Shown in pieces: positions 1 through 64,000 of a stretch of 64,000 bases of DNA. Position numbers and translations under genes: made by a program. How positions within the stretch are numbered: the first letter of the stretch is position 1; each line of letters begins with the position of its first letter. Below the pieces are notes generated by a model. It worked only from the letters and a program-made list of their open reading frames with translations. It searched no databases and was not told the origin of the DNA. The DNA is from an uncultured virus (IMG/VR IMGVR_UViG_3300037458_000449) (taxonomy: Duplodnaviria; Heunggongvirae; Uroviricota; Caudoviricetes): IMG/VR virus record IMGVR_UViG_3300037458_000449; one strand, 5' to 3'.

Positions 1-126
1 CGGCGAGTGCCTGATCCGCACCGCGACCACCCAGGGGATCGTCTACATCACGTTCACCCCGCTCGAGGGGGCTACCGAGGTCGTGCAGTCGTTCATGCCG
101 GCCAAGATGCTCAACGAGATCATGGA
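1..126. repeat. 126-bp exact direct repeat of 63831..63956 (circular overlap / assembly branch point)
   Basis: Base-by-base identity from cggcgagtgc to catgga; the copies diverge at base 127 (g) vs 63957 (a). Confidence 0.97.
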
Positions 127-148
127 GCAGTTTCGCCGTGGGGTTTAA
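2..148 (+). CDS. terL: 3' end of terminase large subunit N-terminal (ATPase) gene, HNH-containing allele (partial)
   Basis: Same frame as 63202..63981; reads GECLIRTATTQGIVYITFTPLEG...MEQFRRGV*. Confidence 0.85.
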   Translation, partial: GECLIRTATTQGIVYITFTPLEGATEVVQSFMPAKMLNEIMEQFRRGV

Positions 149-698
149 CCGGGTTCGTGACGGGATGCGACCCTGCATTGCGTGCGGCTTAACGCTCCCT
201 GTTGCCGAGTTTCCGGCTTATCCATACATCACGCGGCAGGGAAAGCCGAGCGTGCGCTATGACTCGCGCTGCCGCGCTTGCTCCCGTGAACGAGTCCGCT
301 GTAGGCGGGCAGACCCATCCAAGAGGGAAAAGGATCGTGTCGCTTCGATGGAATGGAAGCGGGCCAATCGTGACCGGCTGGCATCTCACCAAAAGACGAA
401 ACGAGCCACCGATCCGTTGTTCAGGCCAGCAAAGGCTGCCTATCAGCGTGCTCGCAAAGCCAGGATGCGCTCCGGCTTGGGGCGCGGACGCAACGACCCC
501 GAGATTCTGTCGATCTATGCCAATGCCAAGGCCATGGAGGCCAAGTTAGCCGCCTGCGTCGAGTGCGACGACCCGCTGGAAATGGCTATGCATGTCGATC
601 ACATCGTTCCGCTCTCAAGAGGCGGCCGACACGTTCCGTCGAATCTTCGGATCGTCAGCGCTCGCGAGAATCTGCGGAAAGGGGCGCGTCATGCCTGA
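138..698 (+). CDS. HNH homing endonuclease with N-terminal CxxC zinc motifs
   Basis: HVDHIVPLSRGGRHVPSNLRIVSARENLRKG HNH motif; overlaps both terL halves; absent from the allele at the window end. Confidence 0.9.
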   Translation: MGFNRVRDGMRPCIACGLTLPVAEFPAYPYITRQGKPSVRYDSRCRACSRERVRCRRADPSKREKDRVASMEWKRANRDRLASHQKTKRATDPLFRPAKAAYQRARKARMRSGLGRGRNDPEILSIYANAKAMEAKLAACVECDDPLEMAMHVDHIVPLSRGGRHVPSNLRIVSARENLRKGARHA

Positions 699-1449
699 GA
701 TCAATCCATCAAAGTATCTGGTGCTTGCTGGCTGGAATGACTGCCCGCACCTGGGCGAGCAGGACAAGATCGAACTGCGCCGGGCGTTCGCCGCGCGCCC
801 CCACGAACTCAAGGCCCGCGAAATGGGCATCCCCGTGCTGGGCAGCGGTGCCGTGTTCCCGGTGAACGAGGACGACATCCTGATCGACCCGATCCCGATT
901 CCCGACAACTGGCCGCAGATCGGCGGCATGGACTTCGGCTGGGATCACCCGTTTGCCGTCGCCCGCCTCGCGTGGAACCGCGACATCGACTGCCTGTACG
1001 TCATCGCCGACTTCCGCCAGTCGCAGATGACGCCCGTGATGGCGAAGGTCGCCCTGCACACCTGGGACAAGTGGCTGCCCTATGCATGGCCCCACGATGG
1101 CCTGCAGCACGACAAGGGCAGCGGCGAGCAGCTGGCCGAGCAGTACGGGGCCGCCGGGTTCGACATGCTGCCGGAGCGCGCCACGTTCCTCGACGGGTCC
1201 AACGGGCTCGAGGCGGGCATCAGCGAAATGCTCGACCGCATGATGACCGGCCGCTGGAAGGTCTTTTCGACGTGCGCGCTGTGGCTTGAGGAATTTCGCC
1301 TTTACCACCGCAAAGAGGGCCTGATCCAGAAGATCCGCGACGACGTCATCAGCGCCAGTCGGTATGGACTAATGATGAGGAGATATGCGCGGTGCAGGCC
1401 TACGAGAAAGCTCGCCGTCAAAGTGAAACCAAATTGGAGAGTGTCGTAA
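691..1449 (+). CDS. terL: Terminase large subunit C-terminal part (RNase H-like nuclease domain), P22 gp2-like
   Basis: ATG at 691 after AAAGGGG; motifs GMDFGWDHP, AWPHDG, EEFRLYHR, DDVISASRY resemble P22 gp2. Confidence 0.9.
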   Translation: MPEINPSKYLVLAGWNDCPHLGEQDKIELRRAFAARPHELKAREMGIPVLGSGAVFPVNEDDILIDPIPIPDNWPQIGGMDFGWDHPFAVARLAWNRDIDCLYVIADFRQSQMTPVMAKVALHTWDKWLPYAWPHDGLQHDKGSGEQLAEQYGAAGFDMLPERATFLDGSNGLEAGISEMLDRMMTGRWKVFSTCALWLEEFRLYHRKEGLIQKIRDDVISASRYGLMMRRYARCRPTRKLAVKVKPNWRVS

Positions 1450-1880
1450 TGGTGACTCTGGAAAGGGCTCGCGAGCTTTTCGCGCTCGATGCTGCCGGTA
1501 TTTTGCGATGGCGCGTGAACCGTAAGGGCGGCGTGAAGGCCGGCGAGCCTGTGGGCTGCGACAACGGGCGCGGCTACCTGCGTACCTCAGTCGATGGCCG
1601 CCAGGTGCTCGTCCACCGGCTGATTTGGCTCATGACTCATGACGAATGGCCCGCCAGCGAACTCGATCACATCGACCGGAACACGCAGAACAACCGCCCA
1701 AGCAACCTGCGGCTCGCGAATCGTCGCATCAACCTATCGAATCGCCGTCCGCTGGGCGAATCCGGTGCCGTGGGCGTCAGCCGTAACGGCAATGGATGGC
1801 AGGCGAGGCGCTTTCACCGTTACCTCGGCACGTTCCGCACGATCGAGGAAGCCGCTGAAGCGGCAAGGAGGGTCGCATGA
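1449..1880 (+). CDS. HNH homing endonuclease (HNH_3 type, AP2-like C-terminus)
   Basis: VHRLIW...LDHIDRNTQNNRPSNLR; YLGTFRTIEEAAEA; TAATG coupling to terL. Confidence 0.88.
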   Translation: MVTLERARELFALDAAGILRWRVNRKGGVKAGEPVGCDNGRGYLRTSVDGRQVLVHRLIWLMTHDEWPASELDHIDRNTQNNRPSNLRLANRRINLSNRRPLGESGAVGVSRNGNGWQARRFHRYLGTFRTIEEAAEAARRVA

Positions 1881-2089
1881 CGAATCCCCACGGCGTTCCG
1901 CACGCCCATAACTCGACGCCTTACCCGACCCGGCCGCGCTGGATGCTCGTCTACCGGCTGCCCGGCGACCCCGATCCGCACCAGCGGGCCTACGACGTGC
2001 TGCGCGAGGCCGAGGCCCGCAGCCGTCTCGCGGCCGAAGTGCCGGACGCCTACTCGATCTCGGCCACGTTCAACGAAGTCCCACTCTAG
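1877..2089 (+). CDS. Hypothetical protein
   Basis: AGGAGG RBS, ATGA overlap, genome-typical codon use. Confidence 0.6.
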   Translation: MTNPHGVPHAHNSTPYPTRPRWMLVYRLPGDPDPHQRAYDVLREAEARSRLAAEVPDAYSISATFNEVPL

Positions 2090-2099
2090 GAGCACCCAC

Positions 2100-2534
2100 A
2101 TGGGCATTACCGTCGGCGGCGACACCGCTTGGAAGGTCTACAGCCGCGGTCCGATCGCCGCTGCGTTCCATTGGATCAACGGCGAGCCCGCCATGGTCCT
2201 GTTTCCGACCAAGGGCCGCATGATGCTGAACGGCTGCATGCCCTATGCCCTGCCCCTGTCGCGAGCCCATGAGCTCGTCAAGGACGGCACCGACGGCAGC
2301 GTGGTCGATTCGGCGATCCTGTGGGACCGCGCGACGACGGCAACGCGCGTCATGGGGTTCGGCACCGACGCCCAGGTTGCCATGAAGGTCGCCGACGTCA
2401 TCTTGAACGGCCTCGATGATCTCTGCGACATGCCGCCGGAGCCCGAAGTGCTGGCGGCCAAGCGCGAGCCCGCTCCAACCGGAGAACTTGAGGTTAGGGT
2501 TGCCGGCGAAACGGTCTTCCAGGGTGAGGCATAG
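2100..2534 (+). CDS. Hypothetical protein between terminase and portal
   Basis: AGGAG RBS; high GC3. Confidence 0.75.
   Translation: MGITVGGDTAWKVYSRGPIAAAFHWINGEPAMVLFPTKGRMMLNGCMPYALPLSRAHELVKDGTDGSVVDSAILWDRATTATRVMGFGTDAQVAMKVADVILNGLDDLCDMPPEPEVLAAKREPAPTGELEVRVAGETVFQGEA
2471..2500 (+). promoter_or_regulatory. Putative late promoter CGCTCCAAC-N15-TAGGGT
   Basis: One of six copies with identical spacing; upstream of portal. Confidence 0.65.
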
Positions 2535-2537
2535 CCG

Positions 2538-5015
2538 GTGGACTCCCTTCGCGTCGTACACACGATGACCGGCAACGTGCCGGAGGTCGAAGATCGCCCG
2601 GAAACCGCCGATCGTGAAGACGCCGCGCTGACTGCGAAGTTCTCCAAGCTGCGATCGTGGCTCGAGCATGAGCGGGATCGGCAGGCTGAAAACCGCGCCG
2701 AAATGGCGATCGACGCCGATTACTACGACGGCCTGCAATGGTCCGAGGAAGACGCCCGCGAGATCGAGGCGCGCGGCCAGGCACCGCTCGTTTTCAACGA
2801 GGTCAAGGTGTCGATCGACTGGATCCTCGGTGCGGAGAAGCGCAACCGGGTCGATTGGCGCGTCCTGCCACGCGAGGCGAGCGACAGCGAAGGCGCGACG
2901 ATCCGCTCCAAGGTGCTCAAGTACCTCTCCGACGTCAATCGCACCCCGTTCACGCGCTCCCAGGCCTTCGCCGAGGCGGCCATCAGCGGCCTCAGCTGGC
3001 TGGAAGACTCGCTTTCGATGGACGCGACCGACGACGTGCTCTATTCGGGCCATGAGTCGTGGCGCAACGTCCTGCACGACAGCTACCACAAGCGGCCCGA
3101 CGGCAAGGACATGCGCTACCTGTTCCGGTGGCGCTACCTCGACCTCGACGTAGCCCAAGCCCTCTGGCCGAAGCACTCCGCGGCCCTTGAGCGCATGGCG
3201 ATGGGCGCCGACCAGCTGACGGCAGACGCCGACGACGAGCTCTGGTACCTCGGGGCGAACCTGCGCGACCCGCAGACGCACCGCGCGAGCGCGACCCGCA
3301 GCCTGTCGATGACCGGATCGAGCGTCGATAACGACCGCAGGCGCGTGAAAGTCTACGAGGGCTGGTATCGCGAGCCCGAGGAAGCCAAGGTGCTCTTTGG
3401 CGGCGCCTACCATGGCGACATTTACAACGAACAGCTGCCGGCGCACCAGAAAGCGGTGCAAAGCGGCAGCTGCGACGCGGTCAGCGCGATCGTGCTGCGC
3501 GTCCGCCTGGCGTTCATGACCGATGCGGAACTGCTCGAGGACTGCGAGACGCCTTTCGCGCACAACCAGTTCCCGCTGACGCCCCTGTATTGCTTCCGCC
3601 GCGGTCGCGACGGCATGCCCTACGGCCACGTCCGGCCGATGCGCGACCCGCAGATGGACATGAACAAGCGCATGTCGAAATCGCTGTTCCTGCTCTCCGT
3701 CAACCAGCTGATTGTCGAAGAAGGCACGTTCTCGACCGAAAAGGACGGCTACACGCTGCAGGACGCGCTCGACAACGCCAGCAACCCGCAGGGCTATTTC
3801 GTCCTGAAGCGCGGCGACGCCAAGTTCGAGATCCGCCGCGACTTCGCCGAGATCCGCGGCCACTCCGAGATCCTGGCCCTCGACCGTCAATTCCTGCAGT
3901 CCGCCTCGGGCGTCACCGACGAACTGCTCGGCCGCCGCACCAACGCGACCTCGGGCACGGCGATCACGGCCCGGCAGGAGCAGGGGCAGATCGCGACGGC
4001 CGGGATCTTCGACAACTACCGGCTCGCAATCAGCGTGAGCGGCCAGAAATCGCTGTCGAACGTCGAAAAGTTCTACTCGATGCCGAAGGTCATCCGCCTC
4101 ACCGAGACACAGGTAGGCGAGGCGCAGCCGAAAATCGACTGGGTCAACATCAACCAGCCCGAACTGCAGCCCGACGGCTCCGTGAAGTTCCTCAACGACA
4201 TCACTCAGTCACACGCTGATTTCGTGGTGGACGAGCAGGACTACCGCGCCACGATGCGCCAGGCGATGTTTGAGCAGCTGCTCGAAATGCTCAAGATCGT
4301 CGCCCCGGTCGCGCCGGCGATCGCCATTGGCCTGCTCGACATCGTCGTAGACGCCAACGACTTCCCCGGCAAGGAAGAAATGATCCAGCGCATCCGGCAG
4401 CTGATCGCCGAGGCGCGCGGCGAGGCCAAGACGCCCGAGCAGAAGGCCGAGGAAGCCGAGGCCGCGATGCTGCAGAAGCACGCCTTCGCCGCGAAGATCG
4501 CCGTGGACGAGGCCAAGGCCGACAAGACCGACGCCGAGGCCGACCAGATCCGCGCCATGCTCGATGCTGGCATGGTCGCCGTGGACCTCGAGCGCACCCC
4601 GCAAGGCGAGGCCCCGGCCGGCGGCAGCAAATCAATGGCCCCGGCGGAAGGATCAGCGCAGCCAAGCGGACCCCCCGCCGCCCGCGGCGCCCCGCCGCCT
4701 GGGGCCGCCCCCGATCCGATGGCGCGCGAAGGGCAGGCAGCGACCCTCGATGCCATGGCCGCGATGCTCGAGCAGGGGCAGCAGTTGCAGGAGTTCATCC
4801 GCCAGCAGGGCGCGATGGCAATGCAGCAGAACGCCCAGCTTCGCTCCGAGCTCGCGCAGTCCATGCAGCAGATCGCCGCCGCCATGCAGCAGTTCGCCGC
4901 CATGGCAGGCCAGCCCGGCCGCCAGCTGCAGCCCGTCGGCCCGCGCAGCAAAGTCATTCGCATCACCGACCCCGAGGGGCGGCTGATCGAAGCAACCGTT
5001 GAGTCCAACCAGTAG
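2538..5015 (+). CDS. Portal protein (P22-like)
   Basis: DYYDGLQW...RGQAPLVFN, PYGHVRPMRDPQ...NKRMSK, SGTAITARQEQG; position after terL. Confidence 0.9.
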   Translation: MDSLRVVHTMTGNVPEVEDRPETADREDAALTAKFSKLRSWLEHERDRQAENRAEMAIDADYYDGLQWSEEDAREIEARGQAPLVFNEVKVSIDWILGAEKRNRVDWRVLPREASDSEGATIRSKVLKYLSDVNRTPFTRSQAFAEAAISGLSWLEDSLSMDATDDVLYSGHESWRNVLHDSYHKRPDGKDMRYLFRWRYLDLDVAQALWPKHSAALERMAMGADQLTADADDELWYLGANLRDPQTHRASATRSLSMTGSSVDNDRRRVKVYEGWYREPEEAKVLFGGAYHGDIYNEQLPAHQKAVQSGSCDAVSAIVLRVRLAFMTDAELLEDCETPFAHNQFPLTPLYCFRRGRDGMPYGHVRPMRDPQMDMNKRMSKSLFLLSVNQLIVEEGTFSTEKDGYTLQDALDNASNPQGYFVLKRGDAKFEIRRDFAEIRGHSEILALDRQFLQSASGVTDELLGRRTNATSGTAITARQEQGQIATAGIFDNYRLAISVSGQKSLSNVEKFYSMPKVIRLTETQVGEAQPKIDWVNINQPELQPDGSVKFLNDITQSHADFVVDEQDYRATMRQAMFEQLLEMLKIVAPVAPAIAIGLLDIVVDANDFPGKEEMIQRIRQLIAEARGEAKTPEQKAEEAEAAMLQKHAFAAKIAVDEAKADKTDAEADQIRAMLDAGMVAVDLERTPQGEAPAGGSKSMAPAEGSAQPSGPPAARGAPPPGAAPDPMAREGQAATLDAMAAMLEQGQQLQEFIRQQGAMAMQQNAQLRSELAQSMQQIAAAMQQFAAMAGQPGRQLQPVGPRSKVIRITDPEGRLIEATVESNQ

Positions 5016-5027
5016 GAGATTCCGCCA

Positions 5028-5549
5028 ATGTTCGCATCCATCCTGAACCGCGCCCGCGCCCTTGCCCTCGTCGCGCTGGTTGCGTTTACCGCCCTCGCGC
5101 CGCAGGCCTCGCAGGCCCAGGCGTTCAGCGATTACGTCGAAAACAAGATCGTGGACCTTCTGGTTCGCGGTCAGACCTTCACCCCGCCCGCCACGATCTA
5201 CGTCGGCCTGTCCACGACGGCGTGCAGCGACAACTCGTTCGGCACGGAAGTCTCTGGCAACAACTACTCGCGCGCTTCGGTTACGGCGTCGCTGGCGAAC
5301 TTCGCCGGCACGCAGTCGTCGGGCAGCACGACGGCCTCAAGCGGCACGGGCGGCCAGACCAGCAACAACGGTGCGGTGAACTTCGCGACCCCGTCGGGGA
5401 CGTGGGGCAACGTGACGCATTGGTTCCTGGCTGACGCCGTCAGCGCCGGCAACCTGTTGATCTGCGACGACCTGACGGTGCCGAAGACGATCAATAGCGG
5501 CGACACCGTCTCGTTCGCGATCGGCGCCCTGACCGTCACCGTGCAGTAA
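5028..5549 (+). CDS. Virion/fibre-associated protein with signal-peptide-like N-terminus
   Basis: FSDYVENK...YVGLST...EVSGNNYSR...WGNVTH...KTINSGDTVSF pattern seen in phage fibre-base proteins; hydrophobic leader ending ASQA. Confidence 0.7.
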   Translation: MFASILNRARALALVALVAFTALAPQASQAQAFSDYVENKIVDLLVRGQTFTPPATIYVGLSTTACSDNSFGTEVSGNNYSRASVTASLANFAGTQSSGSTTASSGTGGQTSNNGAVNFATPSGTWGNVTHWFLADAVSAGNLLICDDLTVPKTINSGDTVSFAIGALTVTVQ

Positions 5550-5552
5550 GCA

Positions 5553-5780
5553 ATGCAGGTCGATGTCTCCGAGGCTGGATGGCTCGAGCTCTGGCGTGGC
5601 GCGACCCTCATATCGCGTCATCGCCAAGAGCGCGAGGCATGGACCAGCGCCCTGCGGCACGCCAACACGGCGGGCCCCGGAGATTATGAGCTTCGGCGCG
5701 GGATCATCCGCATCCGCGTGACGGCGTCGGCCGTCGCACAGTCAGCGGGGGAGATCGACGCCACCTTGGGGCTGCCATGA
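5553..5780 (+). CDS. Hypothetical protein
   Basis: Fills the operon; ATGA overlap with the next gene. Confidence 0.55.
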   Translation: MQVDVSEAGWLELWRGATLISRHRQEREAWTSALRHANTAGPGDYELRRGIIRIRVTASAVAQSAGEIDATLGLP

Positions 5781-8524
5781 GCGGCCCGGCCTGGTTCCTG
5801 CGGCTCCGCGACACCGCTCCAAATTGGACCGAGCGTTATGCAGCGATCGAAGCAGCCCTTACCGAGGGCCTGCTCGACAGCGCGACACTCGGCGAATACC
5901 TTGCAGAAGGAACGCCAACCGCCCGCGCTCAAGCGGTCCTCGATGCGCTTGTCGATCCCGTTACAGTCCGTGTCTACGACGGCGACGGCACGATCATGGG
6001 CCAGGGCACCATGCGAACGCCGTGGGCCACGACGGCAGGCGGTGTCATCACTCTCGGCGAGGTCACGCAGTTCGTCGTTACGCAGAGCGGCACGCCGGAT
6101 CCGGCCAGCTGGTATCTGCGCTTTGAGTCAGGAACGCGATGGGTACGCGGCAGCTTCGGCCTCGTTGGCAGCCTGGCCGCCTGCACTTGGTCGCTTCCGA
6201 CATGGGAAGCCGGTCAGAACGGTACGATCGGCACGGTCACGATCGGCGTGCCGTCGGGTTCCGCGCCGTCACTCGTCGGCGCAGCCAGCGCCCTGACGTT
6301 CACGGAAGGCGTCGGCGGGACCTACAATTTCAGCGGCTTCGCAAGCGATCCAGACGGCGGCGCGATCGCTTATTCGCTTGTCGGCACGCCATACGTCGGC
6401 ATCAGCATCAATCCGACCAGCGGCGTCTTGAGTGTTGAGACGACAGCCTCCGCGGCTGTTCGCAACCTGATCGTGCGCGTCACCGACGCTGGCGGCTTGA
6501 GCTCGGACTGGCCGGTGACGGTCACGATTTCAAGCGTGTCACAGGTGAAGTGGCACCCAGGCCATTACGCAAGGACAAACCAGCAAACGACGCCCTCCGT
6601 CTATGCGGCGCGTCAGACCGAATACGCGACGACCGCGGGCTACAGCAATATCGTCGGGGTCGCTTTCGAGATCAAATGGGGCTGGCTTGAGCGGACAACG
6701 CAGGGAAGCTACGACCTGACCTACCTCGAGCGCGAGATTGCCTACATCGCCTCGCTTGGCAAGAAAGCCATCATCAACATCGGGCACCTCAATTTCAGCG
6801 GCAGCGTTCCCGCCGCGCCGCAGGGCACCGCTGAGACGCTGCAACGCTGTACGCCGGACTATGTGATCCAGAACGGTTGGGCTGGCAACCAGAACGGATA
6901 CGCAGGCTGGGGCGCAAGACTGGACATTGCCGGGTGCATGGATCGGTACATCGCGCTGATCCAGCACCTCGGAGCGGCTTACAACGGCGACCCCCGAGTA
7001 GCTGCAGTCACGATCGGCGAGACATCAAGCAATCTCACCGGGTACAACACCAGCAATGGCTTGGCGCAATGGCTGAGGGTGCCGCAGTTGGCGCGAGCGG
7101 CATGGCCGACGACACCGTTTTTCATCGCCAACAACTACCTCAACAGTCGGGCGGACACAAAGACGCTGACTGACCGCATGGTGCTGCACGGCATCGGGAT
7201 GAACGGGCCGGACATTTACACCTACGACAGCCCGGACAACGAGTCATGGGGCGCGTCGTGCATCCGTGGACGTGGCGGGGACTTTGGCACGACTGACTCG
7301 CGGGCCGTCGTCGGGCAAATGTTTGAGATGCAAGTCATCCGTGGGACATCCAGAACGAAGTCTGAGATCAACAACCTCGCGAACAACGAGCGCAAAAACA
7401 ACTTCACGGTCTGGACGATATACAACGGGTTTGATCCGCCCGAATACGGGCCTCCCTATGCGCCGTGCCCTGAGTTCCGCTGGGAATCAGCGACGGGTGT
7501 GCGGCAGTACATCAACAACTCTGCGAATGCGGTCACGAATACTACCCTGCCTAGTGCGTGGGCCGCTCCGCCACCGTCGGCCGGCATCGTGATGCACAAC
7601 ACGACCTGGGAAACCGACCCGACTTCTGCCGACGTGGCTCCCGCTGGTTGGTCACTATCGAACACGGGCGGCACGGGCGACACGCGCTCGTTCCAGACGA
7701 CTACGCCGCGCACCGGCACGAAGTCGATGCGCTTCACCCTGACGCGTAACTCATCGGCGGATTGGCGCAACGAATACTCATCTGGCGTCGGTGACACCGT
7801 CCCGTTCTGCACATCGGCGGTAGTCCCGCAGCCGATCGAGCAATGGGTCGGCTATTCGATGCGGCTGGTGAGTCCGTACCCAACGGATACGACGCACAGC
7901 GAGGTCATCGGTCAATGGCACAACGGCAACACCGTGCAGGGAACGTGGGCCGGCGGGATATCCCGCTGGGACAGCTCCCCTGTGCTGGCGCTGTGGACGT
8001 GGACGAACGGCAACCTCCGGTTGATCGGACGCTGGTGCGACCTGATCCCGGCGAACAGCAGCCGGCCGTCAATGGGTTCCGAGTATTACGGTGCCGGGTA
8101 CGAATGGCGCTGCACCATCGGCGCGCTGTCCGATTACGCGGGCATCTGGTCTGACTGGGTGTGGCGCGTCGTGTGGGACTGGCGGCAGCGGGGGGCGGCG
8201 CAGAACCCGCTTATTCAGTACCCGTCGAACTGGATGGATGCATCCAACAGCGGCGGCACGGGCCTCGTCCAGCTATGGACGAAGCGGGCTGGAGAATCTG
8301 TTTACACGCAGAGGCTTAACTACGTCGGTCCGGTTGGATCGAACGACTACCAGTCAGCGCCCCTTCTGCAAGGCGCGATCCCGTACTACAAATTCGGCAT
8401 CTACAAGCGCGGCTGGGAGATCGGCGCCAGCAACGTCACGACTCGGCACATCGAGTACGACAACATGAAGATCATTCGCAACGGCGGCTCGTTCAACGAT
8501 GTTGCGCCGGGAGGGAATCCGTAA
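5777..8524 (+). CDS. Multidomain glycan-active protein: Ig/cadherin-like + putative TIM-barrel glycoside hydrolase + polysaccharide-lyase-like C-terminus
   Basis: ASDPDGGAIAYSL...VRVTDAGG (Ig-like); KWHPGHY, WGWLE, IGETS, GPD (GH-like); IGQWH, WSDWVWRVVW, YYKFGIYK, IEYDN (lyase-like jelly roll). Confidence 0.65.
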   Translation: MSGPAWFLRLRDTAPNWTERYAAIEAALTEGLLDSATLGEYLAEGTPTARAQAVLDALVDPVTVRVYDGDGTIMGQGTMRTPWATTAGGVITLGEVTQFVVTQSGTPDPASWYLRFESGTRWVRGSFGLVGSLAACTWSLPTWEAGQNGTIGTVTIGVPSGSAPSLVGAASALTFTEGVGGTYNFSGFASDPDGGAIAYSLVGTPYVGISINPTSGVLSVETTASAAVRNLIVRVTDAGGLSSDWPVTVTISSVSQVKWHPGHYARTNQQTTPSVYAARQTEYATTAGYSNIVGVAFEIKWGWLERTTQGSYDLTYLEREIAYIASLGKKAIINIGHLNFSGSVPAAPQGTAETLQRCTPDYVIQNGWAGNQNGYAGWGARLDIAGCMDRYIALIQHLGAAYNGDPRVAAVTIGETSSNLTGYNTSNGLAQWLRVPQLARAAWPTTPFFIANNYLNSRADTKTLTDRMVLHGIGMNGPDIYTYDSPDNESWGASCIRGRGGDFGTTDSRAVVGQMFEMQVIRGTSRTKSEINNLANNERKNNFTVWTIYNGFDPPEYGPPYAPCPEFRWESATGVRQYINNSANAVTNTTLPSAWAAPPPSAGIVMHNTTWETDPTSADVAPAGWSLSNTGGTGDTRSFQTTTPRTGTKSMRFTLTRNSSADWRNEYSSGVGDTVPFCTSAVVPQPIEQWVGYSMRLVSPYPTDTTHSEVIGQWHNGNTVQGTWAGGISRWDSSPVLALWTWTNGNLRLIGRWCDLIPANSSRPSMGSEYYGAGYEWRCTIGALSDYAGIWSDWVWRVVWDWRQRGAAQNPLIQYPSNWMDASNSGGTGLVQLWTKRAGESVYTQRLNYVGPVGSNDYQSAPLLQGAIPYYKFGIYKRGWEIGASNVTTRHIEYDNMKIIRNGGSFNDVAPGGNP

Positions 8525-9471
8525 TGGCATGGGGTAATTCACCTACAGTAGGCACCTGGGCGGCAGACGAAGGCACGAATCGCGTCTTAACCCCAGGAAC
8601 TCCATCGGGGTCCGGCGGGATATTGCTGGCGTTCGGATTCTCACGGGAAGCGGCCATCACGGTCAGCGCGTCTACCGGATGGACAGCGATCGTCAACAGC
8701 GGGCGCATCGCGCTTTTCGCTAGAGTCTCAGATGGCGGCGCCAATGATTCGTTGTCGCTAACCTTTACTGGCTCCACAAGCGCCTGCGCAGTTGTTAGTC
8801 GCTGGTCAGGCGGAAACACGAATCTCGGATCTCTACTGAACCTTTCGGCAAATTGGAGCACGTTTTTTGCCGCCGAAACATCGCCCAATGGCAATATCTG
8901 GTGCGCCGGGATCACCCCGAGCGTCAACAACTGCTTGGTGATTCGCGGTGGCCTGACTAGTAACGACGATGGTACTTGGACGACTGCACCGGCTGGCGAC
9001 ACGATGCTGTCCGAGTACCAATACAACGCCGTTGGTTCGGACATGAGCGCGGCGGTGTGTTATCGAATCCAGACGACGGCATCAGCTGTCGCTGCCGGAG
9101 ACATCACAAACGGCGGCGCGTCAAACGACGGATACACGTTCGCGGCGGCTCTAACGGAGGGGGCGCTTAGCAAGTTCCTAAAGGCCCTCACTCACCCGAG
9201 CGCCGCCAATGCAACTGGCGTCGAAGTGGTCGTGCATAGCGCCCCAGGCGGCAGCAACTACATCACCGGCACGACCCGCTACGGGTCTGCGAACGGAAAG
9301 GCCTTTGAATCAGCGACCGAAGGCACCGGCGATGCCGAACGCGCCGTGCTCAAGGTTCCTGCGGCCGACGTCGGCTGCAGCGGGCTCGCCGTCGATACGG
9401 TCGTCGCTGTCTGTGCTCGCAACGCCACGCTAACCACCGGGGTCATCCCCGGCACGATCATCGAGGAGTGA
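8524..9471 (+). CDS. Hypothetical virion-associated beta-rich protein
   Basis: TAATG coupling; G/S/T-rich; visibly lower GC in the 5' part. Confidence 0.65.
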   Translation: MAWGNSPTVGTWAADEGTNRVLTPGTPSGSGGILLAFGFSREAAITVSASTGWTAIVNSGRIALFARVSDGGANDSLSLTFTGSTSACAVVSRWSGGNTNLGSLLNLSANWSTFFAAETSPNGNIWCAGITPSVNNCLVIRGGLTSNDDGTWTTAPAGDTMLSEYQYNAVGSDMSAAVCYRIQTTASAVAAGDITNGGASNDGYTFAAALTEGALSKFLKALTHPSAANATGVEVVVHSAPGGSNYITGTTRYGSANGKAFESATEGTGDAERAVLKVPAADVGCSGLAVDTVVAVCARNATLTTGVIPGTIIEE

Positions 9472-9475
9472 AATC

Positions 9476-10249
9476 ATGCGCTATTCATTGCTGGCCCTTC
9501 TGCTGCTCGCGTTCTCAACGCATGCAGTTCCGACTGTCACGATCACCGCAACGCCGAGCCAGGCGATCAGTCCGGCCTCGGTCACGCTCACCTGGTCATC
9601 GACGGGCGCCTCGTCCTGCGCGGCGTCCGGCGGCTGGTCGGGCACCAAGGCGATCAGCGGCACGCAAACCCTGACCGACGTTCGCGCCTCGGCGACCTAC
9701 ACGCTGACGTGCAGCGAGGGCAGCGGCAGCGCGCAGCTGTCTTGGACGGCACCGACGACCAACACCGACGGCTCACCGTTTACCGACCTGGCCGGTTTCA
9801 AGGTGTACGCGGCCACCAGCGCGGCCGGCGTAGACGCGGCCACGCCGATTCCGGTTGCTGCGACGGTCAGGGCCTACATGGTGACTGGCCTCGCGGCCGG
9901 AACATGGCATTTCGGCGTCAAGGCGAGCAACGCCCAGGGCATCGACTCCGACATGAGCGCCAAGCCGACCAAGGTAGTGACGCTCGCCAGCGCCTCGAGC
10001 AGCGCGGCAGTCACGATCAACACCAAGCCGACGGCCCCGGTCGTCACGGTCGCCACGACAGCGCGGCTGTGGCGCAACGGCCTGCAGCAGCAAGTCGGCA
10101 CGGTCGCGCTCGGCCTGCCGTGCGGAGCGATCGTAAAGGACGCCCGCAAGAAAGCCGACTGGTACGCGATCCCGCGCGAGTCTGTTGCGCTCAGCAAGAA
10201 GGGCGCCAAGCTGCCGGCTGACGCGGTCATCGTGGCGAAGTGCGCGTGA
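9476..10249 (+). CDS. Fibronectin type III/Ig-domain protein with signal peptide
   Basis: MRYSLLALLLLAFSTHA leader; LSWTAPTTNTDGSPFTDLAGFKVY...GLAAGTWHFGVKA FN3 pattern; GAGGAG RBS. Confidence 0.75.
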   Translation: MRYSLLALLLLAFSTHAVPTVTITATPSQAISPASVTLTWSSTGASSCAASGGWSGTKAISGTQTLTDVRASATYTLTCSEGSGSAQLSWTAPTTNTDGSPFTDLAGFKVYAATSAAGVDAATPIPVAATVRAYMVTGLAAGTWHFGVKASNAQGIDSDMSAKPTKVVTLASASSSAAVTINTKPTAPVVTVATTARLWRNGLQQQVGTVALGLPCGAIVKDARKKADWYAIPRESVALSKKGAKLPADAVIVAKCA

Positions 10250-10276
10250 CCTGACGCGGCCAGGAAGGAGTAACCC

Positions 10277-12166
10277 GTGGCGACCCGGCTGAAAACCGTC
10301 AAGTACGCCTTTCCGGCGCTGGCGTCGCTGACGAACAACGCGCTCACGAATCTCACGCAGATCACGATCTACCTGCCAGAGACGGGCACCAAGACCTTCC
10401 GCAGCGTCGTCGCGACGGTGACGATGGATGACATCATCACCGCCACGGGCGGCACCGTGACGACCAAGACCCTGAACCTGCGGTTGGGAGCCGCAGGTTA
10501 TACCAGCGTCGCGAATGGCAACACGCTGACCAACTCGGGCGAGAACCTGTCGCTGTATTTGGCGCAGGACTACACCGCGCACTTCAATACGAACTGGTCC
10601 GGCACTTCGATGACCTGCGACTTCCAGTTGCAGATCAACCAATCGACCGGCACGACGCTGGGCATGGTCAATGTCTGCGTGACCCTCGACATCACCTACG
10701 AGTACGACGACACCAGCACGACGCAAGTCAAGACGGTGATGATCCCGCTGAATATGCCGACGGGAGCGATGGACACGTCGGCGACAACGCGGGACACGAT
10801 TCCGGCGCTCGACACCTACCTGCCGGAGGCCAGCAAGGTCTACCGCAACATCCATGTGGTTTTGCAGGGCAATGAGGCGCGCAACGCCGCGACCACCGAC
10901 CACACGATGACTCTGCGCGTCGGCACGGCTACCGTCACGACGGGCAACTACGAGGGCGCCCTCGCCTCGGATCGGTTTTTCCGATATGTATGGGAACTGA
11001 CGAGCGCATGGCCCAGCACAGCCGCGACGCAAAACTGGCAGCCGACGGCGACCATTGCCCGCTGCAACCACGCGCAGGCCTACCTCGTCGTCACCTACGA
11101 GTACAATGAATCGACCTCGACCAGCATCATGAACTCTGTGATGCTGCCGCTCGCTGTCGATTCGCCGATGGGCGGCACGACCTCGAGCGACTACCAGCGC
11201 GGCACGCGAGAACTGTTCATTCAGGAACCTGGCACGATCACCGGGCAGCGCATCGCGTTTTTCCCGTTCTGGACGCAGGCGGCGGCGATCGGCGGCCTCA
11301 ACATGCGGATCGGCACGGGCTCGTTTGTCGCGTACACCGACACGGCCTCGGTGCTGTGCGGCACCAATGCGGCGATGATCCGCAACGATTCGGCCTTCAC
11401 GCTGGCGCGAGGCCGCAATTCGCTCAACTTCGACGCCTACCGAACCGATACGGCCGACTTCGGCTGGAATTGCTCTGGTTTCTGGCTAATCAACTACACC
11501 AGCGGGAAATCGTCGCAGGGCAGCGGCGCGCACAACCACACCGTCGAGTGGGGCATCACGCAGAACGGCACGGCGGCGGCGGCGACATGGCAGGCGATTT
11601 CCGCATTGGCTCCGACCATTCCCGAGGCCAATTACTACATAACGGCCATCGGCATTCGTCTTGCCCACCTTTCCAGCACGGTTCCAGCCGGGTTCATCGT
11701 GCAAGTCGAGCGGCTGGCGGCAGAGGGCGGCGTTACCTGGGAAGTGGTCTATCAGGATCAGGTGTCGAGCGACGCCGAGATTGGCGCATATTTTGCGTTT
11801 GCGCAGATGCGACTGCTGTTCAAACGCTGGCCCGGCGACACCGACGCGGACCGCATGGACATCGAGACAGCGCGGCGCTGGCGAGTGTTCAACTTCGCTG
11901 TGGCCGGCTGGAACTCGCTGTCCATGCTGCTCACTTACCACACGATCACGTTCACGGCCGCCGACTCCATCAGCGGGTTTACGGGCACCGTGAATCTCGC
12001 GCTGCACCGCGCTGGATCCGGCGAGAAGGTGCTTGCTACTTCCCGAAGCGGAGACGGGGCCTTTTCCTTCACTTGGTTCGACAACACCGAGGAATTATTC
12101 GTCAGCGCGGATGACGGTACCAATGTAGGGCGCTCCGCGCCGACGCTCGCCAGCGGTAGCCCGTAA
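10277..12166 (+). CDS. Hypothetical structural protein with internally repeated beta domain
   Basis: AAGGAG RBS; TYEYDDTSTT..VMIPL recurs as TYEYNESTST..VMLPL. Confidence 0.7.
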   Translation: MATRLKTVKYAFPALASLTNNALTNLTQITIYLPETGTKTFRSVVATVTMDDIITATGGTVTTKTLNLRLGAAGYTSVANGNTLTNSGENLSLYLAQDYTAHFNTNWSGTSMTCDFQLQINQSTGTTLGMVNVCVTLDITYEYDDTSTTQVKTVMIPLNMPTGAMDTSATTRDTIPALDTYLPEASKVYRNIHVVLQGNEARNAATTDHTMTLRVGTATVTTGNYEGALASDRFFRYVWELTSAWPSTAATQNWQPTATIARCNHAQAYLVVTYEYNESTSTSIMNSVMLPLAVDSPMGGTTSSDYQRGTRELFIQEPGTITGQRIAFFPFWTQAAAIGGLNMRIGTGSFVAYTDTASVLCGTNAAMIRNDSAFTLARGRNSLNFDAYRTDTADFGWNCSGFWLINYTSGKSSQGSGAHNHTVEWGITQNGTAAAATWQAISALAPTIPEANYYITAIGIRLAHLSSTVPAGFIVQVERLAAEGGVTWEVVYQDQVSSDAEIGAYFAFAQMRLLFKRWPGDTDADRMDIETARRWRVFNFAVAGWNSLSMLLTYHTITFTAADSISGFTGTVNLALHRAGSGEKVLATSRSGDGAFSFTWFDNTEELFVSADDGTNVGRSAPTLASGSP

Positions 12167-12178
12167 GGAGTCGCGAGA

Positions 12179-14374
12179 ATGGCCTTCACGGTCGTTGCAA
12201 ATAGCGGCTCAGGGTTTGGGATCACGCTTGAAAGCGGGTCACCGCAGGCGCTTGAGGGCGCCGCGACGGCTGGCGCTACGGCGAGCGGTGCAATCAACGT
12301 CACGAAACCGCTGGCCGGCGACGCGATTGGCGCTGCCGCCGCATCTGGCGATCTGACAGCTGGCGGTCCGGTTCACGCATGGTTCCCGCGGCTGACGGGC
12401 AGCGCCGAGTCCTGGCAGCCGCGTAACCAGACCACCGAGTACCACCTACTCGCCGGATCCGCGACGGCCGGGGCCACGGCATCCGGCGATCTGACGGCAA
12501 CTGCCGGCGGCACGGCGCAGGAGCTCGAGGGCGCCGCCCTGACCTCGGCGCAAGCCGACGCTGCGCTGGCGGTTGCGAAGGTGCTGGCAGGAGCCGCGGC
12601 CGCCTCTGCACAGGCATCGGGGGCCGCCTCAGTCGTGAAGCTGCTCACGGGAGCCGCAGCGGCTTCCGCGCAGGCATCCGGCGCCCTGACGGTCGCCAAG
12701 CCGCTTGCCGGTCAGGCAATCGCGGGCGCATTGGCCTCGGCCGGGATCACGCTCGGCAAGCCGATCGCCGGGGCAGCCATCGCCGGGGCCGCTGCGAGCG
12801 GTGCGCTGTCCATCACTAAGCCGATCGCCGGGGCCGCACAGGCAGGCGCGACGGCCTCTGGCGCGATTTCTCACACGGTCACGCTGACGGGTGCCGCGGT
12901 ATCGGCGGCCAGCGCCAGCGGGGCAATCGCAGTCAGTAAGGGGCTTGCCGGCGCCGCGCTCGCTGGGGCCACGGCCAACGGTGCGCTGACGCTGGCGGTC
13001 AGTCTGAGCGGCGCGGCAGTCGCGCAGGCATTGGCATCGGCCGACCTTTCAACGGCTGGCGTCGCGAACCTTGAGGGCAGCGCGATCGGCGGCGGATCCG
13101 CCTCGGCGGCGCTGAACCTCAACGTCAACCTCTCCGGCAGCGCGCTTGCTGCCGCGCTGGCGTCTGGCGCGCTGGATACCGGCACCCTGCTCTCGGGCGC
13201 CGCGGTTGCCGGCGGCCAGGCCTCGGCCGCGCTCGTCGTCTCAAAGCTGCTCGCTGGACTCGCCAATGCGAGCTCGGCGGCCTCGGCAAACCTCTCGCTG
13301 TCGGTGCCGTTGAGCGGCGCGGCGATCGCCTCGGCTCAGGCGTCCGCCCCGATCACGGTCGTCCTGACGCTGAGTGGCGCTGCGATTAGCGGATCTGCGG
13401 CAAGCGGCCAGCTGAACATCCAAGTCGCGCTTGCCGGCCAGGCGGTCGCCGGCGCGACGGCACAGGCCTCGCTCGACATCGTCGGGACCGTTGACCTCGA
13501 CGGTGCTGCGGTTGCCTCGGCCAGCGCCAGCGGCGCGCTGAATGTCGCCGTCGTGCTGCAGGGCGCTGCGGTTGCTGGCGCAACAGCATCGGCAGGCCTC
13601 GAAACGGGTGTAATCGACGGCGAGTTCTATCTGCCGCCAAGCAGCCTGCTCGGCTCTGCACTCGGCCAAGCGGCGGGCGCGGCTGACCTGTCGATTGCCA
13701 AGCCGATCGCGGGTGACGCCGAGGCAAGTGCGCAGGCCGCGGCCGAGCTCGCGCTGGCAAAGCTGATTGCGGGAGTTGCCAGCGGCGGCGCGGTCGCGGC
13801 CGGCGACTTGAGCGTATCGGTGAACCTCGCGGGCGCCGCGATTGCCGGGGCCGCGGCCGGCGGGCAAATCCTGCTCGCCGTTGCGCTCAACGGTGCCGCG
13901 CTGGCGGGTGCCATGGCGTCCGGCGCGCTCACACTCACCGGCCAGGTCGATCTAGAGGGTACTGCAGCCGGCTCGGCCTCGGCGTCCGGCACGCTGAGCC
14001 TCGCGGTTCGTTTGTCGGGCGCGGCGATCGGCAGCGGCAATGCCTCGGCCACGGTCAACATTAGCAAACTGCTCTCGGGCGCCGCGATCGCTGCAACGCT
14101 GGCCGGCGGCGAGCTTACGGTGCTGTCCTTCACGCTCGACGGCGACGCGATCGCCGGGGCGGTAGCCGACGCGGCCCTGTCCGTCGTGGGCGAAACGGGC
14201 GATCTGCCGCCTGAGTATCACGGCGGCGGCGGCAAGCTGGACGACGGCGACGAGCTCTTGACGCGGGTGCGCGACTACTGGGAGCGCCGCGAGGCCCGCC
14301 AGGCTGAGCGCAAGCGGATGATCGACATGGTGCGGTTGATCGAAATGATCGACTCGATAGACGATGCGGCGTGA
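12179..14374 (+). CDS. Ala/Gly-rich ~20-aa tandem repeat (fibre-like) protein
   Basis: Repeats such as LAGAAAASAQASGAASVVKL and IAGAAIAGAAASGALSITKP. Confidence 0.75.
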   Translation: MAFTVVANSGSGFGITLESGSPQALEGAATAGATASGAINVTKPLAGDAIGAAAASGDLTAGGPVHAWFPRLTGSAESWQPRNQTTEYHLLAGSATAGATASGDLTATAGGTAQELEGAALTSAQADAALAVAKVLAGAAAASAQASGAASVVKLLTGAAAASAQASGALTVAKPLAGQAIAGALASAGITLGKPIAGAAIAGAAASGALSITKPIAGAAQAGATASGAISHTVTLTGAAVSAASASGAIAVSKGLAGAALAGATANGALTLAVSLSGAAVAQALASADLSTAGVANLEGSAIGGGSASAALNLNVNLSGSALAAALASGALDTGTLLSGAAVAGGQASAALVVSKLLAGLANASSAASANLSLSVPLSGAAIASAQASAPITVVLTLSGAAISGSAASGQLNIQVALAGQAVAGATAQASLDIVGTVDLDGAAVASASASGALNVAVVLQGAAVAGATASAGLETGVIDGEFYLPPSSLLGSALGQAAGAADLSIAKPIAGDAEASAQAAAELALAKLIAGVASGGAVAAGDLSVSVNLAGAAIAGAAAGGQILLAVALNGAALAGAMASGALTLTGQVDLEGTAAGSASASGTLSLAVRLSGAAIGSGNASATVNISKLLSGAAIAATLAGGELTVLSFTLDGDAIAGAVADAALSVVGETGDLPPEYHGGGGKLDDGDELLTRVRDYWERREARQAERKRMIDMVRLIEMIDSIDDAA

Positions 14375-14404
14375 CGCTCCAACTGGCGGACGGGTCTATA
14401 GATT
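14375..14404 (+). promoter_or_regulatory. Putative late promoter CGCTCCAAC-N15-TAGATT
   Basis: Intergenic, upstream of scaffold. Confidence 0.72.
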
Positions 14405-14440
14405 CCCGGTGGTCATCCATACCGCCCAGGAGGGCGCACC

Positions 14441-15322
14441 ATGACCACGTCCGCTATTGACCAAGCCGAACTGAACAACCTCTCCGACGAAGAACGCGAA
14501 GCCCTTGAGGGCGAGGACGTCGGAAGCCTTGATGAGGCTGAGAAGGCCGCCAAGACCGCCGAAGCGATCCCTGACGACGATGCCGCCCCAGCTGCGTCCG
14601 CCGCGGCCACCGACCCGGAGCCCGATGACGAGCCCGAATTGGGGGCAACCGCGATCCGGCTGGAACCGCCGGCCCTCGACGGCCATCAGGAACAACTGGC
14701 CGCGCTGCTCGACCAGCGCAAGACGATCCGCGAGCAGTACCGCAACGGCGACCTTTCCGCCGAAGACAAAGACCGGCTCGAGGACGAGGTCAACGAGAAA
14801 ATAAGCGACCTTCGCGCCGAGCAGAAATACGCGGCGTTCACCGAGAACTTCAACCAGCAGGTAGCCGAGCAGGACTACCTGAAAACCGTCGCGGCCGTGA
14901 AATCCGACATCCGCAGGAACGACGGCATCGACTACGACAAGAACCCGATGCTGCTGCAGAACTGGGATCTCAAGGTGCGCGCTCTTGCCAGCGACCCGGC
15001 CAACGCCGGGCATGACGGCGAGTGGTACCTTCGGGAGGCGCACAGGCGCGTCCTGGCCGAGGTCGAGGCCACCGCGCAGGCGCTCGGCTTCCAGCGCACC
15101 CAGCGCGGCCAGGGCCCACGGGATCCAGTCCGTGATGCTGTTCGCGACCGCCGACCGCCGGAAACCCGCGCGAAGTCGCTGGCGGCCCTGCCGGCGGCGG
15201 CAGCCGACAGCGGCCACGACGCGACCGAGTTCGCCCATCTGGACAGCCTGGGTGGCGATGATCTCGAGAACGCCGTCGCGCGCATGTCGCCCGAGCAGCA
15301 GGAGCGTTGGGCCCGTCTATGA
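14441..15322 (+). CDS. Putative capsid scaffolding protein
   Basis: Acidic/coiled-coil; C-terminal FAHLDSLGGDDLENAVARMSPEQQERW; upstream of the major capsid gene. Confidence 0.7.
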   Translation: MTTSAIDQAELNNLSDEEREALEGEDVGSLDEAEKAAKTAEAIPDDDAAPAASAAATDPEPDDEPELGATAIRLEPPALDGHQEQLAALLDQRKTIREQYRNGDLSAEDKDRLEDEVNEKISDLRAEQKYAAFTENFNQQVAEQDYLKTVAAVKSDIRRNDGIDYDKNPMLLQNWDLKVRALASDPANAGHDGEWYLREAHRRVLAEVEATAQALGFQRTQRGQGPRDPVRDAVRDRRPPETRAKSLAALPAAAADSGHDATEFAHLDSLGGDDLENAVARMSPEQQERWARL

Positions 15323-15519
15323 TCGAAAAGACTCTGCACGTCGATTTGAGGGTCGGGGAAACCATGACCATTGGCGGCGCGCAGGTACGTCTTGAGGAAA
15401 AGTCGGGCAAACGGGCTCGGCTGAAGATCACGGCACCCCCGAGCCTGCGGATTGACCCGCCGGCTCGGGGCGTGGCCGCCGACATGCTGGCCCGTCGCGG
15501 CGTGCTCGACGTCGCGTAA
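15319..15519 (+). CDS. CsrA/RsmA-like small RNA-binding protein
   Basis: LRVGETMTIGG..VRL....G.RARLKITAPPSLRI resembles the CsrA fold pattern; ATGA overlap; Bcep22-like phages encode a CsrA homolog. Confidence 0.65.
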   Translation: MIEKTLHVDLRVGETMTIGGAQVRLEEKSGKRARLKITAPPSLRIDPPARGVAADMLARRGVLDVA

Positions 15520-15526
15520 CACGACC

Positions 15527-15556
15527 CGCTCCAACCGATTTTGATTGCGGCAGAGT
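15527..15556 (+). promoter_or_regulatory. Putative late promoter CGCTCCAAC-N15-CAGAGT
   Basis: Intergenic, upstream of the GIY-YIG and capsid genes. Confidence 0.65.
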
Positions 15557-15592
15557 TGCCACCGTAGCCCGAAAGGGCGAAGTGGAGTGCCG

Positions 15593-16213
15593 ATGTTTGC
15601 CGTGTACGCGCTGCTCGACCCCCGTGCTTGCGATCTCCGATACATCGGAATGACGCAGGACGTAGGCGCGCGCGTCAAAAAGCACGTTCGCAACTGCACC
15701 CATTTCGACACGCCGCGCGACCAATGGATTCGGGAGTTGCGAGGCGCCGGACTTCAGCCTGATTGCATGGTCCTCGAAGAATTTGAGAATCGTGACGCTT
15801 GCGACGCTGGTGAGCGTTACTGGATCAGCAGGGCATCCAGTCGTGGCTTAGGCATCCTTAATCGCACGGCCGGCGGGCAACGTGGCGAACTGAGCGACGA
15901 GTCTAGGGAAAGGATCGGCGCCAAGAACCGCGGCCGGGTTCCATCGGCCGAAGCGCGCGCGAAGATGTCGGCGTCCGCGAAAGCACGCACGGGCCGCGTC
16001 GTCAGCGCAGAAACCCGCGCCAAGATTAGTGAGTCGAACAAGGGGAAAGGTCATAGCCTGGAATGGCGCGCGGCGCAGGCGGCGCTCATGGCGGGGCGGA
16101 AAGCGTCGCCGGCCACCAAGGCGAAAATGAGTTCATCGCAGCGCGGGAACCAAAACGCGCGGCGATCACCAACTGAGCGCAAGAGTGCTCCAAACATCAA
16201 CTTTGGAGACTGA
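15593..16213 (+). CDS. GIY-YIG homing endonuclease with NUMOD3 repeats
   Basis: VYALLDPR...RYIGMT, R..H, ERYWI, LN; SAEARAKMS and SAETRAKIS repeats; GGAG RBS before ATG 15593. Confidence 0.85.
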   Translation: MFAVYALLDPRACDLRYIGMTQDVGARVKKHVRNCTHFDTPRDQWIRELRGAGLQPDCMVLEEFENRDACDAGERYWISRASSRGLGILNRTAGGQRGELSDESRERIGAKNRGRVPSAEARAKMSASAKARTGRVVSAETRAKISESNKGKGHSLEWRAAQAALMAGRKASPATKAKMSSSQRGNQNARRSPTERKSAPNINFGD

Positions 16214-16215
16214 AA

Positions 16216-17358
16216 ATGGCTCAGACAATTGTGGGCTTGAATGATCCCAAGGCGGTAAAGAAGTATTCCGCCTTCCTCGCAGTCGATGTTGGCCGCAAGT
16301 CCTACTTCAACAAGAAGTTCATGGGCAAGGGCATCGAGGCGCAGACCCCCATCCAGATGCTCACGTCGCTGGAAAGCGACTCGGGCGAGCAGATCAGCTA
16401 CGACCTCGTCATGCAGCTTCGCATGCAGCCGGTCGAAGGTGACAACACGCTCGAGGGCAAGGAAGAAGACCTCAAGTTCTACACGGACAACGTCTACATC
16501 GACCAGGCGCGTGGCGGTGTGAACACGGGCGGCCGCATGACCCGCAAGCGCACGATCCACGATCTGCGCAAGGTCGCGCGGGCGCGTCAGTCCGAGTGGT
16601 GGGCGCGGATTTTCGATGAACTGTTCTTCCTGTACCTGTCCGGCGGCTTCCGCGACAGCGGCACGGGCGCGTCGATCTTCGCCAATGGCGACTACACCTA
16701 CCCGAGCGGCTACGCGGGCTTCGCGAACAACACGTTCGTCGCCCCGGATGCCGAGCACCGGGCCTTCGGTGGTGACGCCACGCTGTTCAGCAACATCGAC
16801 TCGGGCGACAAGCTCTCGCTGTCGGTCATCGACAAGCTGGTGGCGAAGGCCTGCACGCTGGGCGGCGGCACGTCGGGTATCCCGGCGATCGAGCCCATCA
16901 TGATCGACGGCGAGGAACACTACGTCATGGTGATGCACCCGTGGCAGGAGTACGACCTGCGCACGAACACCAGCACCGGGCAATGGCTCGACATCCAGAA
17001 GGCCGCGTCGGGCGCCGAGGGGCGCAGCAACCCGATCTTCAAGGGTGGCACCGGCATGTACAACAACGTCGTGCTGCACAAGCACCGCTCGGTTCTCCGT
17101 CGCACAGACGGCGGCGCCGGCTCGGTCGCCGTGGCTCGGGCGCTGTTCATGGGTCGGCAGGCGGCGGTGGTCGCGTTCGGTTCGCCGGGCACGGGCCTGC
17201 GCTTCGACTGGGCCGAGGAATCGCGTGACAACGGCAACCAGGCCGTCATCACGACGAGCTCGATCTTCGGCGTGAAGAAGACCGCCTTCACGATCGAGGG
17301 CGTGTCGCGGGACTTCGGCATCGTCGCCGTGGACACCGCGGCTGCGAACCCCGGCTAA
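16216..17358 (+). CDS. Major capsid protein, N4-gp56 family
   Basis: GDNTLEGKEEDL, IDQARGGV, RKRTIHDLR, YVMVMHPWQEYDLR, NPIFKG, GVKKT; strongly biased codons. Confidence 0.9.
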   Translation: MAQTIVGLNDPKAVKKYSAFLAVDVGRKSYFNKKFMGKGIEAQTPIQMLTSLESDSGEQISYDLVMQLRMQPVEGDNTLEGKEEDLKFYTDNVYIDQARGGVNTGGRMTRKRTIHDLRKVARARQSEWWARIFDELFFLYLSGGFRDSGTGASIFANGDYTYPSGYAGFANNTFVAPDAEHRAFGGDATLFSNIDSGDKLSLSVIDKLVAKACTLGGGTSGIPAIEPIMIDGEEHYVMVMHPWQEYDLRTNTSTGQWLDIQKAASGAEGRSNPIFKGGTGMYNNVVLHKHRSVLRRTDGGAGSVAVARALFMGRQAAVVAFGSPGTGLRFDWAEESRDNGNQAVITTSSIFGVKKTAFTIEGVSRDFGIVAVDTAAANPG

Positions 17359-17392
17359 CCCGACACCAGCAGGATCACAGGAGTAATCAGTC

Positions 17393-17863
17393 ATGGCACG
17401 AATCCAGTCTCTTTATGCGTCGGGCCGCCTGCCGACGCCGATCTCGCAGGGGTCGGACCTCGTCACCCTGCCCTTCGAGTGCGCAGTTCCGGCGACGGGC
17501 GACGGCACGGTTATCGGCGACATCATCGAAATGGGCGTCCTGCCCGCCGGGCACGTCCCGGTCGATGTCATCTACAGCGCCACCGACCTCGACACCGGCG
17601 CGGCCGCGCATGCCGTCTCTTTCGGCGTGCTGAACGCCGCGAAGGACGACATTTCGACGGCGGCAGCCGATGGCGGCGCGGCATGGGCCACGGGCCTCAC
17701 GATCGGCCAGGCCGGCACGCTGGCGCGGCAGACAACGGCGGCCATCCATGCCGTCCAGCCGTCCGCGGCGGCTCGTCCCCTTGGCTTCAAGGTGACGACG
17801 GCATCGGCGACCAAGGCCGCGGGCACGATCCGCGCGTTCGTGGTCTGCCGGGCCACGCCGTAA
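17393..17863 (+). CDS. Virion (head decoration-like) protein
   Basis: Directly after the capsid gene; AGGAG RBS; GDIIEMGVLP..DLDTG pattern. Confidence 0.7.
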   Translation: MARIQSLYASGRLPTPISQGSDLVTLPFECAVPATGDGTVIGDIIEMGVLPAGHVPVDVIYSATDLDTGAAAHAVSFGVLNAAKDDISTAAADGGAAWATGLTIGQAGTLARQTTAAIHAVQPSAAARPLGFKVTTASATKAAGTIRAFVVCRATP

Positions 17864-17880
17864 TCGGTGAGTGTGGAACC

Positions 17881-17909
17881 GGGGCCCGGCGCAAGCCGGG
17901 CCCCTCTTT
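17881..17909 (+). terminator. Putative intrinsic terminator
   Basis: GGGGCCCGGC-GCAA-GCCGGGCCCC perfect 10-bp stem with GNRA loop followed by TCTTT. Confidence 0.75.
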
Positions 17910-17926
17910 GAACGGGGGATTGCATC

Positions 17927-18328
17927 ATGTTGATCGTCTGCACCATCAAGCGAAAGCTTGGCTCGCATACGAAAATGCCCGACGACGGGACCGTGTATTC
18001 GTTCCTGCCCAATGAGCACGGCGATCACGTCGCCGAGGTCGTCAACCTCGATCACATCCAGCGATTGCTGGCGATCGAAACCTACAAGCCCTACGGGGTC
18101 GCCGCGGCCGTCGAGGCCGAGGCCAGCGTCGCCGCTGACAACGAGCTCACCGAGCTCGAGCAGGCCATCAAGCCGGAGCTCGTCACCGACCTCGCGCAGA
18201 TGACCATGGAAGAACTGCTCGCCGAGTACCACTACCGATTCGGCCGGGCGGCTCCGAAGCTCATCAAGTACGACACGCTGCTGCAGAAGCTCGCCGCGGC
18301 GCGTATGGACGCCAGCGCGCAGGAGTAA
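17927..18328 (+). CDS. Hypothetical protein
   Basis: Codon bias; operon position. Confidence 0.7.
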   Translation: MLIVCTIKRKLGSHTKMPDDGTVYSFLPNEHGDHVAEVVNLDHIQRLLAIETYKPYGVAAAVEAEASVAADNELTELEQAIKPELVTDLAQMTMEELLAEYHYRFGRAAPKLIKYDTLLQKLAAARMDASAQE

Positions 18329-18334
18329 CCGGCC

Positions 18335-19009
18335 GTGCCATTGACTGCGGCCGAAGTTCTCACCCGCGCAAACGACCTGATTCAGGACGCGACCAACACC
18401 CGTTGGTCGGCGCCTGAGTTGCTGCGCTGGCTGAACGACGGCCGCCGGGAAATGGCGATCCTGCGGCCCGACATTTACTCGACCGTGTCCGTCATCCAGC
18501 TGGCCGCGGGCACCCGGCAGTCGGTCCCGACCGACGGCACGCGGTTCCTCGACGCGATCCGCAACATGGGGAGCGATGGCGTGACGCCAGGCGCGGCCGT
18601 GCGGCCCGTGCAGCGGGAAATCCTCGACGCGCAGTACCCGAACTGGCACAGCGAGGCCTCGGGGGCCACCAAGCACTTCATGTTCGATGAGCGCGTGCCG
18701 GGCGTCTTCTACGTCTATCCACCGGCCGTCGCGGCAGCCCGTCTCGAGGTCGCCTACGCCCAGGAGCCGACGGACATCAGCAACACGGCCGATGCGCTCG
18801 CAAAGGAGGGCGTCTACGCGGGCGCGCTGGTGGACTACGTCTGCTACCGGGCGTTCACCAAGGACGCGACCTTTGCCGGCAACCTGCAGCGGGCGGCGGC
18901 CGCCTACATGCAGTTCACCAACGCCATCACCGGGGGCGACGCGCGGGATCTCAGCGTGTCGCCGAATACCTCACGCACCGACGGCTCTCCCGCGCGAGGC
19001 GCGGGCTGA
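18335..19009 (+). CDS. Head-tail adaptor-like virion protein
   Basis: RWSAPELLRWLNDG, FYVYPP, ALVDYVCYRAF pattern of podophage adaptors. Confidence 0.7.
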   Translation: MPLTAAEVLTRANDLIQDATNTRWSAPELLRWLNDGRREMAILRPDIYSTVSVIQLAAGTRQSVPTDGTRFLDAIRNMGSDGVTPGAAVRPVQREILDAQYPNWHSEASGATKHFMFDERVPGVFYVYPPAVAAARLEVAYAQEPTDISNTADALAKEGVYAGALVDYVCYRAFTKDATFAGNLQRAAAAYMQFTNAITGGDARDLSVSPNTSRTDGSPARGAG

Positions 19010-19021
19010 TAGGGGGTCCGC

Positions 19022-19663
19022 ATGGCTCCGTGGTCCGACTGGACATCCGACGTCGCGATCGACGTCACCGGCTGCCCCTCGCCGACGATCGAGCAGGCCG
19101 TCAAGCAGACCGCGATCGACTTCCTCGAGCGCACCCATTGGCTGCAGCGCACCGCGGCGCCGATCGACATTACGGGCGGCGCGGGCTCGCGCGCGTTCGC
19201 CTCGCCGGTCATCGGCACGGGCGAAACCGTGCTGGCGATCCTGAAAGCCTGGTACTTCGATGAACCGCTCGACGTCTACGGGCCGCCGGACGTCGAAGAC
19301 GACTGGCCGGACTGGAAGACCCGCACGGGCGATCCCGAGTGCATCGTCATGGAGCGCGTGGACGGCTACTACGTCGTGCCGGCGCCAGCCTCGACGCAGA
19401 CGGCCGCGCTGCGCCTCAAGGTCGCCGTGGGCCTGCTCGATACGGCTACCGGCGTCGATGATTCGGTGCGCGTGCTGTGGCGCGACGCGATCGCGAGCGG
19501 GGCCAAGGCGCGGCTGATGTTCATGGCAGGCAAGCCGTGGAGCTCGCCCGACCAGGCCGGCACTCACCAGATGCTCTACACGGCCGCCGTCAACGGCGCC
19601 ACGTTGCGCGCCATCCGCACCCCGGCACGGCGGCCGCTCGTCACCCGGCCGTACTTCTTCTAA
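19022..19663 (+). CDS. Adaptor/tail-associated virion protein
   Basis: GCPSP..QA...AIDF.ERT..., AIASGAKARL...KPWS. Confidence 0.65.
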   Translation: MAPWSDWTSDVAIDVTGCPSPTIEQAVKQTAIDFLERTHWLQRTAAPIDITGGAGSRAFASPVIGTGETVLAILKAWYFDEPLDVYGPPDVEDDWPDWKTRTGDPECIVMERVDGYYVVPAPASTQTAALRLKVAVGLLDTATGVDDSVRVLWRDAIASGAKARLMFMAGKPWSSPDQAGTHQMLYTAAVNGATLRAIRTPARRPLVTRPYFF

Positions 19664-21291
19664 TGCGGATCGTTCACCGCATCTTCTCGGGAATCGCGCC
19701 ACGCCTCGACCCGAAGCGGCTCGGCGAGACGAACGCGCAGATCGCGGAGAACTGCGACCTTCGCAACGGCACGCTGCGCGCCCTGCGCGGAACCTCGGCG
19801 GTGTGGGCGCTGACCAAGCCCGGCACGATCCGCACGATCTACCGATTCGGCCAGACCATCAGCGACGAGTCGCTGTACTGGTTCCATTGGACGGATGACG
19901 TGGACGTGGCGCGCGGCCAGATTGCCGGCGACACCGACGAGCGAACCTACTTTGCGGGCGATTCGGCCTACGGGCACCCGCGCGTCACCAAGGCCTCGAT
20001 CGCCCTGGCTGGCGGCACAACGTACCCGATGGCCTCGTATCGCCTTGGCGTCCCGGCGCCGGCGAGCGCGCCGACCAATAACGGCGTCACCGGTGTTGGC
20101 AGCGGCAGCATCGAAACGCGCAGCTACGTCTACACCTACGTCACCGGCGACGGCGAGGAAAGCGCGCCATCCCTGCCGCTGTCGGTCAATGCCCAGGAAG
20201 GCCAGACCGTGACGTTGAATAACCTGCTGGTGGCACCGGCGGGCGACTACAACATCACGTCGAAGCGCATCTATCGCACGGTCAGCACCGCGGCGACACC
20301 GATCGACTATCAGTTCGTCGCGCAGATCAGCGACGCCACGACCAGCTACGCCGACAGCAAGCTCGCCCAGGATCTTGCCGAGGTCATCCCGAGTCTCGAC
20401 TGGGACATGCCGCCGGCCGGGCTCAAGGGCCTCACCAACCTGCCGAACGGCATGATGGCGGGATTCCTGGGGAACGACGTCTATTTCTGCGAGCCCTACC
20501 GCGGGTTCGCCTGGCCGTCGAAGTATGTGCAGGCGGTCGATTCGCCGGTCGTCGGCCTTGGTACCTTCGCCGAAACGCTCGTCGTCGTCACGCGCGGCCG
20601 CCCCGTCATCATGTTCGGCAGCGACCCGAACTCGGTCGTCGTGCGCTACTCCGATTTCCCCGAGGCCGGGACATCCAAGCGCAGCATCGTCAACATGAAC
20701 GGCGGCGTTATGTACTCGAGCCCGAACGGGCTGGCGTTCATCGGCCCCTCGGGCGGCCAGCTGCTCACCGCAGGGATCATCGACAAAGAGTTTTGGACGA
20801 GCCTCAACCCAGCGTCGATCGAGGCCTATCAGTACGACGGCCGCTACATCGGCTTCTACGACAACGGCACGCCCGGCGGCTTCCAGTTCGACCCGGCCGA
20901 TGGCAACCAGCCGTTCTCGATGCTCACGGCATATGCGACGGCCGGTTACACCGACATGGTCCGCGACTCGCTGTACCTGAACATCAGCGGCACCGTGCGG
21001 CAATGGGACGAGGGCGGCAGCCCGTACACCTACACATGGCGATCGCGGGTCCATGAGACACCGCACCCCGTCACGTTCGGGTGGGGCCAGGTGTTCGCCG
21101 CCACCTACCCGGTCACGGCGAGGGTCTACGCCGACGGCTCGCTCCGGCACACGCAGATCGTGGCGAGCAACGCCCCGTTCCGCCTGCCGTCAGGGTTCCT
21201 CGCGAAGGACTGGGAGATCGAGCTCATCGGCACGAATAAGGTCACGGCCGCCTATCTGGCGCAGGGCATTGACGAACTGCGGGCCGAGTGA
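19663..21291 (+). CDS. Tail nozzle/stabilisation-like structural protein
   Basis: FSGIAPR...AENC start; YVYTYV...EESAPS; FCEPY..AWP; FRLPSG; TAATG coupling. Confidence 0.7.
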   Translation: MRIVHRIFSGIAPRLDPKRLGETNAQIAENCDLRNGTLRALRGTSAVWALTKPGTIRTIYRFGQTISDESLYWFHWTDDVDVARGQIAGDTDERTYFAGDSAYGHPRVTKASIALAGGTTYPMASYRLGVPAPASAPTNNGVTGVGSGSIETRSYVYTYVTGDGEESAPSLPLSVNAQEGQTVTLNNLLVAPAGDYNITSKRIYRTVSTAATPIDYQFVAQISDATTSYADSKLAQDLAEVIPSLDWDMPPAGLKGLTNLPNGMMAGFLGNDVYFCEPYRGFAWPSKYVQAVDSPVVGLGTFAETLVVVTRGRPVIMFGSDPNSVVVRYSDFPEAGTSKRSIVNMNGGVMYSSPNGLAFIGPSGGQLLTAGIIDKEFWTSLNPASIEAYQYDGRYIGFYDNGTPGGFQFDPADGNQPFSMLTAYATAGYTDMVRDSLYLNISGTVRQWDEGGSPYTYTWRSRVHETPHPVTFGWGQVFAATYPVTARVYADGSLRHTQIVASNAPFRLPSGFLAKDWEIELIGTNKVTAAYLAQGIDELRAE

Positions 21292-23357
21292 TGGCAAAGA
21301 CTCGCCGCTCCACGCTGCCCGATCTGACTGACACATCGAGCAACGGGCTGACGCGATGGGCCCGCTCGGTGCAGGAAGCGTTGGGCCTGATGACCGGCGA
21401 GCGGGCGCTGACCGACGAGGCCAAGCTCGATTCCGCCGTCACCTACCGCGCGCTGATTGACCAGGGGTTCGCGATCCTCGCGCCGGCCGGGCGCGATCAG
21501 TTCGTGCTGCCCGGCACCGACGAGGGCGCGTACTCCAAGATCCCGCCGCCGGCGCCGATTGGTTTCGTGGTCACGCGGCTGCCGTACAACATGCGGCTGA
21601 CGTGGACCGCGCCGGAGTACGCGAACCACTACGCGACGGAAATCTGGCGCTCGAGCACCGACAACCTGACCGAGGCGCGGCTAGTGGGCGCCGTCGTCGG
21701 CAGCATCACCCTATGGGAAGACGGCTACCTGACAGGCGCAGTCTTCTACTGGATCCGCTTCGTCAGCCGGGCCGGGATCACGGGCGCGTTCAACGCGATC
21801 AGCGGGACGAGCTCGGAGAGCCAGCCAGGCGACGTCACCGGGCTCAACTACGTCCTCGAGGAAGCCGGCGTGCGCGTCTTCTGGAACGCGGTGACAGCGC
21901 CCGACCTCGACGTGTACGAGGTCCGCTACGGTGCTTCCTGGGAGACGGGCGCCCTGCTCGCCGAAACCAAAAGCACCTTCTACCTGTGGCGCGTGCAGTC
22001 CACCGGGACGTACCGGATATGGGTGCGGGCGCGCGACATCAGCGGTTTCTACTCGGGCTCGGCGAGCTCGATCGACGTCATCATCGTGAACCCGACGACG
22101 GCGACGCTCAGCTTCACGCTCAGCGGCGACTCGATCCTGCTCGCGTGGAGCGCGGTCGCGGGCTCGTTCCTCATCGAATACTACGAGGTCCGCTACGGCG
22201 ACACCTGGGCCGGCGGCACGCTCGTCAACCGCACCTTCGCAACGGCGCTGCTGATGCGCGTGGACTGGGGCGGCGTGCGGCGCTTTTGGGTGGCGGGCCG
22301 CGACGTTGCCGGCAACTACGGCACGCCGATCGCCGTCGATGTCACGATCACCGCGCCGGGCTCCGTGCAAGGGCTGCGCGCCGACGTCATCGACAACAAC
22401 GTGCTGCTGTACTGGCAGGAGCCCGCCACCGGCACCCTGCCGATCGCCACCTACGACATCCGCAAAGGCGCGGACTTCGGCAGCGCGGTATCCGTCGGCG
22501 AGAAGTCAGGCCTGTTCACGTCGGTCTTTGAAATGGCCTCGGGCAGCTACACCTACTGGGTGCGGGGCCGCGACACGGCGGGCAATTACGGCACGGCCGC
22601 CCCGGTCACGGTCAGCGTGCAGCAACCGCCCGACTTCGTCCTCTACAGCGACCAGAACATCGACCTTTCGACGGCAACCCTGTCGAGCGCGAGCTACGAC
22701 GGCACGGGCGTCGTGCTGCCGATCAACACCACGGAAACCTACGACGCGCACTACTCGACGCGCAGCTGGACGAACGACGACGACGCGATCGCCGCCGGGT
22801 TTCCGATCTATGCGCAGCCCGCACCGACCACCGGCTACATCGAGAAGGAAATCGACCTCGGCGCCGCGATCCCGTCCACGACCGTCACGGTGACGCCGAC
22901 GCTGGCCGTCGTCGCGGGTACGCCGACCAATCAGGTGCAGATCAGCCACAAGCTGAACATCGGCGACAGCTGGACCGACATCGCCGCCGGCCCGAGCGGG
23001 TTCATTGCCGCGAGCTTCCGCTACCTCAAGGTGCGCGTGACGGCGACAACCAGCGGCAGCGGCGTCGGCCTGTACCGCTGCACGAACATCAATGTGCAGG
23101 TATCGGTCAAGCAGCGAACCGACTCCGGCCAGGGCTACGCGAACTCGGCCGACTCGGGCGGAACGACCGTCGCCCTCAACTACGATTTCGTGGATCTGTT
23201 CGGCCCGCCGATGATCCAACCAGTCGGGACCACGCCAATAATCGCGGTCGTGGACTTTACCGACGCGCCCTACCCGACCGAGTTCAAGGTGCTTTGCTTC
23301 AACCTGTCGGGTACGCGCGTCAGCTGCTCGTTTAGCTGGACCGCAAGGGGTGTGTGA
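21291..23357 (+). CDS. Tail fibre/host-specificity protein with FN3-like repeats
   Basis: Repeated YEVRYG..W..G and FWV.GRD.AGNYG units. Confidence 0.75.
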   Translation: MAKTRRSTLPDLTDTSSNGLTRWARSVQEALGLMTGERALTDEAKLDSAVTYRALIDQGFAILAPAGRDQFVLPGTDEGAYSKIPPPAPIGFVVTRLPYNMRLTWTAPEYANHYATEIWRSSTDNLTEARLVGAVVGSITLWEDGYLTGAVFYWIRFVSRAGITGAFNAISGTSSESQPGDVTGLNYVLEEAGVRVFWNAVTAPDLDVYEVRYGASWETGALLAETKSTFYLWRVQSTGTYRIWVRARDISGFYSGSASSIDVIIVNPTTATLSFTLSGDSILLAWSAVAGSFLIEYYEVRYGDTWAGGTLVNRTFATALLMRVDWGGVRRFWVAGRDVAGNYGTPIAVDVTITAPGSVQGLRADVIDNNVLLYWQEPATGTLPIATYDIRKGADFGSAVSVGEKSGLFTSVFEMASGSYTYWVRGRDTAGNYGTAAPVTVSVQQPPDFVLYSDQNIDLSTATLSSASYDGTGVVLPINTTETYDAHYSTRSWTNDDDAIAAGFPIYAQPAPTTGYIEKEIDLGAAIPSTTVTVTPTLAVVAGTPTNQVQISHKLNIGDSWTDIAAGPSGFIAASFRYLKVRVTATTSGSGVGLYRCTNINVQVSVKQRTDSGQGYANSADSGGTTVALNYDFVDLFGPPMIQPVGTTPIIAVVDFTDAPYPTEFKVLCFNLSGTRVSCSFSWTARGV

Positions 23358-23815
23358 TGGTCGATAGAAAAACGCTGCTCGCTGAGTTTCGCTATGAGCC
23401 CGACACCGGGCTTGTGTTCCGCCGCATTTCACGCGGACCAGCTAAGCCGCGCGCCGGACAGCCGCTTTCAACAATCGGCAATCATGGCTACATCATCGGC
23501 AGCGTTCGTGGAACGAGGTTTTTGCTGCATCGAGCCATTTGGCTGATGATCTACGGCACCGAGCCAAATCAAATCGACCACATCGACGGCGATAGAACAA
23601 ATAACCGATTGGGTAACCTACGCAGCGTGACTCAGCAGCAGAACCTCGCGAATAAGCGAAGACTCGGCAGGGCGAACACAAGTGGGGCACTCGGAGTTTC
23701 GCTTCACCGAAGGACTGGCAAGTTCCGAGCTGCGCGGTTTGGCCGGCATCTTGGTTTGTATTCGACGGTCGATGAAGCCAGCGCAGCATATTGGCGCGCG
23801 CGGGCTAAGGAGTAG
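23357..23815 (+). CDS. HNH homing endonuclease (HNH_3/AP2-like)
   Basis: LHRAIW, IDHIDGDRTNNRLGNLR, NTSGALGVS, HLGLYST; lower GC. Confidence 0.9.
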   Translation: MVDRKTLLAEFRYEPDTGLVFRRISRGPAKPRAGQPLSTIGNHGYIIGSVRGTRFLLHRAIWLMIYGTEPNQIDHIDGDRTNNRLGNLRSVTQQQNLANKRRLGRANTSGALGVSLHRRTGKFRAARFGRHLGLYSTVDEASAAYWRARAKE

Positions 23816-23818
23816 CTC

Positions 23819-24628
23819 ATGAGCGCCAATTTCACCAAGCCAGTCACTTCGGATCTTCGCGCGGACGTCCTCGCCTATATCCGCGACTACATGGCCGCCC
23901 AGGCCAAGCTGTTCGACGGCGAAACCCTCACCGGCACGCCGACCGACGCGATCCGCTATTCGGCGGCCAACAGCCGCTTCGAAAAGTGGAACGGCTCGGC
24001 CTGGGGCGTGCTCTCGCTCGGCTTCCTGCCGCTGGCTGGCGGCACGCTGACGGGTACGCTGACCGGCGCCGCCGGCGCATTTTCTAGCCTGACGGTCGGC
24101 GGAAACGCCGTCTGGCACGCCGGCAACCTGACGCCTGCGAACTACCTGCCGCTGGCTGGCGGCACGATGGCGGGCCAGCTGAACACCTTGAGCGTCCTGC
24201 CGACGGTCAACAACGCATCGAACATCGGCAGCGATGGCCTGCGCTATGCGGGCGTGTACGCGACGAACTTCTACGAGGCCGGCACGGCGCTGTCGGCCAA
24301 GTACGCGACCGCTGGCCATTCGCACAGCTTCCTGCCGCTGACCGGCGGCACCCTGACTGGCGCCCTGGCCGGGACGTCTGGCGCTTTCACCAGCCTGACC
24401 GTCAGCGGCAGCGGTGTCTGGCATAGCGGAAACTTCAACCCGGCCAACTACTCAGTCACCAGCCACACGCACAGCTACCTGCCGCTCAGCGGCGGCAACA
24501 TCACCGGCAGCCTGTCGCGCGGCAGTCTGAACGTCGTGACCTCGAGCAACGGTGCGCCAAACATCACGCGCGGCACGGCCCCGCCAACCGGCGGGAACGA
24601 TGGCGATTTCTATGCCCAGTATTCATAG
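23819..24628 (+). CDS. Tail fibre shaft protein with LPL(A/T/S)GG repeats
   Basis: Four (Y/F)LPLxGGxxxG units and two VWHxGNxxP units. Confidence 0.8.
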   Translation: MSANFTKPVTSDLRADVLAYIRDYMAAQAKLFDGETLTGTPTDAIRYSAANSRFEKWNGSAWGVLSLGFLPLAGGTLTGTLTGAAGAFSSLTVGGNAVWHAGNLTPANYLPLAGGTMAGQLNTLSVLPTVNNASNIGSDGLRYAGVYATNFYEAGTALSAKYATAGHSHSFLPLTGGTLTGALAGTSGAFTSLTVSGSGVWHSGNFNPANYSVTSHTHSYLPLSGGNITGSLSRGSLNVVTSSNGAPNITRGTAPPTGGNDGDFYAQYS

Positions 24629-25154
24629 CAAACGCTGCTCCTGCTGCCGAGTAGAAAAGACCATGAACGAGTTTGGTCGCGACAAGTATGAGCCTGACGG
24701 GCATCGTATTTATTGCAAGGCCTGTGTAGGGAAAAAGCGCGCCCTCAGAACTCAGGAGCGGGCAGATTCTCTACGGGAGTACATGCGGGAGTACAACGCC
24801 AGCGAGAAGGCCCGCGCCGCTCGCGCTGCCTACGACTCATCGCCGCGCGGGAAAGAACTGAGGCGGCGATCCAGAAAGACTCAACGCGCCAGAGCAATTT
24901 CTCTCCACCATACAAGATTGCGTCAGCTAAGAACGCGCGGTCAGGCGGCGATGCTTGGTAGAGAGCTTCGGGTCGAGATTCGGGCTATTTACATAGAGGC
25001 GAGGCGGCTAACCGATGCAACGGGCGTTCCGCATGACGTAGATCATATTGTTCCGCTGGCGCACGGCGGCCTTCATCACCCATCAAACCTGCGCATCCTG
25101 CCGGCGTCGCTCAATCGGCGGCTTGGTGGCGGTCTACGACGAGCGAAGATTTAA
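24612..25154 (+). CDS. HNH homing endonuclease with CxxC zinc motifs
   Basis: CSCC...CKAC; HDVDHIVPLAHGGLHHPSNLRIL; same type as 138..698; start codon uncertain. Confidence 0.85.
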   Translation: MPSIHSKRCSCCRVEKTMNEFGRDKYEPDGHRIYCKACVGKKRALRTQERADSLREYMREYNASEKARAARAAYDSSPRGKELRRRSRKTQRARAISLHHTRLRQLRTRGQAAMLGRELRVEIRAIYIEARRLTDATGVPHDVDHIVPLAHGGLHHPSNLRILPASLNRRLGGGLRRAKI

Positions 25155-25658
25155 ATGCCTTGGCATCAAAACGTCAGCGGCACTTGGAAATCCTTGGTCT
25201 GGTGGCAGAACGTCGCCGGCACATGGAAAAAGATCGCTTGGCACCAGAACGTCGCCGGCACATGGAAGCAACTGACCTTCCTGCTGTCGTCGCTGATGCC
25301 TTCGACGGCTTTTGCCGAGACGACATCAATCAGCCCGACGGACTCTCTCGCTCAACTCACGCTGTCGAGCGCGGGGACGTATTCCGCATCGGAAACCGGC
25401 AGCAGCGGAACCTGGCGCGGGGCCGGCGCCTCGTCGGAGTACGAGGCTCGCTGGACGACGACATCGGGAACCCTGTCGGGTGGTACCGCGGGCTCCTGGC
25501 TCAACCTCGGCACGTCGCGCACCTGGCAAAAGCTGAACACCACCAACGGCGTCTCGACGCAGTCCGTCGTCGGCACGCTCGAGATCCGCATGGCCGCAGC
25601 CCCGAACACCGTCCTTTCGACCACCACCGTCACGCTGACGGCAAACACCGAAACGTAA
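25155..25658 (+). CDS. Small tail-fibre tip/accessory protein
   Basis: Three tandem 13-aa W.QNV.GTWK repeats at the N-terminus. Confidence 0.7.
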   Translation: MPWHQNVSGTWKSLVWWQNVAGTWKKIAWHQNVAGTWKQLTFLLSSLMPSTAFAETTSISPTDSLAQLTLSSAGTYSASETGSSGTWRGAGASSEYEARWTTTSGTLSGGTAGSWLNLGTSRTWQKLNTTNGVSTQSVVGTLEIRMAAAPNTVLSTTTVTLTANTET

Positions 25659-25668
25659 GGAGAGCAGC

Positions 25669-25818
25669 ATGGAATACGTCATCGTCTTTCTGGTTGTCGC
25701 CGCAGGCATCGCCTTCGTCGTCAGCAAAATGCGCGGCAAACCCGGCAGCAAGGTCGTCAAGGGCGGCGGCAGCGGCGGCGGCGTGTCGCCGAACCCGAAG
25801 GACTACGAGGAACCCTGA
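25669..25818 (+). CDS. Small single-pass membrane protein (49 aa)
   Basis: AAGGAG RBS; MEYVIVFLVVAAGIAFVVSK...; below the ORF-track cutoff. Confidence 0.65.
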   Translation: MEYVIVFLVVAAGIAFVVSKMRGKPGSKVVKGGGSGGGVSPNPKDYEEP

Positions 25819-25836
25819 TCGAGGCGCCAGCCGGGC

Positions 25837-25866
25837 GGCTCCAACCGCCCGGCGATGCGCGACCAT
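25837..25866 (+). promoter_or_regulatory. Putative late promoter GGCTCCAAC-N15-GACCAT
   Basis: Intergenic, upstream of the internal-virion operon. Confidence 0.55.
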
Positions 25867-25886
25867 CCCGCGCAGGAGGCTCGCCT

Positions 25887-26099
25887 ATGCTCGGCCCTGA
25901 CCCGTCGTTCATGCTCGTCCTGCCGCGCTCCGTCGTGCTGACGGCGATCGCGGCGCTCGGCAAGCAGCCCCTTGAACAGGTAGCCGGCGCGCATGCCGCC
26001 CTCGTTCAGGCGCTACAGGAAGCCGAGGAGCACGCGGTCATGCATGTGCTGCAGAAGCGGGCCGAGGAACATGCCGAGCGTCATGCGGCTGGTTTATGA
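25887..26099 (+). CDS. Hypothetical protein
   Basis: AGGAGG RBS. Confidence 0.6.
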   Translation: MLGPDPSFMLVLPRSVVLTAIAALGKQPLEQVAGAHAALVQALQEAEEHAVMHVLQKRAEEHAERHAAGL

Positions 26100-26514
26100 C
26101 GACGACGCCCGCGTGTGCGCGTGGGTCGATGAACAGATGGGACTGCCGTGGCCGTCGATCGTGAAGACGGCGATCGGCTGCGAGATCGAGGGCGAATTGG
26201 TGGCAGGCGTAGTGTTCGACAACCTGACCGACAACAACGTGTTCGCGCATTGCGTGAACCTGCGGTCGGGTGGGTTCCCGGTCGAACTGCTGGCGGCCTG
26301 CTACGCCTACGTCTTCGATCAGCTCGGATTGGAGCGCGTGTCGCTGCTGGTCGCGGCCAGCAACGAGCGCGCCCTGCGATTTGTCGAGAAATGGGGGGCG
26401 CAGTTTGAGGCCCGGCTTGCCAGGGCAACCAAGGCGGCCGACATGCTGATCTACGTCATGTGGCGCGACACCGAGCCGGCCGCTCAGGTGTTCCGCGCTG
26501 CTGAGAGGGCTTGA
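26071..26514 (+). CDS. GNAT-family acetyltransferase-like protein
   Basis: YVFDQLGLERV...NERALRFVEKWGAQFEARL RimJ-like pattern. Confidence 0.75.
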   Translation: MPSVMRLVYDDDARVCAWVDEQMGLPWPSIVKTAIGCEIEGELVAGVVFDNLTDNNVFAHCVNLRSGGFPVELLAACYAYVFDQLGLERVSLLVAASNERALRFVEKWGAQFEARLARATKAADMLIYVMWRDTEPAAQVFRAAERA

Positions 26515-26517
26515 GCC

Positions 26518-27663
26518 ATGGCGAGTACCCCGAAAACCCCGAAGCCGGACCCGATGATCGGCCAGGCCGCGCTGCAGAACGCGGCGACGGCACGGGAAAT
26601 GCTCGGTATCGGGCGCGACTCCCTCGCGTTCTCCGAGCGCCAGTACGAGGACTCGCTGGCCGAGCTTGAGCGGTTGCGGCCGACGCTCGACGCCCTCGCC
26701 CAGGGCCAGATCACGGCGACCAACCTCGCCAACGACATCACGAAATCGTCGTGGAACGACTACAACACGACCTATCGCCCGCTCGAGCAGCGCGTCGCGG
26801 CCGATGCGATGTCCGCTGGCTCGGTCGCCGAGCAGGAAAAGGCCGCCGGCAAGGCCGGAATCGACGTACAGCGCCAGCTGGACATGCAGCGCGGCACGAT
26901 GGATCGCAGCCTGACCTCGATGGGCGTCAACCCGAACTCGGGGAAGTTTGTCGGTGCCAACCGCACCGCGGCGATCCTGGGCGCGGCGGCCCGCGCAGGC
27001 GCGCAGACTCAGGCGCGCGAGGGCGAGCGGCTGCTCGGTGACGCCAAGCGATCGTCGGCGGCCGCCATGGGGCGCGGCATGACCGGCACCGCTCTCACGG
27101 GCATCCAAGTCGGGGGCAACGCAGCCGGGCAGGCCTCGGGCCTCGCGGGCGCCGGATCGGCTCAGCGCAACGCGCTCGGCCAGCAGTACCTCGGCAATAT
27201 GGCCGGATCCTCGGGCCTGATGGGCAATGCGGCCGGCGTGAACACGTCGGCGGCCAACATCATGACCGACCTCTACGGTCAGCGGCTCAACGCCTACCAG
27301 ACGCAGGCGCAGTCGGCGGGCGCGCTCGGCGCGGGCCTCGGCCAGCTGGGCGGCATGGCGCTGATGATGTCCGACGAGAACGTGAAGACCGACAAGCGCC
27401 CGGCGAGCGGCAAGAAGGCCCGCAAGGCGATCGACGGCATGCGCGTCGAAAAGTGGAAATACAAGCCCGGCCAGCCGTACTCGGACGCCGAGGAACACAT
27501 CGGCACCTACGCGCAGGACTTCGCGCGCGAAACCGGCGTCGGCAACGGCAAGACGATCAACGTCATCGACGCGATCGGCGTCAACATGGCGGCGACCAAG
27601 GAACTCTCGAAGGAGCTCCGGTCGCTGCGTAAACAAGTCCAGCAGAAAGGAGTGGCGGCATGA
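26518..27663 (+). CDS. Internal virion/ejection-type protein with C-terminal peptidase S74-like domain
   Basis: A/G/Q/M-rich body with MGVNPNSG; C-terminal SDENVKTD...WKYK...HIGTYAQD. Confidence 0.7.
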   Translation: MASTPKTPKPDPMIGQAALQNAATAREMLGIGRDSLAFSERQYEDSLAELERLRPTLDALAQGQITATNLANDITKSSWNDYNTTYRPLEQRVAADAMSAGSVAEQEKAAGKAGIDVQRQLDMQRGTMDRSLTSMGVNPNSGKFVGANRTAAILGAAARAGAQTQAREGERLLGDAKRSSAAAMGRGMTGTALTGIQVGGNAAGQASGLAGAGSAQRNALGQQYLGNMAGSSGLMGNAAGVNTSAANIMTDLYGQRLNAYQTQAQSAGALGAGLGQLGGMALMMSDENVKTDKRPASGKKARKAIDGMRVEKWKYKPGQPYSDAEEHIGTYAQDFARETGVGNGKTINVIDAIGVNMAATKELSKELRSLRKQVQQKGVAA

Positions 27664-28130
27664 CCTTCGGGAATTTCCTGCTCGGCGTGGCCGAGGGGCT
27701 GGATCGAGGCGTCGAGGCGGGCGATCGCATCAAGGGCGCGCGCGACCGCAAGAAGGTGCGCGATGCCGGCAAGCAGGCTGGCGAGGACAACAAGCTGTTC
27801 AGCCAGATGGCTGCGGCGGGAGCCGAGCGCATGCCGGGGGCCGGGCCTGCGCCCGCTGCCGCTCCGGCCGCTCCTGCTCCGACGGCTGCCGCACCGGCCG
27901 GGCTGGTTGCTGCACCGCCGCCCGCCCAGGCTCCGGCGCCGTCGCCGATGGCCGCAGCGGCCGGGCAGCGAGGCTACGCGCCGTCCCTGCAGCCGACTTA
28001 TTCGCCGGCCGCCGTCATGGGCGTGCAGGCACCGACGTTCAACACGCAGTTCCCCGGCGCGATCCCGCGAAACATGGGCGTCATGGGCGCTCGCAACCCG
28101 TACCTGCCGGGCGACGAGCAACTGTACTGA
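27660..28130 (+). CDS. Hypothetical Pro/Ala-rich (internal virion) protein
   Basis: AAAGGAG RBS; ATGA overlap. Confidence 0.65.
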   Translation: MTFGNFLLGVAEGLDRGVEAGDRIKGARDRKKVRDAGKQAGEDNKLFSQMAAAGAERMPGAGPAPAAAPAAPAPTAAAPAGLVAAPPPAQAPAPSPMAAAAGQRGYAPSLQPTYSPAAVMGVQAPTFNTQFPGAIPRNMGVMGARNPYLPGDEQLY

Positions 28131-28139
28131 GGGCTCGAC

Positions 28140-29384
28140 ATGGCGCTTCGACAGCTGACCGAGGAAGAACTGCTTGCCGCCGCGCGCGGCCTCAATCCGC
28201 CGCTCAGCCGGTCGTCGGGTCCGATCAAGGCCGGCACGCCGAACGCCGAGCAGATGACGCACAAGCGGCCCGGCCCGCCGAGCGATCCGCCGCCGGCCAT
28301 GCCGCCGAAGGCCGAAGAAAAGCCGCCGCACGTCGTCAGGCAGGCGCCGCCGTCCGTCGTCGCGCGCAAGCCCGGCCCGCCGCCGGCAAAGGTCGCCGCC
28401 GAGAAGGGCATCGCTGCGCCGCCGGCGCCGATAGCCCCGGCTGTTCCCCGTGAAACCGAATCAGCCGCCCCCGCACAGGAAAAGCCGCTCGACCGGCATG
28501 CGTTCTCGTATCAGGCCCAGGTCGAGGCCATGGAGCGCAAGGCGATGGATCTCGGCCGTCCCGAGGAAGCCGCGCGCGTCCGCAGCGAGTACAACAAGCT
28601 GATCGACGGTCAGTTCCGCTCGATGGAGACGGACTACAAGACCAAGACCCTGCCGCAAGTGCAGGCGATTCAGAGTCAGCTGCTCGAGTACCAGGGCAAG
28701 CAACTGCCGCGCGAGCTCGTCATGAAGGCCCGCGACACGGTCAATCAGGCGGCGCAGCAGCAGCAGCAGATGCTCGGCTACCTCTACGGCCTCGCGCGCA
28801 ACGACGCCACCAAGGGCCTCGGCATCCAGTATTTCAACGAGTCCGACCTCATCGAGCCCGGCGTGAAGCTCGCCGATCTCGTCGTGAAGGACGGCATGCT
28901 GATCGGCGTTGACGCCGGCGGGCAGCCGGTCAACATGGCGAGCGGGCAGCCGTTCCAGTTCCCGATCGAGGCCGCCGAACAGCTGTATCGCGACCTTTTC
29001 GAGAACCCGAAGGAAGACGTACTCAAGCTCGGCGAGGGCGAAGTCGCCTACGACCGCACCAGCGGCCGCCAGATCGCGAGCAATCCCCGGAGCCCCGCGG
29101 GCACGCCGAGCGAACAGATGACGGCGAGCAAGCAGGCCGCCGACGTCATCGCGACGGAGTTCGGCGCGAAGCGCGACCCGGTCAGCAACATGATCGACCC
29201 CGACACGATCAAGGATCGCCCCGGCTACACGCGGGCGCTCGCCGAGGTCGAGGCGCTGGTGCGCGGAGGCATGCCGCCGCTGCAGGCCGCCGACACGGTC
29301 GCGCAGCGATTCCGTGGCGCGCAGGGCGCTACGCAACAGACGGGCGCGGCCGGTTACAGCGGCCCGCTGCCCTGGCGTCCGTAG
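28140..29384 (+). CDS. Putative internal virion (ejection) protein
   Basis: Helical, Q-rich; immediately before the giant gene. Confidence 0.65.
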   Translation: MALRQLTEEELLAAARGLNPPLSRSSGPIKAGTPNAEQMTHKRPGPPSDPPPAMPPKAEEKPPHVVRQAPPSVVARKPGPPPAKVAAEKGIAAPPAPIAPAVPRETESAAPAQEKPLDRHAFSYQAQVEAMERKAMDLGRPEEAARVRSEYNKLIDGQFRSMETDYKTKTLPQVQAIQSQLLEYQGKQLPRELVMKARDTVNQAAQQQQQMLGYLYGLARNDATKGLGIQYFNESDLIEPGVKLADLVVKDGMLIGVDAGGQPVNMASGQPFQFPIEAAEQLYRDLFENPKEDVLKLGEGEVAYDRTSGRQIASNPRSPAGTPSEQMTASKQAADVIATEFGAKRDPVSNMIDPDTIKDRPGYTRALAEVEALVRGGMPPLQAADTVAQRFRGAQGATQQTGAAGYSGPLPWRP

Positions 29385-29386
29385 AC

Positions 29387-29416
29387 CGCTCCAACTGCGC
29401 GGCCCGTCGATAGGCT
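29387..29416 (+). promoter_or_regulatory. Putative late promoter CGCTCCAAC-N15-TAGGCT
   Basis: Intergenic, upstream of the giant ORF. Confidence 0.72.
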
Positions 29417-29443
29417 GCAACCGTTCAACTGAGCGGTGCAGCC

Positions 29444-32400
29444 ATGGCCCAAACGGTCGCTGAGTACCTTCGTTCGCGCGGCATCAACAACGACCAGGGC
29501 GGCGAAGGGCCGACAACGGGCGATACGCTCGATCGAATCCTGCAGCGCCGCGGCTCGACGCGACTGGCAGGCGTGGCCCGTTCGATCTACGGGCAGGAAT
29601 CCAGCTACGGCGCTGCCGATACGTCGCAGCCGAACTCGTCCGACGTCCGCGGCCCCATGCAGGTCAAAGACACGACGTTCGCGCAGATGCAGCGTGAGGG
29701 GCGCATCCCGGCCAACTATCGCTGGGACAACCCCGAGCACAACACCGAGGCCGGCGTCGCCTACATCGAAATGCTGGCCGAGAAGACCGGCGGCGACCCG
29801 CGCAAGATCGCGCAGGGCTACTACGGCGGCCCCGGCGCGATCGGTAAGGAATCCCGTCGCGACCCGCGCAACCCGAGCGCGCCGACCGTCGGCCAGTATG
29901 GCGACGAGGTCGTTTCCCGCATGGGCGTCACGGGCCCGGCACGCGCGACGGCCCCGAGCGGCGCAATGTCGCCGTGGCAGTACCTCGAGCAGCAGCGCAA
30001 CGCGAGCCGCGCCGCGCCGTCGGTCGATCTCGAGAAAGCCGTAGTCGAGGAACGGGCGCAGCAGACCGCGGAGCCAGGCGGCCCGGCGATGACGTGGGAT
30101 CAGGTCGTGCAGCATGAGGCCTGGCTCAAGGCCGACAGCGACACCCGCGAGCAGATCCGCGAGCGGTACTGGCAGGACGAGGTCGCGCCGCGCATCCCCG
30201 CCGACCAGCAGGCCGCGGCCCGCAAGCTGTTCGATCAGGACACAAACCCGAGCCTCGCGCGCCGCATCGGCGATGCAGGCCGGGCGATCGCCGGCGGCGC
30301 GATTCAGGGCGTCGGCATGACCGTCCGCGGCGCGGGCGAAATGATGCGCGAGGGCGCGCAGCCGATCGCCGCTGGCATTGCCGCCCTGGGCGGCCCCGAA
30401 ATCACCCCGATCAACCCGCTCGATGGGGCAGCAAACGCCATCGAGGGCTACAGCCAGGGCGTGCTCGACAGCCGCAGCCTCGCGAGCCAGATGGCGCAGC
30501 AGCAGTCCACGCCCGAGGGCGACGTCAGCGACCCGGCGACGTGGTCGATGGGTCAGGATCCGTCGCTGGGCGGCTACATCCAGCACGGCGCCGTCATCCT
30601 CGGCCAGTTCGCGCCGATCATTGCCAGCGTCGCGCTGACCAAGAACCTGCCGGTTGCCGGCCAGGTGGCGGTCGCCGGCGGCCTCGGTGGCGCGCAGGGC
30701 GGCGGTGCAGCGGCGCAGCAGGCCCGCGAGACGATCGAGGGCATGGACGAGGCCGAGCTCGCCAAGGAGTCGTCCTACTATCGCCAGCTGCGCGAACGCC
30801 TCGGGCATGAGCAGGCCAAGGCGATGACGGCGGCCGAGGCTGCCAAGTGGGCCTTCCGCATCACCCTGCCCGTCTCGGCGGCCGGCGGCGCCGCCACGGG
30901 CGCGATCCTCTCGCCAGCGGTTCGCCTGGGCGCGGGCCTCGTCGGCGGATCCTACGTCGGTAACATGGCGCTGCGCGGCACGGCGAGCGCCATCGAGGAA
31001 GGCCTGCAGGAAACCGGCGAAGGCATTGCGACCGAACAGGGCATCAACGTCGGCGCCGGCACCGAGCGCGACGTCATGGCGGGCAGCTTCCCGAACGCCG
31101 TCCTGGGCGCAATAGGAGGCGCTACTCCGGGCGCTGGCTCCGGCGCACTCGCAGCCCATGCCGAGCGCGCGCGCCAGGCAGCGGCCAACCTGCGCGGCCA
31201 GCCGACCGTTTCGCCGGCACCCACGAACCCGCAGACCGGACCCGCTACGCCGCCCCCGGCTGGCGGCCCGACACCGCCCCCGGCAGGCGGTGGTCCGCGT
31301 CCGGCTGGCCCGACGAGCCCCGAGGGCCCGATTCCGGCCGAGGAAGTGCTCGGCCCCGTGCTCGACGGCGGCCCGGCCGCCCCCGAACCCGCTCCGGCGA
31401 CCGCCCCCCCCTTGGCGCCGTCTCCTGTCGCTGCTACCAACGGACCAGCGCAGGAGGCGGCGCCTCTTTTGGAGGATGCCGAGCAAGGCGGCAGCCGTTA
31501 CAATAAGGGACATGAACAAGCGAACAGGCCTAACGCGGAAGTTCCCGGCCGAGTACCGAACGTATCGGTGGATGATCCGTCGGTGCCGGGATCAAAATCT
31601 GCGGATATACGCGGAGTACGGGGGCAGAGGGATCAAGGTCTGCCGGCGGTGGACGGAGAGCTTCGCCCACTTCCTGACAGATATGGGACCGCGTCCGGCG
31701 CCGCTGATGTCGCTGGACAGAATCGACCCGAACGGCCACTACGAGCCGGCGAATTGCCGGTGGGCGACCGCGCAGCAGCAAGCGGCGAACCGGAGGTTTT
31801 GCCGGATCGTGGAGTTTCGTGGTCAGCGGATGACCGTACAGGAGGCGGCGAGACTGGCGGGAGTGCCGCCGATGACATTCCGACAACGGGTGTTACGGCA
31901 GGGACTCGACCCGGAGCGAGCGGCGACGCTGGGCCGACTCCCTTATCGTCGGGACTCGAAATTCCTGACGCACAACGGGGTAACGATGGCCGTGCCGGAG
32001 TGGGCTCGCCACCTGGGAATCAGAGTGCGGACGCTTCGGGAGCGGATTCGCAGGGGGGCGCCCCTCGAGCGAGTATTACGACAGGGATTGATGCGGCGGC
32101 CCATGAAGCAGCTACATCCCCTCTGAATGATCGACCAGAACCGACGCAAGCTCAGAAAGAAGCGGGGAATTACAAGGTCGGAAGGGTCCGCGTTCAGGGC
32201 CTCGACATCAGCATCGAGAACCCCAAGGGCAGCGAGCGCAAAGGCGTCAGCAAGGACGGCAAGCCGTGGTCCACGGTCATGCCCGGCCACTACGGGTACA
32301 TCAAGGGCACGGTCGGCAAGGACAAAGACCACATCGACGTGACGCTGGGCGATGCGCCCGACGACACCTCGCGCCCGATCTTCGTGTTCAACCAAGCTGA

Positions 32401-35400
32401 TGCCGGTTCCGGCAAGTTTGACGAGCACAAGACCTTCATGGGTTACGCTGACATCGACGCGGCACGCAAGGCGTATCGCGAGTCGTTTAGCGGCAAGCTC
32501 GGCCGGAAGATGGAGAACAACCTTCTCGGCATCGCCAAGTTCACGCCCGAGCAGTTCAAGGAATGGCTGGCCAGCGGCGACCACAAGAAGCCAGCGCAGA
32601 CGCCTACAACCGCGAAACCAACGCAAGCAATCGCGGAAACCGAAACCGCCAATGCTGCCGAGGAAGTAACCCCGCCCGCCCGATCGCTGTACGTCGAATG
32701 GAACGGGCGGCGGCATGCGGTAGCCAGCGTCGAAGATGCGCAAGCCAAGTGGGCTGAGTTCCGCGATCGTAGCGCCGCGGGCGCGAGCGAGATTGGCAGT
32801 AACCTCGAGGTCAAGGATTCCACCGGGGCGATCGTCGCGCACATCACCTACAACGGACGCGCTTGGACGCCCGAGGAATGGGCGGCGAGGAACAAGCCGA
32901 AGGATGAGGCGCCGAAGGCGAAAGACCCGCTGGGGGCGACAGGGCCGGAGGCGGCCGGATGGTCAGCGTTCCAGGAAGGGAAGCCGCGAGTGCCGCCAGA
33001 CTGGACCAAAGGCCCAGCGGCAAAGAAATGGCTCCAAGGGTGGGACCGCGCCAACATTGCGGCGCCAGTCCCCGACGAAACCTCAGCCGAGGCACCGACT
33101 CCGTCACCCAATACGATCTTCACTGAGGACGCCGCCGAAAAGGCTCGAGCGATCCTGCGGGCCAAGCTCGGCCAGGCAAATGCCGGGCTTGATCCGGAAC
33201 TGGTGCAGGCCGGCATCACACTGGCTGGCTACCACGTCGAGAAGGGCGCACGGACCTTTGCCGCCTACGCCAAAGCGATGGTCGGCGACCTCGGCGACAT
33301 TGTGAAACCCTACTTGAAGTCATGGTACGCGGCACTCGCTTTCGACCCGCGTGCCGAGGCCTTTGCCTCGGAAATGACCCCGGTCGGCGAACTGGCTGCA
33401 CTGAATGTTGACGCGCTGCTGTCCGAGGCGCCCGCGGTGGACGCGGAGCCAAGTCCGGCGCAGAATGGAGACGCAGATGCAAACGCTACTGAAACCGAAC
33501 AGCTACCCGCCGGAGATCCGAGAGCAACTCCGGTTGATGACGCCGCTCGCGACGGAGATCGCGAACAGGTGGATGCTGGGCTGGCCGAAGTCGGTCGCGT
33601 CCCTGATCGAGGACGGGGCGTACCTGGAGACACTGCGGGAGCAGGAGAAGCAGGAACTGGACGTGTACAGCCAGCCGGGGAACGATCACCTCGCGCGCCA
33701 CGAGATAGCGGAACTGTACGGCCTGAGTCCGGCCCCACCGACGCTGGGCTGACCGACCACTCCCTCGCCGATACCGACCTCGGCAAGGGTTCCCTCACGC
33801 AGAAGTACCGCGACAACATCGCGGCCATCCGCATCCTGCGCGCGATGGAGGCGGAACAGCGCATCGCCACGCCCGAAGAACGGGCCGCGATTGCCAAGTA
33901 CGTCGGTTGGGGCGCGCTCAAGGGCGTGTTCGACCCCAACAACAAGACTTGGGCAAAGCAGCACGCCGAACTCAAGGGGCTGCTGACGGAGGCCGAGTGG
34001 AAGGCCGCGCGCGCGTCGATTTTGAACGCGCACTACACCTCGAAGACCGTGGTCGAGGCGATGTTCTCGGCGCTCGATGCGTTGGGCTTCAAGCGGGGCC
34101 GGGTGCTCGAGCCGTCGGTTGGCGTCGGCAACTTCTTCGGCCTCATGCCGCCGTCAATGCGGACCAACTCGCAGTTGCACGGCGTCGAACTCGACTCGTT
34201 GACGGCGAAGATTGCCGCGGCGCTCTACCCGAGCGCGAAGGTCAAGCAATCCGGCTTCGAGGCGTTCGACATCCCGAGCGGCTACTTCGACCTTGCGATC
34301 GGCAACCCGCCCTTTGGCAGCGAGGCGATCGTGGACGATGCGCGCTCGCCCTACAGCGGCTTCTCGATCCACAACTACTTCTTTGCCAAGAGTATCGACA
34401 AGCTGCGGCCCGGCGGCCTGCTGACGATGGTCGTCTCGCACAGCTTCATGGACGCGAAGAACGAGACTGCGCGGCAGTGGATCGCCGACCGGGCGGACCT
34501 CGTAAGCGCCGTACGCCTGCCAAACACCGCGTTCAAGGAGAACGCCGGGACCGAAGTCGTCACCGACATCCTCGTGTTCCAGCGGCGCGACGGTGCAGCC
34601 CCGCGCAAGCCGTCCTGGGTGACGCCGGTCGAGCAGTCCGTGACGGACCCGAAGACGGGCGAGACGGCGAAAGCGTGGGTCAACCCCTACTTCGTGGAGA
34701 ACCCCACCAACGTGCTCGGCACGCCGAGCGCGGGCGGCACCATGTACCGCGCGGGCGAGTACACGGTCGAGCCGGTCGAAGGCTGGCAGGGGAAACTGAA
34801 AGAGTGGGCCAAGGCGCTCCCGGCCGTCTATACGCCGATCAACCGCACAGAGGAAATGAGCGCGGCCAACTACGAAGTGCCCGACGGCCTCAAGGTCGGC
34901 TCGTTCTTCGTGGATGGACAGGGCAACGTGCGCCAGCGCGGCACCGGCCATTTGGGCGAGCGCACGGCCGAAGTCTGGAACCCGCCGAACGCGCGGGCTG
35001 CCGAGCGCATGAAAGGCATGATTGAATTGCGCGACCTGCTGCGCAGCCAAATTCGCCTCGAGCGATCGGCCGATGCGACCGAGACGCAGATCGAGGAGAA
35101 CCGCAAGCGTCTGAACGGCCGCTACGATGCGTTCCTCAAAAAGAACGGACACCTCAACTCGCCCACCAACCGGCGCGTGTTCATCCACGACACCGAGGCG
35201 CCGCTTCTGCTCGCGCTCGAGTTCGACTTTGACCGCGGCATTTCCAAGGCCATCGCCGAGCGGGACGGCATCGATGCGCGCGACCCGAGCGCCAAGAAAG
35301 CCGACATCCTGCAACGGCGCGTGCTCTTTCCGCCGTCCGACAACATCAAGGTCGCCTCGGCCCAGGATGCGCTCCTCGCGAGCCTCAACTACAAGGGCGC

Positions 35401-38400
35401 GGTCGATCTTGAGTACATGGCGCGCGTCTTCCCCGAAAAGTCGGCCGAGGAAATCGAGGCCGAGTTGGGCGATACGATCTTCCGCGATCCGCAGGCCGGG
35501 CTCGTCACGGCCGACGAGTACCTGTCCGGAGACGTGAAGACCAAGCTCACCGAAGCCGAGGCGGCCGCCAAGGGCGACCCGGCCTACCAGCGCAACGCCG
35601 AAGCACTGACGAAAGTCATCCCGCGCGACAAGGGGCCGAGCGAAATCAGCGTGCAGTTGGGCGCGAACTTCCTCCCGCCAGCGATCTACGAGGCGTTCGG
35701 CAAGCACGTCAGCGGGCGCGACTTCACGATCCGCTACGGCGCCGGCCAGTGGTTCATCGACCAGACCGGCTATGCCGACCCGTCGCTTAACGAGGGCAAG
35801 TACGGCATCCGCGAAATGACGGCCGTCGAGATATTCGACCACTCGATGAGCGGGCGCGGTGTCGTCGTGAAGGAAACCGTCCGCCACTCCGACGGATCGA
35901 CCACGACCTTCGTCAAGGAGCGCGAGACCGAACTCGCGCGCGAGAAGCAGTCGGCGATGAAGGCCGAGTGGAAGGCATGGCTGTGGGGCGACCCGGAGCG
36001 GGCGGCCGAAGTTGCCCGTCTCTACAACGAAAAGTTGAACCGCATCGTGCCGCGCAAGTTCGACGGCTCGCACATGACCTTCCCCGGCATGAGCCCCGCC
36101 GTGACCCTGCTCGCGCACCAGAAGAACGGTGTGTGGCGCGGACTGCAAGCGCGTCAGGTGCTCTACGATCACGTCGTCGGCGCCGGCAAGACGTTCCAGA
36201 TGGCAACACTTGCCATGGAGGCCCGGCGCTTAGGTATCGCGCGCAAGCCCCTGTTCGTCGTTCCGAACCACCTGACGCTGCAATGGCGGCAGGAGTTCTA
36301 CAAGCTCTACCCGAGCGCATACATTCTCGTCGCCGAACCGGACGACTTCTCCAAGGGCAACCGCGAGAGGTTTTTTTCCAAGATCGCCACGGGCGACTGG
36401 GATGCGGTCGTCGTCGGCCACTCCTCCCTCAAGAAGATCCCGCTGCCGGATGCCACCGAGCAGGCGATATTCGAGGAGCAGATCGAGGAAATCTCCAACG
36501 CCATCGAGCAACTGAAAACCGAACGCGGCGACCGCCACATCCTGCGCGACATGGAGCGGATCAAGAAGAACTTGCAGGCCAAGATGCAGGAGCGCGCCAA
36601 CGCGCGCGGCACCCGCGACAACGTGCTGTCCTTTGACGAACTCGGCATCGACGGCGTGTTCATCGATGAAATGCACGAGTTCAAGAACCTGTTTTACAAC
36701 TCGCGCATGGACCGCACGGCCGGCATGGGCAACCCCGCAGGCTCGGCCAAGGCGTTCGATCTGTTCGTGAAACTGCGCTGGCTCACCGATACTCTCGGGC
36801 CGAAGGCGCTGCTCGTGACGGCGACCGGCACCCCGGTCAGCAACTCCCTGGTCGAGATGTACACCATGCAGCGGTACATGCAGTACCAGACCCTCAAGGG
36901 GCTCGATCTGCATGTGTTCGATGCGTGGGCGGCGCAGTTCGGCGAAGTCGAGCACGTCTACGAGGTGAAGCCCTCGGGCGTTGGCTACCGGCAGAGCAAC
37001 CGCTTCTCCAAGTTCGCCAACCTGCCGGCGCTCATGGCGCTCTACAACTCGTTCGCCGACACCATCACGCTCGAGGACTTGAAGGGACAGGAGGAGGCGC
37101 AGGGCCGTCGCTTCCCGGTCCCGAAGATCGCCACGGGCCGCCCGGTCAACGTCGTCGCCCAGCGATCCCCGCGCGTCGCCGATTTCATGGGCGTGCCGCA
37201 GGTGCAGCGCAACGAGAATGGGGATCTTGCCTTCAAGTGGCAGCCTGGCGAATGGGACATCACCAAGGACGAGGCGACCGGCAAGTTCAAGGCGAAGATC
37301 CGCGACGAAGGCGCCCAGCACTGGTACGAGGCGGGCACCTATGAAACGGAGGCCGATGCCAAGGCGGCGCTCGTCGCCCGTGCGCTGGCCCCGGTCATCA
37401 CGGTCAGGCCCGAGTCCATCCTCGGCCAGTTCGAGAACCTGAAGCAACTCACGGCGCAGACCAAGGGACGCATCAATGCGCTCTCGTTGACGGGCCTCGC
37501 CAACAAGGCCGGGCTCGACTACCGGCTGATTGACCCCTCGGCGCCGGACTTCGCCGGATCGAAGATCAACCTTGCGGTCGAACGAATCGTCGCGGCCCAC
37601 AAGAAATGGCGGGCCGACAAGGGTGCGCAGCTCGTATTCTGTGACCTGTCGGTGCCGCTCAGTGCGCGCACCGCGCTCGCCGCAAAGGAGAAGTTCGCCT
37701 ACGTTCGCGGCTCCGACGGCACGATCGAGCGGGTTCGCGCAACGCTCCACACCGTCGAAGGCGTCGAGCAGTTGCCGTATTTCATGGTCGCCCGCGGCAA
37801 AGGAAGCGACCGCACCGTGGCGGTCTACGATGCAGACACGGGCCTTCGCGTACAGGATGGGTTCCGCGACCGCGGCGCCGCACGGACGTTCGTGGAGGAC
37901 ATGCTGGGCGACGCGGAGAAGCGCCAGCGATGGCTCGATGCGCGCATGGGCCGACCCGAACTGACGCAGGACGAGATTGACGAGTTCAACGACGCGAACG
38001 ACATCGACACCGAGGAAGTGCCCTACATCACGCTCGAGGACATCGCGGGCACGGCGGGCGCCTCGGCGTTCAGCGTCTACGATGACATCAAGGCCAAACT
38101 CGTCGCGGCGGGCATTCCTGAGCGGGAAGTCGCCTTCATCCACGACTACGACACGCCCGCAGCCAAGGCCAAACTGTTCGCCGCCGTCAACGCGGGTCGG
38201 GTGCGCGCGCTCCTGGGCTCGACCCCGAAGATGGGCGCCGGCACGAACGTGCAGAAGCGCCTCGTTGCGCTCCACCACATCGATGCGCCCTGGCGCCCGT
38301 CCGACCTCGAGCAGCGCGAGGGCCGCATCGTCCGGCGCGGCAATGACCTTTACGAGCGCGACCCCGACGGGTTCGAGGTGGAGATTTACCGCTACGCCAC

Positions 38401-41400
38401 CGACCAGACCTACGACACGCGCCGATGGCAGATCCTTGAGCACAAGGCGCGCGGTATCGAGCAGTTGCGCAAGTACGACGGCACGACAAACGAGATTGAC
38501 GACATCGAAGGGGAAGCCGCCAACGCCGCCGACATGAAGGCCGCGGCCTCCGGCGACCCGATGATTCTGGAGGAGACGCGCCTCAAGACCGAAATCAAGC
38601 GGCTGGAGAACGTGCAGGCGGCCCACGCCGACACGCAGATGAGCCTCGTCCGAAAAGCTGCCTCGATGGAGAACGAGGCGACGGGATGGCTTCCGAAGGT
38701 GATTAACGGGCTGGAACAACTCGTTGCCAAGACGGAGCCTAAGCCGGAGAAGGGCTTTGCGGGCATGACGGTCGAAGGCACCAAATATGCCGCGAAGGAC
38801 GATGCCGGGAAGGCGCTCGGTGAGCGCGTGGCGACGGCCGTCGCGAGCATCGACCCGGCTGCACCGCGCAAAGCCATCCGCGTCAGCCTCAAGTACCGCG
38901 GCCATAGTTTCAGCGTGGACGTATTCAAGCCTGCATTTGAAGGCGGGCAGCCCAGCATCGAACTGAATGGGCCGGATGGCCCCGTCTCCCTGTACAGTTG
39001 GAGCGACGTGTTCTCGGCGACGGGTGCGATTCAGCGGCTGGACAACTACCTCGATCGGTTGCCGTCCGAAATCGATTACAACCGCGAGAAGATCAAGAAG
39101 AACCTTGCCGATGCCGTGAAACTGCGCGAGGAGGCGAAGACGCCATTCGGTCAGGCCGATGCATTGGCCGAGGTACGCTCGCAGTATCGGCGCGTGCAGC
39201 AGGCGTTGATGGCCAAAGGCCCGTCGGTGCCGGCGGAACAGATCGCATCGCTCAAGGCGGCCACCGAGGCGCAGAAGAAGGCTATCCGCAAGGCAGGCTT
39301 GGGCAAGACGCTGGCCGAGATCATGCCCGGCGAGCCCGATGAGGGCGCGGCGTCCGAGGCGCCGAAGCCGCGCCGCCGGCTTGACCAGCGTGCCCTGCGC
39401 GAAGGCCGGGAGCAGCCGGAGATGCCGACCCTGAGTGTGCGCGGCGATTCTGTCTTCTCCCGCCGTGCTGCGCCGGCCGAGCAGACGGGCGCGAGCGTTG
39501 CCCAGGTCTACCGCTGGCTCAAGCAGCAACCGCTGTTCGACCGGGTCCATGTGGTGAAGGACGTTGCGGGCCTGCGCCGCGTCGTCGGCGATCCCAATAT
39601 TTTCCCCGACACCGAGGGCTACTACCGACTCGGCGACGACAAGGTGTATCTGGTCGCCTCGATGATCCCCGATCTGGCGACGGCCGAGACGCTGTATCGC
39701 CATGAGGTCGAGGGACACCTGGCGGTCGAGCTCTACGGCGACATACAGGCCGCGGTCGGCGACGTGCTGGCAGCCAAGAACAGCGCGGCGATCGCGCCCC
39801 TGTGGGCCGAGGTTGCGAAGACGCAGCCGAACCTGCCCCCGAAGATGCACGCCCGCGAGGTCATCGCGCTGGTGGCCGAGCGCGGCACCAAGTTCCCGGC
39901 GGTCGATCGCCTCGTCGGTCGGGTGCGGGCCCTGCTACGCAAGCTCGGCATCACGCTCAAGTTCAGCGAGGCCGACATCCGCGGCATCGTGGCAAACGCG
40001 GCCAGGGCGGCGGCCAAGGGCGGGCCGAGGGGCCCGCGCGGCGGGCAGCAAGCCGTGGCCTCTCGCATGGGTGCGAATCTCTACTACGGCGAGGCGGCAA
40101 ACAGCGCGTGGGATGGGCTCGGCTACTTCCTGTCCGAAGCCCTCTCGCGGATGAGCGGCACCCGCAAGCCGCCGACGTGGGCCGACTGGCAGCGCACCGT
40201 CCGCGAGGCGCTGCGTGACGCGCCGGCCGGGTCGGCAGAGCACGCGGCTCTCAGTAAGCTGCTCGAGTCGCTGAGTGACGAGGTCGTGCTGCGGAACCTG
40301 CGCAACTACCATCGTGCGTGGAACCGCGAAAGCGTTGGCGGGGTCGATTCGGCCGGCAAGGCGATCGCCAAGGCCATCGGCGCCCGGTGGGAGGCGCTGG
40401 CCGACGGCAATGAGGACTACGATCCGCCCGTGGTGTTCCGCCGCGGCGGCCAGCGCGCCCCCGCCTCGCTCGACCATACCGGCCTGATCGACGCTGCGTT
40501 CAAGCACCTGGGCGGCAAGCAGTTCGGGCGCCTCATCACGTCGCCGCTGTACGACCGGCTGATCCGCGCCGGCAGCGCCGTGATCCCCGAGAAGGTGAAG
40601 CAGGGCCTCGTCGCCGACTACGGGCTCCCCGAGCCGTACCTCGACGCGAAGATCGACAAGCAGGCAGCCGTGAACCGGGTGCTTCGCAAGACCAAGAACC
40701 TGGTCGAAATGCTCGCCGGCCTCGATCGCGAGCAGTCGCGCGTCGCCTACCTGTGGATGAACGAGAAGCCCGACACGGACCTCGAGGCTCACCTGTTGAG
40801 CCAGCTGCCCGCGGACAGCCGGGAAGTCATGCAGCGCATGAAGGAAATGGTGGACGAGCTCGGCCGCCAGGCTGTCGAGGTCGGGCTGCTGACGCAGGAC
40901 TCCTACGACCGCAACGCCATGGCGTACCTGCACCGCAGCTACAAGGTCCACATGACCACCAAGGGCGAGTCGGTGAAGGCCCGCCACAAGAAGAACGCCA
41001 GCATCCGCGCCGACAACTACAAGGGCCGCGGCATCCGCGACAACGTCGATCCGGCGAGCCTGGGCGAGTTCCAGCTCGGCGACAAGCGGCTGCGCATCGA
41101 ACTGCGCGGCCCGCGCGGCGGCTTGCGCGAAGTCCGCTACATCGAACTCGACGCCCCGGTGCCGGACGGCTGGACGGCTGACGGCGAATGGGAAGTCCGC
41201 TGGCAGGATCAGCGGCCCGGCCAGGGCGAGGTCGTCGGCATGTGGCGCGACCTGACGCCCGACGAGCGCCAGCGGCTCGGCGAGGTCGAGGAAGTCCGCT
41301 ACGCCTTCGCGAAGACCATGCTCAACGCGATCCACGACATCGAGAACCAGAAGTTCCTCGCGTGGGTCGGCGACGAGTACGGTGTCGATCCGGCCGGCAT

Positions 41401-44170
41401 CGACCCGGAGAATCTGGTTGAGGCCAGCGACGGATTCCTGACGCTCAAGACCTATCGGCCGGATCAGTATGTGAAGGTGCCGAAAAGCGGCATCCCGAAG
41501 ACGCCCGGCCTCAAGAAGTACGGCAAGCTCGCCGGCCAGGTAATCCCGGCCGTCATGTGGAACGACATCCGCAACACGATGGCGCTGCCCGAAAGCGACT
41601 TCGCGCGGTTCCACGACAGCGTGATGAGGGCCTGGAAGATCAGCAAGGCGCTGGCGCTCGACACACCGATCCCGACGCCGGCCGGCTGGACCACCATGGG
41701 CGACCTGAAGCCCGGCGACACCGTGTTCGATGAACGCGGCCAGCCAGCCGAGGTCTTGCAAGCGACCGAGACGCAGCACAACCATGAGTGCTACCGGGTG
41801 GAGTTTTCGGACGGCACCAGCATCGTCGCCGATCGCGGCCACCTGTGGATGACGCACTACCGAGGTGCACCCGGAATCCGTGAAACGCACGAAATTCTCG
41901 CGACCCTCAAGGAGCCGACGCGCGGCGACAACAACCATTCGATCCCGGTGGCGGGGGCGATGGTCCTTCCCGACGCCGACCTGCCGATTCACCCCTACGT
42001 CCTCGGCCTGTGGCTTGGTGACGGGCATTCGAGCGGCGCGCGGGTAACGACCGGCGCCGACGATGCCGACGAGGTCATGGGATACGTCAAGGAGGCCGGG
42101 TACGAGATTGGCGCCATTCGCCGCGATCCTCGTTCGGCCGCGATCGACTTCGGACTGCGTGCGCTGGGAGTCAACGGCAAACTGGATGGCAAACGTCGCC
42201 ACGAATCCGTCCAAGCGAAGCTGCGCGTCCTCGGCCTGATTAACAACAAGCGCATCCCGGCTGTTTACCTGCGCGCCTCTGAGGCGCAGCGCCGCGCGCT
42301 CCTGATGGGGCTCATGGATTCCGACGGGCACATCACCGACAAGGGAATCTGCGGGTTCTGCACCACCGACGACGCCATCAAGGACGGCATTCTCGAACTG
42401 CTGCGCTCGCTCGGCTACAAGCCGACGGTCACGCAACACGAAACACGATGCAATGGCAAGCCGGCTACCCCTGCCTGGAAGGTCCATTTCAAGGCATACG
42501 CCGACCGGCCGGTGTTCAAGCTGGCGCGCAAGGTTGCCCGCCTGCGTCTGCCGCCTGAGACGCGGCAGCGGTCGCAGACCCGGCAGATCGTTGCCGTCAC
42601 GCCCGTCCCGTCGGTGCCGGTGCGCTGCATTCTGGTGTCGTCGCCGTCGCACCTGTTCCTGGCCGGCGCTGGCATGGTGCCGACGCACAACACCGCGCTC
42701 TCGCCGACCGTTCACATGAACAACGTGATGTCGAACTTCGTGCTGGCGGACATCGCCGAGGTCCGCGCCCGCGACATCGCCCGCGCCCTTCGCACGATCG
42801 TCAACGCCAGGCAGGGCGACGAGGCCGCCAAGGATCTGATCGCGCGTTACGAGGACTCCGGCGCCGAGCAGGGCTCGTTTCATGCCATGGAGATCCAGCA
42901 GGACATCATCAAGCCGCTGCTCGCCGAGCTCGAGAACACCGAGGACGAGTCGCTGCTCGGCCAGCTGTCGGCGGTGCAGATCGTGTCCCTGCTCAAGGCG
43001 GGCGACATCAAGAACGCGGCGAAGGCGATCGCGCAGAAACCGGGCCTCAAGCAGACCTTGGGGGCCGGCAAGAAGATGATCGACCTGTACCGGAGCGAGG
43101 ATTCGGTGTTCCGCCTCGCGAAGTTCATGCGCGAGTCCGAGGCCGGGAAGTCCGACCGAGACGCCGGCAAGGCGGCCCGCGATGCCTTCCTCAACTACGA
43201 GATCAACGCCCCGGTGATCCAGACCTTGCGCCGGACAGCCCTGCCGTTCGTCGCGTTCAGCTACCGGGCGATCCCGCGGATGATCGAGACGGCGGCGCGC
43301 AAGCCGTGGAAGCTCGCCAAATACTTCACGGCAGGCGCGGCGCTCAACGCCATGGCCTACGCGATGATGGGCTTGGGCACCGACGACGAGGACCGCGAGC
43401 GCGCCCTGCTCCCCGAAGAACTGCAGGGCCGCGTGCTGGGCGTGTTCCCCCGCCTGGTTCGGCTGCCGTGGCACGACAGCAATGGCGCCCCGACGTTCCT
43501 CGACGTGCGCCGATGGGTGCCGGCCGGCGACATGATGGACACCATGGGCTCCCATTCGGTGCTGCCGCTGCCGAACTGGCTCAGCCTGGGCGGCCCGCTG
43601 GCGTTCGCGCTCGAGGCGTACACCAACAAGAGCATGTTTACGGGCGAGCCCATATTTAAGGAGAGCGATACCCCCGGCCAGCGGGCGGCGAAGTTCGCCG
43701 ACTACGCTTTCAAGTGGGCCTCGCCCAACCTGCCGCTGCCGAATCCGGCGAATTTCGTCCTGCCGGCGGGCCGCGACGGCGACGAGCCGCGCGTGATCGA
43801 CCTCGGCCTGATCCCCGGCATCGACCTCGACCAGCTGCAGACCTACGCATGGACGGGCGTGATGCGCGCCGGCACGGGCCGCGAAGATGCTTTCGGCCGC
43901 GAATCCGGGTCGGTGGCGCAGGCCCTCGCGTCGAGCGTCGGTATCAAGGTGCGGAGCTACCCGATCGACGTCGCGAAGAAGCGCGTCATTGGCGAGCTCA
44001 ACTTCATGAACACCGAGATCGACCGCAACATCCGCCAGCTGTCGCGCGAGCGGGCCCGCGGCGGCCTGACCGAGGCCGAGTACCGGCGGCGGCTCGAGGT
44101 CGAGGTTGGGAAGAAGCAGGATCTCTACCGGAAGGCAGCCGAGCGCCTGGGCGCCGGGGCGCAGCCGTAG
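29444..44170 (+). CDS. Giant DarB-like polyvalent virion protein (4908 aa): lytic transglycosylase, inorganic-pyrophosphatase-like, N6-adenine MTase, SNF2-like helicase, putative metallopeptidase, intein-containing C-terminus
   Basis: QESS..GPMQV..YYGGPG; GNYKVG..ISIENPKGS..HYGY..DKDHIDV..FDEHK; VLEPSVGVGNF and GNPPFG; VGAGKT, DEMH, TATGTP, QREGRIVRRGN; HEVEGH. Confidence 0.9.
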   Translation: MAQTVAEYLRSRGINNDQGGEGPTTGDTLDRILQRRGSTRLAGVARSIYGQESSYGAADTSQPNSSDVRGPMQVKDTTFAQMQREGRIPANYRWDNPEHNTEAGVAYIEMLAEKTGGDPRKIAQGYYGGPGAIGKESRRDPRNPSAPTVGQYGDEVVSRMGVTGPARATAPSGAMSPWQYLEQQRNASRAAPSVDLEKAVVEERAQQTAEPGGPAMTWDQVVQHEAWLKADSDTREQIRERYWQDEVAPRIPADQQAAARKLFDQDTNPSLARRIGDAGRAIAGGAIQGVGMTVRGAGEMMREGAQPIAAGIAALGGPEITPINPLDGAANAIEGYSQGVLDSRSLASQMAQQQSTPEGDVSDPATWSMGQDPSLGGYIQHGAVILGQFAPIIASVALTKNLPVAGQVAVAGGLGGAQGGGAAAQQARETIEGMDEAELAKESSYYRQLRERLGHEQAKAMTAAEAAKWAFRITLPVSAAGGAATGAILSPAVRLGAGLVGGSYVGNMALRGTASAIEEGLQETGEGIATEQGINVGAGTERDVMAGSFPNAVLGAIGGATPGAGSGALAAHAERARQAAANLRGQPTVSPAPTNPQTGPATPPPAGGPTPPPAGGGPRPAGPTSPEGPIPAEEVLGPVLDGGPAAPEPAPATAPPLAPSPVAATNGPAQEAAPLLEDAEQGGSRYNKGHEQANRPNAEVPGRVPNVSVDDPSVPGSKSADIRGVRGQRDQGLPAVDGELRPLPDRYGTASGAADVAGQNRPERPLRAGELPVGDRAAASGEPEVLPDRGVSWSADDRTGGGETGGSAADDIPTTGVTAGTRPGASGDAGPTPLSSGLEIPDAQRGNDGRAGVGSPPGNQSADASGADSQGGAPRASITTGIDAAAHEAATSPLNDRPEPTQAQKEAGNYKVGRVRVQGLDISIENPKGSERKGVSKDGKPWSTVMPGHYGYIKGTVGKDKDHIDVTLGDAPDDTSRPIFVFNQADAGSGKFDEHKTFMGYADIDAARKAYRESFSGKLGRKMENNLLGIAKFTPEQFKEWLASGDHKKPAQTPTTAKPTQAIAETETANAAEEVTPPARSLYVEWNGRRHAVASVEDAQAKWAEFRDRSAAGASEIGSNLEVKDSTGAIVAHITYNGRAWTPEEWAARNKPKDEAPKAKDPLGATGPEAAGWSAFQEGKPRVPPDWTKGPAAKKWLQGWDRANIAAPVPDETSAEAPTPSPNTIFTEDAAEKARAILRAKLGQANAGLDPELVQAGITLAGYHVEKGARTFAAYAKAMVGDLGDIVKPYLKSWYAALAFDPRAEAFASEMTPVGELAALNVDALLSEAPAVDAEPSPAQNGDADANATETEQLPAGDPRATPVDDAARDGDREQVDAGLAEVGRVPDRGRGVPGDTAGAGEAGTGRVQPAGERSPRAPRDSGTVRPESGPTDAGLTDHSLADTDLGKGSLTQKYRDNIAAIRILRAMEAEQRIATPEERAAIAKYVGWGALKGVFDPNNKTWAKQHAELKGLLTEAEWKAARASILNAHYTSKTVVEAMFSALDALGFKRGRVLEPSVGVGNFFGLMPPSMRTNSQLHGVELDSLTAKIAAALYPSAKVKQSGFEAFDIPSGYFDLAIGNPPFGSEAIVDDARSPYSGFSIHNYFFAKSIDKLRPGGLLTMVVSHSFMDAKNETARQWIADRADLVSAVRLPNTAFKENAGTEVVTDILVFQRRDGAAPRKPSWVTPVEQSVTDPKTGETAKAWVNPYFVENPTNVLGTPSAGGTMYRAGEYTVEPVEGWQGKLKEWAKALPAVYTPINRTEEMSAANYEVPDGLKVGSFFVDGQGNVRQRGTGHLGERTAEVWNPPNARAAERMKGMIELRDLLRSQIRLERSADATETQIEENRKRLNGRYDAFLKKNGHLNSPTNRRVFIHDTEAPLLLALEFDFDRGISKAIAERDGIDARDPSAKKADILQRRVLFPPSDNIKVASAQDALLASLNYKGAVDLEYMARVFPEKSAEEIEAELGDTIFRDPQAGLVTADEYLSGDVKTKLTEAEAAAKGDPAYQRNAEALTKVIPRDKGPSEISVQLGANFLPPAIYEAFGKHVSGRDFTIRYGAGQWFIDQTGYADPSLNEGKYGIREMTAVEIFDHSMSGRGVVVKETVRHSDGSTTTFVKERETELAREKQSAMKAEWKAWLWGDPERAAEVARLYNEKLNRIVPRKFDGSHMTFPGMSPAVTLLAHQKNGVWRGLQARQVLYDHVVGAGKTFQMATLAMEARRLGIARKPLFVVPNHLTLQWRQEFYKLYPSAYILVAEPDDFSKGNRERFFSKIATGDWDAVVVGHSSLKKIPLPDATEQAIFEEQIEEISNAIEQLKTERGDRHILRDMERIKKNLQAKMQERANARGTRDNVLSFDELGIDGVFIDEMHEFKNLFYNSRMDRTAGMGNPAGSAKAFDLFVKLRWLTDTLGPKALLVTATGTPVSNSLVEMYTMQRYMQYQTLKGLDLHVFDAWAAQFGEVEHVYEVKPSGVGYRQSNRFSKFANLPALMALYNSFADTITLEDLKGQEEAQGRRFPVPKIATGRPVNVVAQRSPRVADFMGVPQVQRNENGDLAFKWQPGEWDITKDEATGKFKAKIRDEGAQHWYEAGTYETEADAKAALVARALAPVITVRPESILGQFENLKQLTAQTKGRINALSLTGLANKAGLDYRLIDPSAPDFAGSKINLAVERIVAAHKKWRADKGAQLVFCDLSVPLSARTALAAKEKFAYVRGSDGTIERVRATLHTVEGVEQLPYFMVARGKGSDRTVAVYDADTGLRVQDGFRDRGAARTFVEDMLGDAEKRQRWLDARMGRPELTQDEIDEFNDANDIDTEEVPYITLEDIAGTAGASAFSVYDDIKAKLVAAGIPEREVAFIHDYDTPAAKAKLFAAVNAGRVRALLGSTPKMGAGTNVQKRLVALHHIDAPWRPSDLEQREGRIVRRGNDLYERDPDGFEVEIYRYATDQTYDTRRWQILEHKARGIEQLRKYDGTTNEIDDIEGEAANAADMKAAASGDPMILEETRLKTEIKRLENVQAAHADTQMSLVRKAASMENEATGWLPKVINGLEQLVAKTEPKPEKGFAGMTVEGTKYAAKDDAGKALGERVATAVASIDPAAPRKAIRVSLKYRGHSFSVDVFKPAFEGGQPSIELNGPDGPVSLYSWSDVFSATGAIQRLDNYLDRLPSEIDYNREKIKKNLADAVKLREEAKTPFGQADALAEVRSQYRRVQQALMAKGPSVPAEQIASLKAATEAQKKAIRKAGLGKTLAEIMPGEPDEGAASEAPKPRRRLDQRALREGREQPEMPTLSVRGDSVFSRRAAPAEQTGASVAQVYRWLKQQPLFDRVHVVKDVAGLRRVVGDPNIFPDTEGYYRLGDDKVYLVASMIPDLATAETLYRHEVEGHLAVELYGDIQAAVGDVLAAKNSAAIAPLWAEVAKTQPNLPPKMHAREVIALVAERGTKFPAVDRLVGRVRALLRKLGITLKFSEADIRGIVANAARAAAKGGPRGPRGGQQAVASRMGANLYYGEAANSAWDGLGYFLSEALSRMSGTRKPPTWADWQRTVREALRDAPAGSAEHAALSKLLESLSDEVVLRNLRNYHRAWNRESVGGVDSAGKAIAKAIGARWEALADGNEDYDPPVVFRRGGQRAPASLDHTGLIDAAFKHLGGKQFGRLITSPLYDRLIRAGSAVIPEKVKQGLVADYGLPEPYLDAKIDKQAAVNRVLRKTKNLVEMLAGLDREQSRVAYLWMNEKPDTDLEAHLLSQLPADSREVMQRMKEMVDELGRQAVEVGLLTQDSYDRNAMAYLHRSYKVHMTTKGESVKARHKKNASIRADNYKGRGIRDNVDPASLGEFQLGDKRLRIELRGPRGGLREVRYIELDAPVPDGWTADGEWEVRWQDQRPGQGEVVGMWRDLTPDERQRLGEVEEVRYAFAKTMLNAIHDIENQKFLAWVGDEYGVDPAGIDPENLVEASDGFLTLKTYRPDQYVKVPKSGIPKTPGLKKYGKLAGQVIPAVMWNDIRNTMALPESDFARFHDSVMRAWKISKALALDTPIPTPAGWTTMGDLKPGDTVFDERGQPAEVLQATETQHNHECYRVEFSDGTSIVADRGHLWMTHYRGAPGIRETHEILATLKEPTRGDNNHSIPVAGAMVLPDADLPIHPYVLGLWLGDGHSSGARVTTGADDADEVMGYVKEAGYEIGAIRRDPRSAAIDFGLRALGVNGKLDGKRRHESVQAKLRVLGLINNKRIPAVYLRASEAQRRALLMGLMDSDGHITDKGICGFCTTDDAIKDGILELLRSLGYKPTVTQHETRCNGKPATPAWKVHFKAYADRPVFKLARKVARLRLPPETRQRSQTRQIVAVTPVPSVPVRCILVSSPSHLFLAGAGMVPTHNTALSPTVHMNNVMSNFVLADIAEVRARDIARALRTIVNARQGDEAAKDLIARYEDSGAEQGSFHAMEIQQDIIKPLLAELENTEDESLLGQLSAVQIVSLLKAGDIKNAAKAIAQKPGLKQTLGAGKKMIDLYRSEDSVFRLAKFMRESEAGKSDRDAGKAARDAFLNYEINAPVIQTLRRTALPFVAFSYRAIPRMIETAARKPWKLAKYFTAGAALNAMAYAMMGLGTDDEDRERALLPEELQGRVLGVFPRLVRLPWHDSNGAPTFLDVRRWVPAGDMMDTMGSHSVLPLPNWLSLGGPLAFALEAYTNKSMFTGEPIFKESDTPGQRAAKFADYAFKWASPNLPLPNPANFVLPAGRDGDEPRVIDLGLIPGIDLDQLQTYAWTGVMRAGTGREDAFGRESGSVAQALASSVGIKVRSYPIDVAKKRVIGELNFMNTEIDRNIRQLSRERARGGLTEAEYRRRLEVEVGKKQDLYRKAAERLGAGAQP
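31512..32126 (+). CDS. Nested HNH-type homing endonuclease (204 aa) in +1 frame inside the giant ORF
   Basis: AAGGGA RBS then ATG; [64 protein letters not shown]; two C-terminal HTH-like repeats. Confidence 0.88.
   Translation: [204 protein letters not shown]
33477..33752 (+). CDS. Nested small protein (91 aa) in +1 frame inside the giant ORF
   Basis: GGAG RBS 6 nt before ATG; globular sequence MQTLLKPNSYPPEIRE..EIANRWMLGWP..HLARHEIAELYG while the host frame reads as low-complexity linker. Confidence 0.75.
   Translation: MQTLLKPNSYPPEIREQLRLMTPLATEIANRWMLGWPKSVASLIEDGAYLETLREQEKQELDVYSQPGNDHLARHEIAELYGLSPAPPTLG
41648..42691 (+). mobile_element. Class-3-type intein with LAGLIDADG endonuclease (348 aa)
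   Basis: Starts ALALDTPIPTPAGWTTMGDL; GHLW, VRCI, PTHN|T (W-C-T triad); PYVLGLWLGDG and LLMGLMDSDG. Confidence 0.92.
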
Positions 44171-44178
44171 AATATTCA

Positions 44179-44223
44179 CTACGGCCGAGAATATTTACTA
44201 TCGCGCGTGCGCCTGCGGCCCAT
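44179..44223 (-). pseudogene. Probable integrase 5' remnant (MGRRRTRDSKYSRP*)
   Basis: Overlaps the end of the DUF4224-like gene where integrases with a basic MGR(R/K)R start normally begin; no integrase ORF elsewhere. Confidence 0.45.
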
Positions 44224-44419
44224 CCAATGCCCCCCAGTTCGGTTCCTGCGTCGCCGCTCGGCCGCCCACCATCCGCTTATTGAACTCGGCCACGGCGACT
44301 TTCGGCTGGCCGAGGGCGTTGACGCTAAACCGCCAGCCATGACGTTGCAACCATCGCACCTGTGCGGACGACCGAGCGTAGCCGGTCAAGGCTTCGATTT
44401 CCGACTGAGGCATCAGCAT
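44198..44419 (-). CDS. DUF4224-like putative excisionase
   Basis: EIEALTGY.RSSAQVRWLQRHGWRF.VNALGQPKV...EPNWGAL. Confidence 0.8.
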   Translation of the reverse strand: MLMPQSEIEALTGYARSSAQVRWLQRHGWRFSVNALGQPKVAVAEFNKRMVGGRAATQEPNWGALDGPQAHAR

Positions 44420-44808
44420 GGGATCAGCGTGTTGAACGGCGGCCGGTAGTGTCGAATGTAGGCACGCTCAGCGGCAGTTACCGCTGCCCGAAGGCTGTCG
44501 GTGACGATCCGCGACTGAGCTTGCGGCGGCCATACCAGCACGGTTGCGCGATTGAAGGGTATCGGCTTTCCCGATCGCCGCCCGTCCCTGGCTAACTGAT
44601 GAGAGACGAGCCGCGCCTGAACGCTGTGCGAGTGACCGACATATAGCAGTCGCGGTCCTTGCCAGAGAAAATAGATCGCCGAGACGTACTCATCGAAAGA
44701 GTCGGCGTTCTCCGGCAGCCCGCGAAGCTGATCGAGCGGGAGCGCGACGACGGCCGCCGGCTGTTCCAGCCCGCTCATGCGCTGCAGCTTGGCGAACGTC
44801 ACAATCAC
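44413..44808 (-). CDS. GIY-YIG-like nuclease with DUF4224-like first 20 residues
   Basis: AIYFL...LYVGHS..V..RL..H...ERAYIRHYRPPFN; GTGA overlap start. Confidence 0.6.
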   Translation of the reverse strand: MIVTFAKLQRMSGLEQPAAVVALPLDQLRGLPENADSFDEYVSAIYFLWQGPRLLYVGHSHSVQARLVSHQLARDGRRSGKPIPFNRATVLVWPPQAQSRIVTDSLRAAVTAAERAYIRHYRPPFNTLIPC

Positions 44809-45020
44809 GGACCTGGCCGCTCCCGCGCAAGGAAGGCGTCGATGTCTCGCTGGCATCCCTTTCCTTGAATCGTTAAGGTGTCGATCTTGCCACGCGCACT
44901 AGCGAGCAATTCGACGGCCTCGGCCAGCCGCGCCGCGAGGGCGTCTACAGCCTCCGCACATTCGCGTGAGCCGTTCTGTCGAAGAATACTGACTGCTTCC
45001 TTGACCCAGAAATTATTCAT
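44805..45020 (-). CDS. Hypothetical protein (RLAEA module)
   Basis: Overlap-coupled small ORF MNNFWVKEAV... Confidence 0.55.
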   Translation of the reverse strand: MNNFWVKEAVSILRQNGSRECAEAVDALAARLAEAVELLASARGKIDTLTIQGKGCQRDIDAFLARERPGP

Positions 45021-45348
45021 GCTCGCACCCGCACGGCTCGTCTGAGATCCCAGCAACCGGGTCGCCCTGAATCCATCCCGTGTCGCCGCAGCGTTCGCAC
45101 TTAGGCCCGGATGCGCTGTCCGGTGCGAGGAAGGCGTCGATGGCGGCGTCAAGCCGAAGGCTGTCGTACTCGTACCAAGTCTCGGGATCGTCATTGTCTG
45201 CGATAGTCACAGAGACTCCGTTCTCTGCTATGCGCAGCCACCGATACCGCTCCGCGTCCTTGCGCAGCGCCTCTAGATCACACATGGCGCAGCCCTGATA
45301 GGCGTCCTCGCCGTGCTTATCGCAGCCGTAACTTTCGGTGGTGATCAT
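45013..45348 (-). CDS. Hypothetical Cys-rich protein (LRKDAERYRWLR module)
   Basis: Coupled ORF; shares DNA modules with neighbours. Confidence 0.65.
   Translation of the reverse strand: MITTESYGCDKHGEDAYQGCAMCDLEALRKDAERYRWLRIAENGVSVTIADNDDPETWYEYDSLRLDAAIDAFLAPDSASGPKCERCGDTGWIQGDPVAGISDEPCGCEHE
45024..45118. repeat. ~95-bp imperfect repeat, second copy 46229..46323
   Basis: Both encode GPKCERC.DTGWIQGDPV.GISDEPCGC. Confidence 0.9.
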
Positions 45349-45683
45349 GGCTGCCTCGCAAGGTGGGCGTCGATGCGGGACTCTAGGGCGAGGTCTTTAT
45401 TCATCTGTTCGCAATGCTTCCGCGTATGGAACTCGTCGCCGCGCTTCATTGCGGCTTCCCATGATCGCCGGTGCTTGCGGATGTGCGACTGTACGGACGG
45501 CAGGGCCTCCCGCAGCAGCGCCTCGGCCTCGGCCAGCCGCGAGCGCAGGGATTCGATCTCGTCGGCCAGCGGCGTGATAAGCCCGAAACGCTCTTCTGTG
45601 CATTCCTCGCACTCACAAATCGAATCCGACCAGTGTGCGTTGACACGCTGGACTAATCGCGCACGTTCCACGATGTCACTCAT
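45345..45683 (-). CDS. Hypothetical protein (RLAEAEALLRE module)
   Basis: GGAGG RBS; coupled. Confidence 0.65.
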   Translation of the reverse strand: MSDIVERARLVQRVNAHWSDSICECEECTEERFGLITPLADEIESLRSRLAEAEALLREALPSVQSHIRKHRRSWEAAMKRGDEFHTRKHCEQMNKDLALESRIDAHLARQP

Positions 45684-45939
45684 GTCCCACCTCCAAGAGC
45701 TTGCGTAGGTCGGTGCAGTCGGGGCAGGGATCGGCGTCGTCCATCCCGGCCCCTTCCTCGTATGGTGATTTCAACTCACCGAAGCCCTCGCACCGCCAGC
45801 ACGTCACCTTCCCCGCCGCCTCGCGCAGGGCGTCGTAGTCCTCACTGCGCACATAGTCGCCGTCTGGCTCGGGGCGCATTTCATATCTGTCATCGTCGCT
45901 GTATGGCGCAAGAGCCAGACCGAATCGCCTGACGCTCAT
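45676..45939 (-). CDS. Hypothetical protein with CxxC motifs
   Basis: GDYVRSEDYDAL, CWRC, CPDC. Confidence 0.65.
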   Translation of the reverse strand: MSVRRFGLALAPYSDDDRYEMRPEPDGDYVRSEDYDALREAAGKVTCWRCEGFGELKSPYEEGAGMDDADPCPDCTDLRKLLEVGHE

Positions 45940-46478
45940 GGTTTTCCCTCCCGCGTAAGGTGGGCGGCGATGCGGTCAGGATGCGGTCCCCAATAATGGT
46001 GAGCCGTCGTTTCAAAGATAACGCTGCCTCTGTATTGAAGTTCTCGCAGCAGCGCCTCGGCCTCGGCTAGCCGCGCTTGTATATCGACTTCGCACTGCTC
46101 CGCGTCACGCCTACCGCTCTTGTCGTCGCAAAGCTCGCAGTACAAGGGTTCGCCTGTTTCGGCGGAACGCAGAAGCAGCGAGGCCGGGTGCTCACAAGTG
46201 AGTGCTGGCGGCGTGTCACGCGCCTCCGCGCACCCGCACGGCTCGTCTGAGATTCCAAAAACCGGGTCGCCCTGAATCCAGCCCGTGTCGCTACACCTTT
46301 CGCACTTAGGCCCGGATGTGCTGACAGCGGCTCGCACTATCGCGTCCAGTTCGTTGAACTGATCTTCGTCCAGCAAGTCTGCACAGCGTGCCATGATCTT
46401 TTGCAGTCTCGCCTCTGCTTTCATGGCGCGTTCGTGCCAGTGCGCCGCGTTGCTTGTTCCTTCGTCCTTGATTTTCAT
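45936..46478 (-). CDS. Chimeric hypothetical protein built from repeated modules
   Basis: N-terminus duplicates 47478..47657; middle duplicates the end of 45013..45348. Confidence 0.65.
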   Translation of the reverse strand: MKIKDEGTSNAAHWHERAMKAEARLQKIMARCADLLDEDQFNELDAIVRAAVSTSGPKCERCSDTGWIQGDPVFGISDEPCGCAEARDTPPALTCEHPASLLLRSAETGEPLYCELCDDKSGRRDAEQCEVDIQARLAEAEALLRELQYRGSVIFETTAHHYWGPHPDRIAAHLTREGKP

Positions 46479-46480
46479 GG
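46320..46480. repeat. 161-bp direct repeat, second copy 47499..47659
   Basis: Three mismatches counted by eye. Confidence 0.93.
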
Positions 46481-46482
46481 AG

Positions 46483-47481
46483 TCACCTTCGGCTGCACGT
46501 AGCAACGTGGATAATTGGCCCGTCGCTGGTCATGGCCTGACCGCGACATTCGGCGCAAAACCAATGCGGCACCGTGGGGGATTCGGACAATGAGATTCCG
46601 GCTTGTTCGTAGCACCATTGCTGGCAGGATGAGCCGGGGTAATCGTCGCCCACGGATTTGAGTGCTGCGCGCAGCCGCTCAATCTCGTCGGCGGCTGCAT
46701 ACCCTGCGTCCTCCAAAAGATCGCCGGCGGCACCTCCACGCAATGCTGCGATTAAGTCTTTTCCTGTCAGTTTTTCATATTTGATACCGCTCATCGCGCA
46801 CCTCTCTGAGTCGTTGAAGCCGGGCATGTCCACCCGCTTTTTGTTGTAATAGCCGAGCGCGTCGGCTATACCCTCTTCGAAGTAGTCCAACGGCTGTATA
46901 GGTCCGCCGTATACGGTGGCGCAGTCGTCTAGCAGGCTGTCGATAGCCTTGCTATGCGCGTCGCGTCCCCAGCATCGAATGCACTTCCCGTCCCGGTAGG
47001 TGCAGCCATGCGTAGCACAGGTAACATCCGGGGCGCTGTCCGCCGCCGCAAGCGTATCTCGGCCAATTGTCATCAACTCAGCGGCACGCTTCTCGGCTTC
47101 CTCTCGCGTCGGCCACTCAGGAACCTCACCGATTGGTTTCCCGCCAAGTATCGAAGCCGCCGTCTGACGCGCCACCTCGTTCATGAGCCTGTTCTTGTCG
47201 TCGGCAATCAGTTGCAGGCCAGAGCGAAGCCGCTCGATTTCCATCTGTTGATCCACAAGCCATCGCGCAGGAGAGCAAGCTGGGCAATCCTCGGCGTGCC
47301 CGTGGCTGTCACAGTCACACTCGTTGGTGGACTCGTTCACCGCCGCTTTGAGTAGCACGGCTGCCGCTAATGGCTTGGCGTAACTCGCCGCTTCTTCTGC
47401 GATCAACTCCTTGACGCGCCGTTCAATGCTCTGTCGGCGGTCATCGGGGAGTCCATCTAGTACGTCGTTCAGCGTTTTCAT
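46483..47481 (-). CDS. Hypothetical multi-module protein (possibly fused small genes)
   Basis: 332-aa ORF, lower GC, two EIERLR modules. Confidence 0.55.
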   Translation of the reverse strand: MKTLNDVLDGLPDDRRQSIERRVKELIAEEAASYAKPLAAAVLLKAAVNESTNECDCDSHGHAEDCPACSPARWLVDQQMEIERLRSGLQLIADDKNRLMNEVARQTAASILGGKPIGEVPEWPTREEAEKRAAELMTIGRDTLAAADSAPDVTCATHGCTYRDGKCIRCWGRDAHSKAIDSLLDDCATVYGGPIQPLDYFEEGIADALGYYNKKRVDMPGFNDSERCAMSGIKYEKLTGKDLIAALRGGAAGDLLEDAGYAAADEIERLRAALKSVGDDYPGSSCQQWCYEQAGISLSESPTVPHWFCAECRGQAMTSDGPIIHVATCSRR

Positions 47482-47657
47482 TTCTGCACCTCGTCTGCGC
47501 TGACAGTGGCTCGCACTATCGCGTCCAGTTCGTTGAACTGATCCTCGTCCAGCAAGTCTGCACAGCGTGCCATGATCTTTTGCAGTCTCGCCTCTGCTTT
47601 CATGGCGCGTTCGTGCCAGTGCGCCGCGTTGCTTGTTCCTTCGTCGTTGATTTTCAT
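47478..47657 (-). CDS. Hypothetical protein
   Basis: MKINDEGTSNAAHWHERAMKAE...; duplicated module. Confidence 0.6.
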   Translation of the reverse strand: MKINDEGTSNAAHWHERAMKAEARLQKIMARCADLLDEDQFNELDAIVRATVSADEVQK

Positions 47658-48043
47658 GGTGCGGCGTCCTGCGTGACGGTTGAAGCGGCTCTCTCCTCGA
47701 AAGCCTCTAGCGCCTGCTCCCACGGGCAGTTCATGTTGCTGTGTTCGCCAATCTCGACGCCTAGCAGCGTGGCGATGGCGTCGGCCAGTTTGTCCGCCAT
47801 GCCCTGAGCATGGTCACGCTCACCGATCAACTGGTCCATATCACGCTCAGCCTCGGCCAGCCGCTTCTCTAGTGCAATGTTTGCTTGCGCCTGTGCCTCG
47901 CAGTTGAAACGTGCAATGGCAAGGGCATCATCCGCCTCGGCCAGCCGCGAGCGGAGGGAGCGTTCCTCGCAACGGCACATCCTTGCGCGGTTGTGATCCA
48001 CCGGCATTAGGATCGCTTCGCACTGGTTGTCGTGGTCACTCAT
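47654..48043 (-). CDS. Hypothetical coiled-coil protein
   Basis: Two RLAEA modules; IGEHSNMNCPW motif. Confidence 0.6.
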   Translation of the reverse strand: MSDHDNQCEAILMPVDHNRARMCRCEERSLRSRLAEADDALAIARFNCEAQAQANIALEKRLAEAERDMDQLIGERDHAQGMADKLADAIATLLGVEIGEHSNMNCPWEQALEAFEERAASTVTQDAAP

Positions 48044-48311
48044 GTCCCTGCTCCATTGCTGCGTCGAAATCGGCTCGCGTCGCGGTGCCAGCACGATCCA
48101 TTCGATCTGCCAGCGTGAGATCAAGGCCGCGTAGTTTTGCTGACGCCAATGGGATCGCAGTCAAGGCATCGCGAGCCTCTTGAAATAGCGGGATAATGTC
48201 CGTGAGCCGCCACTTGTAGTATTCCGCGTCCTTGCGCAGCGCCGCGTTCTCAGCGGTCAGGCGGGCAATCTCGGCGTTTTGCTGCTCGATGATGGCGTCA
48301 ATCATGGTCAT
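48036..48311 (-). CDS. Hypothetical protein (LRKDAE module)
   Basis: Coupled ORF MTMIDAIIEQQ... Confidence 0.55.
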   Translation of the reverse strand: MTMIDAIIEQQNAEIARLTAENAALRKDAEYYKWRLTDIIPLFQEARDALTAIPLASAKLRGLDLTLADRMDRAGTATRADFDAAMEQGHE

Positions 48312-48590
48312 TTTCGCCCCTGCTCCCGCGCCGCCGGCCCGTGGCGCAGCTGCTCCTGGGCGCGCAGCATCCGCCGAGCCTGCTCGAGCTCGCTCGGCGT
48401 CCAAGGCCGCAGATGCAGAGGGCCGAGTTCCTTGTTCGGCATGAAGGGGATCGCGGGTTTGGCGGTCATCCTGCGGCTCCGGGTTCGTATTCAAAGTGGT
48501 GGCACCTGGCCGTCGCCAGTTGCTCAAGCGCGAAGCACCAAAGGCCGCCCGTCTCGGCGTGATACCGGGACCAGCGGCAGGCGTGGCAAT

Positions 48591-48863
48591 TCATAGCGCA
48601 CCTTCCTTCACCAACGCGTACTGGGTCCGAATGACGCCCTCGAGGAACGACCGCGCTGTTGCGTCGTCCCGGTGCGAGTCCACATAGGAATGGCAGGCTG
48701 AGCAGGCCCAGGCCGCGCAGACGTCCGGTGCTTTCATGCCCATTCCGCTGACGCCCGCCATTCGGTAGTGCGCCAGCACGGTCGTCTCGGGGTTGAAGTT
48801 GCAAACGCCCGGCAGCCGGATCTGGCAGTCGCGGCCACGGGCGAGCTTGCGGAGCTTCGTCAC
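48591..48863 (-). CDS. DUF1364/YbcO-like putative nuclease
   Basis: ARGRDCQIRLPGVCNFNPETTVLAHYR...WACSACH. Confidence 0.85.
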   Translation of the reverse strand: MTKLRKLARGRDCQIRLPGVCNFNPETTVLAHYRMAGVSGMGMKAPDVCAAWACSACHSYVDSHRDDATARSFLEGVIRTQYALVKEGAL

Positions 48864-49180
48864 AGGTTCACACCCTGCTTCCGCGCCGAGTTTTCCGACC
48901 GGAAGACTTCGATGGTGTAGACGGCGGCCTCGCGCATCGCGCGGATCGTTTCGTATTCCGCGATGGCGTTCTTCATGTCGGTGAGGGCCGCCTGGTAGGC
49001 ATCCGAGGCGTAGGCAGACCGCTCGCGATCGGCGACCGAGCCCTCGTCGGGCATGTTCAGCGCCTTGACGCGCCGCAGGCCTTCCTCGCAGTAACGGGCA
49101 TGGCCGCGGGCCTGCCCGTACTGCTTCGCGGTGTCACGCAGGTACTCGACGGCCGCCTCGGCGCGATCCTCTCCGATCAT
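48860..49180 (-). CDS. Hypothetical protein
   Basis: Coupled ORF, high GC3. Confidence 0.7.
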   Translation of the reverse strand: MIGEDRAEAAVEYLRDTAKQYGQARGHARYCEEGLRRVKALNMPDEGSVADRERSAYASDAYQAALTDMKNAIAEYETIRAMREAAVYTIEVFRSENSARKQGVNL

Positions 49181-50073
49181 GCAGCGCGCTCCGTACCGAA
49201 GGCCTCGCGCAGCCAGCCGATGATCGTGGTGCGCGGCGCCTTGTAGTGCGCCTCGAGGACGTCGAGGATGTCGCGCGCGGTCGGGCGCGCGAGCGGCGCA
49301 ACCGACGAAACTGACGGAACCGGGGTTATGTCGGTTTTGTCTGTTCCGGGGGCGCTCGTCACGACCGCCGCAGCCCGCTGCCGGGCGAGTTCGGCCCGCT
49401 CAGCGTCGAGCTTCCTGCGTTCCTCGGCATCGCGCTTCGCCTGGGCGGCCCGCAACTGCTCAAGCTCGGCCCGCTCAGCGGCGAGCCGCGCCTGCTCAGC
49501 CTCACGCTCCTGCGCGGCCGCATGGAGATCCTGCAGCGTCGTGGCGGTTTCGGTGAGGACGCGGCCGGCCTCGTCCTTGAACTCGGCGAACGAGTCGTCA
49601 ATCGAGACTTGCGCGAGCTCGCTGATGCGCCGGCTGATCTTGTCGGTCGAGAACGCGGCGGCCGTCGTTGCCATGCCGCGGATCTGCTCAATCCGCGCGC
49701 GGATCTTCTCGACGCGCTGCTGCTCGGCGCGGATCTTCGCCTGGCGCTCGGCCTCGCGGCGGGCTTCCTCGGCGGTGATCTGCTGGTCGATGGGCGTCTC
49801 GATCGCGAGCAGCGCGGCCGTGATGCGCTTGGCCTCGTCGTCAATCTGCCGGCCCAGCGCAAGCAGCGGCGCCTTGGCGTCCTTGCGGACCTTCTCGACC
49901 TCGTAGCGCGGCTCGCGGATGGTCCGGCGAGCGAGGCGCGCGGCCTCGATGCCCTCGGTCGTGGTGACGTCGTAGACGACGCCGGCGTACTGCTCCGTCA
50001 ACGCGGCGAGTCCGGCCTCGACGCGATTGAAGTCGGCCAGCGCCCCGGTGATTTTGTCGATGTTCGTGGTCAT
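49177..50073 (-). CDS. Coiled-coil protein of the recombination module
   Basis: VYDVTTTEG..AR..R...EKVRKDAKAP.L..GRQID.EAKRI. Confidence 0.7.
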   Translation of the reverse strand: MTTNIDKITGALADFNRVEAGLAALTEQYAGVVYDVTTTEGIEAARLARRTIREPRYEVEKVRKDAKAPLLALGRQIDDEAKRITAALLAIETPIDQQITAEEARREAERQAKIRAEQQRVEKIRARIEQIRGMATTAAAFSTDKISRRISELAQVSIDDSFAEFKDEAGRVLTETATTLQDLHAAAQEREAEQARLAAERAELEQLRAAQAKRDAEERRKLDAERAELARQRAAAVVTSAPGTDKTDITPVPSVSSVAPLARPTARDILDVLEAHYKAPRTTIIGWLREAFGTERAA

Positions 50074-50696
50074 GCTGCCTCCGTGAACTGAGCGACCAGC
50101 GCATTAACCTCGTCGCTGAAGACTTTGACGCTCGCTCGCAGCAGTGAAATGTATTCCTCGTCTCTTTCAACCCGGATGACGTAGAGCGGCAGCTTCGGCC
50201 AATAGGAGACGTAGTCCACCCACTGCCGGCCGGCAATCATCATCTGCCCTTGAACTTGAGCCTTGTGCTCTGACGGGAGGCCTCCGGTGAGCAGCAACTC
50301 AAGGTGCAGCTCTGGCAGGCGAGTCTTGATTTCAAGCATCCCGTCGTCGCCGATCAGCCCGTCCGGGCTTGCGCCTGCACCAATCTGCGTGTTGCGAATG
50401 AACGCGACCTGCCGAACATCGGCCCCCGTGCGAAACGAGTAGAGATCGCGGGCTTCGGCCTCCAATGCCTTGCCGCGATCCATGTGAGCGTTTGAGTAGG
50501 ATTCGCTCACTTCTTGCGTCAGTCGCTCGGCAACAATCGAAAGCAGGTACTTCCTGCGCGTGACGGACTCACCGCCGCCGCGCCCTTTGGCGAGCACGTC
50601 AGCAAAGCGCGAGGCTGTTGGGCAGCCGCATCGCAACTGTTGCCAATCGGCCGTTCCTTGTTCGACGCCTTCGGTAATTACAATGTGTGATTCCAT
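50070..50696 (-). CDS. YqaJ/lambda-type exonuclease
   Basis: QGTADWQQLRCG..TAS, GASPDGL, LEIK, QVQGQM. Confidence 0.9.
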   Translation of the reverse strand: MESHIVITEGVEQGTADWQQLRCGCPTASRFADVLAKGRGGGESVTRRKYLLSIVAERLTQEVSESYSNAHMDRGKALEAEARDLYSFRTGADVRQVAFIRNTQIGAGASPDGLIGDDGMLEIKTRLPELHLELLLTGGLPSEHKAQVQGQMMIAGRQWVDYVSYWPKLPLYVIRVERDEEYISLLRASVKVFSDEVNALVAQFTEAA

Positions 50697-51193
50697 GTCT
50701 TGCCCTTGAGAATTGAAGAAATGTTTGCTGGCGTGACCCGGAAGTGACGGGCGATGTCTTTGCCCAACACTCCGTTTCTGTTCATGTCGCGAATGCGCTG
50801 CACGTCGCTTGTGGTCAGCTTTGCTAGAAAGTTCCGTTCGCCGCGAGCAGACCGGCCATGGCGAACCTTGTCGGCGTGGTTGGCCTTGCGCGTGTCCCAT
50901 CGCAGATTGCATAGCCGATTGTCGGCCGGATTTCCGTTGTAGTGGCACGCCTCCATCCCTTCAGGGCAGGGGCCAGCGAAGGCCGAGAGCACCAGCCGGT
51001 GAACGAGCATGAACGGACTGCCGCGACCAAGCCGAAGATGAAGGTGCCCGCTCTTCATGGGTTTTGGTGAGAGCACCCGGCCGCGCCACTTGCGACCCGA
51101 GGGCAGCGTTCTCGATAGGCTGCGAACGCGCCCGAGGCTGGATACCTCGTAGGCTCCTTCATGACCTCGGATCGGGCGCCATTCCTCTATCAC
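50678..51193 (-). CDS. NUMOD4-HNH homing endonuclease with C-terminal HTH
   Basis: EEWRPIRGHEGAYEVSSLGRVRS; VHRLV..AF; CHYNGNPADNRLCNLRW. Confidence 0.92.
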   Translation of the reverse strand: MIEEWRPIRGHEGAYEVSSLGRVRSLSRTLPSGRKWRGRVLSPKPMKSGHLHLRLGRGSPFMLVHRLVLSAFAGPCPEGMEACHYNGNPADNRLCNLRWDTRKANHADKVRHGRSARGERNFLAKLTTSDVQRIRDMNRNGVLGKDIARHFRVTPANISSILKGKTWNHTL

Positions 51194-51927
51194 GAACGTG
51201 CCCTCGCGCGAACTTCGCGAACGATCGCGTTATAGTTCTTGGCTGCAATCTGATCGAGTGACGTAACTTTCGCCCACTTCATAAAGCGATCGATGTTTGC
51301 GCCGGTTTCGTCCAGCAGCGCGCGGAGGTCGGCGACCTGGCTTTCGGTGATGACGTCGATCGACGCGCCGCGGCCGTCATCGTCTATGTCCTTGGTCGCG
51401 AGGCCGGTCGCGGCGAGCAGCGTGTATCGCTGCAGGTAGGAAACCGCCGAGCCGATCGCCTGGATCGCGTTCTTGCCGCCGGACTGATCGGCGGATCCCG
51501 TGAGCGTCGTGCGCTCGCTGTGGCCCTGCTCATGCGTCAGGACGCAATGGACCGTGATGCGGTCGTTCTGCTGTTCGACGTCCCAGCGATGACTGATGCC
51601 AACGTCGGCCAGGCCTTTGATCACGGCCGCGCAGACATCCGCGAGGGTCGCGTGCATGTAGTCGGTCGTCCCCTTCTGCGTCGTGAAGTTGACGTGCTTG
51701 CGCTTGAGGATTTCCGGCGGGTTCCGCTTGAACTGCGCCATGGCGGCGACGTAGGCCTTGCGCGCCTCGTTCGCTTCCCATCGTTCCTGCAGCGCCATCA
51801 GCTGCTCGAGCTTGGCGAGGTCGGCGCCCTGGTCGAGCGCGACCTGTAGCATCTGCATGGGCGTAACCGCAGGGCGGTCCTGCACGATGGCGGGCTGCAT
51901 GGGCCGCGCCTCTACTACTGCGTTCAT
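51190..51927 (-). CDS. ERF-family single-strand annealing protein
   Basis: LTHEQGHSE, KNAIQAIGSAVSYLQRYTL..ATGL...DDDG. Confidence 0.88.
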   Translation of the reverse strand: MNAVVEARPMQPAIVQDRPAVTPMQMLQVALDQGADLAKLEQLMALQERWEANEARKAYVAAMAQFKRNPPEILKRKHVNFTTQKGTTDYMHATLADVCAAVIKGLADVGISHRWDVEQQNDRITVHCVLTHEQGHSERTTLTGSADQSGGKNAIQAIGSAVSYLQRYTLLAATGLATKDIDDDGRGASIDVITESQVADLRALLDETGANIDRFMKWAKVTSLDQIAAKNYNAIVREVRARARS

Positions 51928-52136
51928 GTGTTCCCCTCATTGGTGGGCTGGCGGTGCAGCACGGTCTGTCCGTGCTGCGTCGAAATCGTGAGTCCGGTGC
52001 CGCGCAGCGCGTTGACGAGCTCGCCTACGCTCATGTCGCGCAGCATCAGGACGTGGAAGGTCGGGGCCGCGGGCTGGCGACGGCGGGCTGCGCGAGCCTC
52101 GAAGAACGGCGTCGCGTCGATGGTGTTGCTGCTCAC
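51924..52136 (-). CDS. Hypothetical protein
   Basis: GTGA/ATGA coupling at both ends. Confidence 0.5.
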   Translation of the reverse strand: MSSNTIDATPFFEARAARRRQPAAPTFHVLMLRDMSVGELVNALRGTGLTISTQHGQTVLHRQPTNEGNT

Positions 52137-52336
52137 GACTGGATCCCGGCCTGCGTCTTGCGGCCGCGTTCTTCCATGCGGCGGCGGGCGTCCTGCCGAC
52201 GCAGGTCTTTCCATTGATGCTCGGTGAAATCGCCGTAGTCGCTGTCGCCGCGCTTGGCGAACGACAGGAACTCGAGGATGAGATACACGGCTACCAGCCA
52301 GAGGCAGGCGAGCATCAGTCCCGTGGCCCAACTCAT
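52133..52336 (-). CDS. Small membrane protein
   Basis: GAGGAG RBS; hydrophobic N-terminus. Confidence 0.6.
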   Translation of the reverse strand: MSWATGLMLACLWLVAVYLILEFLSFAKRGDSDYGDFTEHQWKDLRRQDARRRMEERGRKTQAGIQS

Positions 52337-52635
52337 GACGTGCGCTCCTCGCTGCAGCAGTTGAGGCAGCGGAAGTTCAGCAGCGCGGCCGACGACACCG
52401 GCACGGACGACGCGAGCGGGACATCCCGGCCGCAACGCTGGCAGGTTGCCGTGTTGTCGTAGACCGGCTTGGCGACGGGCGCCTTGATGATCTCCATGGC
52501 TTCATCAAGGCCGTGCCTACGGCCATGCATCCATGCGATCTCGGCGAGCTTTACCGGGTCAGCGCCAGCGAATTTAGCGAACAGCCGTTCGGCGGCGAGC
52601 CGGGCCGTGTCGATGTCGGAAGATACTGAGGTCAT
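52333..52635 (-). CDS. Hypothetical protein with C-terminal zinc ribbon
   Basis: GGAG RBS; CQRC...CLNC; first gene after the leftward promoter. Confidence 0.6.
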   Translation of the reverse strand: MTSVSSDIDTARLAAERLFAKFAGADPVKLAEIAWMHGRRHGLDEAMEIIKAPVAKPVYDNTATCQRCGRDVPLASSVPVSSAALLNFRCLNCCSEERTS

Positions 52636-52666
52636 CTTGGGGCTCCGTCCTGTGGAAGGAGCGCCC

Positions 52667-52695
52667 AAGGTAATGCCGATTGGCCGTTAGGTCAA
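52667..52695 (-). promoter_or_regulatory. Sigma70-type leftward early promoter (PL-like)
   Basis: TTGACC-N17-TACCTT on the minus strand. Confidence 0.65.
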
Positions 52696-52705
52696 TACCT
52701 TTGAG

Positions 52706-53002
52706 TCAACATTCTGGACAGCCGACAGCCGGGCTGTTCCAAGGTTGAACGGCGAGGATCGAGGCGGCCAGGAGCAGCGCCACCAGCTGCCAGCGCATCG
52801 GCACGCGCGAGCCGCGCCGCGGCAGCAGGTTCCACGCGAGCAGCCCCGGCAGGCATAGCGCGACCGCGGCGAGGAAGAACTGGATGAGGAACTGCGCGAG
52901 CCTCGCGGCCGGCAGGTTCCAGAGCATCACCTGGGCGGCGGCGATCCCGGCGGCCCACCCTGCCCCCCACGTTATGTCGCGGATGGTCAGGGCCGGCGGC
53001 AT
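52706..53002 (-). CDS. Three-TM membrane protein downstream of cI (possible superinfection exclusion)
   Basis: Three hydrophobic segments; starts 2 nt after the cI stop; function inferred from position only. Confidence 0.55.
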   Translation of the reverse strand: MPPALTIRDITWGAGWAAGIAAAQVMLWNLPAARLAQFLIQFFLAAVALCLPGLLAWNLLPRRGSRVPMRWQLVALLLAASILAVQPWNSPAVGCPEC

Positions 53003-53004
53003 CG

Positions 53005-53652
53005 TCAGTATTGCTTGGCCTGGTAGATGACGCGGCCGATGATCTGGCCGTCGCCGAGCTCGACCATGCGCTCGGGATAGTCGTCGTTGATCGCGCGCAG
53101 GTACGTCACGTCGCCGTCGATCACCAGCTGACGCAGGATTGGTACCTTGCGCCCGGCAGGCCTCGCGACGACGAAATCCCCATGTTTTGCAGGGGTTGAA
53201 GCGTCTATGTAGATCAGCCACCCGTCACGGAACTCAGGCTCCATGGCGGGCCCGCGCACAATCGAGGCGCAGGCGGAATCGGGGACTCCCGCGGGTTGCG
53301 GTGCGTAGTCGGTCGCAGCTGTCGAGTTCATTCGTCTTAGTTGTCCGTGGTCGGAATGGACCAGATTTTCGAGCGCGATTATAGGTACACGTCCAGTCGT
53401 AAGGTAAGAATTTTCCGAGGTTTCTAGTGAGTCTCCGTAGCCGTTCAGCCGGTCGAGGTCGCCCCGCTCGAGGCCGAGCGTGACCTCGATCTCGCGCGCC
53501 AGCTTCTCGCCGAGGGCTTTCTTGCCCGTGACGAGGCGGCTGACGTAGTCGGCCTGGCGGCCGATCGCAAGCCCGAACTTGCTTTGCACACCCCCGAACC
53601 TTGAGTCGATCAGGGCCCGTAAGTTCCGTCTCCGGGTATCTGTTGTTTGCAT
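53005..53652 (-). CDS. cI: CI-like repressor: HTH + degenerate S24 domain
   Basis: RRRNLRALI...QADYVSRL..GKKALGEKLAREIE..LGL; VRGPAMEPEF..G..I.ID...GDFVVA...YLRAIN.DYP; divergent from cro. Confidence 0.82.
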   Translation of the reverse strand: MQTTDTRRRNLRALIDSRFGGVQSKFGLAIGRQADYVSRLVTGKKALGEKLAREIEVTLGLERGDLDRLNGYGDSLETSENSYLTTGRVPIIALENLVHSDHGQLRRMNSTAATDYAPQPAGVPDSACASIVRGPAMEPEFRDGWLIYIDASTPAKHGDFVVARPAGRKVPILRQLVIDGDVTYLRAINDDYPERMVELGDGQIIGRVIYQAKQY

Positions 53653-53699
53653 GATGGAAGGGTAGGCCGACTCCGGCAAAAAGAAATGCGCTGCCGGTA

Positions 53700-53727
53700 T
53701 TGACCAACGTTGTCCTCGGGGTAAACT
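53700..53727 (+). promoter_or_regulatory. Sigma70-type rightward promoter (PR-like)
   Basis: TTGACC-N16-TAAACT, 9 nt before the cro ATG. Confidence 0.55.
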
Positions 53728-53736
53728 CTCGGCCCT

Positions 53737-53973
53737 ATGGACAAGCTCAAGGCCCACATCAACAGCATGACCACCCTCGAGCAATTCTTCTTTGCTCATC
53801 GGTGCGGCACCACCATCGGCTACATCAGGAAGCGCATCAGCATCGGCGGGCGCTTCGGCCAGAAGATCGCCGCGGCCATCGACCGCGAGACAGGCGGGAA
53901 GGTCCCGCTCGCCGAGATCGGGCCGATCGAGGATGAGGCCCGACCTCGCAGCAAGCGTCAGCGCGCGGCGTAG
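53737..53973 (+). CDS. cro: Cro/YdaS-like regulator
   Basis: FAHRCGTTIGYIRK...AAAIDRETGGKV. Confidence 0.8.
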   Translation: MDKLKAHINSMTTLEQFFFAHRCGTTIGYIRKRISIGGRFGQKIAAAIDRETGGKVPLAEIGPIEDEARPRSKRQRAA

Positions 53974-53979
53974 TCGCGC

Positions 53980-54183
53980 ATGGCCGACGAAGACCTCATT
54001 GAAGTTCGCGCGAAGATCGAGGCGGAAACCAACCGCGTGCTCGACGCCGTAGCGGTCGCGACCGGGCAGGACAAGAGCGCGATCGTTCGTGAGGTCATGC
54101 GCAAGTGGGGAAGCGACGAGATCCATAGGGCAACCATCGTCCTGCGCGTTGTCTCGCGCAAGGGAAGCGGGGCGGAAACATGA
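53980..54183 (+). CDS. Ribbon-helix-helix-like regulator in the CII position
   Basis: EVRAKI....VLDAVA..TGQDKSAIVREVM. Confidence 0.6.
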   Translation: MADEDLIEVRAKIEAETNRVLDAVAVATGQDKSAIVREVMRKWGSDEIHRATIVLRVVSRKGSGAET

Positions 54184-54389
54184 CGGCGTCCCAGCGGAAG
54201 GCGAGCGGCATGCCGCGGCGCCGCGGACAAGTGTGCGTGGTGTGTGGCTACCCAGCCCCCGAATCCACCGCGCCGCTCTGTGACCAATGCCACGACTGGC
54301 AAGGGGTCGCGGCGTATGCGGACGCGGCGATCCAGTTCAGCAAGAGCCCCGCGCTTGCGCCAGGGCAAACGAAAGGGGGCGAGCAGTAA
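54180..54389 (+). CDS. Hypothetical zinc-finger protein
   Basis: CVVC...CDQC; coupled. Confidence 0.6.
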   Translation: MTASQRKASGMPRRRGQVCVVCGYPAPESTAPLCDQCHDWQGVAAYADAAIQFSKSPALAPGQTKGGEQ

Positions 54390-55279
54390 TGGCGCGCATC
54401 CGCACAATCAAACCTGAGTTCCCGCAGTCGGAAAGCATGGGGCGCGTGAGCCGCGATGCCCGGCTGTTGTTCGTGCTGTTGTGGACCGTCTGCGATGACG
54501 CCGGACGCTCGCGAGGGGACCCGAGACTGCTCAAAGGGCTGCTGTTCCCCTATGACGAGGTCGCGTACAGCGAGATTGAGGCATGGTTGGCAGAGCTCGA
54601 GGCCGAGGGTTGCCTTACGCAGTATGCTCGCGAGGGCTCGCGATACCTCGCGATTCGTAACTGGTTGAGCCACCAGAAGATTGACCGGCCATCAAGGTCG
54701 AGACTTCCAGAGCCACCCGAGACTGTCGCGAAGGCTCGCGAGGATTCGCGAGACAGTCGCGAGGCCTCGTCGGGGGATCTAGGACCTAGGACCGGGACCA
54801 AGGACCATACCGGGACCCTCGCGAGCGGCGCCGAGCCGCCGTCGCCATCGCCGCAAGCGGCGAGCCCGCCCACGAAGCCAGCGCGGACCAAGACCCCGAC
54901 CAAGACCCCATACCCCGATGATCTCGCGTGGGACGACAAGCTGCGGCAGTACGCCACCGAGCGGCTGCCCGATGTTGACGTCGATGCGCTGATCGAATCA
55001 TTCCGCGGCAAGGCGCTCGCGAAGGGCTGGAAGTTCGCGAACTGGCGACAGGCCGCGCAGGAGTACATCCGCAACTGCGCGCCGAACTCGGGACACTTTG
55101 CCGCCGGCCAATACCCGCGCCTGCTCGCCGTCGTCCATGCGGAGTCGCCTGACGCCCCCGCGACGCTGCCGAACGGCGACCCGAATCCGATCGTCGTCGT
55201 GGCCGGCAAGCGAGTGCGCCAGTACATCCTCGGGCCCGGCGGCCAGGTCGGCACGAACCCGGAGGCCGTGCGATGGTGA
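54389..55279 (+). CDS. Phage replication initiator
   Basis: MARIRTIKPEF...ARLLF..LW..CDDAGR...I.NW.SHQKIDRPS. Confidence 0.85.
   Translation: MARIRTIKPEFPQSESMGRVSRDARLLFVLLWTVCDDAGRSRGDPRLLKGLLFPYDEVAYSEIEAWLAELEAEGCLTQYAREGSRYLAIRNWLSHQKIDRPSRSRLPEPPETVAKAREDSRDSREASSGDLGPRTGTKDHTGTLASGAEPPSPSPQAASPPTKPARTKTPTKTPYPDDLAWDDKLRQYATERLPDVDVDALIESFRGKALAKGWKFANWRQAAQEYIRNCAPNSGHFAAGQYPRLLAVVHAESPDAPATLPNGDPNPIVVVAGKRVRQYILGPGGQVGTNPEAVRW
54726..54825. repeat. Iteron-like repeats inside the initiator gene (candidate origin)
   Basis: TCGCGA at 54726, 54736, 54746, 54757, followed by five GGACC. Confidence 0.55.
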
Positions 55280-55611
55280 CATGGGCTGATCTCGCAGAAC
55301 TCCGCGCCCGCGGCCAGCGACCCGCGCTCCCGGTCTACGTCACCAACCGCCCCGTACTGGCGCGGAACATGAGCGACGTCGGCTGCCTGACGATTCTGCA
55401 CAAGTCCGGCGAGCCGATGCCCGTGGAACTGCTGCGCGGGCTCGACGTGCGCCTCGACTTCGACCTCTGCGAAACGGCCGGGCACGTCAAGCGGCTCATG
55501 GATCGCCGTGACGTTCAGGCGGCTTCGCTGCGCGCGTGGTGCCGCTGCGCCAGAGGGTTTACCGCCATCTGCGGCGCATGCGACACAGGGGGCGAGCCAT
55601 GGAACAGCTAA
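55273..55611 (+). CDS. Hypothetical protein
   Basis: GGAGG RBS; coupled. Confidence 0.65.
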   Translation: MVTWADLAELRARGQRPALPVYVTNRPVLARNMSDVGCLTILHKSGEPMPVELLRGLDVRLDFDLCETAGHVKRLMDRRDVQAASLRAWCRCARGFTAICGACDTGGEPWNS

Positions 55612-56534
55612 AGCGCGGCAGCCTGCGCGGGATCTTCGTCACGCAGGACGACCCAGCGTTCCTCGAGGCAGCGGTTGATCCCGAGCGCGTCATCCTCGAT
55701 CTGAATGGGCAGAACGTCAGCGAGTTGCGCGAGGCGTTCCTCGCGAAACAGGCCGCGTACAGCACGACGCCATTCGATCCCGAGGGGCGCCGGCTGCGCC
55801 TGTTCCCCGGCGGCTTCACGATCTGGTCGGGCTTCCCTGGCAGCGGCAAGACGACGCTGTTGCGGCAGCTGACTTGCCACTTGCTGCAGTCCGGCGGCGT
55901 GTTCTTCGCCTCGCTCGAGGAGGACCCGCGCGATTTGCTGGTGCGTGTCGCCGGGGTGGCCGCCGGCCGGGAAATGCCGTCGGACGATGAGCTCGACTGG
56001 TTCCTGTTCCAGCACGGCGAGCGGCTGAAACTGTGGGGAGTCATCGGGCTCGCGCGGTATCAGGAAATCCTCGCGACGGTGCGTGTACTGGCGCGGCAAG
56101 GAATCCGCCACGCGATCATCGACAGCCTCATGTGCCTCGACGTGAACAGCACGGATTGGGAGGCGCAGCGGCAGTTTGCGACGGCCCTTTCGGCGACCGC
56201 GCGCCTCTCCGGCGCCCACATCCACCTTGTCGCCCATCCGCGGAAGCTCGTCTCGGCCGATCAGGCGCCGGACATCAACGACGTCGCCGGCAGCGCCGAC
56301 CTTGGGCGACTGGCCGACAACGTGATTTTCATTCGCCGATCAAACACCGAGGCCGGCATCGGCGGCGACGCTACGCCCATGTCCATCGCAATCCGCAAGC
56401 AGCGCCACGGCACCGGCGCGACGGGCGACGTTGCCGGCTGGTTCCATCGGCATTTTCGTCAGTTCCACGTCGATCAATTCGCGCAGGAGCCCATCCGCTA
56501 CCTGCGCCCCGAGGCCTACGCGAGGCACGCATGA
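55599..56534 (+). CDS. DnaB/T7 gp4-like SF4 helicase (helicase domain only)
   Basis: GFPGSGKTT, SLEE, IIDSL, HLVAHPRK, GS..L..LADNV, KQRHG. Confidence 0.85.
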   Translation: MEQLKRGSLRGIFVTQDDPAFLEAAVDPERVILDLNGQNVSELREAFLAKQAAYSTTPFDPEGRRLRLFPGGFTIWSGFPGSGKTTLLRQLTCHLLQSGGVFFASLEEDPRDLLVRVAGVAAGREMPSDDELDWFLFQHGERLKLWGVIGLARYQEILATVRVLARQGIRHAIIDSLMCLDVNSTDWEAQRQFATALSATARLSGAHIHLVAHPRKLVSADQAPDINDVAGSADLGRLADNVIFIRRSNTEAGIGGDATPMSIAIRKQRHGTGATGDVAGWFHRHFRQFHVDQFAQEPIRYLRPEAYARHA

Positions 56535-56631
56535 CCCGAGCAAGTACATGGTTCGCCGTCGGCACGGTCGCCCTCATGGCGCTCGTCGCATGGATCATCT
56601 GGTCGCTGCGGCCGGAAACGTGGGTCGCCCC

Positions 56632-56952
56632 ATGAACACCACGCAGGAACATTCCGAGCGCGTCGTCGCCATGCTGACGCTGCAATCCGTCATCGACGGC
56701 CGCGACGTAACGGCCGCCGTCGAGATCCTGGCCTGCGGCTGCCTCAAGGCCGGCGCGTTCATGGCCGAGGACGACAGCGGCGAGCTCGCCATGGTGCCAG
56801 TCAGCGAGCGCAGCAACGCCATGCTGCAACTCGGGCTCCAAGCGATCGCCGCCGCACGCGCCGCCTACTCCCGCCGAATCCATCCGGCCGAAGATGCATT
56901 TCTCGCCGAGGTCCGCGCTGCCGCGCAGGCCGCGACTACGGGAGCGCATTGA
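56632..56952 (+). CDS. Hypothetical protein
   Basis: Coupled ORF. Confidence 0.55.
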   Translation: MNTTQEHSERVVAMLTLQSVIDGRDVTAAVEILACGCLKAGAFMAEDDSGELAMVPVSERSNAMLQLGLQAIAAARAAYSRRIHPAEDAFLAEVRAAAQAATTGAH

Positions 56953-57227
56953 TGGCAACACCAGCAGAAGACTTGCCGCCCCCCGAGATCATCGACGCCA
57001 CGCCCCTCGGCTGGCGCTTCCACTCCACCGAACGCTACGCGCTGGTCAGCATCCCCGAAGGCTTCACGGTCACTCGCGTAACGATCCCCGTGGCCGGCAA
57101 GCCGACCCCCATGTACGAGGCCTGGGACGTTCGCGAGAAGCCCGCGCGCCGCCTCGGCATGTTCCCGTGGCAAGACCAAGCCAAAGCCTGCGCCGCCACC
57201 GAATTCGCGAAGGACACCAACCCATGA
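56952..57227 (+). CDS. Hypothetical protein
   Basis: GGAG RBS; TGATG coupling. Confidence 0.6.
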   Translation: MATPAEDLPPPEIIDATPLGWRFHSTERYALVSIPEGFTVTRVTIPVAGKPTPMYEAWDVREKPARRLGMFPWQDQAKACAATEFAKDTNP

Positions 57228-57484
57228 CACGACCCCGCAAACAGATGGGCCGCCCGAGCCGCCTGACCGCCGTTGAGATCGAGCGCGTGCGCCAGGTCTA
57301 CGCCGCATGGATGGCAATTCGCCAAGAGCGCCTGCGCCTCGGCGCCGAGCTCGGCCTGCGGCACAGCGAGTTCACCGACTACGGCCGCGGCACGCGCGGC
57401 AAGAAGCCGCGCCCTATGTCTGCCACGGCGATCGACCGGACGACGTTCGACTGGATTTCCACCACCCCGAGGACCCCGGAATGA
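57224..57484 (+). CDS. Putative HTH DNA-binding protein
   Basis: GRPSRLT..EIERVR...LGAELGL. Confidence 0.55.
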   Translation: MTRPRKQMGRPSRLTAVEIERVRQVYAAWMAIRQERLRLGAELGLRHSEFTDYGRGTRGKKPRPMSATAIDRTTFDWISTTPRTPE

Positions 57485-57765
57485 GCAACTGTCCACGCTG
57501 CGGCGCCGCCAAGCATCGAGGCCGCTGCAAGAAGGCGGCCCCTGCCGTTGCTGTGGCGCCGCCCGTCATCACCCTGGCCCCAGTCGCCCTCGAGGTCCCG
57601 AGCGGCCTCGGGTTCCGCGCCTCGCTCGAGGACGGCCAGCTGCACATCGAGCAGGACCACCCCGACACCGACGGCACGATCTACACGCACAACCTCGTCC
57701 TCGCGCCGCATGAGGCCGCGCGGCTCGTTGACTGGATCGCCGACCAGGTCGGGACGCGAGCCTGA
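57481..57765 (+). CDS. Hypothetical protein
   Basis: GAGGA RBS; CPRC. Confidence 0.6.
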   Translation: MSNCPRCGAAKHRGRCKKAAPAVAVAPPVITLAPVALEVPSGLGFRASLEDGQLHIEQDHPDTDGTIYTHNLVLAPHEAARLVDWIADQVGTRA

Positions 57766-57768
57766 GCC

Positions 57769-58200
57769 ATGCGGCCCCTTCGACTGACCGGCATCGAGGC
57801 CAGCCGAACCACGCGCCGCAAGCCGGTCGATCTCGCGTCGAAGCTCGCCGAGCAACTGACCCTCGCCGGCTGGCGCACCTTCGTCCGTGAGTACCACTTC
57901 CACCCCGCTCGCCGCTGGCGGCTCGACATCGCGTTCCCCGACGTCAAGCTCGGCGTCGAGTGCGAAGGTGTCGGGCCCAAGGGCAAGCCCGGCCGCCACC
58001 AGCTGACCCAGCACCTACACGCGAACACCGAGAAGCACTCGGCCATCGCCGTCGCCGGCTGGCGCCTGATCCGCGTCACCGGCCGGCAGATCCAGTCCGG
58101 CCATGCCCTGCGCTGGGTCGAGGCTGCCCTGTCCGGCGAAATCGGCTACGTCTTCGATACGCCCGGCAACTGGGCCTCGCCCCGGAGGCGTCGTGCCTGA
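57769..58200 (+). CDS. DUF559/Vsr-like PD-(D/E)XK endonuclease
   Basis: EYHFHPARRWRLDIAFPDVKLGVECEG...GWRLIRVT. Confidence 0.8.
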   Translation: MRPLRLTGIEASRTTRRKPVDLASKLAEQLTLAGWRTFVREYHFHPARRWRLDIAFPDVKLGVECEGVGPKGKPGRHQLTQHLHANTEKHSAIAVAGWRLIRVTGRQIQSGHALRWVEAALSGEIGYVFDTPGNWASPRRRRA

Positions 58201-58513
58201 GCAGATCCAAGTCGCCCGCTTCCTCGTCGTGTTCACCAGCTACACCCAGCCCGGCGAATGGATCACCGCATCCCGCCTCGCGCAACGCATCCTGCCCATG
58301 GCCTCGAGCGAGTTCGCGAAGGAGGTCAGCCGCAAGCTGTCGAACCTCAACCGCTTCGGCCACCTCGAGCGCCGCCTGGCCCGCGATCGCCGCGAGCATG
58401 AATACGCCCGCCAGCCCGATCGCCCCGTCGTCCTGCCGGTCGAGCTCGCCTCGATGTTCCACTTCGGCGCCTACGCCGGCCTCGAAAGGCGCAAAGAGCC
58501 TATTGACCTTTAG
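58193..58513 (+). CDS. Putative winged-helix protein (candidate late-gene regulator)
   Basis: TASRLAQ...VSRKLSNLNRFGHLER; last gene of the rightward early operon; role inferred from position. Confidence 0.5.
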   Translation: MPEQIQVARFLVVFTSYTQPGEWITASRLAQRILPMASSEFAKEVSRKLSNLNRFGHLERRLARDRREHEYARQPDRPVVLPVELASMFHFGAYAGLERRKEPIDL

Positions 58514-58533
58514 GTAATGACCCGGTCTATAAT
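58503..58533 (+). promoter_or_regulatory. Sigma70-type promoter with long spacer
   Basis: TTGACC-N19-TATAAT upstream of the radC-like operon. Confidence 0.65.
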
Positions 58534-58589
58534 GAGCCACCCCGCCGGTAGTCGGCGAGGGACCAACCCAGCCAAGAGCGAGGGATCAC

Positions 58590-59087
58590 ATGACCACCAG
58601 CAACACCACAATTCCGATGTTCGTCCGCGAAGCCGGCCGGCGCTACCGCCCGGCAACCCGAGACGAAATCCTCGTCGCGGCCGGCAGCTTCATGTACCGG
58701 CAGATGCTCGGCGAGACGCTGCGCAGCCCCGACCACACCAGCAAGTACCTGACGAGCTACCTCGGCAAGCTCGACTACGAAGTGTTCGGCGTCATCCTGC
58801 TCGATAACCGGCACCGCATCATCCACGTCGAGGAACTGTTCCGCGGCACGATCGACGGCGCCAGCGTCCACCCGCGCGAGGTCGTGCGGTTGATGATCCT
58901 GCATAACGCCGCAGCCATCGTCCTGTTCCACAACCACCCGAGCGGCAACCCCGAGCCCTCGCAGGCCGACGAGCTCATCACCCACCGCATCCGCGATGCC
59001 GTCGGCCTCATCGACGCGCGCCTGCTCGATCACTTCATCGCCGCCGCTGACCGGACCGTGAGCTTCGCGGCAAGGGGTCTGCTGTGA
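58590..59087 (+). CDS. RadC-like JAB-domain protein
   Basis: ELFRGTIDGASVHPREVV, HNHPSGNPEPSQAD, LLDHFI. Confidence 0.92.
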   Translation: MTTSNTTIPMFVREAGRRYRPATRDEILVAAGSFMYRQMLGETLRSPDHTSKYLTSYLGKLDYEVFGVILLDNRHRIIHVEELFRGTIDGASVHPREVVRLMILHNAAAIVLFHNHPSGNPEPSQADELITHRIRDAVGLIDARLLDHFIAAADRTVSFAARGLL

Positions 59088-60533
59088 AAACCGCCAAGCT
59101 CAAGTGCGGCTGCCAGTTCACCCTCGGCGACGTCGAACGCTGGACCGAACTCTGCCCGCCCCACAAGGCCGAGGCCGACGCGATCCACGCCCGATGGGAT
59201 GCCGAGCGCCGCGCCACCCCGCCCCTGCCCCCGCGGCAGGAACTCCCCGCCCGCAACGTCATCCGCATCGGGAGGACGCCATGACCCGCCTCGAACTCAA
59301 AGCCATCATGGCCGCCATCGTCGCCAGCGGATACCGAGCCGCCGAGACTTTCGACCCCGAGGAACGCGACTCACTCGGCTCCCGCGAACTCGCCCGCCTC
59401 GCCGTCCAAGACTCCGAGCGAGTCCTGCTGCTGGTCGAGGAACGCTCCACCGCAGACGACAACCAGCCCCTCGTCTACCTCGCGCCGGAGACACAGCCAT
59501 GACCGCCACCCACACCCCCGGCCCGTGGAGCGTCGTGCGGCAGGGCCGAGTCTTCCACGTCAACGCCGCTCGCCCGTTCGATGAGGCCGAAGTCGAGGCA
59601 GACGCCCGCCTCATCGGCGCCAGCCCCCTGCTCCTTGCCGCCCTCGAGCGGGCCTTCGAGTTCCTGTCCACCAACTTCGATGACACCGACATGGCCGACA
59701 TCCTCGGGCCCTGCAGGGAGGCGTTGGAGGCGGCCCGTGGCGAAGTAAACGCTACGCGCGCGCGGGAGCCCTCGCGCTGGCTGTGCCCGAAGTGCCTGAG
59801 TGATCGGGTGCAGATTGGGCTGCCGGCGTGGTTCACGGAGTCCGCTGACCTCAATCTGCGCTACGTCGAGGTCGATGCCGAGGCGGAAATCATGTGGTGG
59901 AACTGCCTCGACTGCGATGAAACGGACGGCGGCCGGCCCACCGAGGCGCAGCCGTGAACCGCCACGACCCCTACAGCCTCGACGCCCGCGATCGCCTGCT
60001 GCTGTGCCGCTCCCGCGTGATGCGGGTTGCCAGCGAGGCGCGGGTCGGGCAGCGCGAGGCCCGTACCGACGACGCGCGCGAAGTGTGGGCCGCCTTGGAA
60101 CAGCTGGCGGCCTCGATCGAAACCCTGACCAGCATCGAACTCAGGAGGGAGCGATGAGATACCGCGACCACATGACGCCCGAGGAAGAACGCGCCCTGCT
60201 GGCCGACCTCGAGCATATCGAGGCCTGCTACGCCAGCCAGCCCGAACCCGAGCCGCCGCCCGAGGATTGGGAGGACGAGGACGACACCCTGCGGCGGGCT
60301 GCGCTAAACTGCGGTCAGCCATGAGCATCGTCGTAGAGATCGTGGGCCTCGATGAGAGCCTGGCGCGCGTTCGCGTAATCTCCCTCGACAAGCAGATCGA
60401 GGTGGCAATCAGCGCCAGCGATCCATCTTTCGACGCCCTGCGGCGCATCGTTCGGCAGGCCAGCTACGAGATTGGCCGGGCGATCGCCGATGACCAGTTA
60501 CGGGCCTTTGCCGCGCAGACCCGCCAGCCATGA
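59084..60533 (+). other. Run of six coupled small hypothetical ORFs (59084-59284, 59281-59502, 59499-59957, 59954-60157, 60154-60324, 60321-60533)
   Basis: Consecutive ATGA/GTGA overlaps, several with GGAG RBS; HTPGPW...ADARLIGASP motif in 59499. Confidence 0.6.
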
Positions 60534-60715
60534 CCGACGCCGACAAGCTCCGCGACCAACTGGCCCGCCTGGGAATCTCCCAGCGCGGGCTGGCGCGCGA
60601 GCTCGACCTCGATGAGCGGACGGTTCGCCGGTATTGCGCCGGCGAACTGCCCGTGCCGAGGGTCGTCTGGCTTTCGCTCGAGGCGCTGGCCTCGCGATCG
60701 CCGAAACCCCGCTGA
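60530..60715 (+). CDS. Small XRE-like HTH protein
   Basis: LGISQRGLARELDLDERTVRRYCAGELPVP. Confidence 0.8.
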   Translation: MTDADKLRDQLARLGISQRGLARELDLDERTVRRYCAGELPVPRVVWLSLEALASRSPKPR

Positions 60716-60770
60716 CCTAGCTCGTCCCCGCGGCCGATCGCCGCGCCTGCGCCTTCCTGGGCGCTCCGAC

Positions 60771-60800
60771 CGCTCCAACCGATCCGCGCCCCGCTACCGT
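60771..60800 (+). promoter_or_regulatory. Putative late promoter CGCTCCAAC-N15-TACCGT
   Basis: Intergenic, upstream of the lysis/packaging operon; preceded by near-copy CGCTCCGAC. Confidence 0.72.
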
Positions 60801-60844
60801 TCCCGCTAACAGCGTGGCTCCCGGTTGCGGAGGGGTGTTAGCGG

Positions 60845-61297
60845 ATGTTCTGGCGCGAATTAATGCTTGCCGCCGTCGGCGATGCCACGGTCGAAGAAAA
60901 AGCAAGGCTCGCCCGCATTGCGTTTCGCATCGTGGTCGCCGTCCACATCGTTTGGGTCTGCGGCTGGCTCGCCCCGCTCGGCCTGTCCGGCGCCGTCTTC
61001 GCCAAGGACATCGACCCGATGGTGCAGGCCGCCGTCGAACCCGTGCGCAGCGAACTCGGCAAGGTCGCCAAGCGCGTCGAAAGCGTCGAGGAAAAGCTCG
61101 ACTACACCAACGAGCTCGTCGTCGAAGTCCTGATCGGCAACCTGGCAAACCAGCTGCGCGACCTCAACCGGCTGCGCTGCTCGACCAATGACGAGCATGG
61201 ACACATGCGCTTGGAGCGCGACATCGAGGACGGCCAGCAAAAGTACAAGGAACTGACCGGCGAGCGGTACCCATTGGCCGCCTGCAAGGACTTGTAG
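60845..61297 (+). CDS. Membrane-anchored coiled-coil protein heading the lysis cassette
   Basis: GGAGG RBS; one TM segment. Confidence 0.65.
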   Translation: MFWRELMLAAVGDATVEEKARLARIAFRIVVAVHIVWVCGWLAPLGLSGAVFAKDIDPMVQAAVEPVRSELGKVAKRVESVEEKLDYTNELVVEVLIGNLANQLRDLNRLRCSTNDEHGHMRLERDIEDGQQKYKELTGERYPLAACKDL

Positions 61298-61299
61298 CC

Positions 61300-61767
61300 A
61301 TGACCCCCGCCGTTCAGGTCCGCGCCCGCGCCAGCATCATGAAGCACGAAGGCCTCATGCTGGCCGCCTACGACGACGCCACCGGCCGCGTCGTCCAGCC
61401 CGGCCACATGGTCAAGGGCTGGATCACCGTCGGCTACGGCCGCAACCTGATCGGCCGCGGCATCACCCTGCCCGAGGCCGAATACCTGCTCGCCAACGAT
61501 CTCTCTGAGGTCGAGGCCGAACTCAATCGCCGCCTGCCCGAGTGGCGCCGCTGGGCCGAGCCCCGCCAATGGGCGATCTTCGAGCTTGGATTCAACCTGG
61601 GCGTCGCCCGTTTCATCGCCGAATGGCCCACGACGGTCGCGCACCTTCGCGCCGGCCGCTTCGATCGGGTCGCCGGCATCCTCTCCGGGTCCAAGTGGCG
61701 CAGCCAGGTCGGCGACAGCCGGGCCCTGCCGATCATCCGAGCCTTCCATCGAGGGGTGTGGACATGA
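61300..61767 (+). CDS. Endolysin, T4-lysozyme-like (GH24)
   Basis: KHEGL...YDD...ITVGYGRNL...FNLG...SKW.SQVG. Confidence 0.85.
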   Translation: MTPAVQVRARASIMKHEGLMLAAYDDATGRVVQPGHMVKGWITVGYGRNLIGRGITLPEAEYLLANDLSEVEAELNRRLPEWRRWAEPRQWAIFELGFNLGVARFIAEWPTTVAHLRAGRFDRVAGILSGSKWRSQVGDSRALPIIRAFHRGVWT

Positions 61768-61976
61768 ATCCGACCGTCAAAGGTGCCGTCCGCTCGAAAA
61801 CCATCTGGCTCAACGTCGCCCTCGCCACCTTGGGCGGCCTCGAGCTCATGGGGTCGCAGATCACGACGCTGCTCGGCCCCGAATGGGCTGCCGCCCTCGT
61901 CATGCTCGGCGCCCTCGTCAACATCGCGCTGCGCGTCTACACAACGCAGGCCCTCGCGGAGAAGGCCGATGGTTGA
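61764..61976 (+). CDS. Putative holin
   Basis: SKTIWLN, two TM segments, LRVYTTQ. Confidence 0.7.
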   Translation: MNPTVKGAVRSKTIWLNVALATLGGLELMGSQITTLLGPEWAAALVMLGALVNIALRVYTTQALAEKADG

Positions 61977-62160
61977 GCGCGCCCACATGCTGCTCAGCGA
62001 CCACTTGCTCGATGCCCTGGCGTCGATCAACCGGGCCCGTGAGGCCTCGCGCTCCGAGACGCTGCAGCGACGGGAAACCGTCGCGTTTGAACTTGCCAGC
62101 GCCGAGACGTCCATCGGCCGCGTCATCCACCTGATCGCTCACGATCCACCGTCGCCATGA
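61969..62160 (+). CDS. Hypothetical protein
   Basis: Coupled ORF. Confidence 0.45.
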   Translation: MVERAHMLLSDHLLDALASINRAREASRSETLQRRETVAFELASAETSIGRVIHLIAHDPPSP

Positions 62161-62663
62161 GTCCAACCGTCATCAAGCTGATTGGATGGGGCCTGATCGT
62201 CGCCGGCGTGGCGCTGATGGGCAACCGTGTCACCACCTGGCGCGCGTCCCATGAGGCGTTGCCGGGCGTCGAGCAAGCCTTGGCCCGCGAGGAATCCTGC
62301 GAGGACGGGTCCAAGTGCTTCGATCGCGTCAACGCGCTGAAAGCCAAGCAGGCCGAGGCATCGAGGGAGGCAGTAGCGGGCTATGAACTGGAAATTGAGG
62401 CTCTACGCAATCGTCCTGAGCGCGTTCGCACTATCCGGCTGTGTCCCGAGGACGCTGACCGTGACGTGCGTGATGCCGCCGTTGCCGGCCGAACTGGACC
62501 GGGATCCGCCGCCGCCGGGATGGTTCACCCAGGAACTCGACCGGATATTGGACCGGGGCTCTACGCCCTCACCGGGATCGCCGACGAACTGAGCGCGCAA
62601 TGCCGGGCGATCATCCAGCGTGACCGCGCCCTGTCGGCCTTGCCGATCGAGGCCTCGCCGTGA
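62157..62663 (+). CDS. Rz-like inner-membrane spanin
   Basis: N-terminal TM, coiled coil, Cys residues, embedded lipoprotein gene. Confidence 0.75.
   Translation: MSPTVIKLIGWGLIVAGVALMGNRVTTWRASHEALPGVEQALAREESCEDGSKCFDRVNALKAKQAEASREAVAGYELEIEALRNRPERVRTIRLCPEDADRDVRDAAVAGRTGPGSAAAGMVHPGTRPDIGPGLYALTGIADELSAQCRAIIQRDRALSALPIEASP
62383..62592 (+). CDS. Rz1-like outer-membrane lipoprotein spanin (embedded)
   Basis: GGAGG RBS; lipobox LSGC; Pro-rich. Confidence 0.8.
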   Translation: MNWKLRLYAIVLSAFALSGCVPRTLTVTCVMPPLPAELDRDPPPPGWFTQELDRILDRGSTPSPGSPTN

Positions 62664-63205
62664 CCAAGGCGAAGGGCAAGACGCCCCGCAAACGCCGCCA
62701 GAAATTGCTGATCGAGGGGACCGTCGCTGACCAGGTGCCCAAGGACACCGCCACCCCGCTCGACGCCGCGGCCTTCGATGCTCTCTGCGCCCACATCGCC
62801 GAGGGCAACAGCCTGCGGGCATGGGCTCGCGAGGCAAATCGGCCAGTCGCCACGGTCGCCAAGTGGATCCTCTCGAACGAGGATCGCACCAAGCTCTACC
62901 GCGAGGCCCGCAAGATGCAGGCCGACGCGCACATTGACGACATCATCGAGCTTTCCGACAGCCCGGTGCCGGTGGACGACCAGGGCCGCACCGACTCGGC
63001 GGCCGTCAACCAGCTGCGGCTGCGCGTGGACACCCGCAAGTGGATCGCGTCGAAGTACCACCCGGCCATGTACGGCGAAAAGGTGGACGTCAACGCGACG
63101 TTCCGCGGCGCCGACCAGAAACCCGACGAGATCCTGGCGCGGATTACCGCGCTGCTCGCCGCTCACGGGCTGCGGATCGCACCAGCTGACCCGACCGAGC
63201 CGTGA
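62660..63205 (+). CDS. terS: Terminase small subunit
   Basis: LCAHIAEGNSLR, YREAR..QAD, RLRVDTRKWIASK..P..YGEK (Sf6 gp1-like). Confidence 0.88.
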   Translation: MTKAKGKTPRKRRQKLLIEGTVADQVPKDTATPLDAAAFDALCAHIAEGNSLRAWAREANRPVATVAKWILSNEDRTKLYREARKMQADAHIDDIIELSDSPVPVDDQGRTDSAAVNQLRLRVDTRKWIASKYHPAMYGEKVDVNATFRGADQKPDEILARITALLAAHGLRIAPADPTEP

Positions 63206-63981
63206 GCCTCGATCTCTCCGCGGTCGTGAGCCAGTTGCCCGCCGAGGCACAGGCCGAACTCGCCAAGCTGGCCGCGGCCCTCGAGGACTCGGTACGCGCC
63301 AACCGCATCCTGCAGTTCTACCCCGACACCGGGCCGCTGCGCCGCGAGCTCTACCCGAAGCACTTGGAGTTCTTTCGGGCCGGCGCGACCTACCGCGAGC
63401 GGTGCTTCATGGCCGCGAACCGCATCGGCAAGTCCGAGGGCGCCGGCGGCTATGAGTCGTCCCTGCACCTGACCGGCGAATACCCCGATTGGTGGGAGGG
63501 CCGCCGCTTCCCGATGGCGACGCAGGGCTATGCGTGCGGCAAGACCAACGAGACGACCCGCGACATCGTGCAGACCAAGCTGTTCGGCAAGGTCCGCAGC
63601 GAGGGGCAGCGCAAGGTCTTCACCGGCACCGGGCTCGTCCCGGCCAGGCTGATCGGCGACGTCACATGGAAGCAGGGTGTCGCGGATCTCGCCGACACCG
63701 TCCGCGTCCGGCACCGCACCGGGCAATGGTCCGAGGTCAATCTCAAGTCCTACGCGCAGGGCCGCGGCTCGTTTGAGGGCACCGAGCGCGATTGGATCTG
63801 GCTCGATGAGGAACCGCCCGTCGATATTTACGGCGAGTGCCTGATCCGCACCGCGACCACCCAGGGGATCGTCTACATCACGTTCACCCCGCTCGAGGGG
63901 GCTACCGAGGTCGTGCAGTCGTTCATGCCGGCCAAGATGCTCAACGAGATCATGGAATCGTTCCGCAATGCCCGAAATTAA
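63202..63981 (+). CDS. terL: Terminase large subunit N-terminal ATPase gene (3' end here is the HNH-free allele)
   Basis: AANRIGKS Walker A, WLDEEPP Walker B, TFTP motif. Confidence 0.9.
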   Translation: MSLDLSAVVSQLPAEAQAELAKLAAALEDSVRANRILQFYPDTGPLRRELYPKHLEFFRAGATYRERCFMAANRIGKSEGAGGYESSLHLTGEYPDWWEGRRFPMATQGYACGKTNETTRDIVQTKLFGKVRSEGQRKVFTGTGLVPARLIGDVTWKQGVADLADTVRVRHRTGQWSEVNLKSYAQGRGSFEGTERDWIWLDEEPPVDIYGECLIRTATTQGIVYITFTPLEGATEVVQSFMPAKMLNEIMESFRNARN

Positions 63982-64000
63982 CCCGTCCAAGTACCTCGTC
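63968..64000 (+). CDS. terL: Start of terL C-terminal gene, HNH-free allele (partial)
   Basis: Reads MPEINPSKYLV, identical in protein to 691..723. Confidence 0.85.
   Translation, partial: MPEINPSKYLV

Follow-up and report, generated by a model that had tools for sequence, protein, structure and literature searches.

Analysis of a 64,000-base stretch of DNA from an uncultured phage (hereafter, the window) reveals that two alleles coexist in one phage population, on identical flanks, at the junction between the genes for the two halves of the large terminase. The alleles differ by the presence of an HNH gene, which is probably a free-standing homing endonuclease gene that sits, with a co-converted flank, between the halves of a split terL.

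Two junction alleles on one circular phage genome

The window represents a circular phage genome (63,830 bp), assembled once round, and its end lies in the other branch of a k=127 bubble. Bases 1-126 occur twice in it because the circular genome was assembled past its own start, leaving a k-1 overlap. The first-pass annotation of this DNA had noticed that positions 1-126 equal 63831-63956 before the copies diverge, and had suggested that the overlap fits a k=127 bubble. Both statements hold: the identity is exact, with the split at 127/63957 (the pair constitutes repeat family D3), and 126 shared bases precede the first difference. The phage is uncultured and podovirus-like; its portal is of the P22 type and its small terminase of the Sf6 type, and the genome measures about 63,277 bp when the HNH gene is missing. 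The coordinates of the features discussed here are collected in Table 1.

Downstream of the shared bases the two copies follow the courses that had been described for them. The left copy enters a 186-aa HNH gene (GTG at 138 to stop at 696-698) and then reaches the peptide MPEINPSKYLV at 691, whereas the right copy goes straight to MPEINPSKYLV at 63968; nine of these 11 codons differ between the copies, as had been claimed, and all of them do so at the third base. The window cuts the right allele at 64000, and 119 more bases were supplied by L001, an HNH-free IMG/VR contig that is 100% identical to window positions 57749-64000 (6,252 nt). On L001 the divergence ends after codon 18 of terL-C, and from there the sequence matches window positions 744-842 exactly over 99 nt. 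An HNH-bearing contig, L002, is 100% identical to positions 36-7446, and the record of the window's own HNH protein comes from a contig of 64,147 bp that runs 127 bases past the last difference, at 64020. Genomes that are otherwise near-identical hence differ in whether this site holds the HNH gene and, since both alleles lie on an otherwise identical genome, the putatively converted segment is defined to the base, with the allele difference confined to 617 nt in the HNH-bearing and 64 nt in the HNH-free form. The junction has 15 differences within 53 nt, and an upstream tail of 22 nt has diverged as well, whereas the 6,252 nt upstream show 0 differences, a concentration of divergence that is far from chance.

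Logan contigs from three wetland runs (X1, X2 and X3) were examined at this junction. In all three, the flank contigs of the genome itself are also those to which the HNH-free branch is joined, and they are unbranched for 5.1 kb to the left and 15.6-24 kb to the right. Contig depths, each a single mean per contig, are additive: in X3 the left flank stands at 19.9, versus 15.4 for the HNH-free branch plus 4.7 for a contig whose loose end reads into the HNH-bearing allele, and in X1 the HNH-free branch has a depth of 7.4 between flanks of 20.7 and 18. Sampled words of the HNH-bearing stretch were found in X1, X2 and X3 at fractions of 1.00, 0.99 and 0.87, and HNH-free genomes, otherwise identical in sequence, are the majority in X3 and X2. 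Allele shares vary from run to run, which shows no direction; a further run, X4, had thin and fragmentary coverage at the junction. Since X1 and X2 may be source samples and all runs containing the sequence look like one campaign, the independence of these runs is limited. Because the Logan contigs place the HNH-free branch on the genome's own flanks, the two sequences are coexisting alleles and not a chimera, and the polymorphism within one population that the first-pass annotation had proposed is borne out by shared flanks and additive depths in the three runs.

Table 1. Coordinates, strand and supporting evidence for features of the 64,000-base window
Feature	Position	Strand	Evidence or remarks
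3' part of terL-N (ATPase half), second copy of 63831-63956	1..126	+	Exact match over 126 bases
HNH-bearing version of the terL-N tail (..EQFRRGV, stop TAA 146-148)	127..148	+	Diverged from HNH-free tail (..ESFRNARN)
Free-standing HNH endonuclease gene, 186 aa, GC3 0.667	138..698	+	PF01844; phrog_1035, E 9.7e-26
Recoded flank, terL-C codons 1-18 of the HNH-bearing allele; candidate co-conversion tract and candidate target region	691..743	+	15 differences vs HNH-free allele
terL-C, nuclease half of large terminase, 252 aa, Terminase_6C	691..1449	+	PF17289, E 2.6e-20
Second free-standing HNH gene (HNH_3 type); ATG overlaps terL-C stop	1449..1880	+	PF13392, E 1.8e-13; phrog_99, E 2.1e-47
Small terminase subunit (Sf6 type)	62660..63205	+	PF20901, E 1.4e-23
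terL-N, ATPase half of large terminase, 259 aa, HNH-free tail	63202..63981	+	PF03237, E 1.3e-12; phrog_31467, E 1.9e-83
HNH-free junction allele; divergent segment 64 nt, running to 64020, past window end	63957..64000	+	terL-C start 63968 in different frame

The HNH gene and its recoded flank

The HNH gene is tightly packed between its neighbors, with an overlap of 11 nt between its GTG start and the terL-N stop and with its TGA stop inside terL-C codons 2-3. The Pfam match to PF01844 scores 31.9 bits, versus a cutoff of 21.4 (E 1.4e-7). In the encoded protein, N-terminal CxxC..CxxC strands are followed by a helical region and then by a C-terminal HNH core, where the residues of the HVDH..N..N signature (H152, D154, H155, N169 and N178) and the Cys columns are invariant across 17 family sequences. 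The structure model (pLDDT 87.4) places a strand-strand-helix at residues 151-184, and sequence and model together indicate that the protein carries an HNH (beta-beta-alpha-metal) nuclease domain with intact catalytic residues. A fold search with this model gave no PDB match at E <= 0.001, its weak matches falling on HNH cores only, and a sequence search of solved structures returned only a Cas9 HNH domain (E 0.0094); neither search yielded information on the N-terminal module. The nearest HNH proteins show 81%, 72% and 70% identity (63-81% for P0001-P0005). No donor was identified in searches with the HNH protein: IMG/VR returned only the same phage and one 36-residue C-terminal match, and relatives reached at most 41% identity in the metagenome scan and 51% in the genome scan.

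Both the gene and the 53 nt adjoining it have a foreign codon composition, with GC3 values of 0.67 and 0.53, respectively, compared with 0.87-0.92 for the backbone (0.916 in terL-N, 0.872 in the remainder of terL-C and 0.880 in the portal gene; Fisher P 5e-7 for the HNH gene against the remainder of terL-C). The 15 differences of the flank all fall in nt 6-53 and comprise 11 wobble-only codons and two amino-acid changes (L12M, C18V), and third positions in the tract are G or C in 9/17 codons of the HNH-bearing allele (binomial P 6e-4) versus 15/17 of the HNH-free allele. This tract encodes the most conserved TerL-C peptide of the family (MPEIxPSKYLVxAGWxDVPH). At its DVPH position, among the 30 sequences listed, the two HNH-bearing window copies have C in place of V, L003 has A, and V is found in the remaining 27. 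From this pattern, in which 15 differences and a foreign GC3 mark the 53 nt adjoining the gene and identity follows, we infer a conversion event. Marking or immunizing the target, as the first-pass annotation had inferred for the tract, would be a possible role. Wobble changes affect 11 of the 14 same-residue codons able to vary, about the level of a saturated, diverged donor flank (rough estimate, P about 0.1), and recoding for immunity is therefore not needed to explain the flank. The GC-rich tract of the HNH-free allele could also come from a GC-rich, HNH-free relative.

The large terminase is encoded by two genes

By its title, which spoke of an HNH-invaded terL locus, the first-pass annotation suggested an interrupted gene. 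This was not sustained: in both alleles terL consists of two overlapping genes, and the HNH gene lies at the boundary between them. The TAA stop of terL-N falls 14 nt inside terL-C, in another frame. Terminase_6N spans residues 68-242 of the 259 in terL-N, which leaves only about 17 residues after the ATPase domain, and Terminase_6C spans residues 78-229 of the 252 in terL-C, where residues 1-20 correspond in alignment to the linker found in intact relatives. The T4-type Terminase_6 protein is a single polypeptide; here both domains are present, on two ORFs, in either allele. Among the best 20 matches of terL-C, 18 are annotated as terminase or DNA-packaging proteins, H51 carries no annotation and H52 is a hypothetical protein. 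The PHROG matched by the ATPase half is labeled "unknown function". As judged from these sequences, terL-N and terL-C are best read as two translationally coupled genes for the predicted ATPase and nuclease halves of the enzyme.

A two-ORF terL was found in 40 of the 56 relative clusters that were classifiable, that is, in which both halves were found, and the frame relation between terL-N and terL-C takes at least three different forms among relatives. Because the HNH-free allele is split, and 21 relative clusters free of both insert and HNH gene are split as well, the split is independent of the present insert. The junction between the halves holds many unrelated inserts, seen in 19/63 relative clusters and including GDSL lipase and 702-aa ORFs. 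Among cultured relatives, in a non-exhaustive survey of six GenBank phages, terL is intact in Xfas53, StenR_269, EBPR podovirus 1, RHph_N2 and CV-1-33, and split at another site in DES1. A literature search for a split large terminase found nothing relevant.

Related HNH genes recur at the same site

At least four other, diverged lineages carry a related HNH gene at this site. Identity to the window's protein is 55% in L012/L013, 46% in L070/L086, 33% in L087/L088, where the gene lies directly upstream of a terL-C homologue, and 51% in L106, a prophage in a Rhizobiaceae MAG. In a quick tree with SH-aLRT support, the HNH carriers have sister lineages that lack the gene. Of the 63 relative clusters, which represent the window's phage by the HNH-free L001/L007 and leave out the HNH-bearing L002/L005, only those with L012/L013 and L070/L086 carry this HNH family. 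Near-identical HNH-free partners were sought for L012 and L070, and none was found above about 75% nucleotide identity.

In both L106 and L070 the HNH ORF opens with a copy of the terL-C start of its own phage, a resemblance whose score was reached by 0/1000 codon shuffles in L106 and 3/1000 in L070. Judged by this duplicated start, the insertion point lies immediately ahead of the W codon in the AGW motif. The shuffles lent no support to the idea that the HNH start in the window is a decayed copy of the terL-C start, 631/1000 reaching its score, nor to its counterpart in L012 (466/1000). In our reading of the sequences, the C-terminal ends of the family (..HA, ..YA, ..CPR) would fit stop codons embedded in the terL-C start. 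A proposed scar of HNH loss in the terL-N tail of L003 (..RHA) was dropped because the overlap with the terL-C start dictates the final two residues of that tail.

The second HNH gene was present in every copy seen and is missing from L003, in which 150 nt correspond to 783 in the window. Neither HNH gene occurs in L003, and the content of homing endonuclease genes (HEGs) varies among relatives. In the window, the two HNH genes bracket terL-C. Separately, a GIY-YIG gene lies directly upstream of the capsid gene.

Discussion

The homing polymorphism put forward in the first-pass annotation is indirectly supported by the foreign GC3, the tight boundaries of the putative conversion and the presence of one HNH family at the same site in diverged phages, and a free-standing homing endonuclease with a co-converted flank, lodged between the halves of a split terL, is the reading that we consider probable. 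Part of the population carries the HNH gene wedged between the terL halves, overlapping the terL-N stop and the terL-C start. In a co-infected cell, the enzyme would nick or cut the HNH-free allele in or near the conserved terL-C start, and repair would copy the HNH gene from the HNH-bearing genome. The adjoining 53 nt of the donor would be copied along and, being synonymous but differently coded, might make the converted genome uncuttable. We infer cleavage, the position of the cut, immunity and gain rather than loss of the gene.

The same pattern is unlikely to reflect ordinary homologous recombination with a related phage, in which no site-specific cutting would occur and the HNH gene would be carried along passively or be an inactive relic in decay. 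Such an account would draw on the mosaic nature of phage genomes, on a junction that tolerates cargo, as its unrelated inserts indicate, and on a wobble divergence equal to that of a diverged homologue. The exchange, however, is bounded closely around the HNH gene, at about 22 nt (left side) and 53 nt (right side), in >20 kb of sequence that show no further variant, and the same HNH family recurs at the same site in diverged phages. Furthermore, the catalytic and Cys columns are invariant across the 17 members, and the gene is therefore not decaying.

That the HNH protein is instead a packaging accessory nuclease, similar to those reported beside terminase genes (HK97 gp74, the GVE2-like HrdP) and aiding the split terminase, so that the alleles reflect gain and loss of a helper without selfish spread, appears improbable. 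The gene does lie inside the terminase operon, translationally coupled on both sides, PF01844 is a general HNH family, and in the excerpted account of PMC12724721 an HNH gene linked to packaging is found between terL and portal in each of the 89 Skunavirus genomes. The location in the terL-portal region is thus shared with Skunavirus HrdP and GVE2-like nucleases, but the Skunavirus gene is described there as present in all genomes of its group (PMC12724721), whereas the window's HNH gene is polymorphic within a single population. Rather than being conserved in its whole phage group, it is absent from coexisting genomes and dispensable, HNH-free genomes forming the majority in two runs, and the family is confined to the few relative clusters named above. 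Packaging HNH helpers of this type are known from cos phages; the P22-type portal and Sf6-type small terminase point to headful packaging. The search of solved structures, with its single Cas9 match, likewise argues against such a role.

It is very improbable that the gene lies within a self-splicing intron or between split-intein halves, with one full-length TerL restored. Precedents exist: according to excerpts of the sources, HNH-carrying group I introns interrupt terL in Pectobacterium phage CB7 (PMC7344957) and Lelliottia phage phD2B (PMC4246154), with an HNH gene between two terL reading frames as in the window, terL of ICP1 is spliced from exons separated by such introns (PMC10448857), and a fractured gene with a split intein has been described (Dassa et al. 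2009, PMC2677866). Unlike the CB7 and phD2B loci as reported, the window shows no ribozyme match, and its empty allele contains no intervening DNA and no continuous ORF, the halves remaining in two frames with overlapping stop and start; unlike ICP1, no intron was found and the halves stay separate. An Rfam E-value scan of positions 1-2600 matched no intron family and gave only a chance miRNA match (E 0.39). No intein domain appeared in the Pfam scan, no intein-N ends terL-N, where the residues after the ATPase domain are few, and no intein-C opens terL-C. With ORFs overlapping on both its sides, and relatives using several frame relations, the HNH gene sits outside any intron or intein. Finally, an assembly error joining ends from different phages is scarcely credible, for although the ends overlap by exactly k-1 and then diverge, as at a repeat, a separate IMG/VR contig is 100% identical over 6,252 nt upstream and 99 nt downstream, and flanks are shared with additive depths in three Logan runs.

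The probable homing endonuclease has well-known counterparts. SegG of the T4-type phages is reportedly the subject of a study by Liu et al. in 2003. In excerpts of PMC2790892 and PMC2988022, the free-standing homing endonucleases of these phages (SegG, SegE and mobE) are described together with the co-conversion of flanking markers. The window's gene resembles them, on these accounts, in lying between or beside essential genes outside any intron or intein, in being present or absent among close relatives, and in the short flank that differs along with it. It differs in belonging to another HNH lineage with an N-terminal Cys-rich module and in its host, an uncultured GC-rich wetland phage in which both alleles occur in the same samples on an otherwise identical genome. 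Aeromonas phage Aeh1, as excerpted from PMC7344957 and PMC10448857, offers a closer parallel in gene layout, with mobE in nrdA and the gene in pieces functional as two peptides. In both phages an HNH gene lies between separately translated halves of an essential gene; in contrast to what is described for Aeh1, the gene here is terL, cut between its ATPase and nuclease domains, and it is also split in the HNH-free allele and in the 21 insert-free, HNH-free clusters. Similarly, Barth et al. 2023 (PMC10448857, in excerpt) report HEG islands that flank essential genes of ICP1 and other phages, terL among these genes, and the HNH genes on either side of terL-C, the GIY-YIG gene by the capsid gene and the variable HEG content among relatives resemble such islands. 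On this reading, the locus is a clear natural instance of a mobile element of known type.

A broader scenario can be put forward tentatively, and we regard it as possible but doubtful. This terL lineage may represent a natural two-polypeptide large terminase, with unlinked ATPase and nuclease, in which a dedicated HNH family opened the split and maintains it. The family would insert in frame at the AGW motif, borrow the old terL-C start for its own translation and bring along a recoded replacement start, and after loss of the HNH gene the gap would stay as a general landing site for cargo.

For annotation, the "terminal repeat" of contigs such as this one is an allele bubble of a circular genome and no true repeat. 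Phage homing endonucleases are mostly known from a few cultured groups. Here both alleles of a 63-kb genome that is otherwise identical come from the same environmental samples, and the population provides a test pair for mapping the HNH target and for asking whether the 53-nt synonymous tract suffices for immunity. The unlinked terminase domains, common in this terL family, may matter more than the HNH gene itself: should the two halves cooperate with no covalent linker between them, this would bear on models of communication between the motor and the nuclease.

Two alleles at the terminase junction

The first-pass annotation held that the two ends of the window carry alternative versions of the terL junction, and comparison of the two ends bore this out. 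Bases 1-126 are identical to 63831-63956 (repeat family D3) and divergence begins at positions 127 and 63957; the left copy contains a 186-aa HNH gene, whereas the right copy proceeds directly to MPEINPSKYLV, and the third base differs in nine of the 11 codons of this peptide common to both copies. In the left copy (the HNH+ allele), a first ORF with the tail ..EIMEQFRRGV stops at 146-148 and is followed by the HNH ORF, which opens with GTG at 138, and by a third ORF starting with MPEINPSKYLV at 691. In the right copy (the HNH-free allele), the first ORF has the tail ..EIMESFRNARN and stops at 63979-63981, with MPEINPSKYLV encoded from 63968 in another frame.

Within the window, the right allele presents 44 divergent bases before the end. 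An exact-match scan of IMG/VR identified a 6,371-bp contig (L001) that is 100% identical to 57749-64000 and extends 119 bases beyond, its last 99 bases being identical to 744-842. The allele difference is confined to 127-743 (617 nt) in the HNH+ allele and 63957-64020 (64 nt) in the HNH-free one. At the start of terL-C, L001 and the left allele differ at 15 positions, all in nt 6-53; of the 13 codons that differ between alleles, 11 change only at the wobble base and two change the residue (L12M and C18V). Another contig, L002, whose name bears the same dataset prefix, matches 36-7446 at 100% and contains the HNH gene.

Both alleles share the same genomic flanks

The record of the window's own HNH protein (P0006) derives from a 64,147-bp contig that starts 126 bases ahead of the first allele difference and ends 127 bases past the last (64020). 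These offsets are expected of a k=127 graph walk that goes around a circular genome and exits via the other branch of a bubble; a k=127 bubble had been proposed in the first-pass annotation. The genome is therefore circular, with a length of 63,830 bp in its HNH+ form and about 63,277 bp in its HNH-free form.

The HNH+ stretch 1-1500 was found in four wetland-metagenome runs (X1-X4; word shares 1.00, 0.99, 0.87 and 0.48), apparently from one campaign; the DNA of the window may itself derive from X1 and X2. Logan contigs from these runs were compared with L001:4872-6371.

Logan contigs at the terminase junction; each depth is one mean per contig
Run	Left flank	HNH-free branch	Right flank	HNH+ allele
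X1	5,101 nt, depth 20.7, terminates at first difference	124 nt, depth 7.4	15,580 nt, depth 18, begins past last difference	no contig placed directly
X2	5,194 nt, depth 11.8	left contig passes straight across	16,264 nt, depth 10.4	word share 0.99 for HNH+ stretch
X3	depth 19.9	joined with right contig in one 23,963-nt contig, depth 15.4		500-nt contig, depth 4.7, off left flank, with a loose end into the HNH allele
X4	junction coverage too thin to judge			

The HNH-free segment is joined to the genome's flanks in X1, X2 and X3. Since both branches arise from common, otherwise unbranched flanks, the two alleles coexist, in agreement with the population polymorphism initially posited. Contig depths place the HNH-free share at ~0.36 (X1) and ~0.77 (X3); in X2 the HNH-free sequence is the main path. 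The common flanks and the 100% match of L001 contradict a chimera of two phages.

A large terminase encoded by two genes

In both alleles the large terminase is encoded in two parts, an ATPase half (terL-N) and a nuclease half (terL-C), with the break in the interdomain linker. terL-N also matches a PHROG of 261-residue proteins labeled 'unknown function' (E 1.9e-83).

Coordinates of features in the window
Feature	Coordinates	Evidence or remark
Sf6-type small terminase	62660-63205	Pfam, E 1.4e-23
terL-N (Terminase_6N, ATPase half)	63202-63981	Pfam, E 1.3e-12
HNH (PF01844)	138-698	Pfam, E 1.4e-7, exceeds curated cutoff
terL-C (Terminase_6C, nuclease half)	691-1449	Pfam, E 2.6e-20
Second HNH (HNH_3)	1392/1449-1880	Pfam, E 1.8e-13; phrog_99
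P22-type portal	2538-5015	Pfam, E 3.2e-142
731-aa ORF	12179-14374	no Pfam family
38-nt GC-rich repeat, eleven copies	ten at 12251-14172, eleventh at 4587-4624	71-79% alike
GIY-YIG + NUMOD3 endonuclease gene	15545-16213	GC3 0.68
Major capsid gene	16216-17358	
4,908-aa single ORF	29444-44170	multidomain
Direct repeat pair	45024-45118/46229-46323	95 nt, 91% identity
Direct repeat pair	46317-46480/47496-47659	164 nt, 98% identity

In the HNH-free copy, terL-N stops 14 nt within terL-C, which is in a different frame. In the HNH+ allele each of the three genes overlaps the next, the HNH gene starting 11 nt ahead of the terL-N stop and ending within terL-C codons 2-3. Because the halves are already separate overlapping ORFs in the HNH-free copy, the HNH gene lies at a gene boundary and not within an ORF, and the earlier description of the terL locus as HNH-invaded does not hold as worded. 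An intron is ruled against by an Rfam E-value scan of 1-2600, which returned only a chance miRNA match (E 0.39), and by the empty allele not being one continuous ORF; a split intein was rejected because Pfam revealed no intein domains and there is no room for them.

The best 80 of 261 confirmed IMG/VR terL-N relatives formed 63 clusters at 95% identity. In 21 clusters the halves are neighboring but distinct ORFs that often overlap by 8 nt, in 19 they are separated by an insert of 95-3,300 nt, and in 16 they form one intact ORF; in the remaining seven the C half was not seen in the DNA covered. Intact forms lie mostly near the base of a quick tree; splitting of the terminase is characteristic of the family. 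A Pfam scan of 26 insert ORFs yielded one HNH (L070), one GDSL lipase (L032) and one sub-threshold regulator match, with 23 lacking any Pfam family. The terL gap of relatives houses unrelated cargo (L032 3257-5236, L033 5905-9025, L046 5781-8257, L024 5818-7119 and the prophage L106 640-3916), comprising a 445-aa GDSL lipase, 702-aa ORFs that match no family (two lineages) and a number of small ORFs. Among six GenBank phages inspected, terL is intact in five and split at another site in the cultured Xanthomonas phage DES1 (L102), of similar genome size (64.7 kb). In this phage (L102 2309-4642) terL is interrupted at an early site, in the order 119-aa 'terminase family protein', 165-aa hypothetical protein and 398-aa 'large terminase'.

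HNH relatives and the conserved start of TerL-C

In the AlphaFold model of the HNH protein (mean pLDDT 87.4), four short N-terminal strands with CxxC..CxxC are followed by a long, helical middle part, and the HNH core forms a strand-strand-helix unit at the C-terminus. A Foldseek search of the PDB produced nothing at E <= 0.001; the weak matches fell on HNH cores (Cas9, Cascade-HNH, a Geobacter nicking HNH, colicins). The top PHROG is phrog_1035, 'endonuclease VII' (E 9.7e-26).

Homologs occupy the same junction in other phages, as a 184-aa ORF at 55% identity between the terL halves of L012/L013, a 174-aa ORF at 46% in L070/L086, and an HNH at 33% directly 5' of the terL-C homolog in L087/L088. 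In L106, from a Rhizobiaceae MAG, a relative at 51% lies directly 5' of terL-C and is separated from terL-N by 3.3 kb of other genes. HNH carriers fall in three separate subclades of the terL-N quick tree, each with HNH-free sisters. The first 13 codons of the L106 HNH ORF copy the start of its own terL-C (12/13 residues), with the DNA recoded at most wobble positions beyond the first 16 nt, and the first nine codons of the L070 ORF do likewise. Codon shuffles reached the alignment score in 0/1000 (L106) and 3/1000 (L070) cases; for the window and L012 the result was negative (631/1000 and 466/1000). In L106 and L070 the insertion point is immediately 5' of the W codon in AGW, a position within the window's recoded tract. 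The HNH C-termini of 17 aligned members (..HA, ..YA, ..CA, ..CPR, ..CPK) appear compatible with stops embedded in the terL-C start. In L070 (2157-2215; likewise L086), a 4- or 7-nt insertion within AGWDDVPH breaks the terL-C frame at the codon position of the last change in the window tract (V18C), and could reflect a pseudogene, an error of assembly or a repair scar left at a cut site.

Even in relatives whose TerL-C is no more than 30-77% identical, the first 20 residues keep MPEIxPSKYLVxAGWxDVPH, and the 53-nt flank covers the most conserved part of TerL-C. HNH-free relatives match the HNH-free allele at 41-50/60 nucleotides, and the HNH+ tract matches any relative at 47/60 at most. The V of DVPH is C in the HNH+ allele; in the 30 rows listed, C occurs in the two HNH+ window copies, A in L003 (a relative) and V in the other 27. 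Homing endonucleases usually target a conserved coding motif in an essential gene, and the terL-C start is a candidate homing target in this phage.

Other endonuclease genes and repeats

The second free-standing HNH gene starts on the terL-C stop codon, has a third-position GC (GC3) of 0.73 and is missing in L003. In the adjoining last ~60 codons of terL-C (1261-1449), GC3 drops to 0.55-0.80, and this stretch could represent another conversion tract that has become fixed. The GIY-YIG/NUMOD3 gene, which ends 3 nt 5' of the major capsid gene, is likely another homing endonuclease adjoining an essential gene. The 4,908-aa ORF combines SLT transglycosylase, inorganic pyrophosphatase, Eco57I-type methylase and ResIII helicase domains with a 'Hom_end' homing-endonuclease match (residues 4281-4338) that may mark an intein. 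The 731-aa ORF, containing ten of the 38-nt repeat copies, probably encodes a repetitive structural protein. In each of the two direct repeat pairs, found in the early-gene region amid ORFs without a Pfam match, the copies are some 1.2 kb from one another.

Probable homing and co-conversion

GC3 is 0.916 in terL-N, 0.872 in the remainder of terL-C and 0.880 in portal, as against 0.667 in the HNH gene (Fisher P 5e-7 vs the remainder of terL-C). Codons 2-18 of terL-C have 9/17 GC-ending codons in the HNH+ allele (binomial P 6e-4 at backbone GC3) and 15/17 in the HNH-free one. The HNH gene and the 53-nt flank are hence alike in composition and unlike the genome, whereas the HNH-free flank looks native. 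This favors gain of both from a lower-GC3 donor, although composition is no proof of direction: the HNH-free tract may in turn have come from a GC-rich relative that lacks the HNH gene.

Of the mechanisms considered, homing with co-conversion of the flank has the best support and, on these sequence comparisons, is probable. That the recoding immunizes the target is plausible, but the data can be explained without it. Plain recombination, with no nuclease action, is unlikely given the tight exchange boundaries, the conserved catalytic columns and the repeated use of the same site. A role for the HNH protein as packaging helper is contradicted by the gene being dispensable within the population and rare among relatives.

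The mode of working resembles that of T4-type free-standing homing endonucleases, whose flanks are co-converted. The case also resembles the mobE/nrdA gene-in-pieces and the 'HEG islands' bracketing terL and capsid genes (PMC10448857, PMC7344957); island-like features of the window are the second HNH past terL-C, the GIY-YIG/NUMOD3 gene immediately 5' of the capsid gene and the homing-endonuclease domain match within the 4,908-aa ORF. Unlike in these known cases, the host gene here is split with or without the HNH gene. The widespread two-gene terminase and the HNH family specific to its junction make the case more interesting than the two alleles alone.

What the first reader, a model, noticed from the sequence alone, without database searches (positions are those of the whole stretch)
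33477..33752. Second nested +1-frame gene in another linker of the same giant protein
Seen: GGAG-N6-ATG opens a 91-aa globular-looking ORF (EIANRWMLGWP, HLARHEI) that ends right before the MTase module; the host frame over it is low-complexity (DADANATETEQLPAGDPRATP...). It uses the same frame offset as the nested HNH. Inference: polyvalent proteins may grow by reading through whole neighbouring genes, so a small partner gene of the MTase-helicase stayed functional after being engulfed. Linkers of such proteins may generally hide genes.
Basis: partly seen in the sequence, partly recalled or inferred. Interest (0 to 1): 0.75.

Follow-up and report, generated by a model that had tools for sequence, protein, structure and literature searches.

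The report
Hidden small gene inside giant phage gene
A real, conserved gene for a 91-residue helical protein is written one base out of step inside the floppy spacer of a 4,908-codon phage anti-restriction gene, so one stretch of DNA makes two proteins and routine annotation misses the small one.

Summary
ATG 33477 to TGA 33752, behind GGAG-N6, opens a 91-codon ORF in the +1 frame of the 29444..44170 giant ORF. That ORF carries SLT, InPase, an Eco57I-type methylase, an SNF2-like helicase and an intein-like domain, and it ends the structural module of a Bcep22-like podophage.

- **The nested frame codes.** GC3 there is 0.84-0.94, against 0.38-0.54 in the host frame.
- **It has relatives.** 68 homologues of about 90 aa and 133 representative clusters; none lies in frame inside a large protein.
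- **Selection acts on the nested protein.** Median pN/pS is 0.52 nested and 1.37 host.
- **The host frame is kept open.** 35 of 38 related loci have a giant host ORF in the same offset. In four loci of 39-40% GC it is stop-free although 7.5-8.4 stops are expected (0 of 5000 shuffles).
- **It sits beside the methylase.** The small gene ends within -46..+104 nt of the methylase module. It is also nested in two MOBP plasmids and in Pseudomonas phage 8P, where it is unannotated.
- **It folds.** AlphaFold2 gives a five-helix protein (pLDDT 89.5) with no fold or Pfam match.

Function is unknown. I infer a partner of the DarB-like methylase-helicase, possibly a distant TnpV-like protein (hhalign E 3e-4). 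This scan had already found the same layout on other DNA (e1-6252167 and others).

The parts
33467..33470 (+). Shine-Dalgarno-like GGAG, six bases before the nested start codon
   Evidence: Read directly. An SD-like motif lies 4-11 nt upstream of the start in 21 of 30 unique related loci.
33477..33752 (+). Nested 91-codon gene (+1 frame of the host ORF) for a five-helix protein of an unnamed family; the end coordinate includes the TGA stop
   Evidence: Translation. GC3 is 0.84-0.94 in this frame. 68 homologues, with W32, G35, W36, H71, L72, A73, H75, E76, P87 and P88 invariant. Median pN/pS 0.52, and 0.12-0.20 in close pairs. AF2 pLDDT 89.5, pTM 0.78.
33420..33760 (+). Host-frame spacer: low-complexity stretch of the giant protein read over the nested gene, kept free of stops but not conserved as protein
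   Evidence: Host-frame GC3 is 0.38-0.54. Host-frame median pN/pS is 1.37, up to 4.4. In four relatives of 39-40% GC, 0 of 5000 synonymous shuffles are stop-free. The boundaries are approximate.
29444..44170 (+). Giant host ORF (4908 aa), a DarB-like polyvalent virion protein. Domains: SLT 29579-29866, InPase 32147-32569, Eco57I-type methylase 34250-34516, ResIII/SNF2 helicase 36146-36565, Helicase_C 38123-38341, Hom_end/LAGLIDADG 42284-42457
   Evidence: ORF list and Pfam. The methylase region matches 120 phage records at E<=1e-10, including DarB-like proteins of Bcep22, JC1 and PEp14, and P1 DarB at 29% identity. It lies after the portal, major head, internal virion and tail fibre genes.
33752..35671 (+). 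N-terminal part of the methylase module, which begins where the nested gene stops
   Evidence: tblastn to 41 loci. Alignment A2 of 16 sequences, 60-67% identity to the window.

Best explanation
This is an overprinted (embedded) gene.

The late mRNA of a Bcep22-like podophage carries a 4908-codon gene for a DarB-like polyvalent virion protein. Between its N-terminal modules (SLT, InPase) and its methylase-helicase module lies a spacer of about 92 codons. In the host frame only the length and the absence of stops matter there.

In the +1 frame the same bases encode a 91-residue five-helix protein. Ribosomes make it by starting internally at its own GGAG-N6-ATG. This small protein is the sequence-constrained product.

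**Shown:** both frames are maintained by selection; the small protein is conserved and is predicted with high confidence to fold; the arrangement and frame offset are conserved across phages, prophages and plasmids; and the gene always sits ahead of the methylase module.

**Inferred:**
- Translation is by internal initiation.
- The small protein works with the methylase-helicase, for example as an assembly or packaging helper or a regulator of that module. It would be made on the same mRNA just before the methylase N-terminus emerges. I give this functional part about 0.4.
- The overlap arose in a GC-rich genome, where the -1 frame of a high-GC3 gene is open by default, and was then held by selection as the element spread to AT-richer hosts.
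For: - **Codon signal:** GC3 flips to the nested frame exactly over the ORF.
- **Family:** 68 homologues of 69-156 aa, most near 90 aa, at 47-81% identity. A profile search of 1.84 billion representatives gives 133 hits at E<=1e-3. All but two are 264 aa or shorter, and none is an in-frame domain of a giant protein.
- **Start:** ATG stands at the aligned first codon in 31 of 38 loci and GTG in 2. An SD-like motif is present in 21 of 30 unique loci.
- **Nesting:** 35 of 38 loci hold the ORF inside an open frame of 610 to more than 3700 codons, always with the same offset.
- **Host frame kept open:** none of 24 tested unique loci has a host-frame stop. P(open) is 0/5000 in 4 loci of 39-40% GC, 0.002-0.17 in 10 loci of 57-63% GC, and 0.20-0.43 in 10 loci of 67-70% GC.
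- **Selection:** over 351 pairs, the nested frame has mean pN 0.29 and pS 0.58, and the host frame pN 0.39 and pS 0.29. For L001/L012, omega is 0.13 nested and 4.4 host.
- **Link to the methylase:** the module starts -46..+104 nt from the nested stop in 35 of 38 loci.
- **Same layout elsewhere:** phage 8P, two MOBP plasmids at 36-38% identity, and distant clade members L045, L056 and L048/49.
- **Fold:** the AF2 model is confident.
- **Not an assembly error:** contigs of three runs carry 33200-34000 with no difference or gap, though those runs may be the source of this DNA.
Against: - There is no direct evidence of translation. No RNA run holds the stretch, and no proteome or ribosome profiling was available.
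- No promoter-like site lies nearby, so the small gene depends on the giant gene's transcript.
- In the window alone the open host frame is not significant (P=0.43).
- An SD-like motif is missing in 9 of 30 unique loci.
- The functional link to the methylase rests on position only.
- Three of the 38 close loci (L005-L007) and four of the seven distinct distant loci (L046/47, L050, L051-54, L055) carry the gene free-standing without a methylase nearby. The protein can therefore presumably act without it.
- Nei-Gojobori estimates on overlapping frames are biased, and distant pairs are near saturation. The direction of the contrast is robust but the values are not.
Confidence: 0.85

Rival explanations
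1. The small protein is real but functionally unrelated to the methylase-helicase. It merely resides in a spacer that tolerates any sequence, as a hitch-hiking gene with its own role (for example regulation or host takeover).
For: Free-standing homologues occur without any methylase nearby. They sit beside a T5orf172 protein (L005), near a type I HsdR (L006), beside a cpYpsA/SLOG protein (L046), and beside a HAD hydrolase (L053). The other nested ORF in this giant gene looks like a sporadic homing endonuclease that uses a spacer in this way.
Against: The position directly ahead of the methylase module is kept in 35 of 38 close loci while the upstream domains change. It is also kept in distant clade members and in plasmids. 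In 6 of 6 other DarB-like phage genes a small +1 ORF sits at the same spot.
Confidence: 0.1
2. Recoding rather than a separate gene. Either ribosomes shift +1 from the host frame, giving an N-terminal product that ends in the 91-aa domain, or they start at the nested ATG and shift -1 near its end into the methylase-helicase frame.
For: The host frame is -1 relative to the nested frame, as in IS3-type orfA/orfB pairs (recalled). An SD-like element precedes the junction. A nearly invariant Pro-Pro lies a few codons before the nested stop; Pro-Pro is a known ribosome-stalling motif (recalled).
Against: - ATG or GTG stands at the aligned first codon in 33 of 38 loci.
- Nested-frame stops lie as close as 15-18 nt upstream of it.
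- Free-standing homologues have the same length and the same Pro-Pro.
- Only 3 of 29 unique sequences contain any X_XXY_YYZ heptamer, and none is at a shared position.
- No protein in 1.84 billion representatives shows the domain fused in frame.
Confidence: 0.04
3. The giant ORF is not really read through. The small gene is an ordinary gene between two genes, and the host frame is open over it by chance or through an assembly error.
For: In this 67% GC window a stop-free host frame over the ORF has P=0.43. PGAP annotated the plasmid homologues as separate genes.
Against: - The upstream part of the host ORF has no stop before the spacer.
- The host frame is open in 28 of 29 unique related sequences. 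That includes four of 39-40% GC, where 7.5-8.4 stops are expected (0 of 5000 shuffles).
- There are no indels in contigs of three runs.
- Homologous giant proteins are found in virions of JC1 by mass spectrometry (passages of PMC9144972).
Confidence: 0.02
4. A chance ORF in a GC-rich alternative frame, not a gene.
For: The window has many long spurious ORFs, for example 1414 and 1206 aa on the minus strand of the giant gene.
Against: The GC3 flip, 68 homologues with a conserved start and stop, purifying selection in the nested frame and a confident fold all speak against it.
Confidence: 0.01

Closest known systems
traH nested in traI of IncP plasmid RP4
   Same: [quoted passage not shown] Its product acts on the host gene's product: TraH stabilises the TraI-TraJ relaxosome (passage read in PMC7314908).
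   Different: The sequences are unrelated. Here the host stretch is an unconstrained spacer between modules of a virion-borne polyvalent protein, and binding of the small protein to the host protein is not shown.
Embedded spanin genes Rz1 within Rz (phage lambda; also Bcep22-like phages)
   Same: A complete gene with its own start lies out of frame inside another phage gene, and both products are made. Sources: search listing and abstracts of PMC5295617 and PMC6139136, and a passage on embedded Rz1 in Lessieviruses in PMC9144972. That Rz1 is in the +1 frame is recalled.
   Different: In Rz/Rz1 both frames encode constrained, interacting lysis proteins. Here only the nested frame is constrained as protein, and the host gene is about 50 times longer than the nested one.
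TnpV-like ORFs (Pfam PF14198, below threshold) nested at the same spot of other DarB-like phage genes (PEp14, LASTA, POI1126, JC1, Bcep22, Gerry)
   Same: They share the position (directly ahead of the methylase N-terminus), the +1 offset, the GC3 flip and a small helical product. They also share the motif W-x3-P-x3-hydrophobic-x2-L-x3-G-x-L-x2-L and a C-terminal Pro-Pro. hhalign of the two families gives E 3.2e-4 over 59 columns.
   Different: No member of the window's family reaches Pfam TnpV even at E<=1 (0 of 26), and the hhalign probability is only 39%. The products are 105-135 aa there against about 90 aa here. Of 50,697 deposited phage genomes only phage 8P holds this family.
Phage P1 DarB with its accessory proteins (Ulx, DdrA, DdrB, Hdf)
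   Same: The host gene's methylase module is homologous to P1 DarB (29% identity, E 9e-19). P1 DarB needs small accessory proteins, and none has been identified in Bcep22-like phages (passage in PMC9144972). A hidden small partner would fill that gap.
   Different: P1 DarB starts at the methylase domain, and ulx is a separate downstream gene. Ulx shows no similarity to this family (hhalign probability 1%).

Membership tests
Overprinted (embedded, out-of-frame) gene pair | Two open frames on the same strand over the same bases | tested here: met
   33477..33752 lies inside 29444..44170, offset +1. The same holds in 35 of 38 related loci.
Overprinted (embedded, out-of-frame) gene pair | The nested frame is under purifying selection as protein | tested here: met
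   Median pN/pS 0.52, and 0.12-0.20 in close pairs. Third nested codon positions are the most variable (entropy 0.78, 0.68, 1.13).
Overprinted (embedded, out-of-frame) gene pair | The host frame is maintained by selection across the overlap | tested here: met
   Stop avoidance: 0 of 5000 synonymous shuffles are open in four loci of 39-40% GC. Its amino-acid sequence is not conserved (pN/pS 1.37).
Overprinted (embedded, out-of-frame) gene pair | Independent translation of the nested gene | not testable with these tools
   Only sequence signals are available: ATG or GTG at the aligned start in 33 of 38 loci and an SD-like motif in 21 of 30. No RNA or proteome data.
TnpV (Pfam PF14198) | Match to the family profile above the gathering score (27 bits) | tested here: not met
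   0 of 26 family members match at E<=1. A six-frame search of four records holding the locus gave no match at the site.
TnpV (Pfam PF14198) | Remote homology to TnpV-like proteins by profile-profile comparison | tested here: inconclusive
   hhalign A6 against A5 (the PEp14-type nested family, itself below the threshold for TnpV at 20.7 bits): E 3.2e-4, probability 38.7%, 59 columns.
DarB-like antirestriction / polyvalent protein (the host gene) | N6-adenine methylase domain followed by an SF2 helicase in one polypeptide, homologous to P1 DarB | tested here: met
   Pfam Eco57I, ResIII/SNF2 and Helicase_C. tblastn to P1 darB, E 9e-19, and to annotated DarB-like proteins of Bcep22, JC1 and PEp14.
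DarB-like antirestriction / polyvalent protein (the host gene) | Several unrelated effector domains in one giant protein of a phage or plasmid | tested here: met
   SLT, InPase (a polyvalent-protein domain family), methylase, helicase and Hom_end in 4908 aa. Phage context.
DarB-like antirestriction / polyvalent protein (the host gene) | Packaged in the virion and protects incoming DNA from restriction | not testable with these tools
   The 8P homologue is annotated 'structural protein'. JC1 gp69 was found in virions by mass spectrometry (PMC9144972 passages). Nothing was tested for this phage.
Programmed -1 frameshift gene pair (IS3-like orfA/orfB) | Conserved slippery heptamer X_XXY_YYZ near the end of the upstream frame | tested here: not met
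   3 of 29 unique sequences have any such heptamer, none at a shared position.

The most novel reading that the evidence does not exclude
Giant DarB-like anti-restriction proteins of phages and plasmids are two-component systems. Their second subunit is a small helical protein hidden out of frame in the spacer just ahead of the methylase module: this family here, TnpV-like ones elsewhere. The overlap would be functional. The small protein is made on the same mRNA a few hundred bases before the methylase N-terminus emerges, so it can load onto the nascent module in cis. There it could control its folding, packaging into the capsid or activity. It would be the missing counterpart of P1's accessory Dar proteins.
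Probability: 0.3. Interest if true: 0.85.

Novelty: new variant of a known kind. Interest (0 to 1): 0.7.

Why it matters
- **Annotation.** Embedded out-of-frame genes are known in phages and plasmids (Rz1 in Rz, traH in traI). I found no description of one inside a polyvalent or DarB-like giant protein. The founding paper on polyvalent proteins contains none of the words overlapping or frameshift, and its uses of nested and embedded concern other things (find in PMC5512222). A search for 'polyvalent protein' with 'overlapping gene' returned one unrelated paper. The small gene is unannotated in phage 8P, and it distorts the annotation of the plasmid methylase genes.
- **Evolution.** The case is unusually clean. 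One frame is constrained as protein and the other only as an open spacer, and this holds across hosts from 39 to 70% GC. That makes it a good model for how overprinting arises and persists.
- **Function.** It points to an unstudied component of a widespread anti-restriction system.
- **Testability.** It can be tested directly with a start-codon mutation that is silent in the host frame.

Tried and rejected
- **Complex prediction.** Complex prediction of the small protein (A1) with the first 640 residues of the methylase module (A2) gave no verdict, score 0.00. This is no evidence either way.
- **Fold searches.** The AF2 model found nothing meaningful: Foldseek PDB best E 3.9, BFVD best E 3.5, VIA-align wide best Z 4.9 with none at Z 5 or more.
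- **Family libraries.** There was no hit for the 91-aa protein in Pfam, PHROGs or NCBIfam. The 115-aa upstream-extended ORF gave one weak PHROG hit (E 0.015), which lies in the non-conserved extension.
- **ESM Atlas.** It returned only unnamed Pseudomonadota clusters and DUF6061 at 0.75, which is below the level of a lead.
- **Fused forms.** The 'longer' search found one 228-aa protein only.
- **TnpV.** A Pfam TnpV six-frame search of 400 genomes of the class of G002 found nothing above the cut-off. I could therefore not build a canonical TnpV alignment.
- **P1 Ulx.** No similarity.
- **Promoter.** The scan of 32500-34300 found none.
- **Expression.** No RNA holder is listed for the stretch.
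- **Phage 8P.** No paper on it is in the library, so I could not check whether its virion proteomics saw the small protein.
- **Other nested genes.** I looked for a further nested gene in the methylase-to-helicase region of this window, as reported for other genomes by earlier notes. There is no GC3 flip and the host frame codes normally there.
- **Distant family loci.** A scan with the broad alignment A3 failed for lack of a conserved stretch. The narrower A4 was used instead.
Full report
**What is there**

The window is a phage genome of about 64 kb and 63-71% GC. It carries terminase, portal, major head, internal virion and tail fibre genes, an acyltransferase and an Erf-type recombinase. 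This gene order matches the Bcep22-like podophages described in PMC9144972 (passages).

The structural module ends with one ORF of 4908 codons, 29444..44170. Pfam finds in it SLT, InPase, an Eco57I-type N6-methylase, ResIII/SNF2 and Helicase_C, and a Hom_end/LAGLIDADG stretch. Its methylase region matches 120 deposited phage genomes at E<=1e-10. Among them are the 'DarB-like antirestriction' proteins of Bcep22, JC1, PEp14 and others, and P1 DarB itself at 29% identity.

The finding's ORF is exactly as described. GGAG lies at 33467-33470, then six bases, ATG at 33477 and TGA at 33750-33752, giving 91 codons one base ahead of the host frame. The host frame over it reads a D/A/G/R/P-rich stretch.

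**Is it more than chance?**

This genome is full of long spurious ORFs, so openness alone means nothing. Four independent lines show that the nested frame codes.

- **Codon signal.** In 150-nt windows, GC3 of the nested frame rises to 0.84-0.94 across 33420-33750, while the host frame falls from about 0.75-0.9 to 0.38-0.54. Over the whole giant ORF only two stretches do this: 31424-32200 and 33374-33763.
- **Homologues.** The 91-aa protein has 68 homologues at E<=0.01, at 47-81% identity. Most are 89-97 aa and share the start (MQxL) and an end a few residues after an invariant Pro-Pro. A profile search of 1.84 billion representative proteins finds 133 clusters at E<=1e-3. All but two are 264 aa or shorter. 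Those two (697 and 1193 aa) match only profile positions 54-91, in six stretches each. A word-based search among longer proteins found one 228-aa protein. The domain is therefore never seen fused in frame to a large protein.
- **Selection.** On 27 sequences and a gap-free block of 60 codons (351 pairs), the nested frame has mean pN 0.29 and pS 0.58, median ratio 0.52. The host frame has pN 0.39 and pS 0.29, median ratio 1.37. In close pairs such as L001/L012 omega is 0.13 nested against 4.4 host. These estimators are biased for overlapping frames, but the direction is unambiguous.
- **Fold.** AlphaFold2 on the family alignment gives a confident five-helix model (pLDDT 89.5, pTM 0.78).

**Is the host frame really read through?**

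In the window alone this cannot be decided. With a nested GC3 near 0.9 the -1 frame rarely has a T in first position, and 43% of synonymous shuffles of the identical contig L010 stay open. The relatives decide it.

- Of 38 loci with a full-length homologue (8 from genomes, 30 from IMG/VR), 35 hold it inside an open frame of 610 to more than 3700 codons, always with the same offset.
- Among 24 unique loci that could be tested, none has a host-frame stop. The probability of that under synonymous shuffling is:

| Loci | GC | P(host frame open) |
|---|---|---|
| 4 (Acinetobacter-type) | 39-40% | 0 of 5000 (7.5-8.4 stops expected) |
| 10 | 57-63% | 0.002-0.17 |
| 10 | 67-70% | 0.20-0.43 |

- Contigs of three public runs carry 33200-34000 without a difference or gap. 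They may be the source of this DNA, so this only excludes a consensus error.

Both frames are therefore maintained. The nested one is kept as a protein; the host one is kept as an open spacer of fixed length.

**How the small protein is probably made**

ATG stands at the aligned first codon in 31 of 38 loci and GTG in 2. In the Variovorax-type clade a second ATG three codons upstream has GGAG-N6 before it. An SD-like motif lies 4-11 nt upstream in 21 of 30 unique loci. Nested-frame stops lie as close as 15-18 nt upstream of the start.

Free-standing homologues have the same length. Only 3 of 29 sequences contain any -1 slippery heptamer, none at a shared place. Internal initiation is therefore far more likely than recoding. 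No promoter-like site lies nearby, so the giant gene's transcript is the likely template. None of this is direct evidence of translation.

**Link to the methylase-helicase**

In 35 of 38 close loci the conserved methylase N-terminus (..IGKGGL.KKYRDN..) begins -46 to +104 nt from the nested stop. The window's upstream domain is detectable in only 13 of the 41 loci examined, and in most of these it lies about 580-750 nt upstream.

The same layout occurs elsewhere.

- **Phage 8P.** The small gene lies inside the 15.4-kb 'structural protein' CDS 8P_023 and is not annotated.
- **Distant clade.** Members L045 and L056 are giant InPase-methylase-helicase ORFs, and L048/49 is a methylase ORF.
- **Two MOBP plasmids at 36-38% identity.** PGAP lists a separate 96-aa protein followed by an 'N-6 DNA methylase'. 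In fact the methylase frame is open from about 450 nt upstream, with an N-terminal domain conserved between the two plasmids and the same GC3 flip.

Exceptions exist.

- L005-L007 are chromosomal loci of Piscinibacter and two Lysobacter species.
- L046/47, L050, L051-54 and L055 are from the distant clade.
- All of these carry the gene free-standing, beside unrelated genes.
- L004/L033 has one in-frame stop inside the methylase N-terminal region.

**Relation to other nested genes**

Prompted by earlier notes of this scan, I sampled six other DarB-like phage genes: PEp14, JC1, Bcep22, Gerry, POI1126 and LASTA.

- All six hold an unannotated +1-frame ORF of 105-135 aa directly ahead of the methylase N-terminus. 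Nested GC3 is 0.71-0.86 against host 0.34-0.48.
- Four of the six give sub-threshold Pfam TnpV matches, 13.7-20.7 bits against a cut-off of 27.
- The window's family gives none (0 of 26 at E<=1).
- A profile-profile comparison of the two families aligns 59 columns, including the W..P...V..L...G.L..L core, at E 3.2e-4 and probability 39%. This is suggestive of remote homology but does not prove it.
- Of 50,697 deposited phage genomes only 8P carries the window's family.
- P1 DarB begins at the methylase domain and has its accessory gene ulx downstream. Ulx is not similar.

**Function**

Function is unknown by homology. There is no Pfam, PHROG or NCBIfam family and no structural neighbour (best VIA Z 4.9).

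From position alone I infer a partner of the methylase-helicase module. It could be an assembly or packaging helper or a regulator, made on the same mRNA just before the methylase N-terminus is synthesised. I give this about 0.4.

The JC1 paper notes that P1 DarB needs small accessory proteins and that none has been found in Bcep22-like phages. A hidden partner would fit that gap. The main rival is that the spacer is simply a tolerant place for an unrelated small gene, as the free-standing homologues and the sporadic HNH-like ORF in the same giant gene suggest.

**Origin**

The -1 frame of a high-GC3 gene is open by default (P about 0.4 at 67% GC), and the host-frame translation looks like off-frame sequence. 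I nevertheless found no intermediate with the small gene standing free between two separate genes of this system. The plasmid cases that look like that in the annotation are nested on inspection.

**Comparison with what is known, and novelty**

The kind is known: Rz1 in Rz, and traH in traI of RP4, whose product stabilises the relaxosome formed by the host gene's product. Three things are new here.

- The host gene class is a polyvalent DarB-like giant protein.
- The protein family is new.
- The selection is asymmetric, with a protein in one frame and a mere spacer in the other.

I found no description in the polyvalent-protein paper or by search. I could not see any paper on phage 8P.

The scan itself has reported the same layout on other genomes (e1-6252167, e1-6285033, e1-6222468 and others). 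My tests here are independent of those notes.

Noticed in passing
window 31476-32126 (inside ORF 31158..32126, + strand): This is the other nested +1-frame ORF. It reads like a phage HNH-type homing endonuclease with C-terminal helix-turn-helix repeats; the HNH label is my reading of the sequence, recalled, because Pfam gave only weak HTH hits. GC3 flips to its frame at 31424-32200. Among all fetched loci only the identical contig L010 has it, so it is a sporadic insertion that leaves the giant frame open.
   Followed up: partly
L063-L068 (phages PEp14, JC1, Bcep22, Gerry, POI1126, LASTA), about 40-400 nt upstream of the methylase N-terminus: All 6 sampled DarB-like giant genes hold an unannotated +1-frame ORF of 105-135 aa with a GC3 flip at the same spot. 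Four give sub-threshold Pfam TnpV hits.
   Followed up: partly
L043 1323-3542 and L044 4568-10267 (plasmids NZ_CP026547.1, NZ_CP021369.1): The RefSeq annotation starts the 'N-6 DNA methylase' genes downstream of the small gene. The frame is in fact open with a conserved N-terminal domain (MQLDLFGAT...) about 450 nt upstream of it, so the annotated methylase starts are probably too late.
   Followed up: partly
window 42284-42457: A Hom_end/LAGLIDADG match lies in the C-terminal part of the giant ORF, suggesting an intein or an in-frame homing endonuclease domain.
   Followed up: no
L004/L033 6750-6752: A single in-frame stop lies inside the conserved methylase N-terminal region of the Rubrivivax MAG prophage; the frame continues for 1837 codons after it. 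It could be a nonsense mutation, an error or a split gene.
   Followed up: no
L005 6358-7662; L006 7651-10818 (-); L046 2736-3461: Free-standing homologues of the small protein lie next to a T5orf172-domain protein, near a type I restriction HsdR, and overlapping the start of a cpYpsA/SLOG protein. These neighbourhoods look like defence or mobile-element contexts.
   Followed up: no
window 592-1449 and 63202-63981: Both ends of the window match large-terminase families. The window thus looks like a circularly permuted, near-complete phage genome cut within or near the terminase gene.
   Followed up: no
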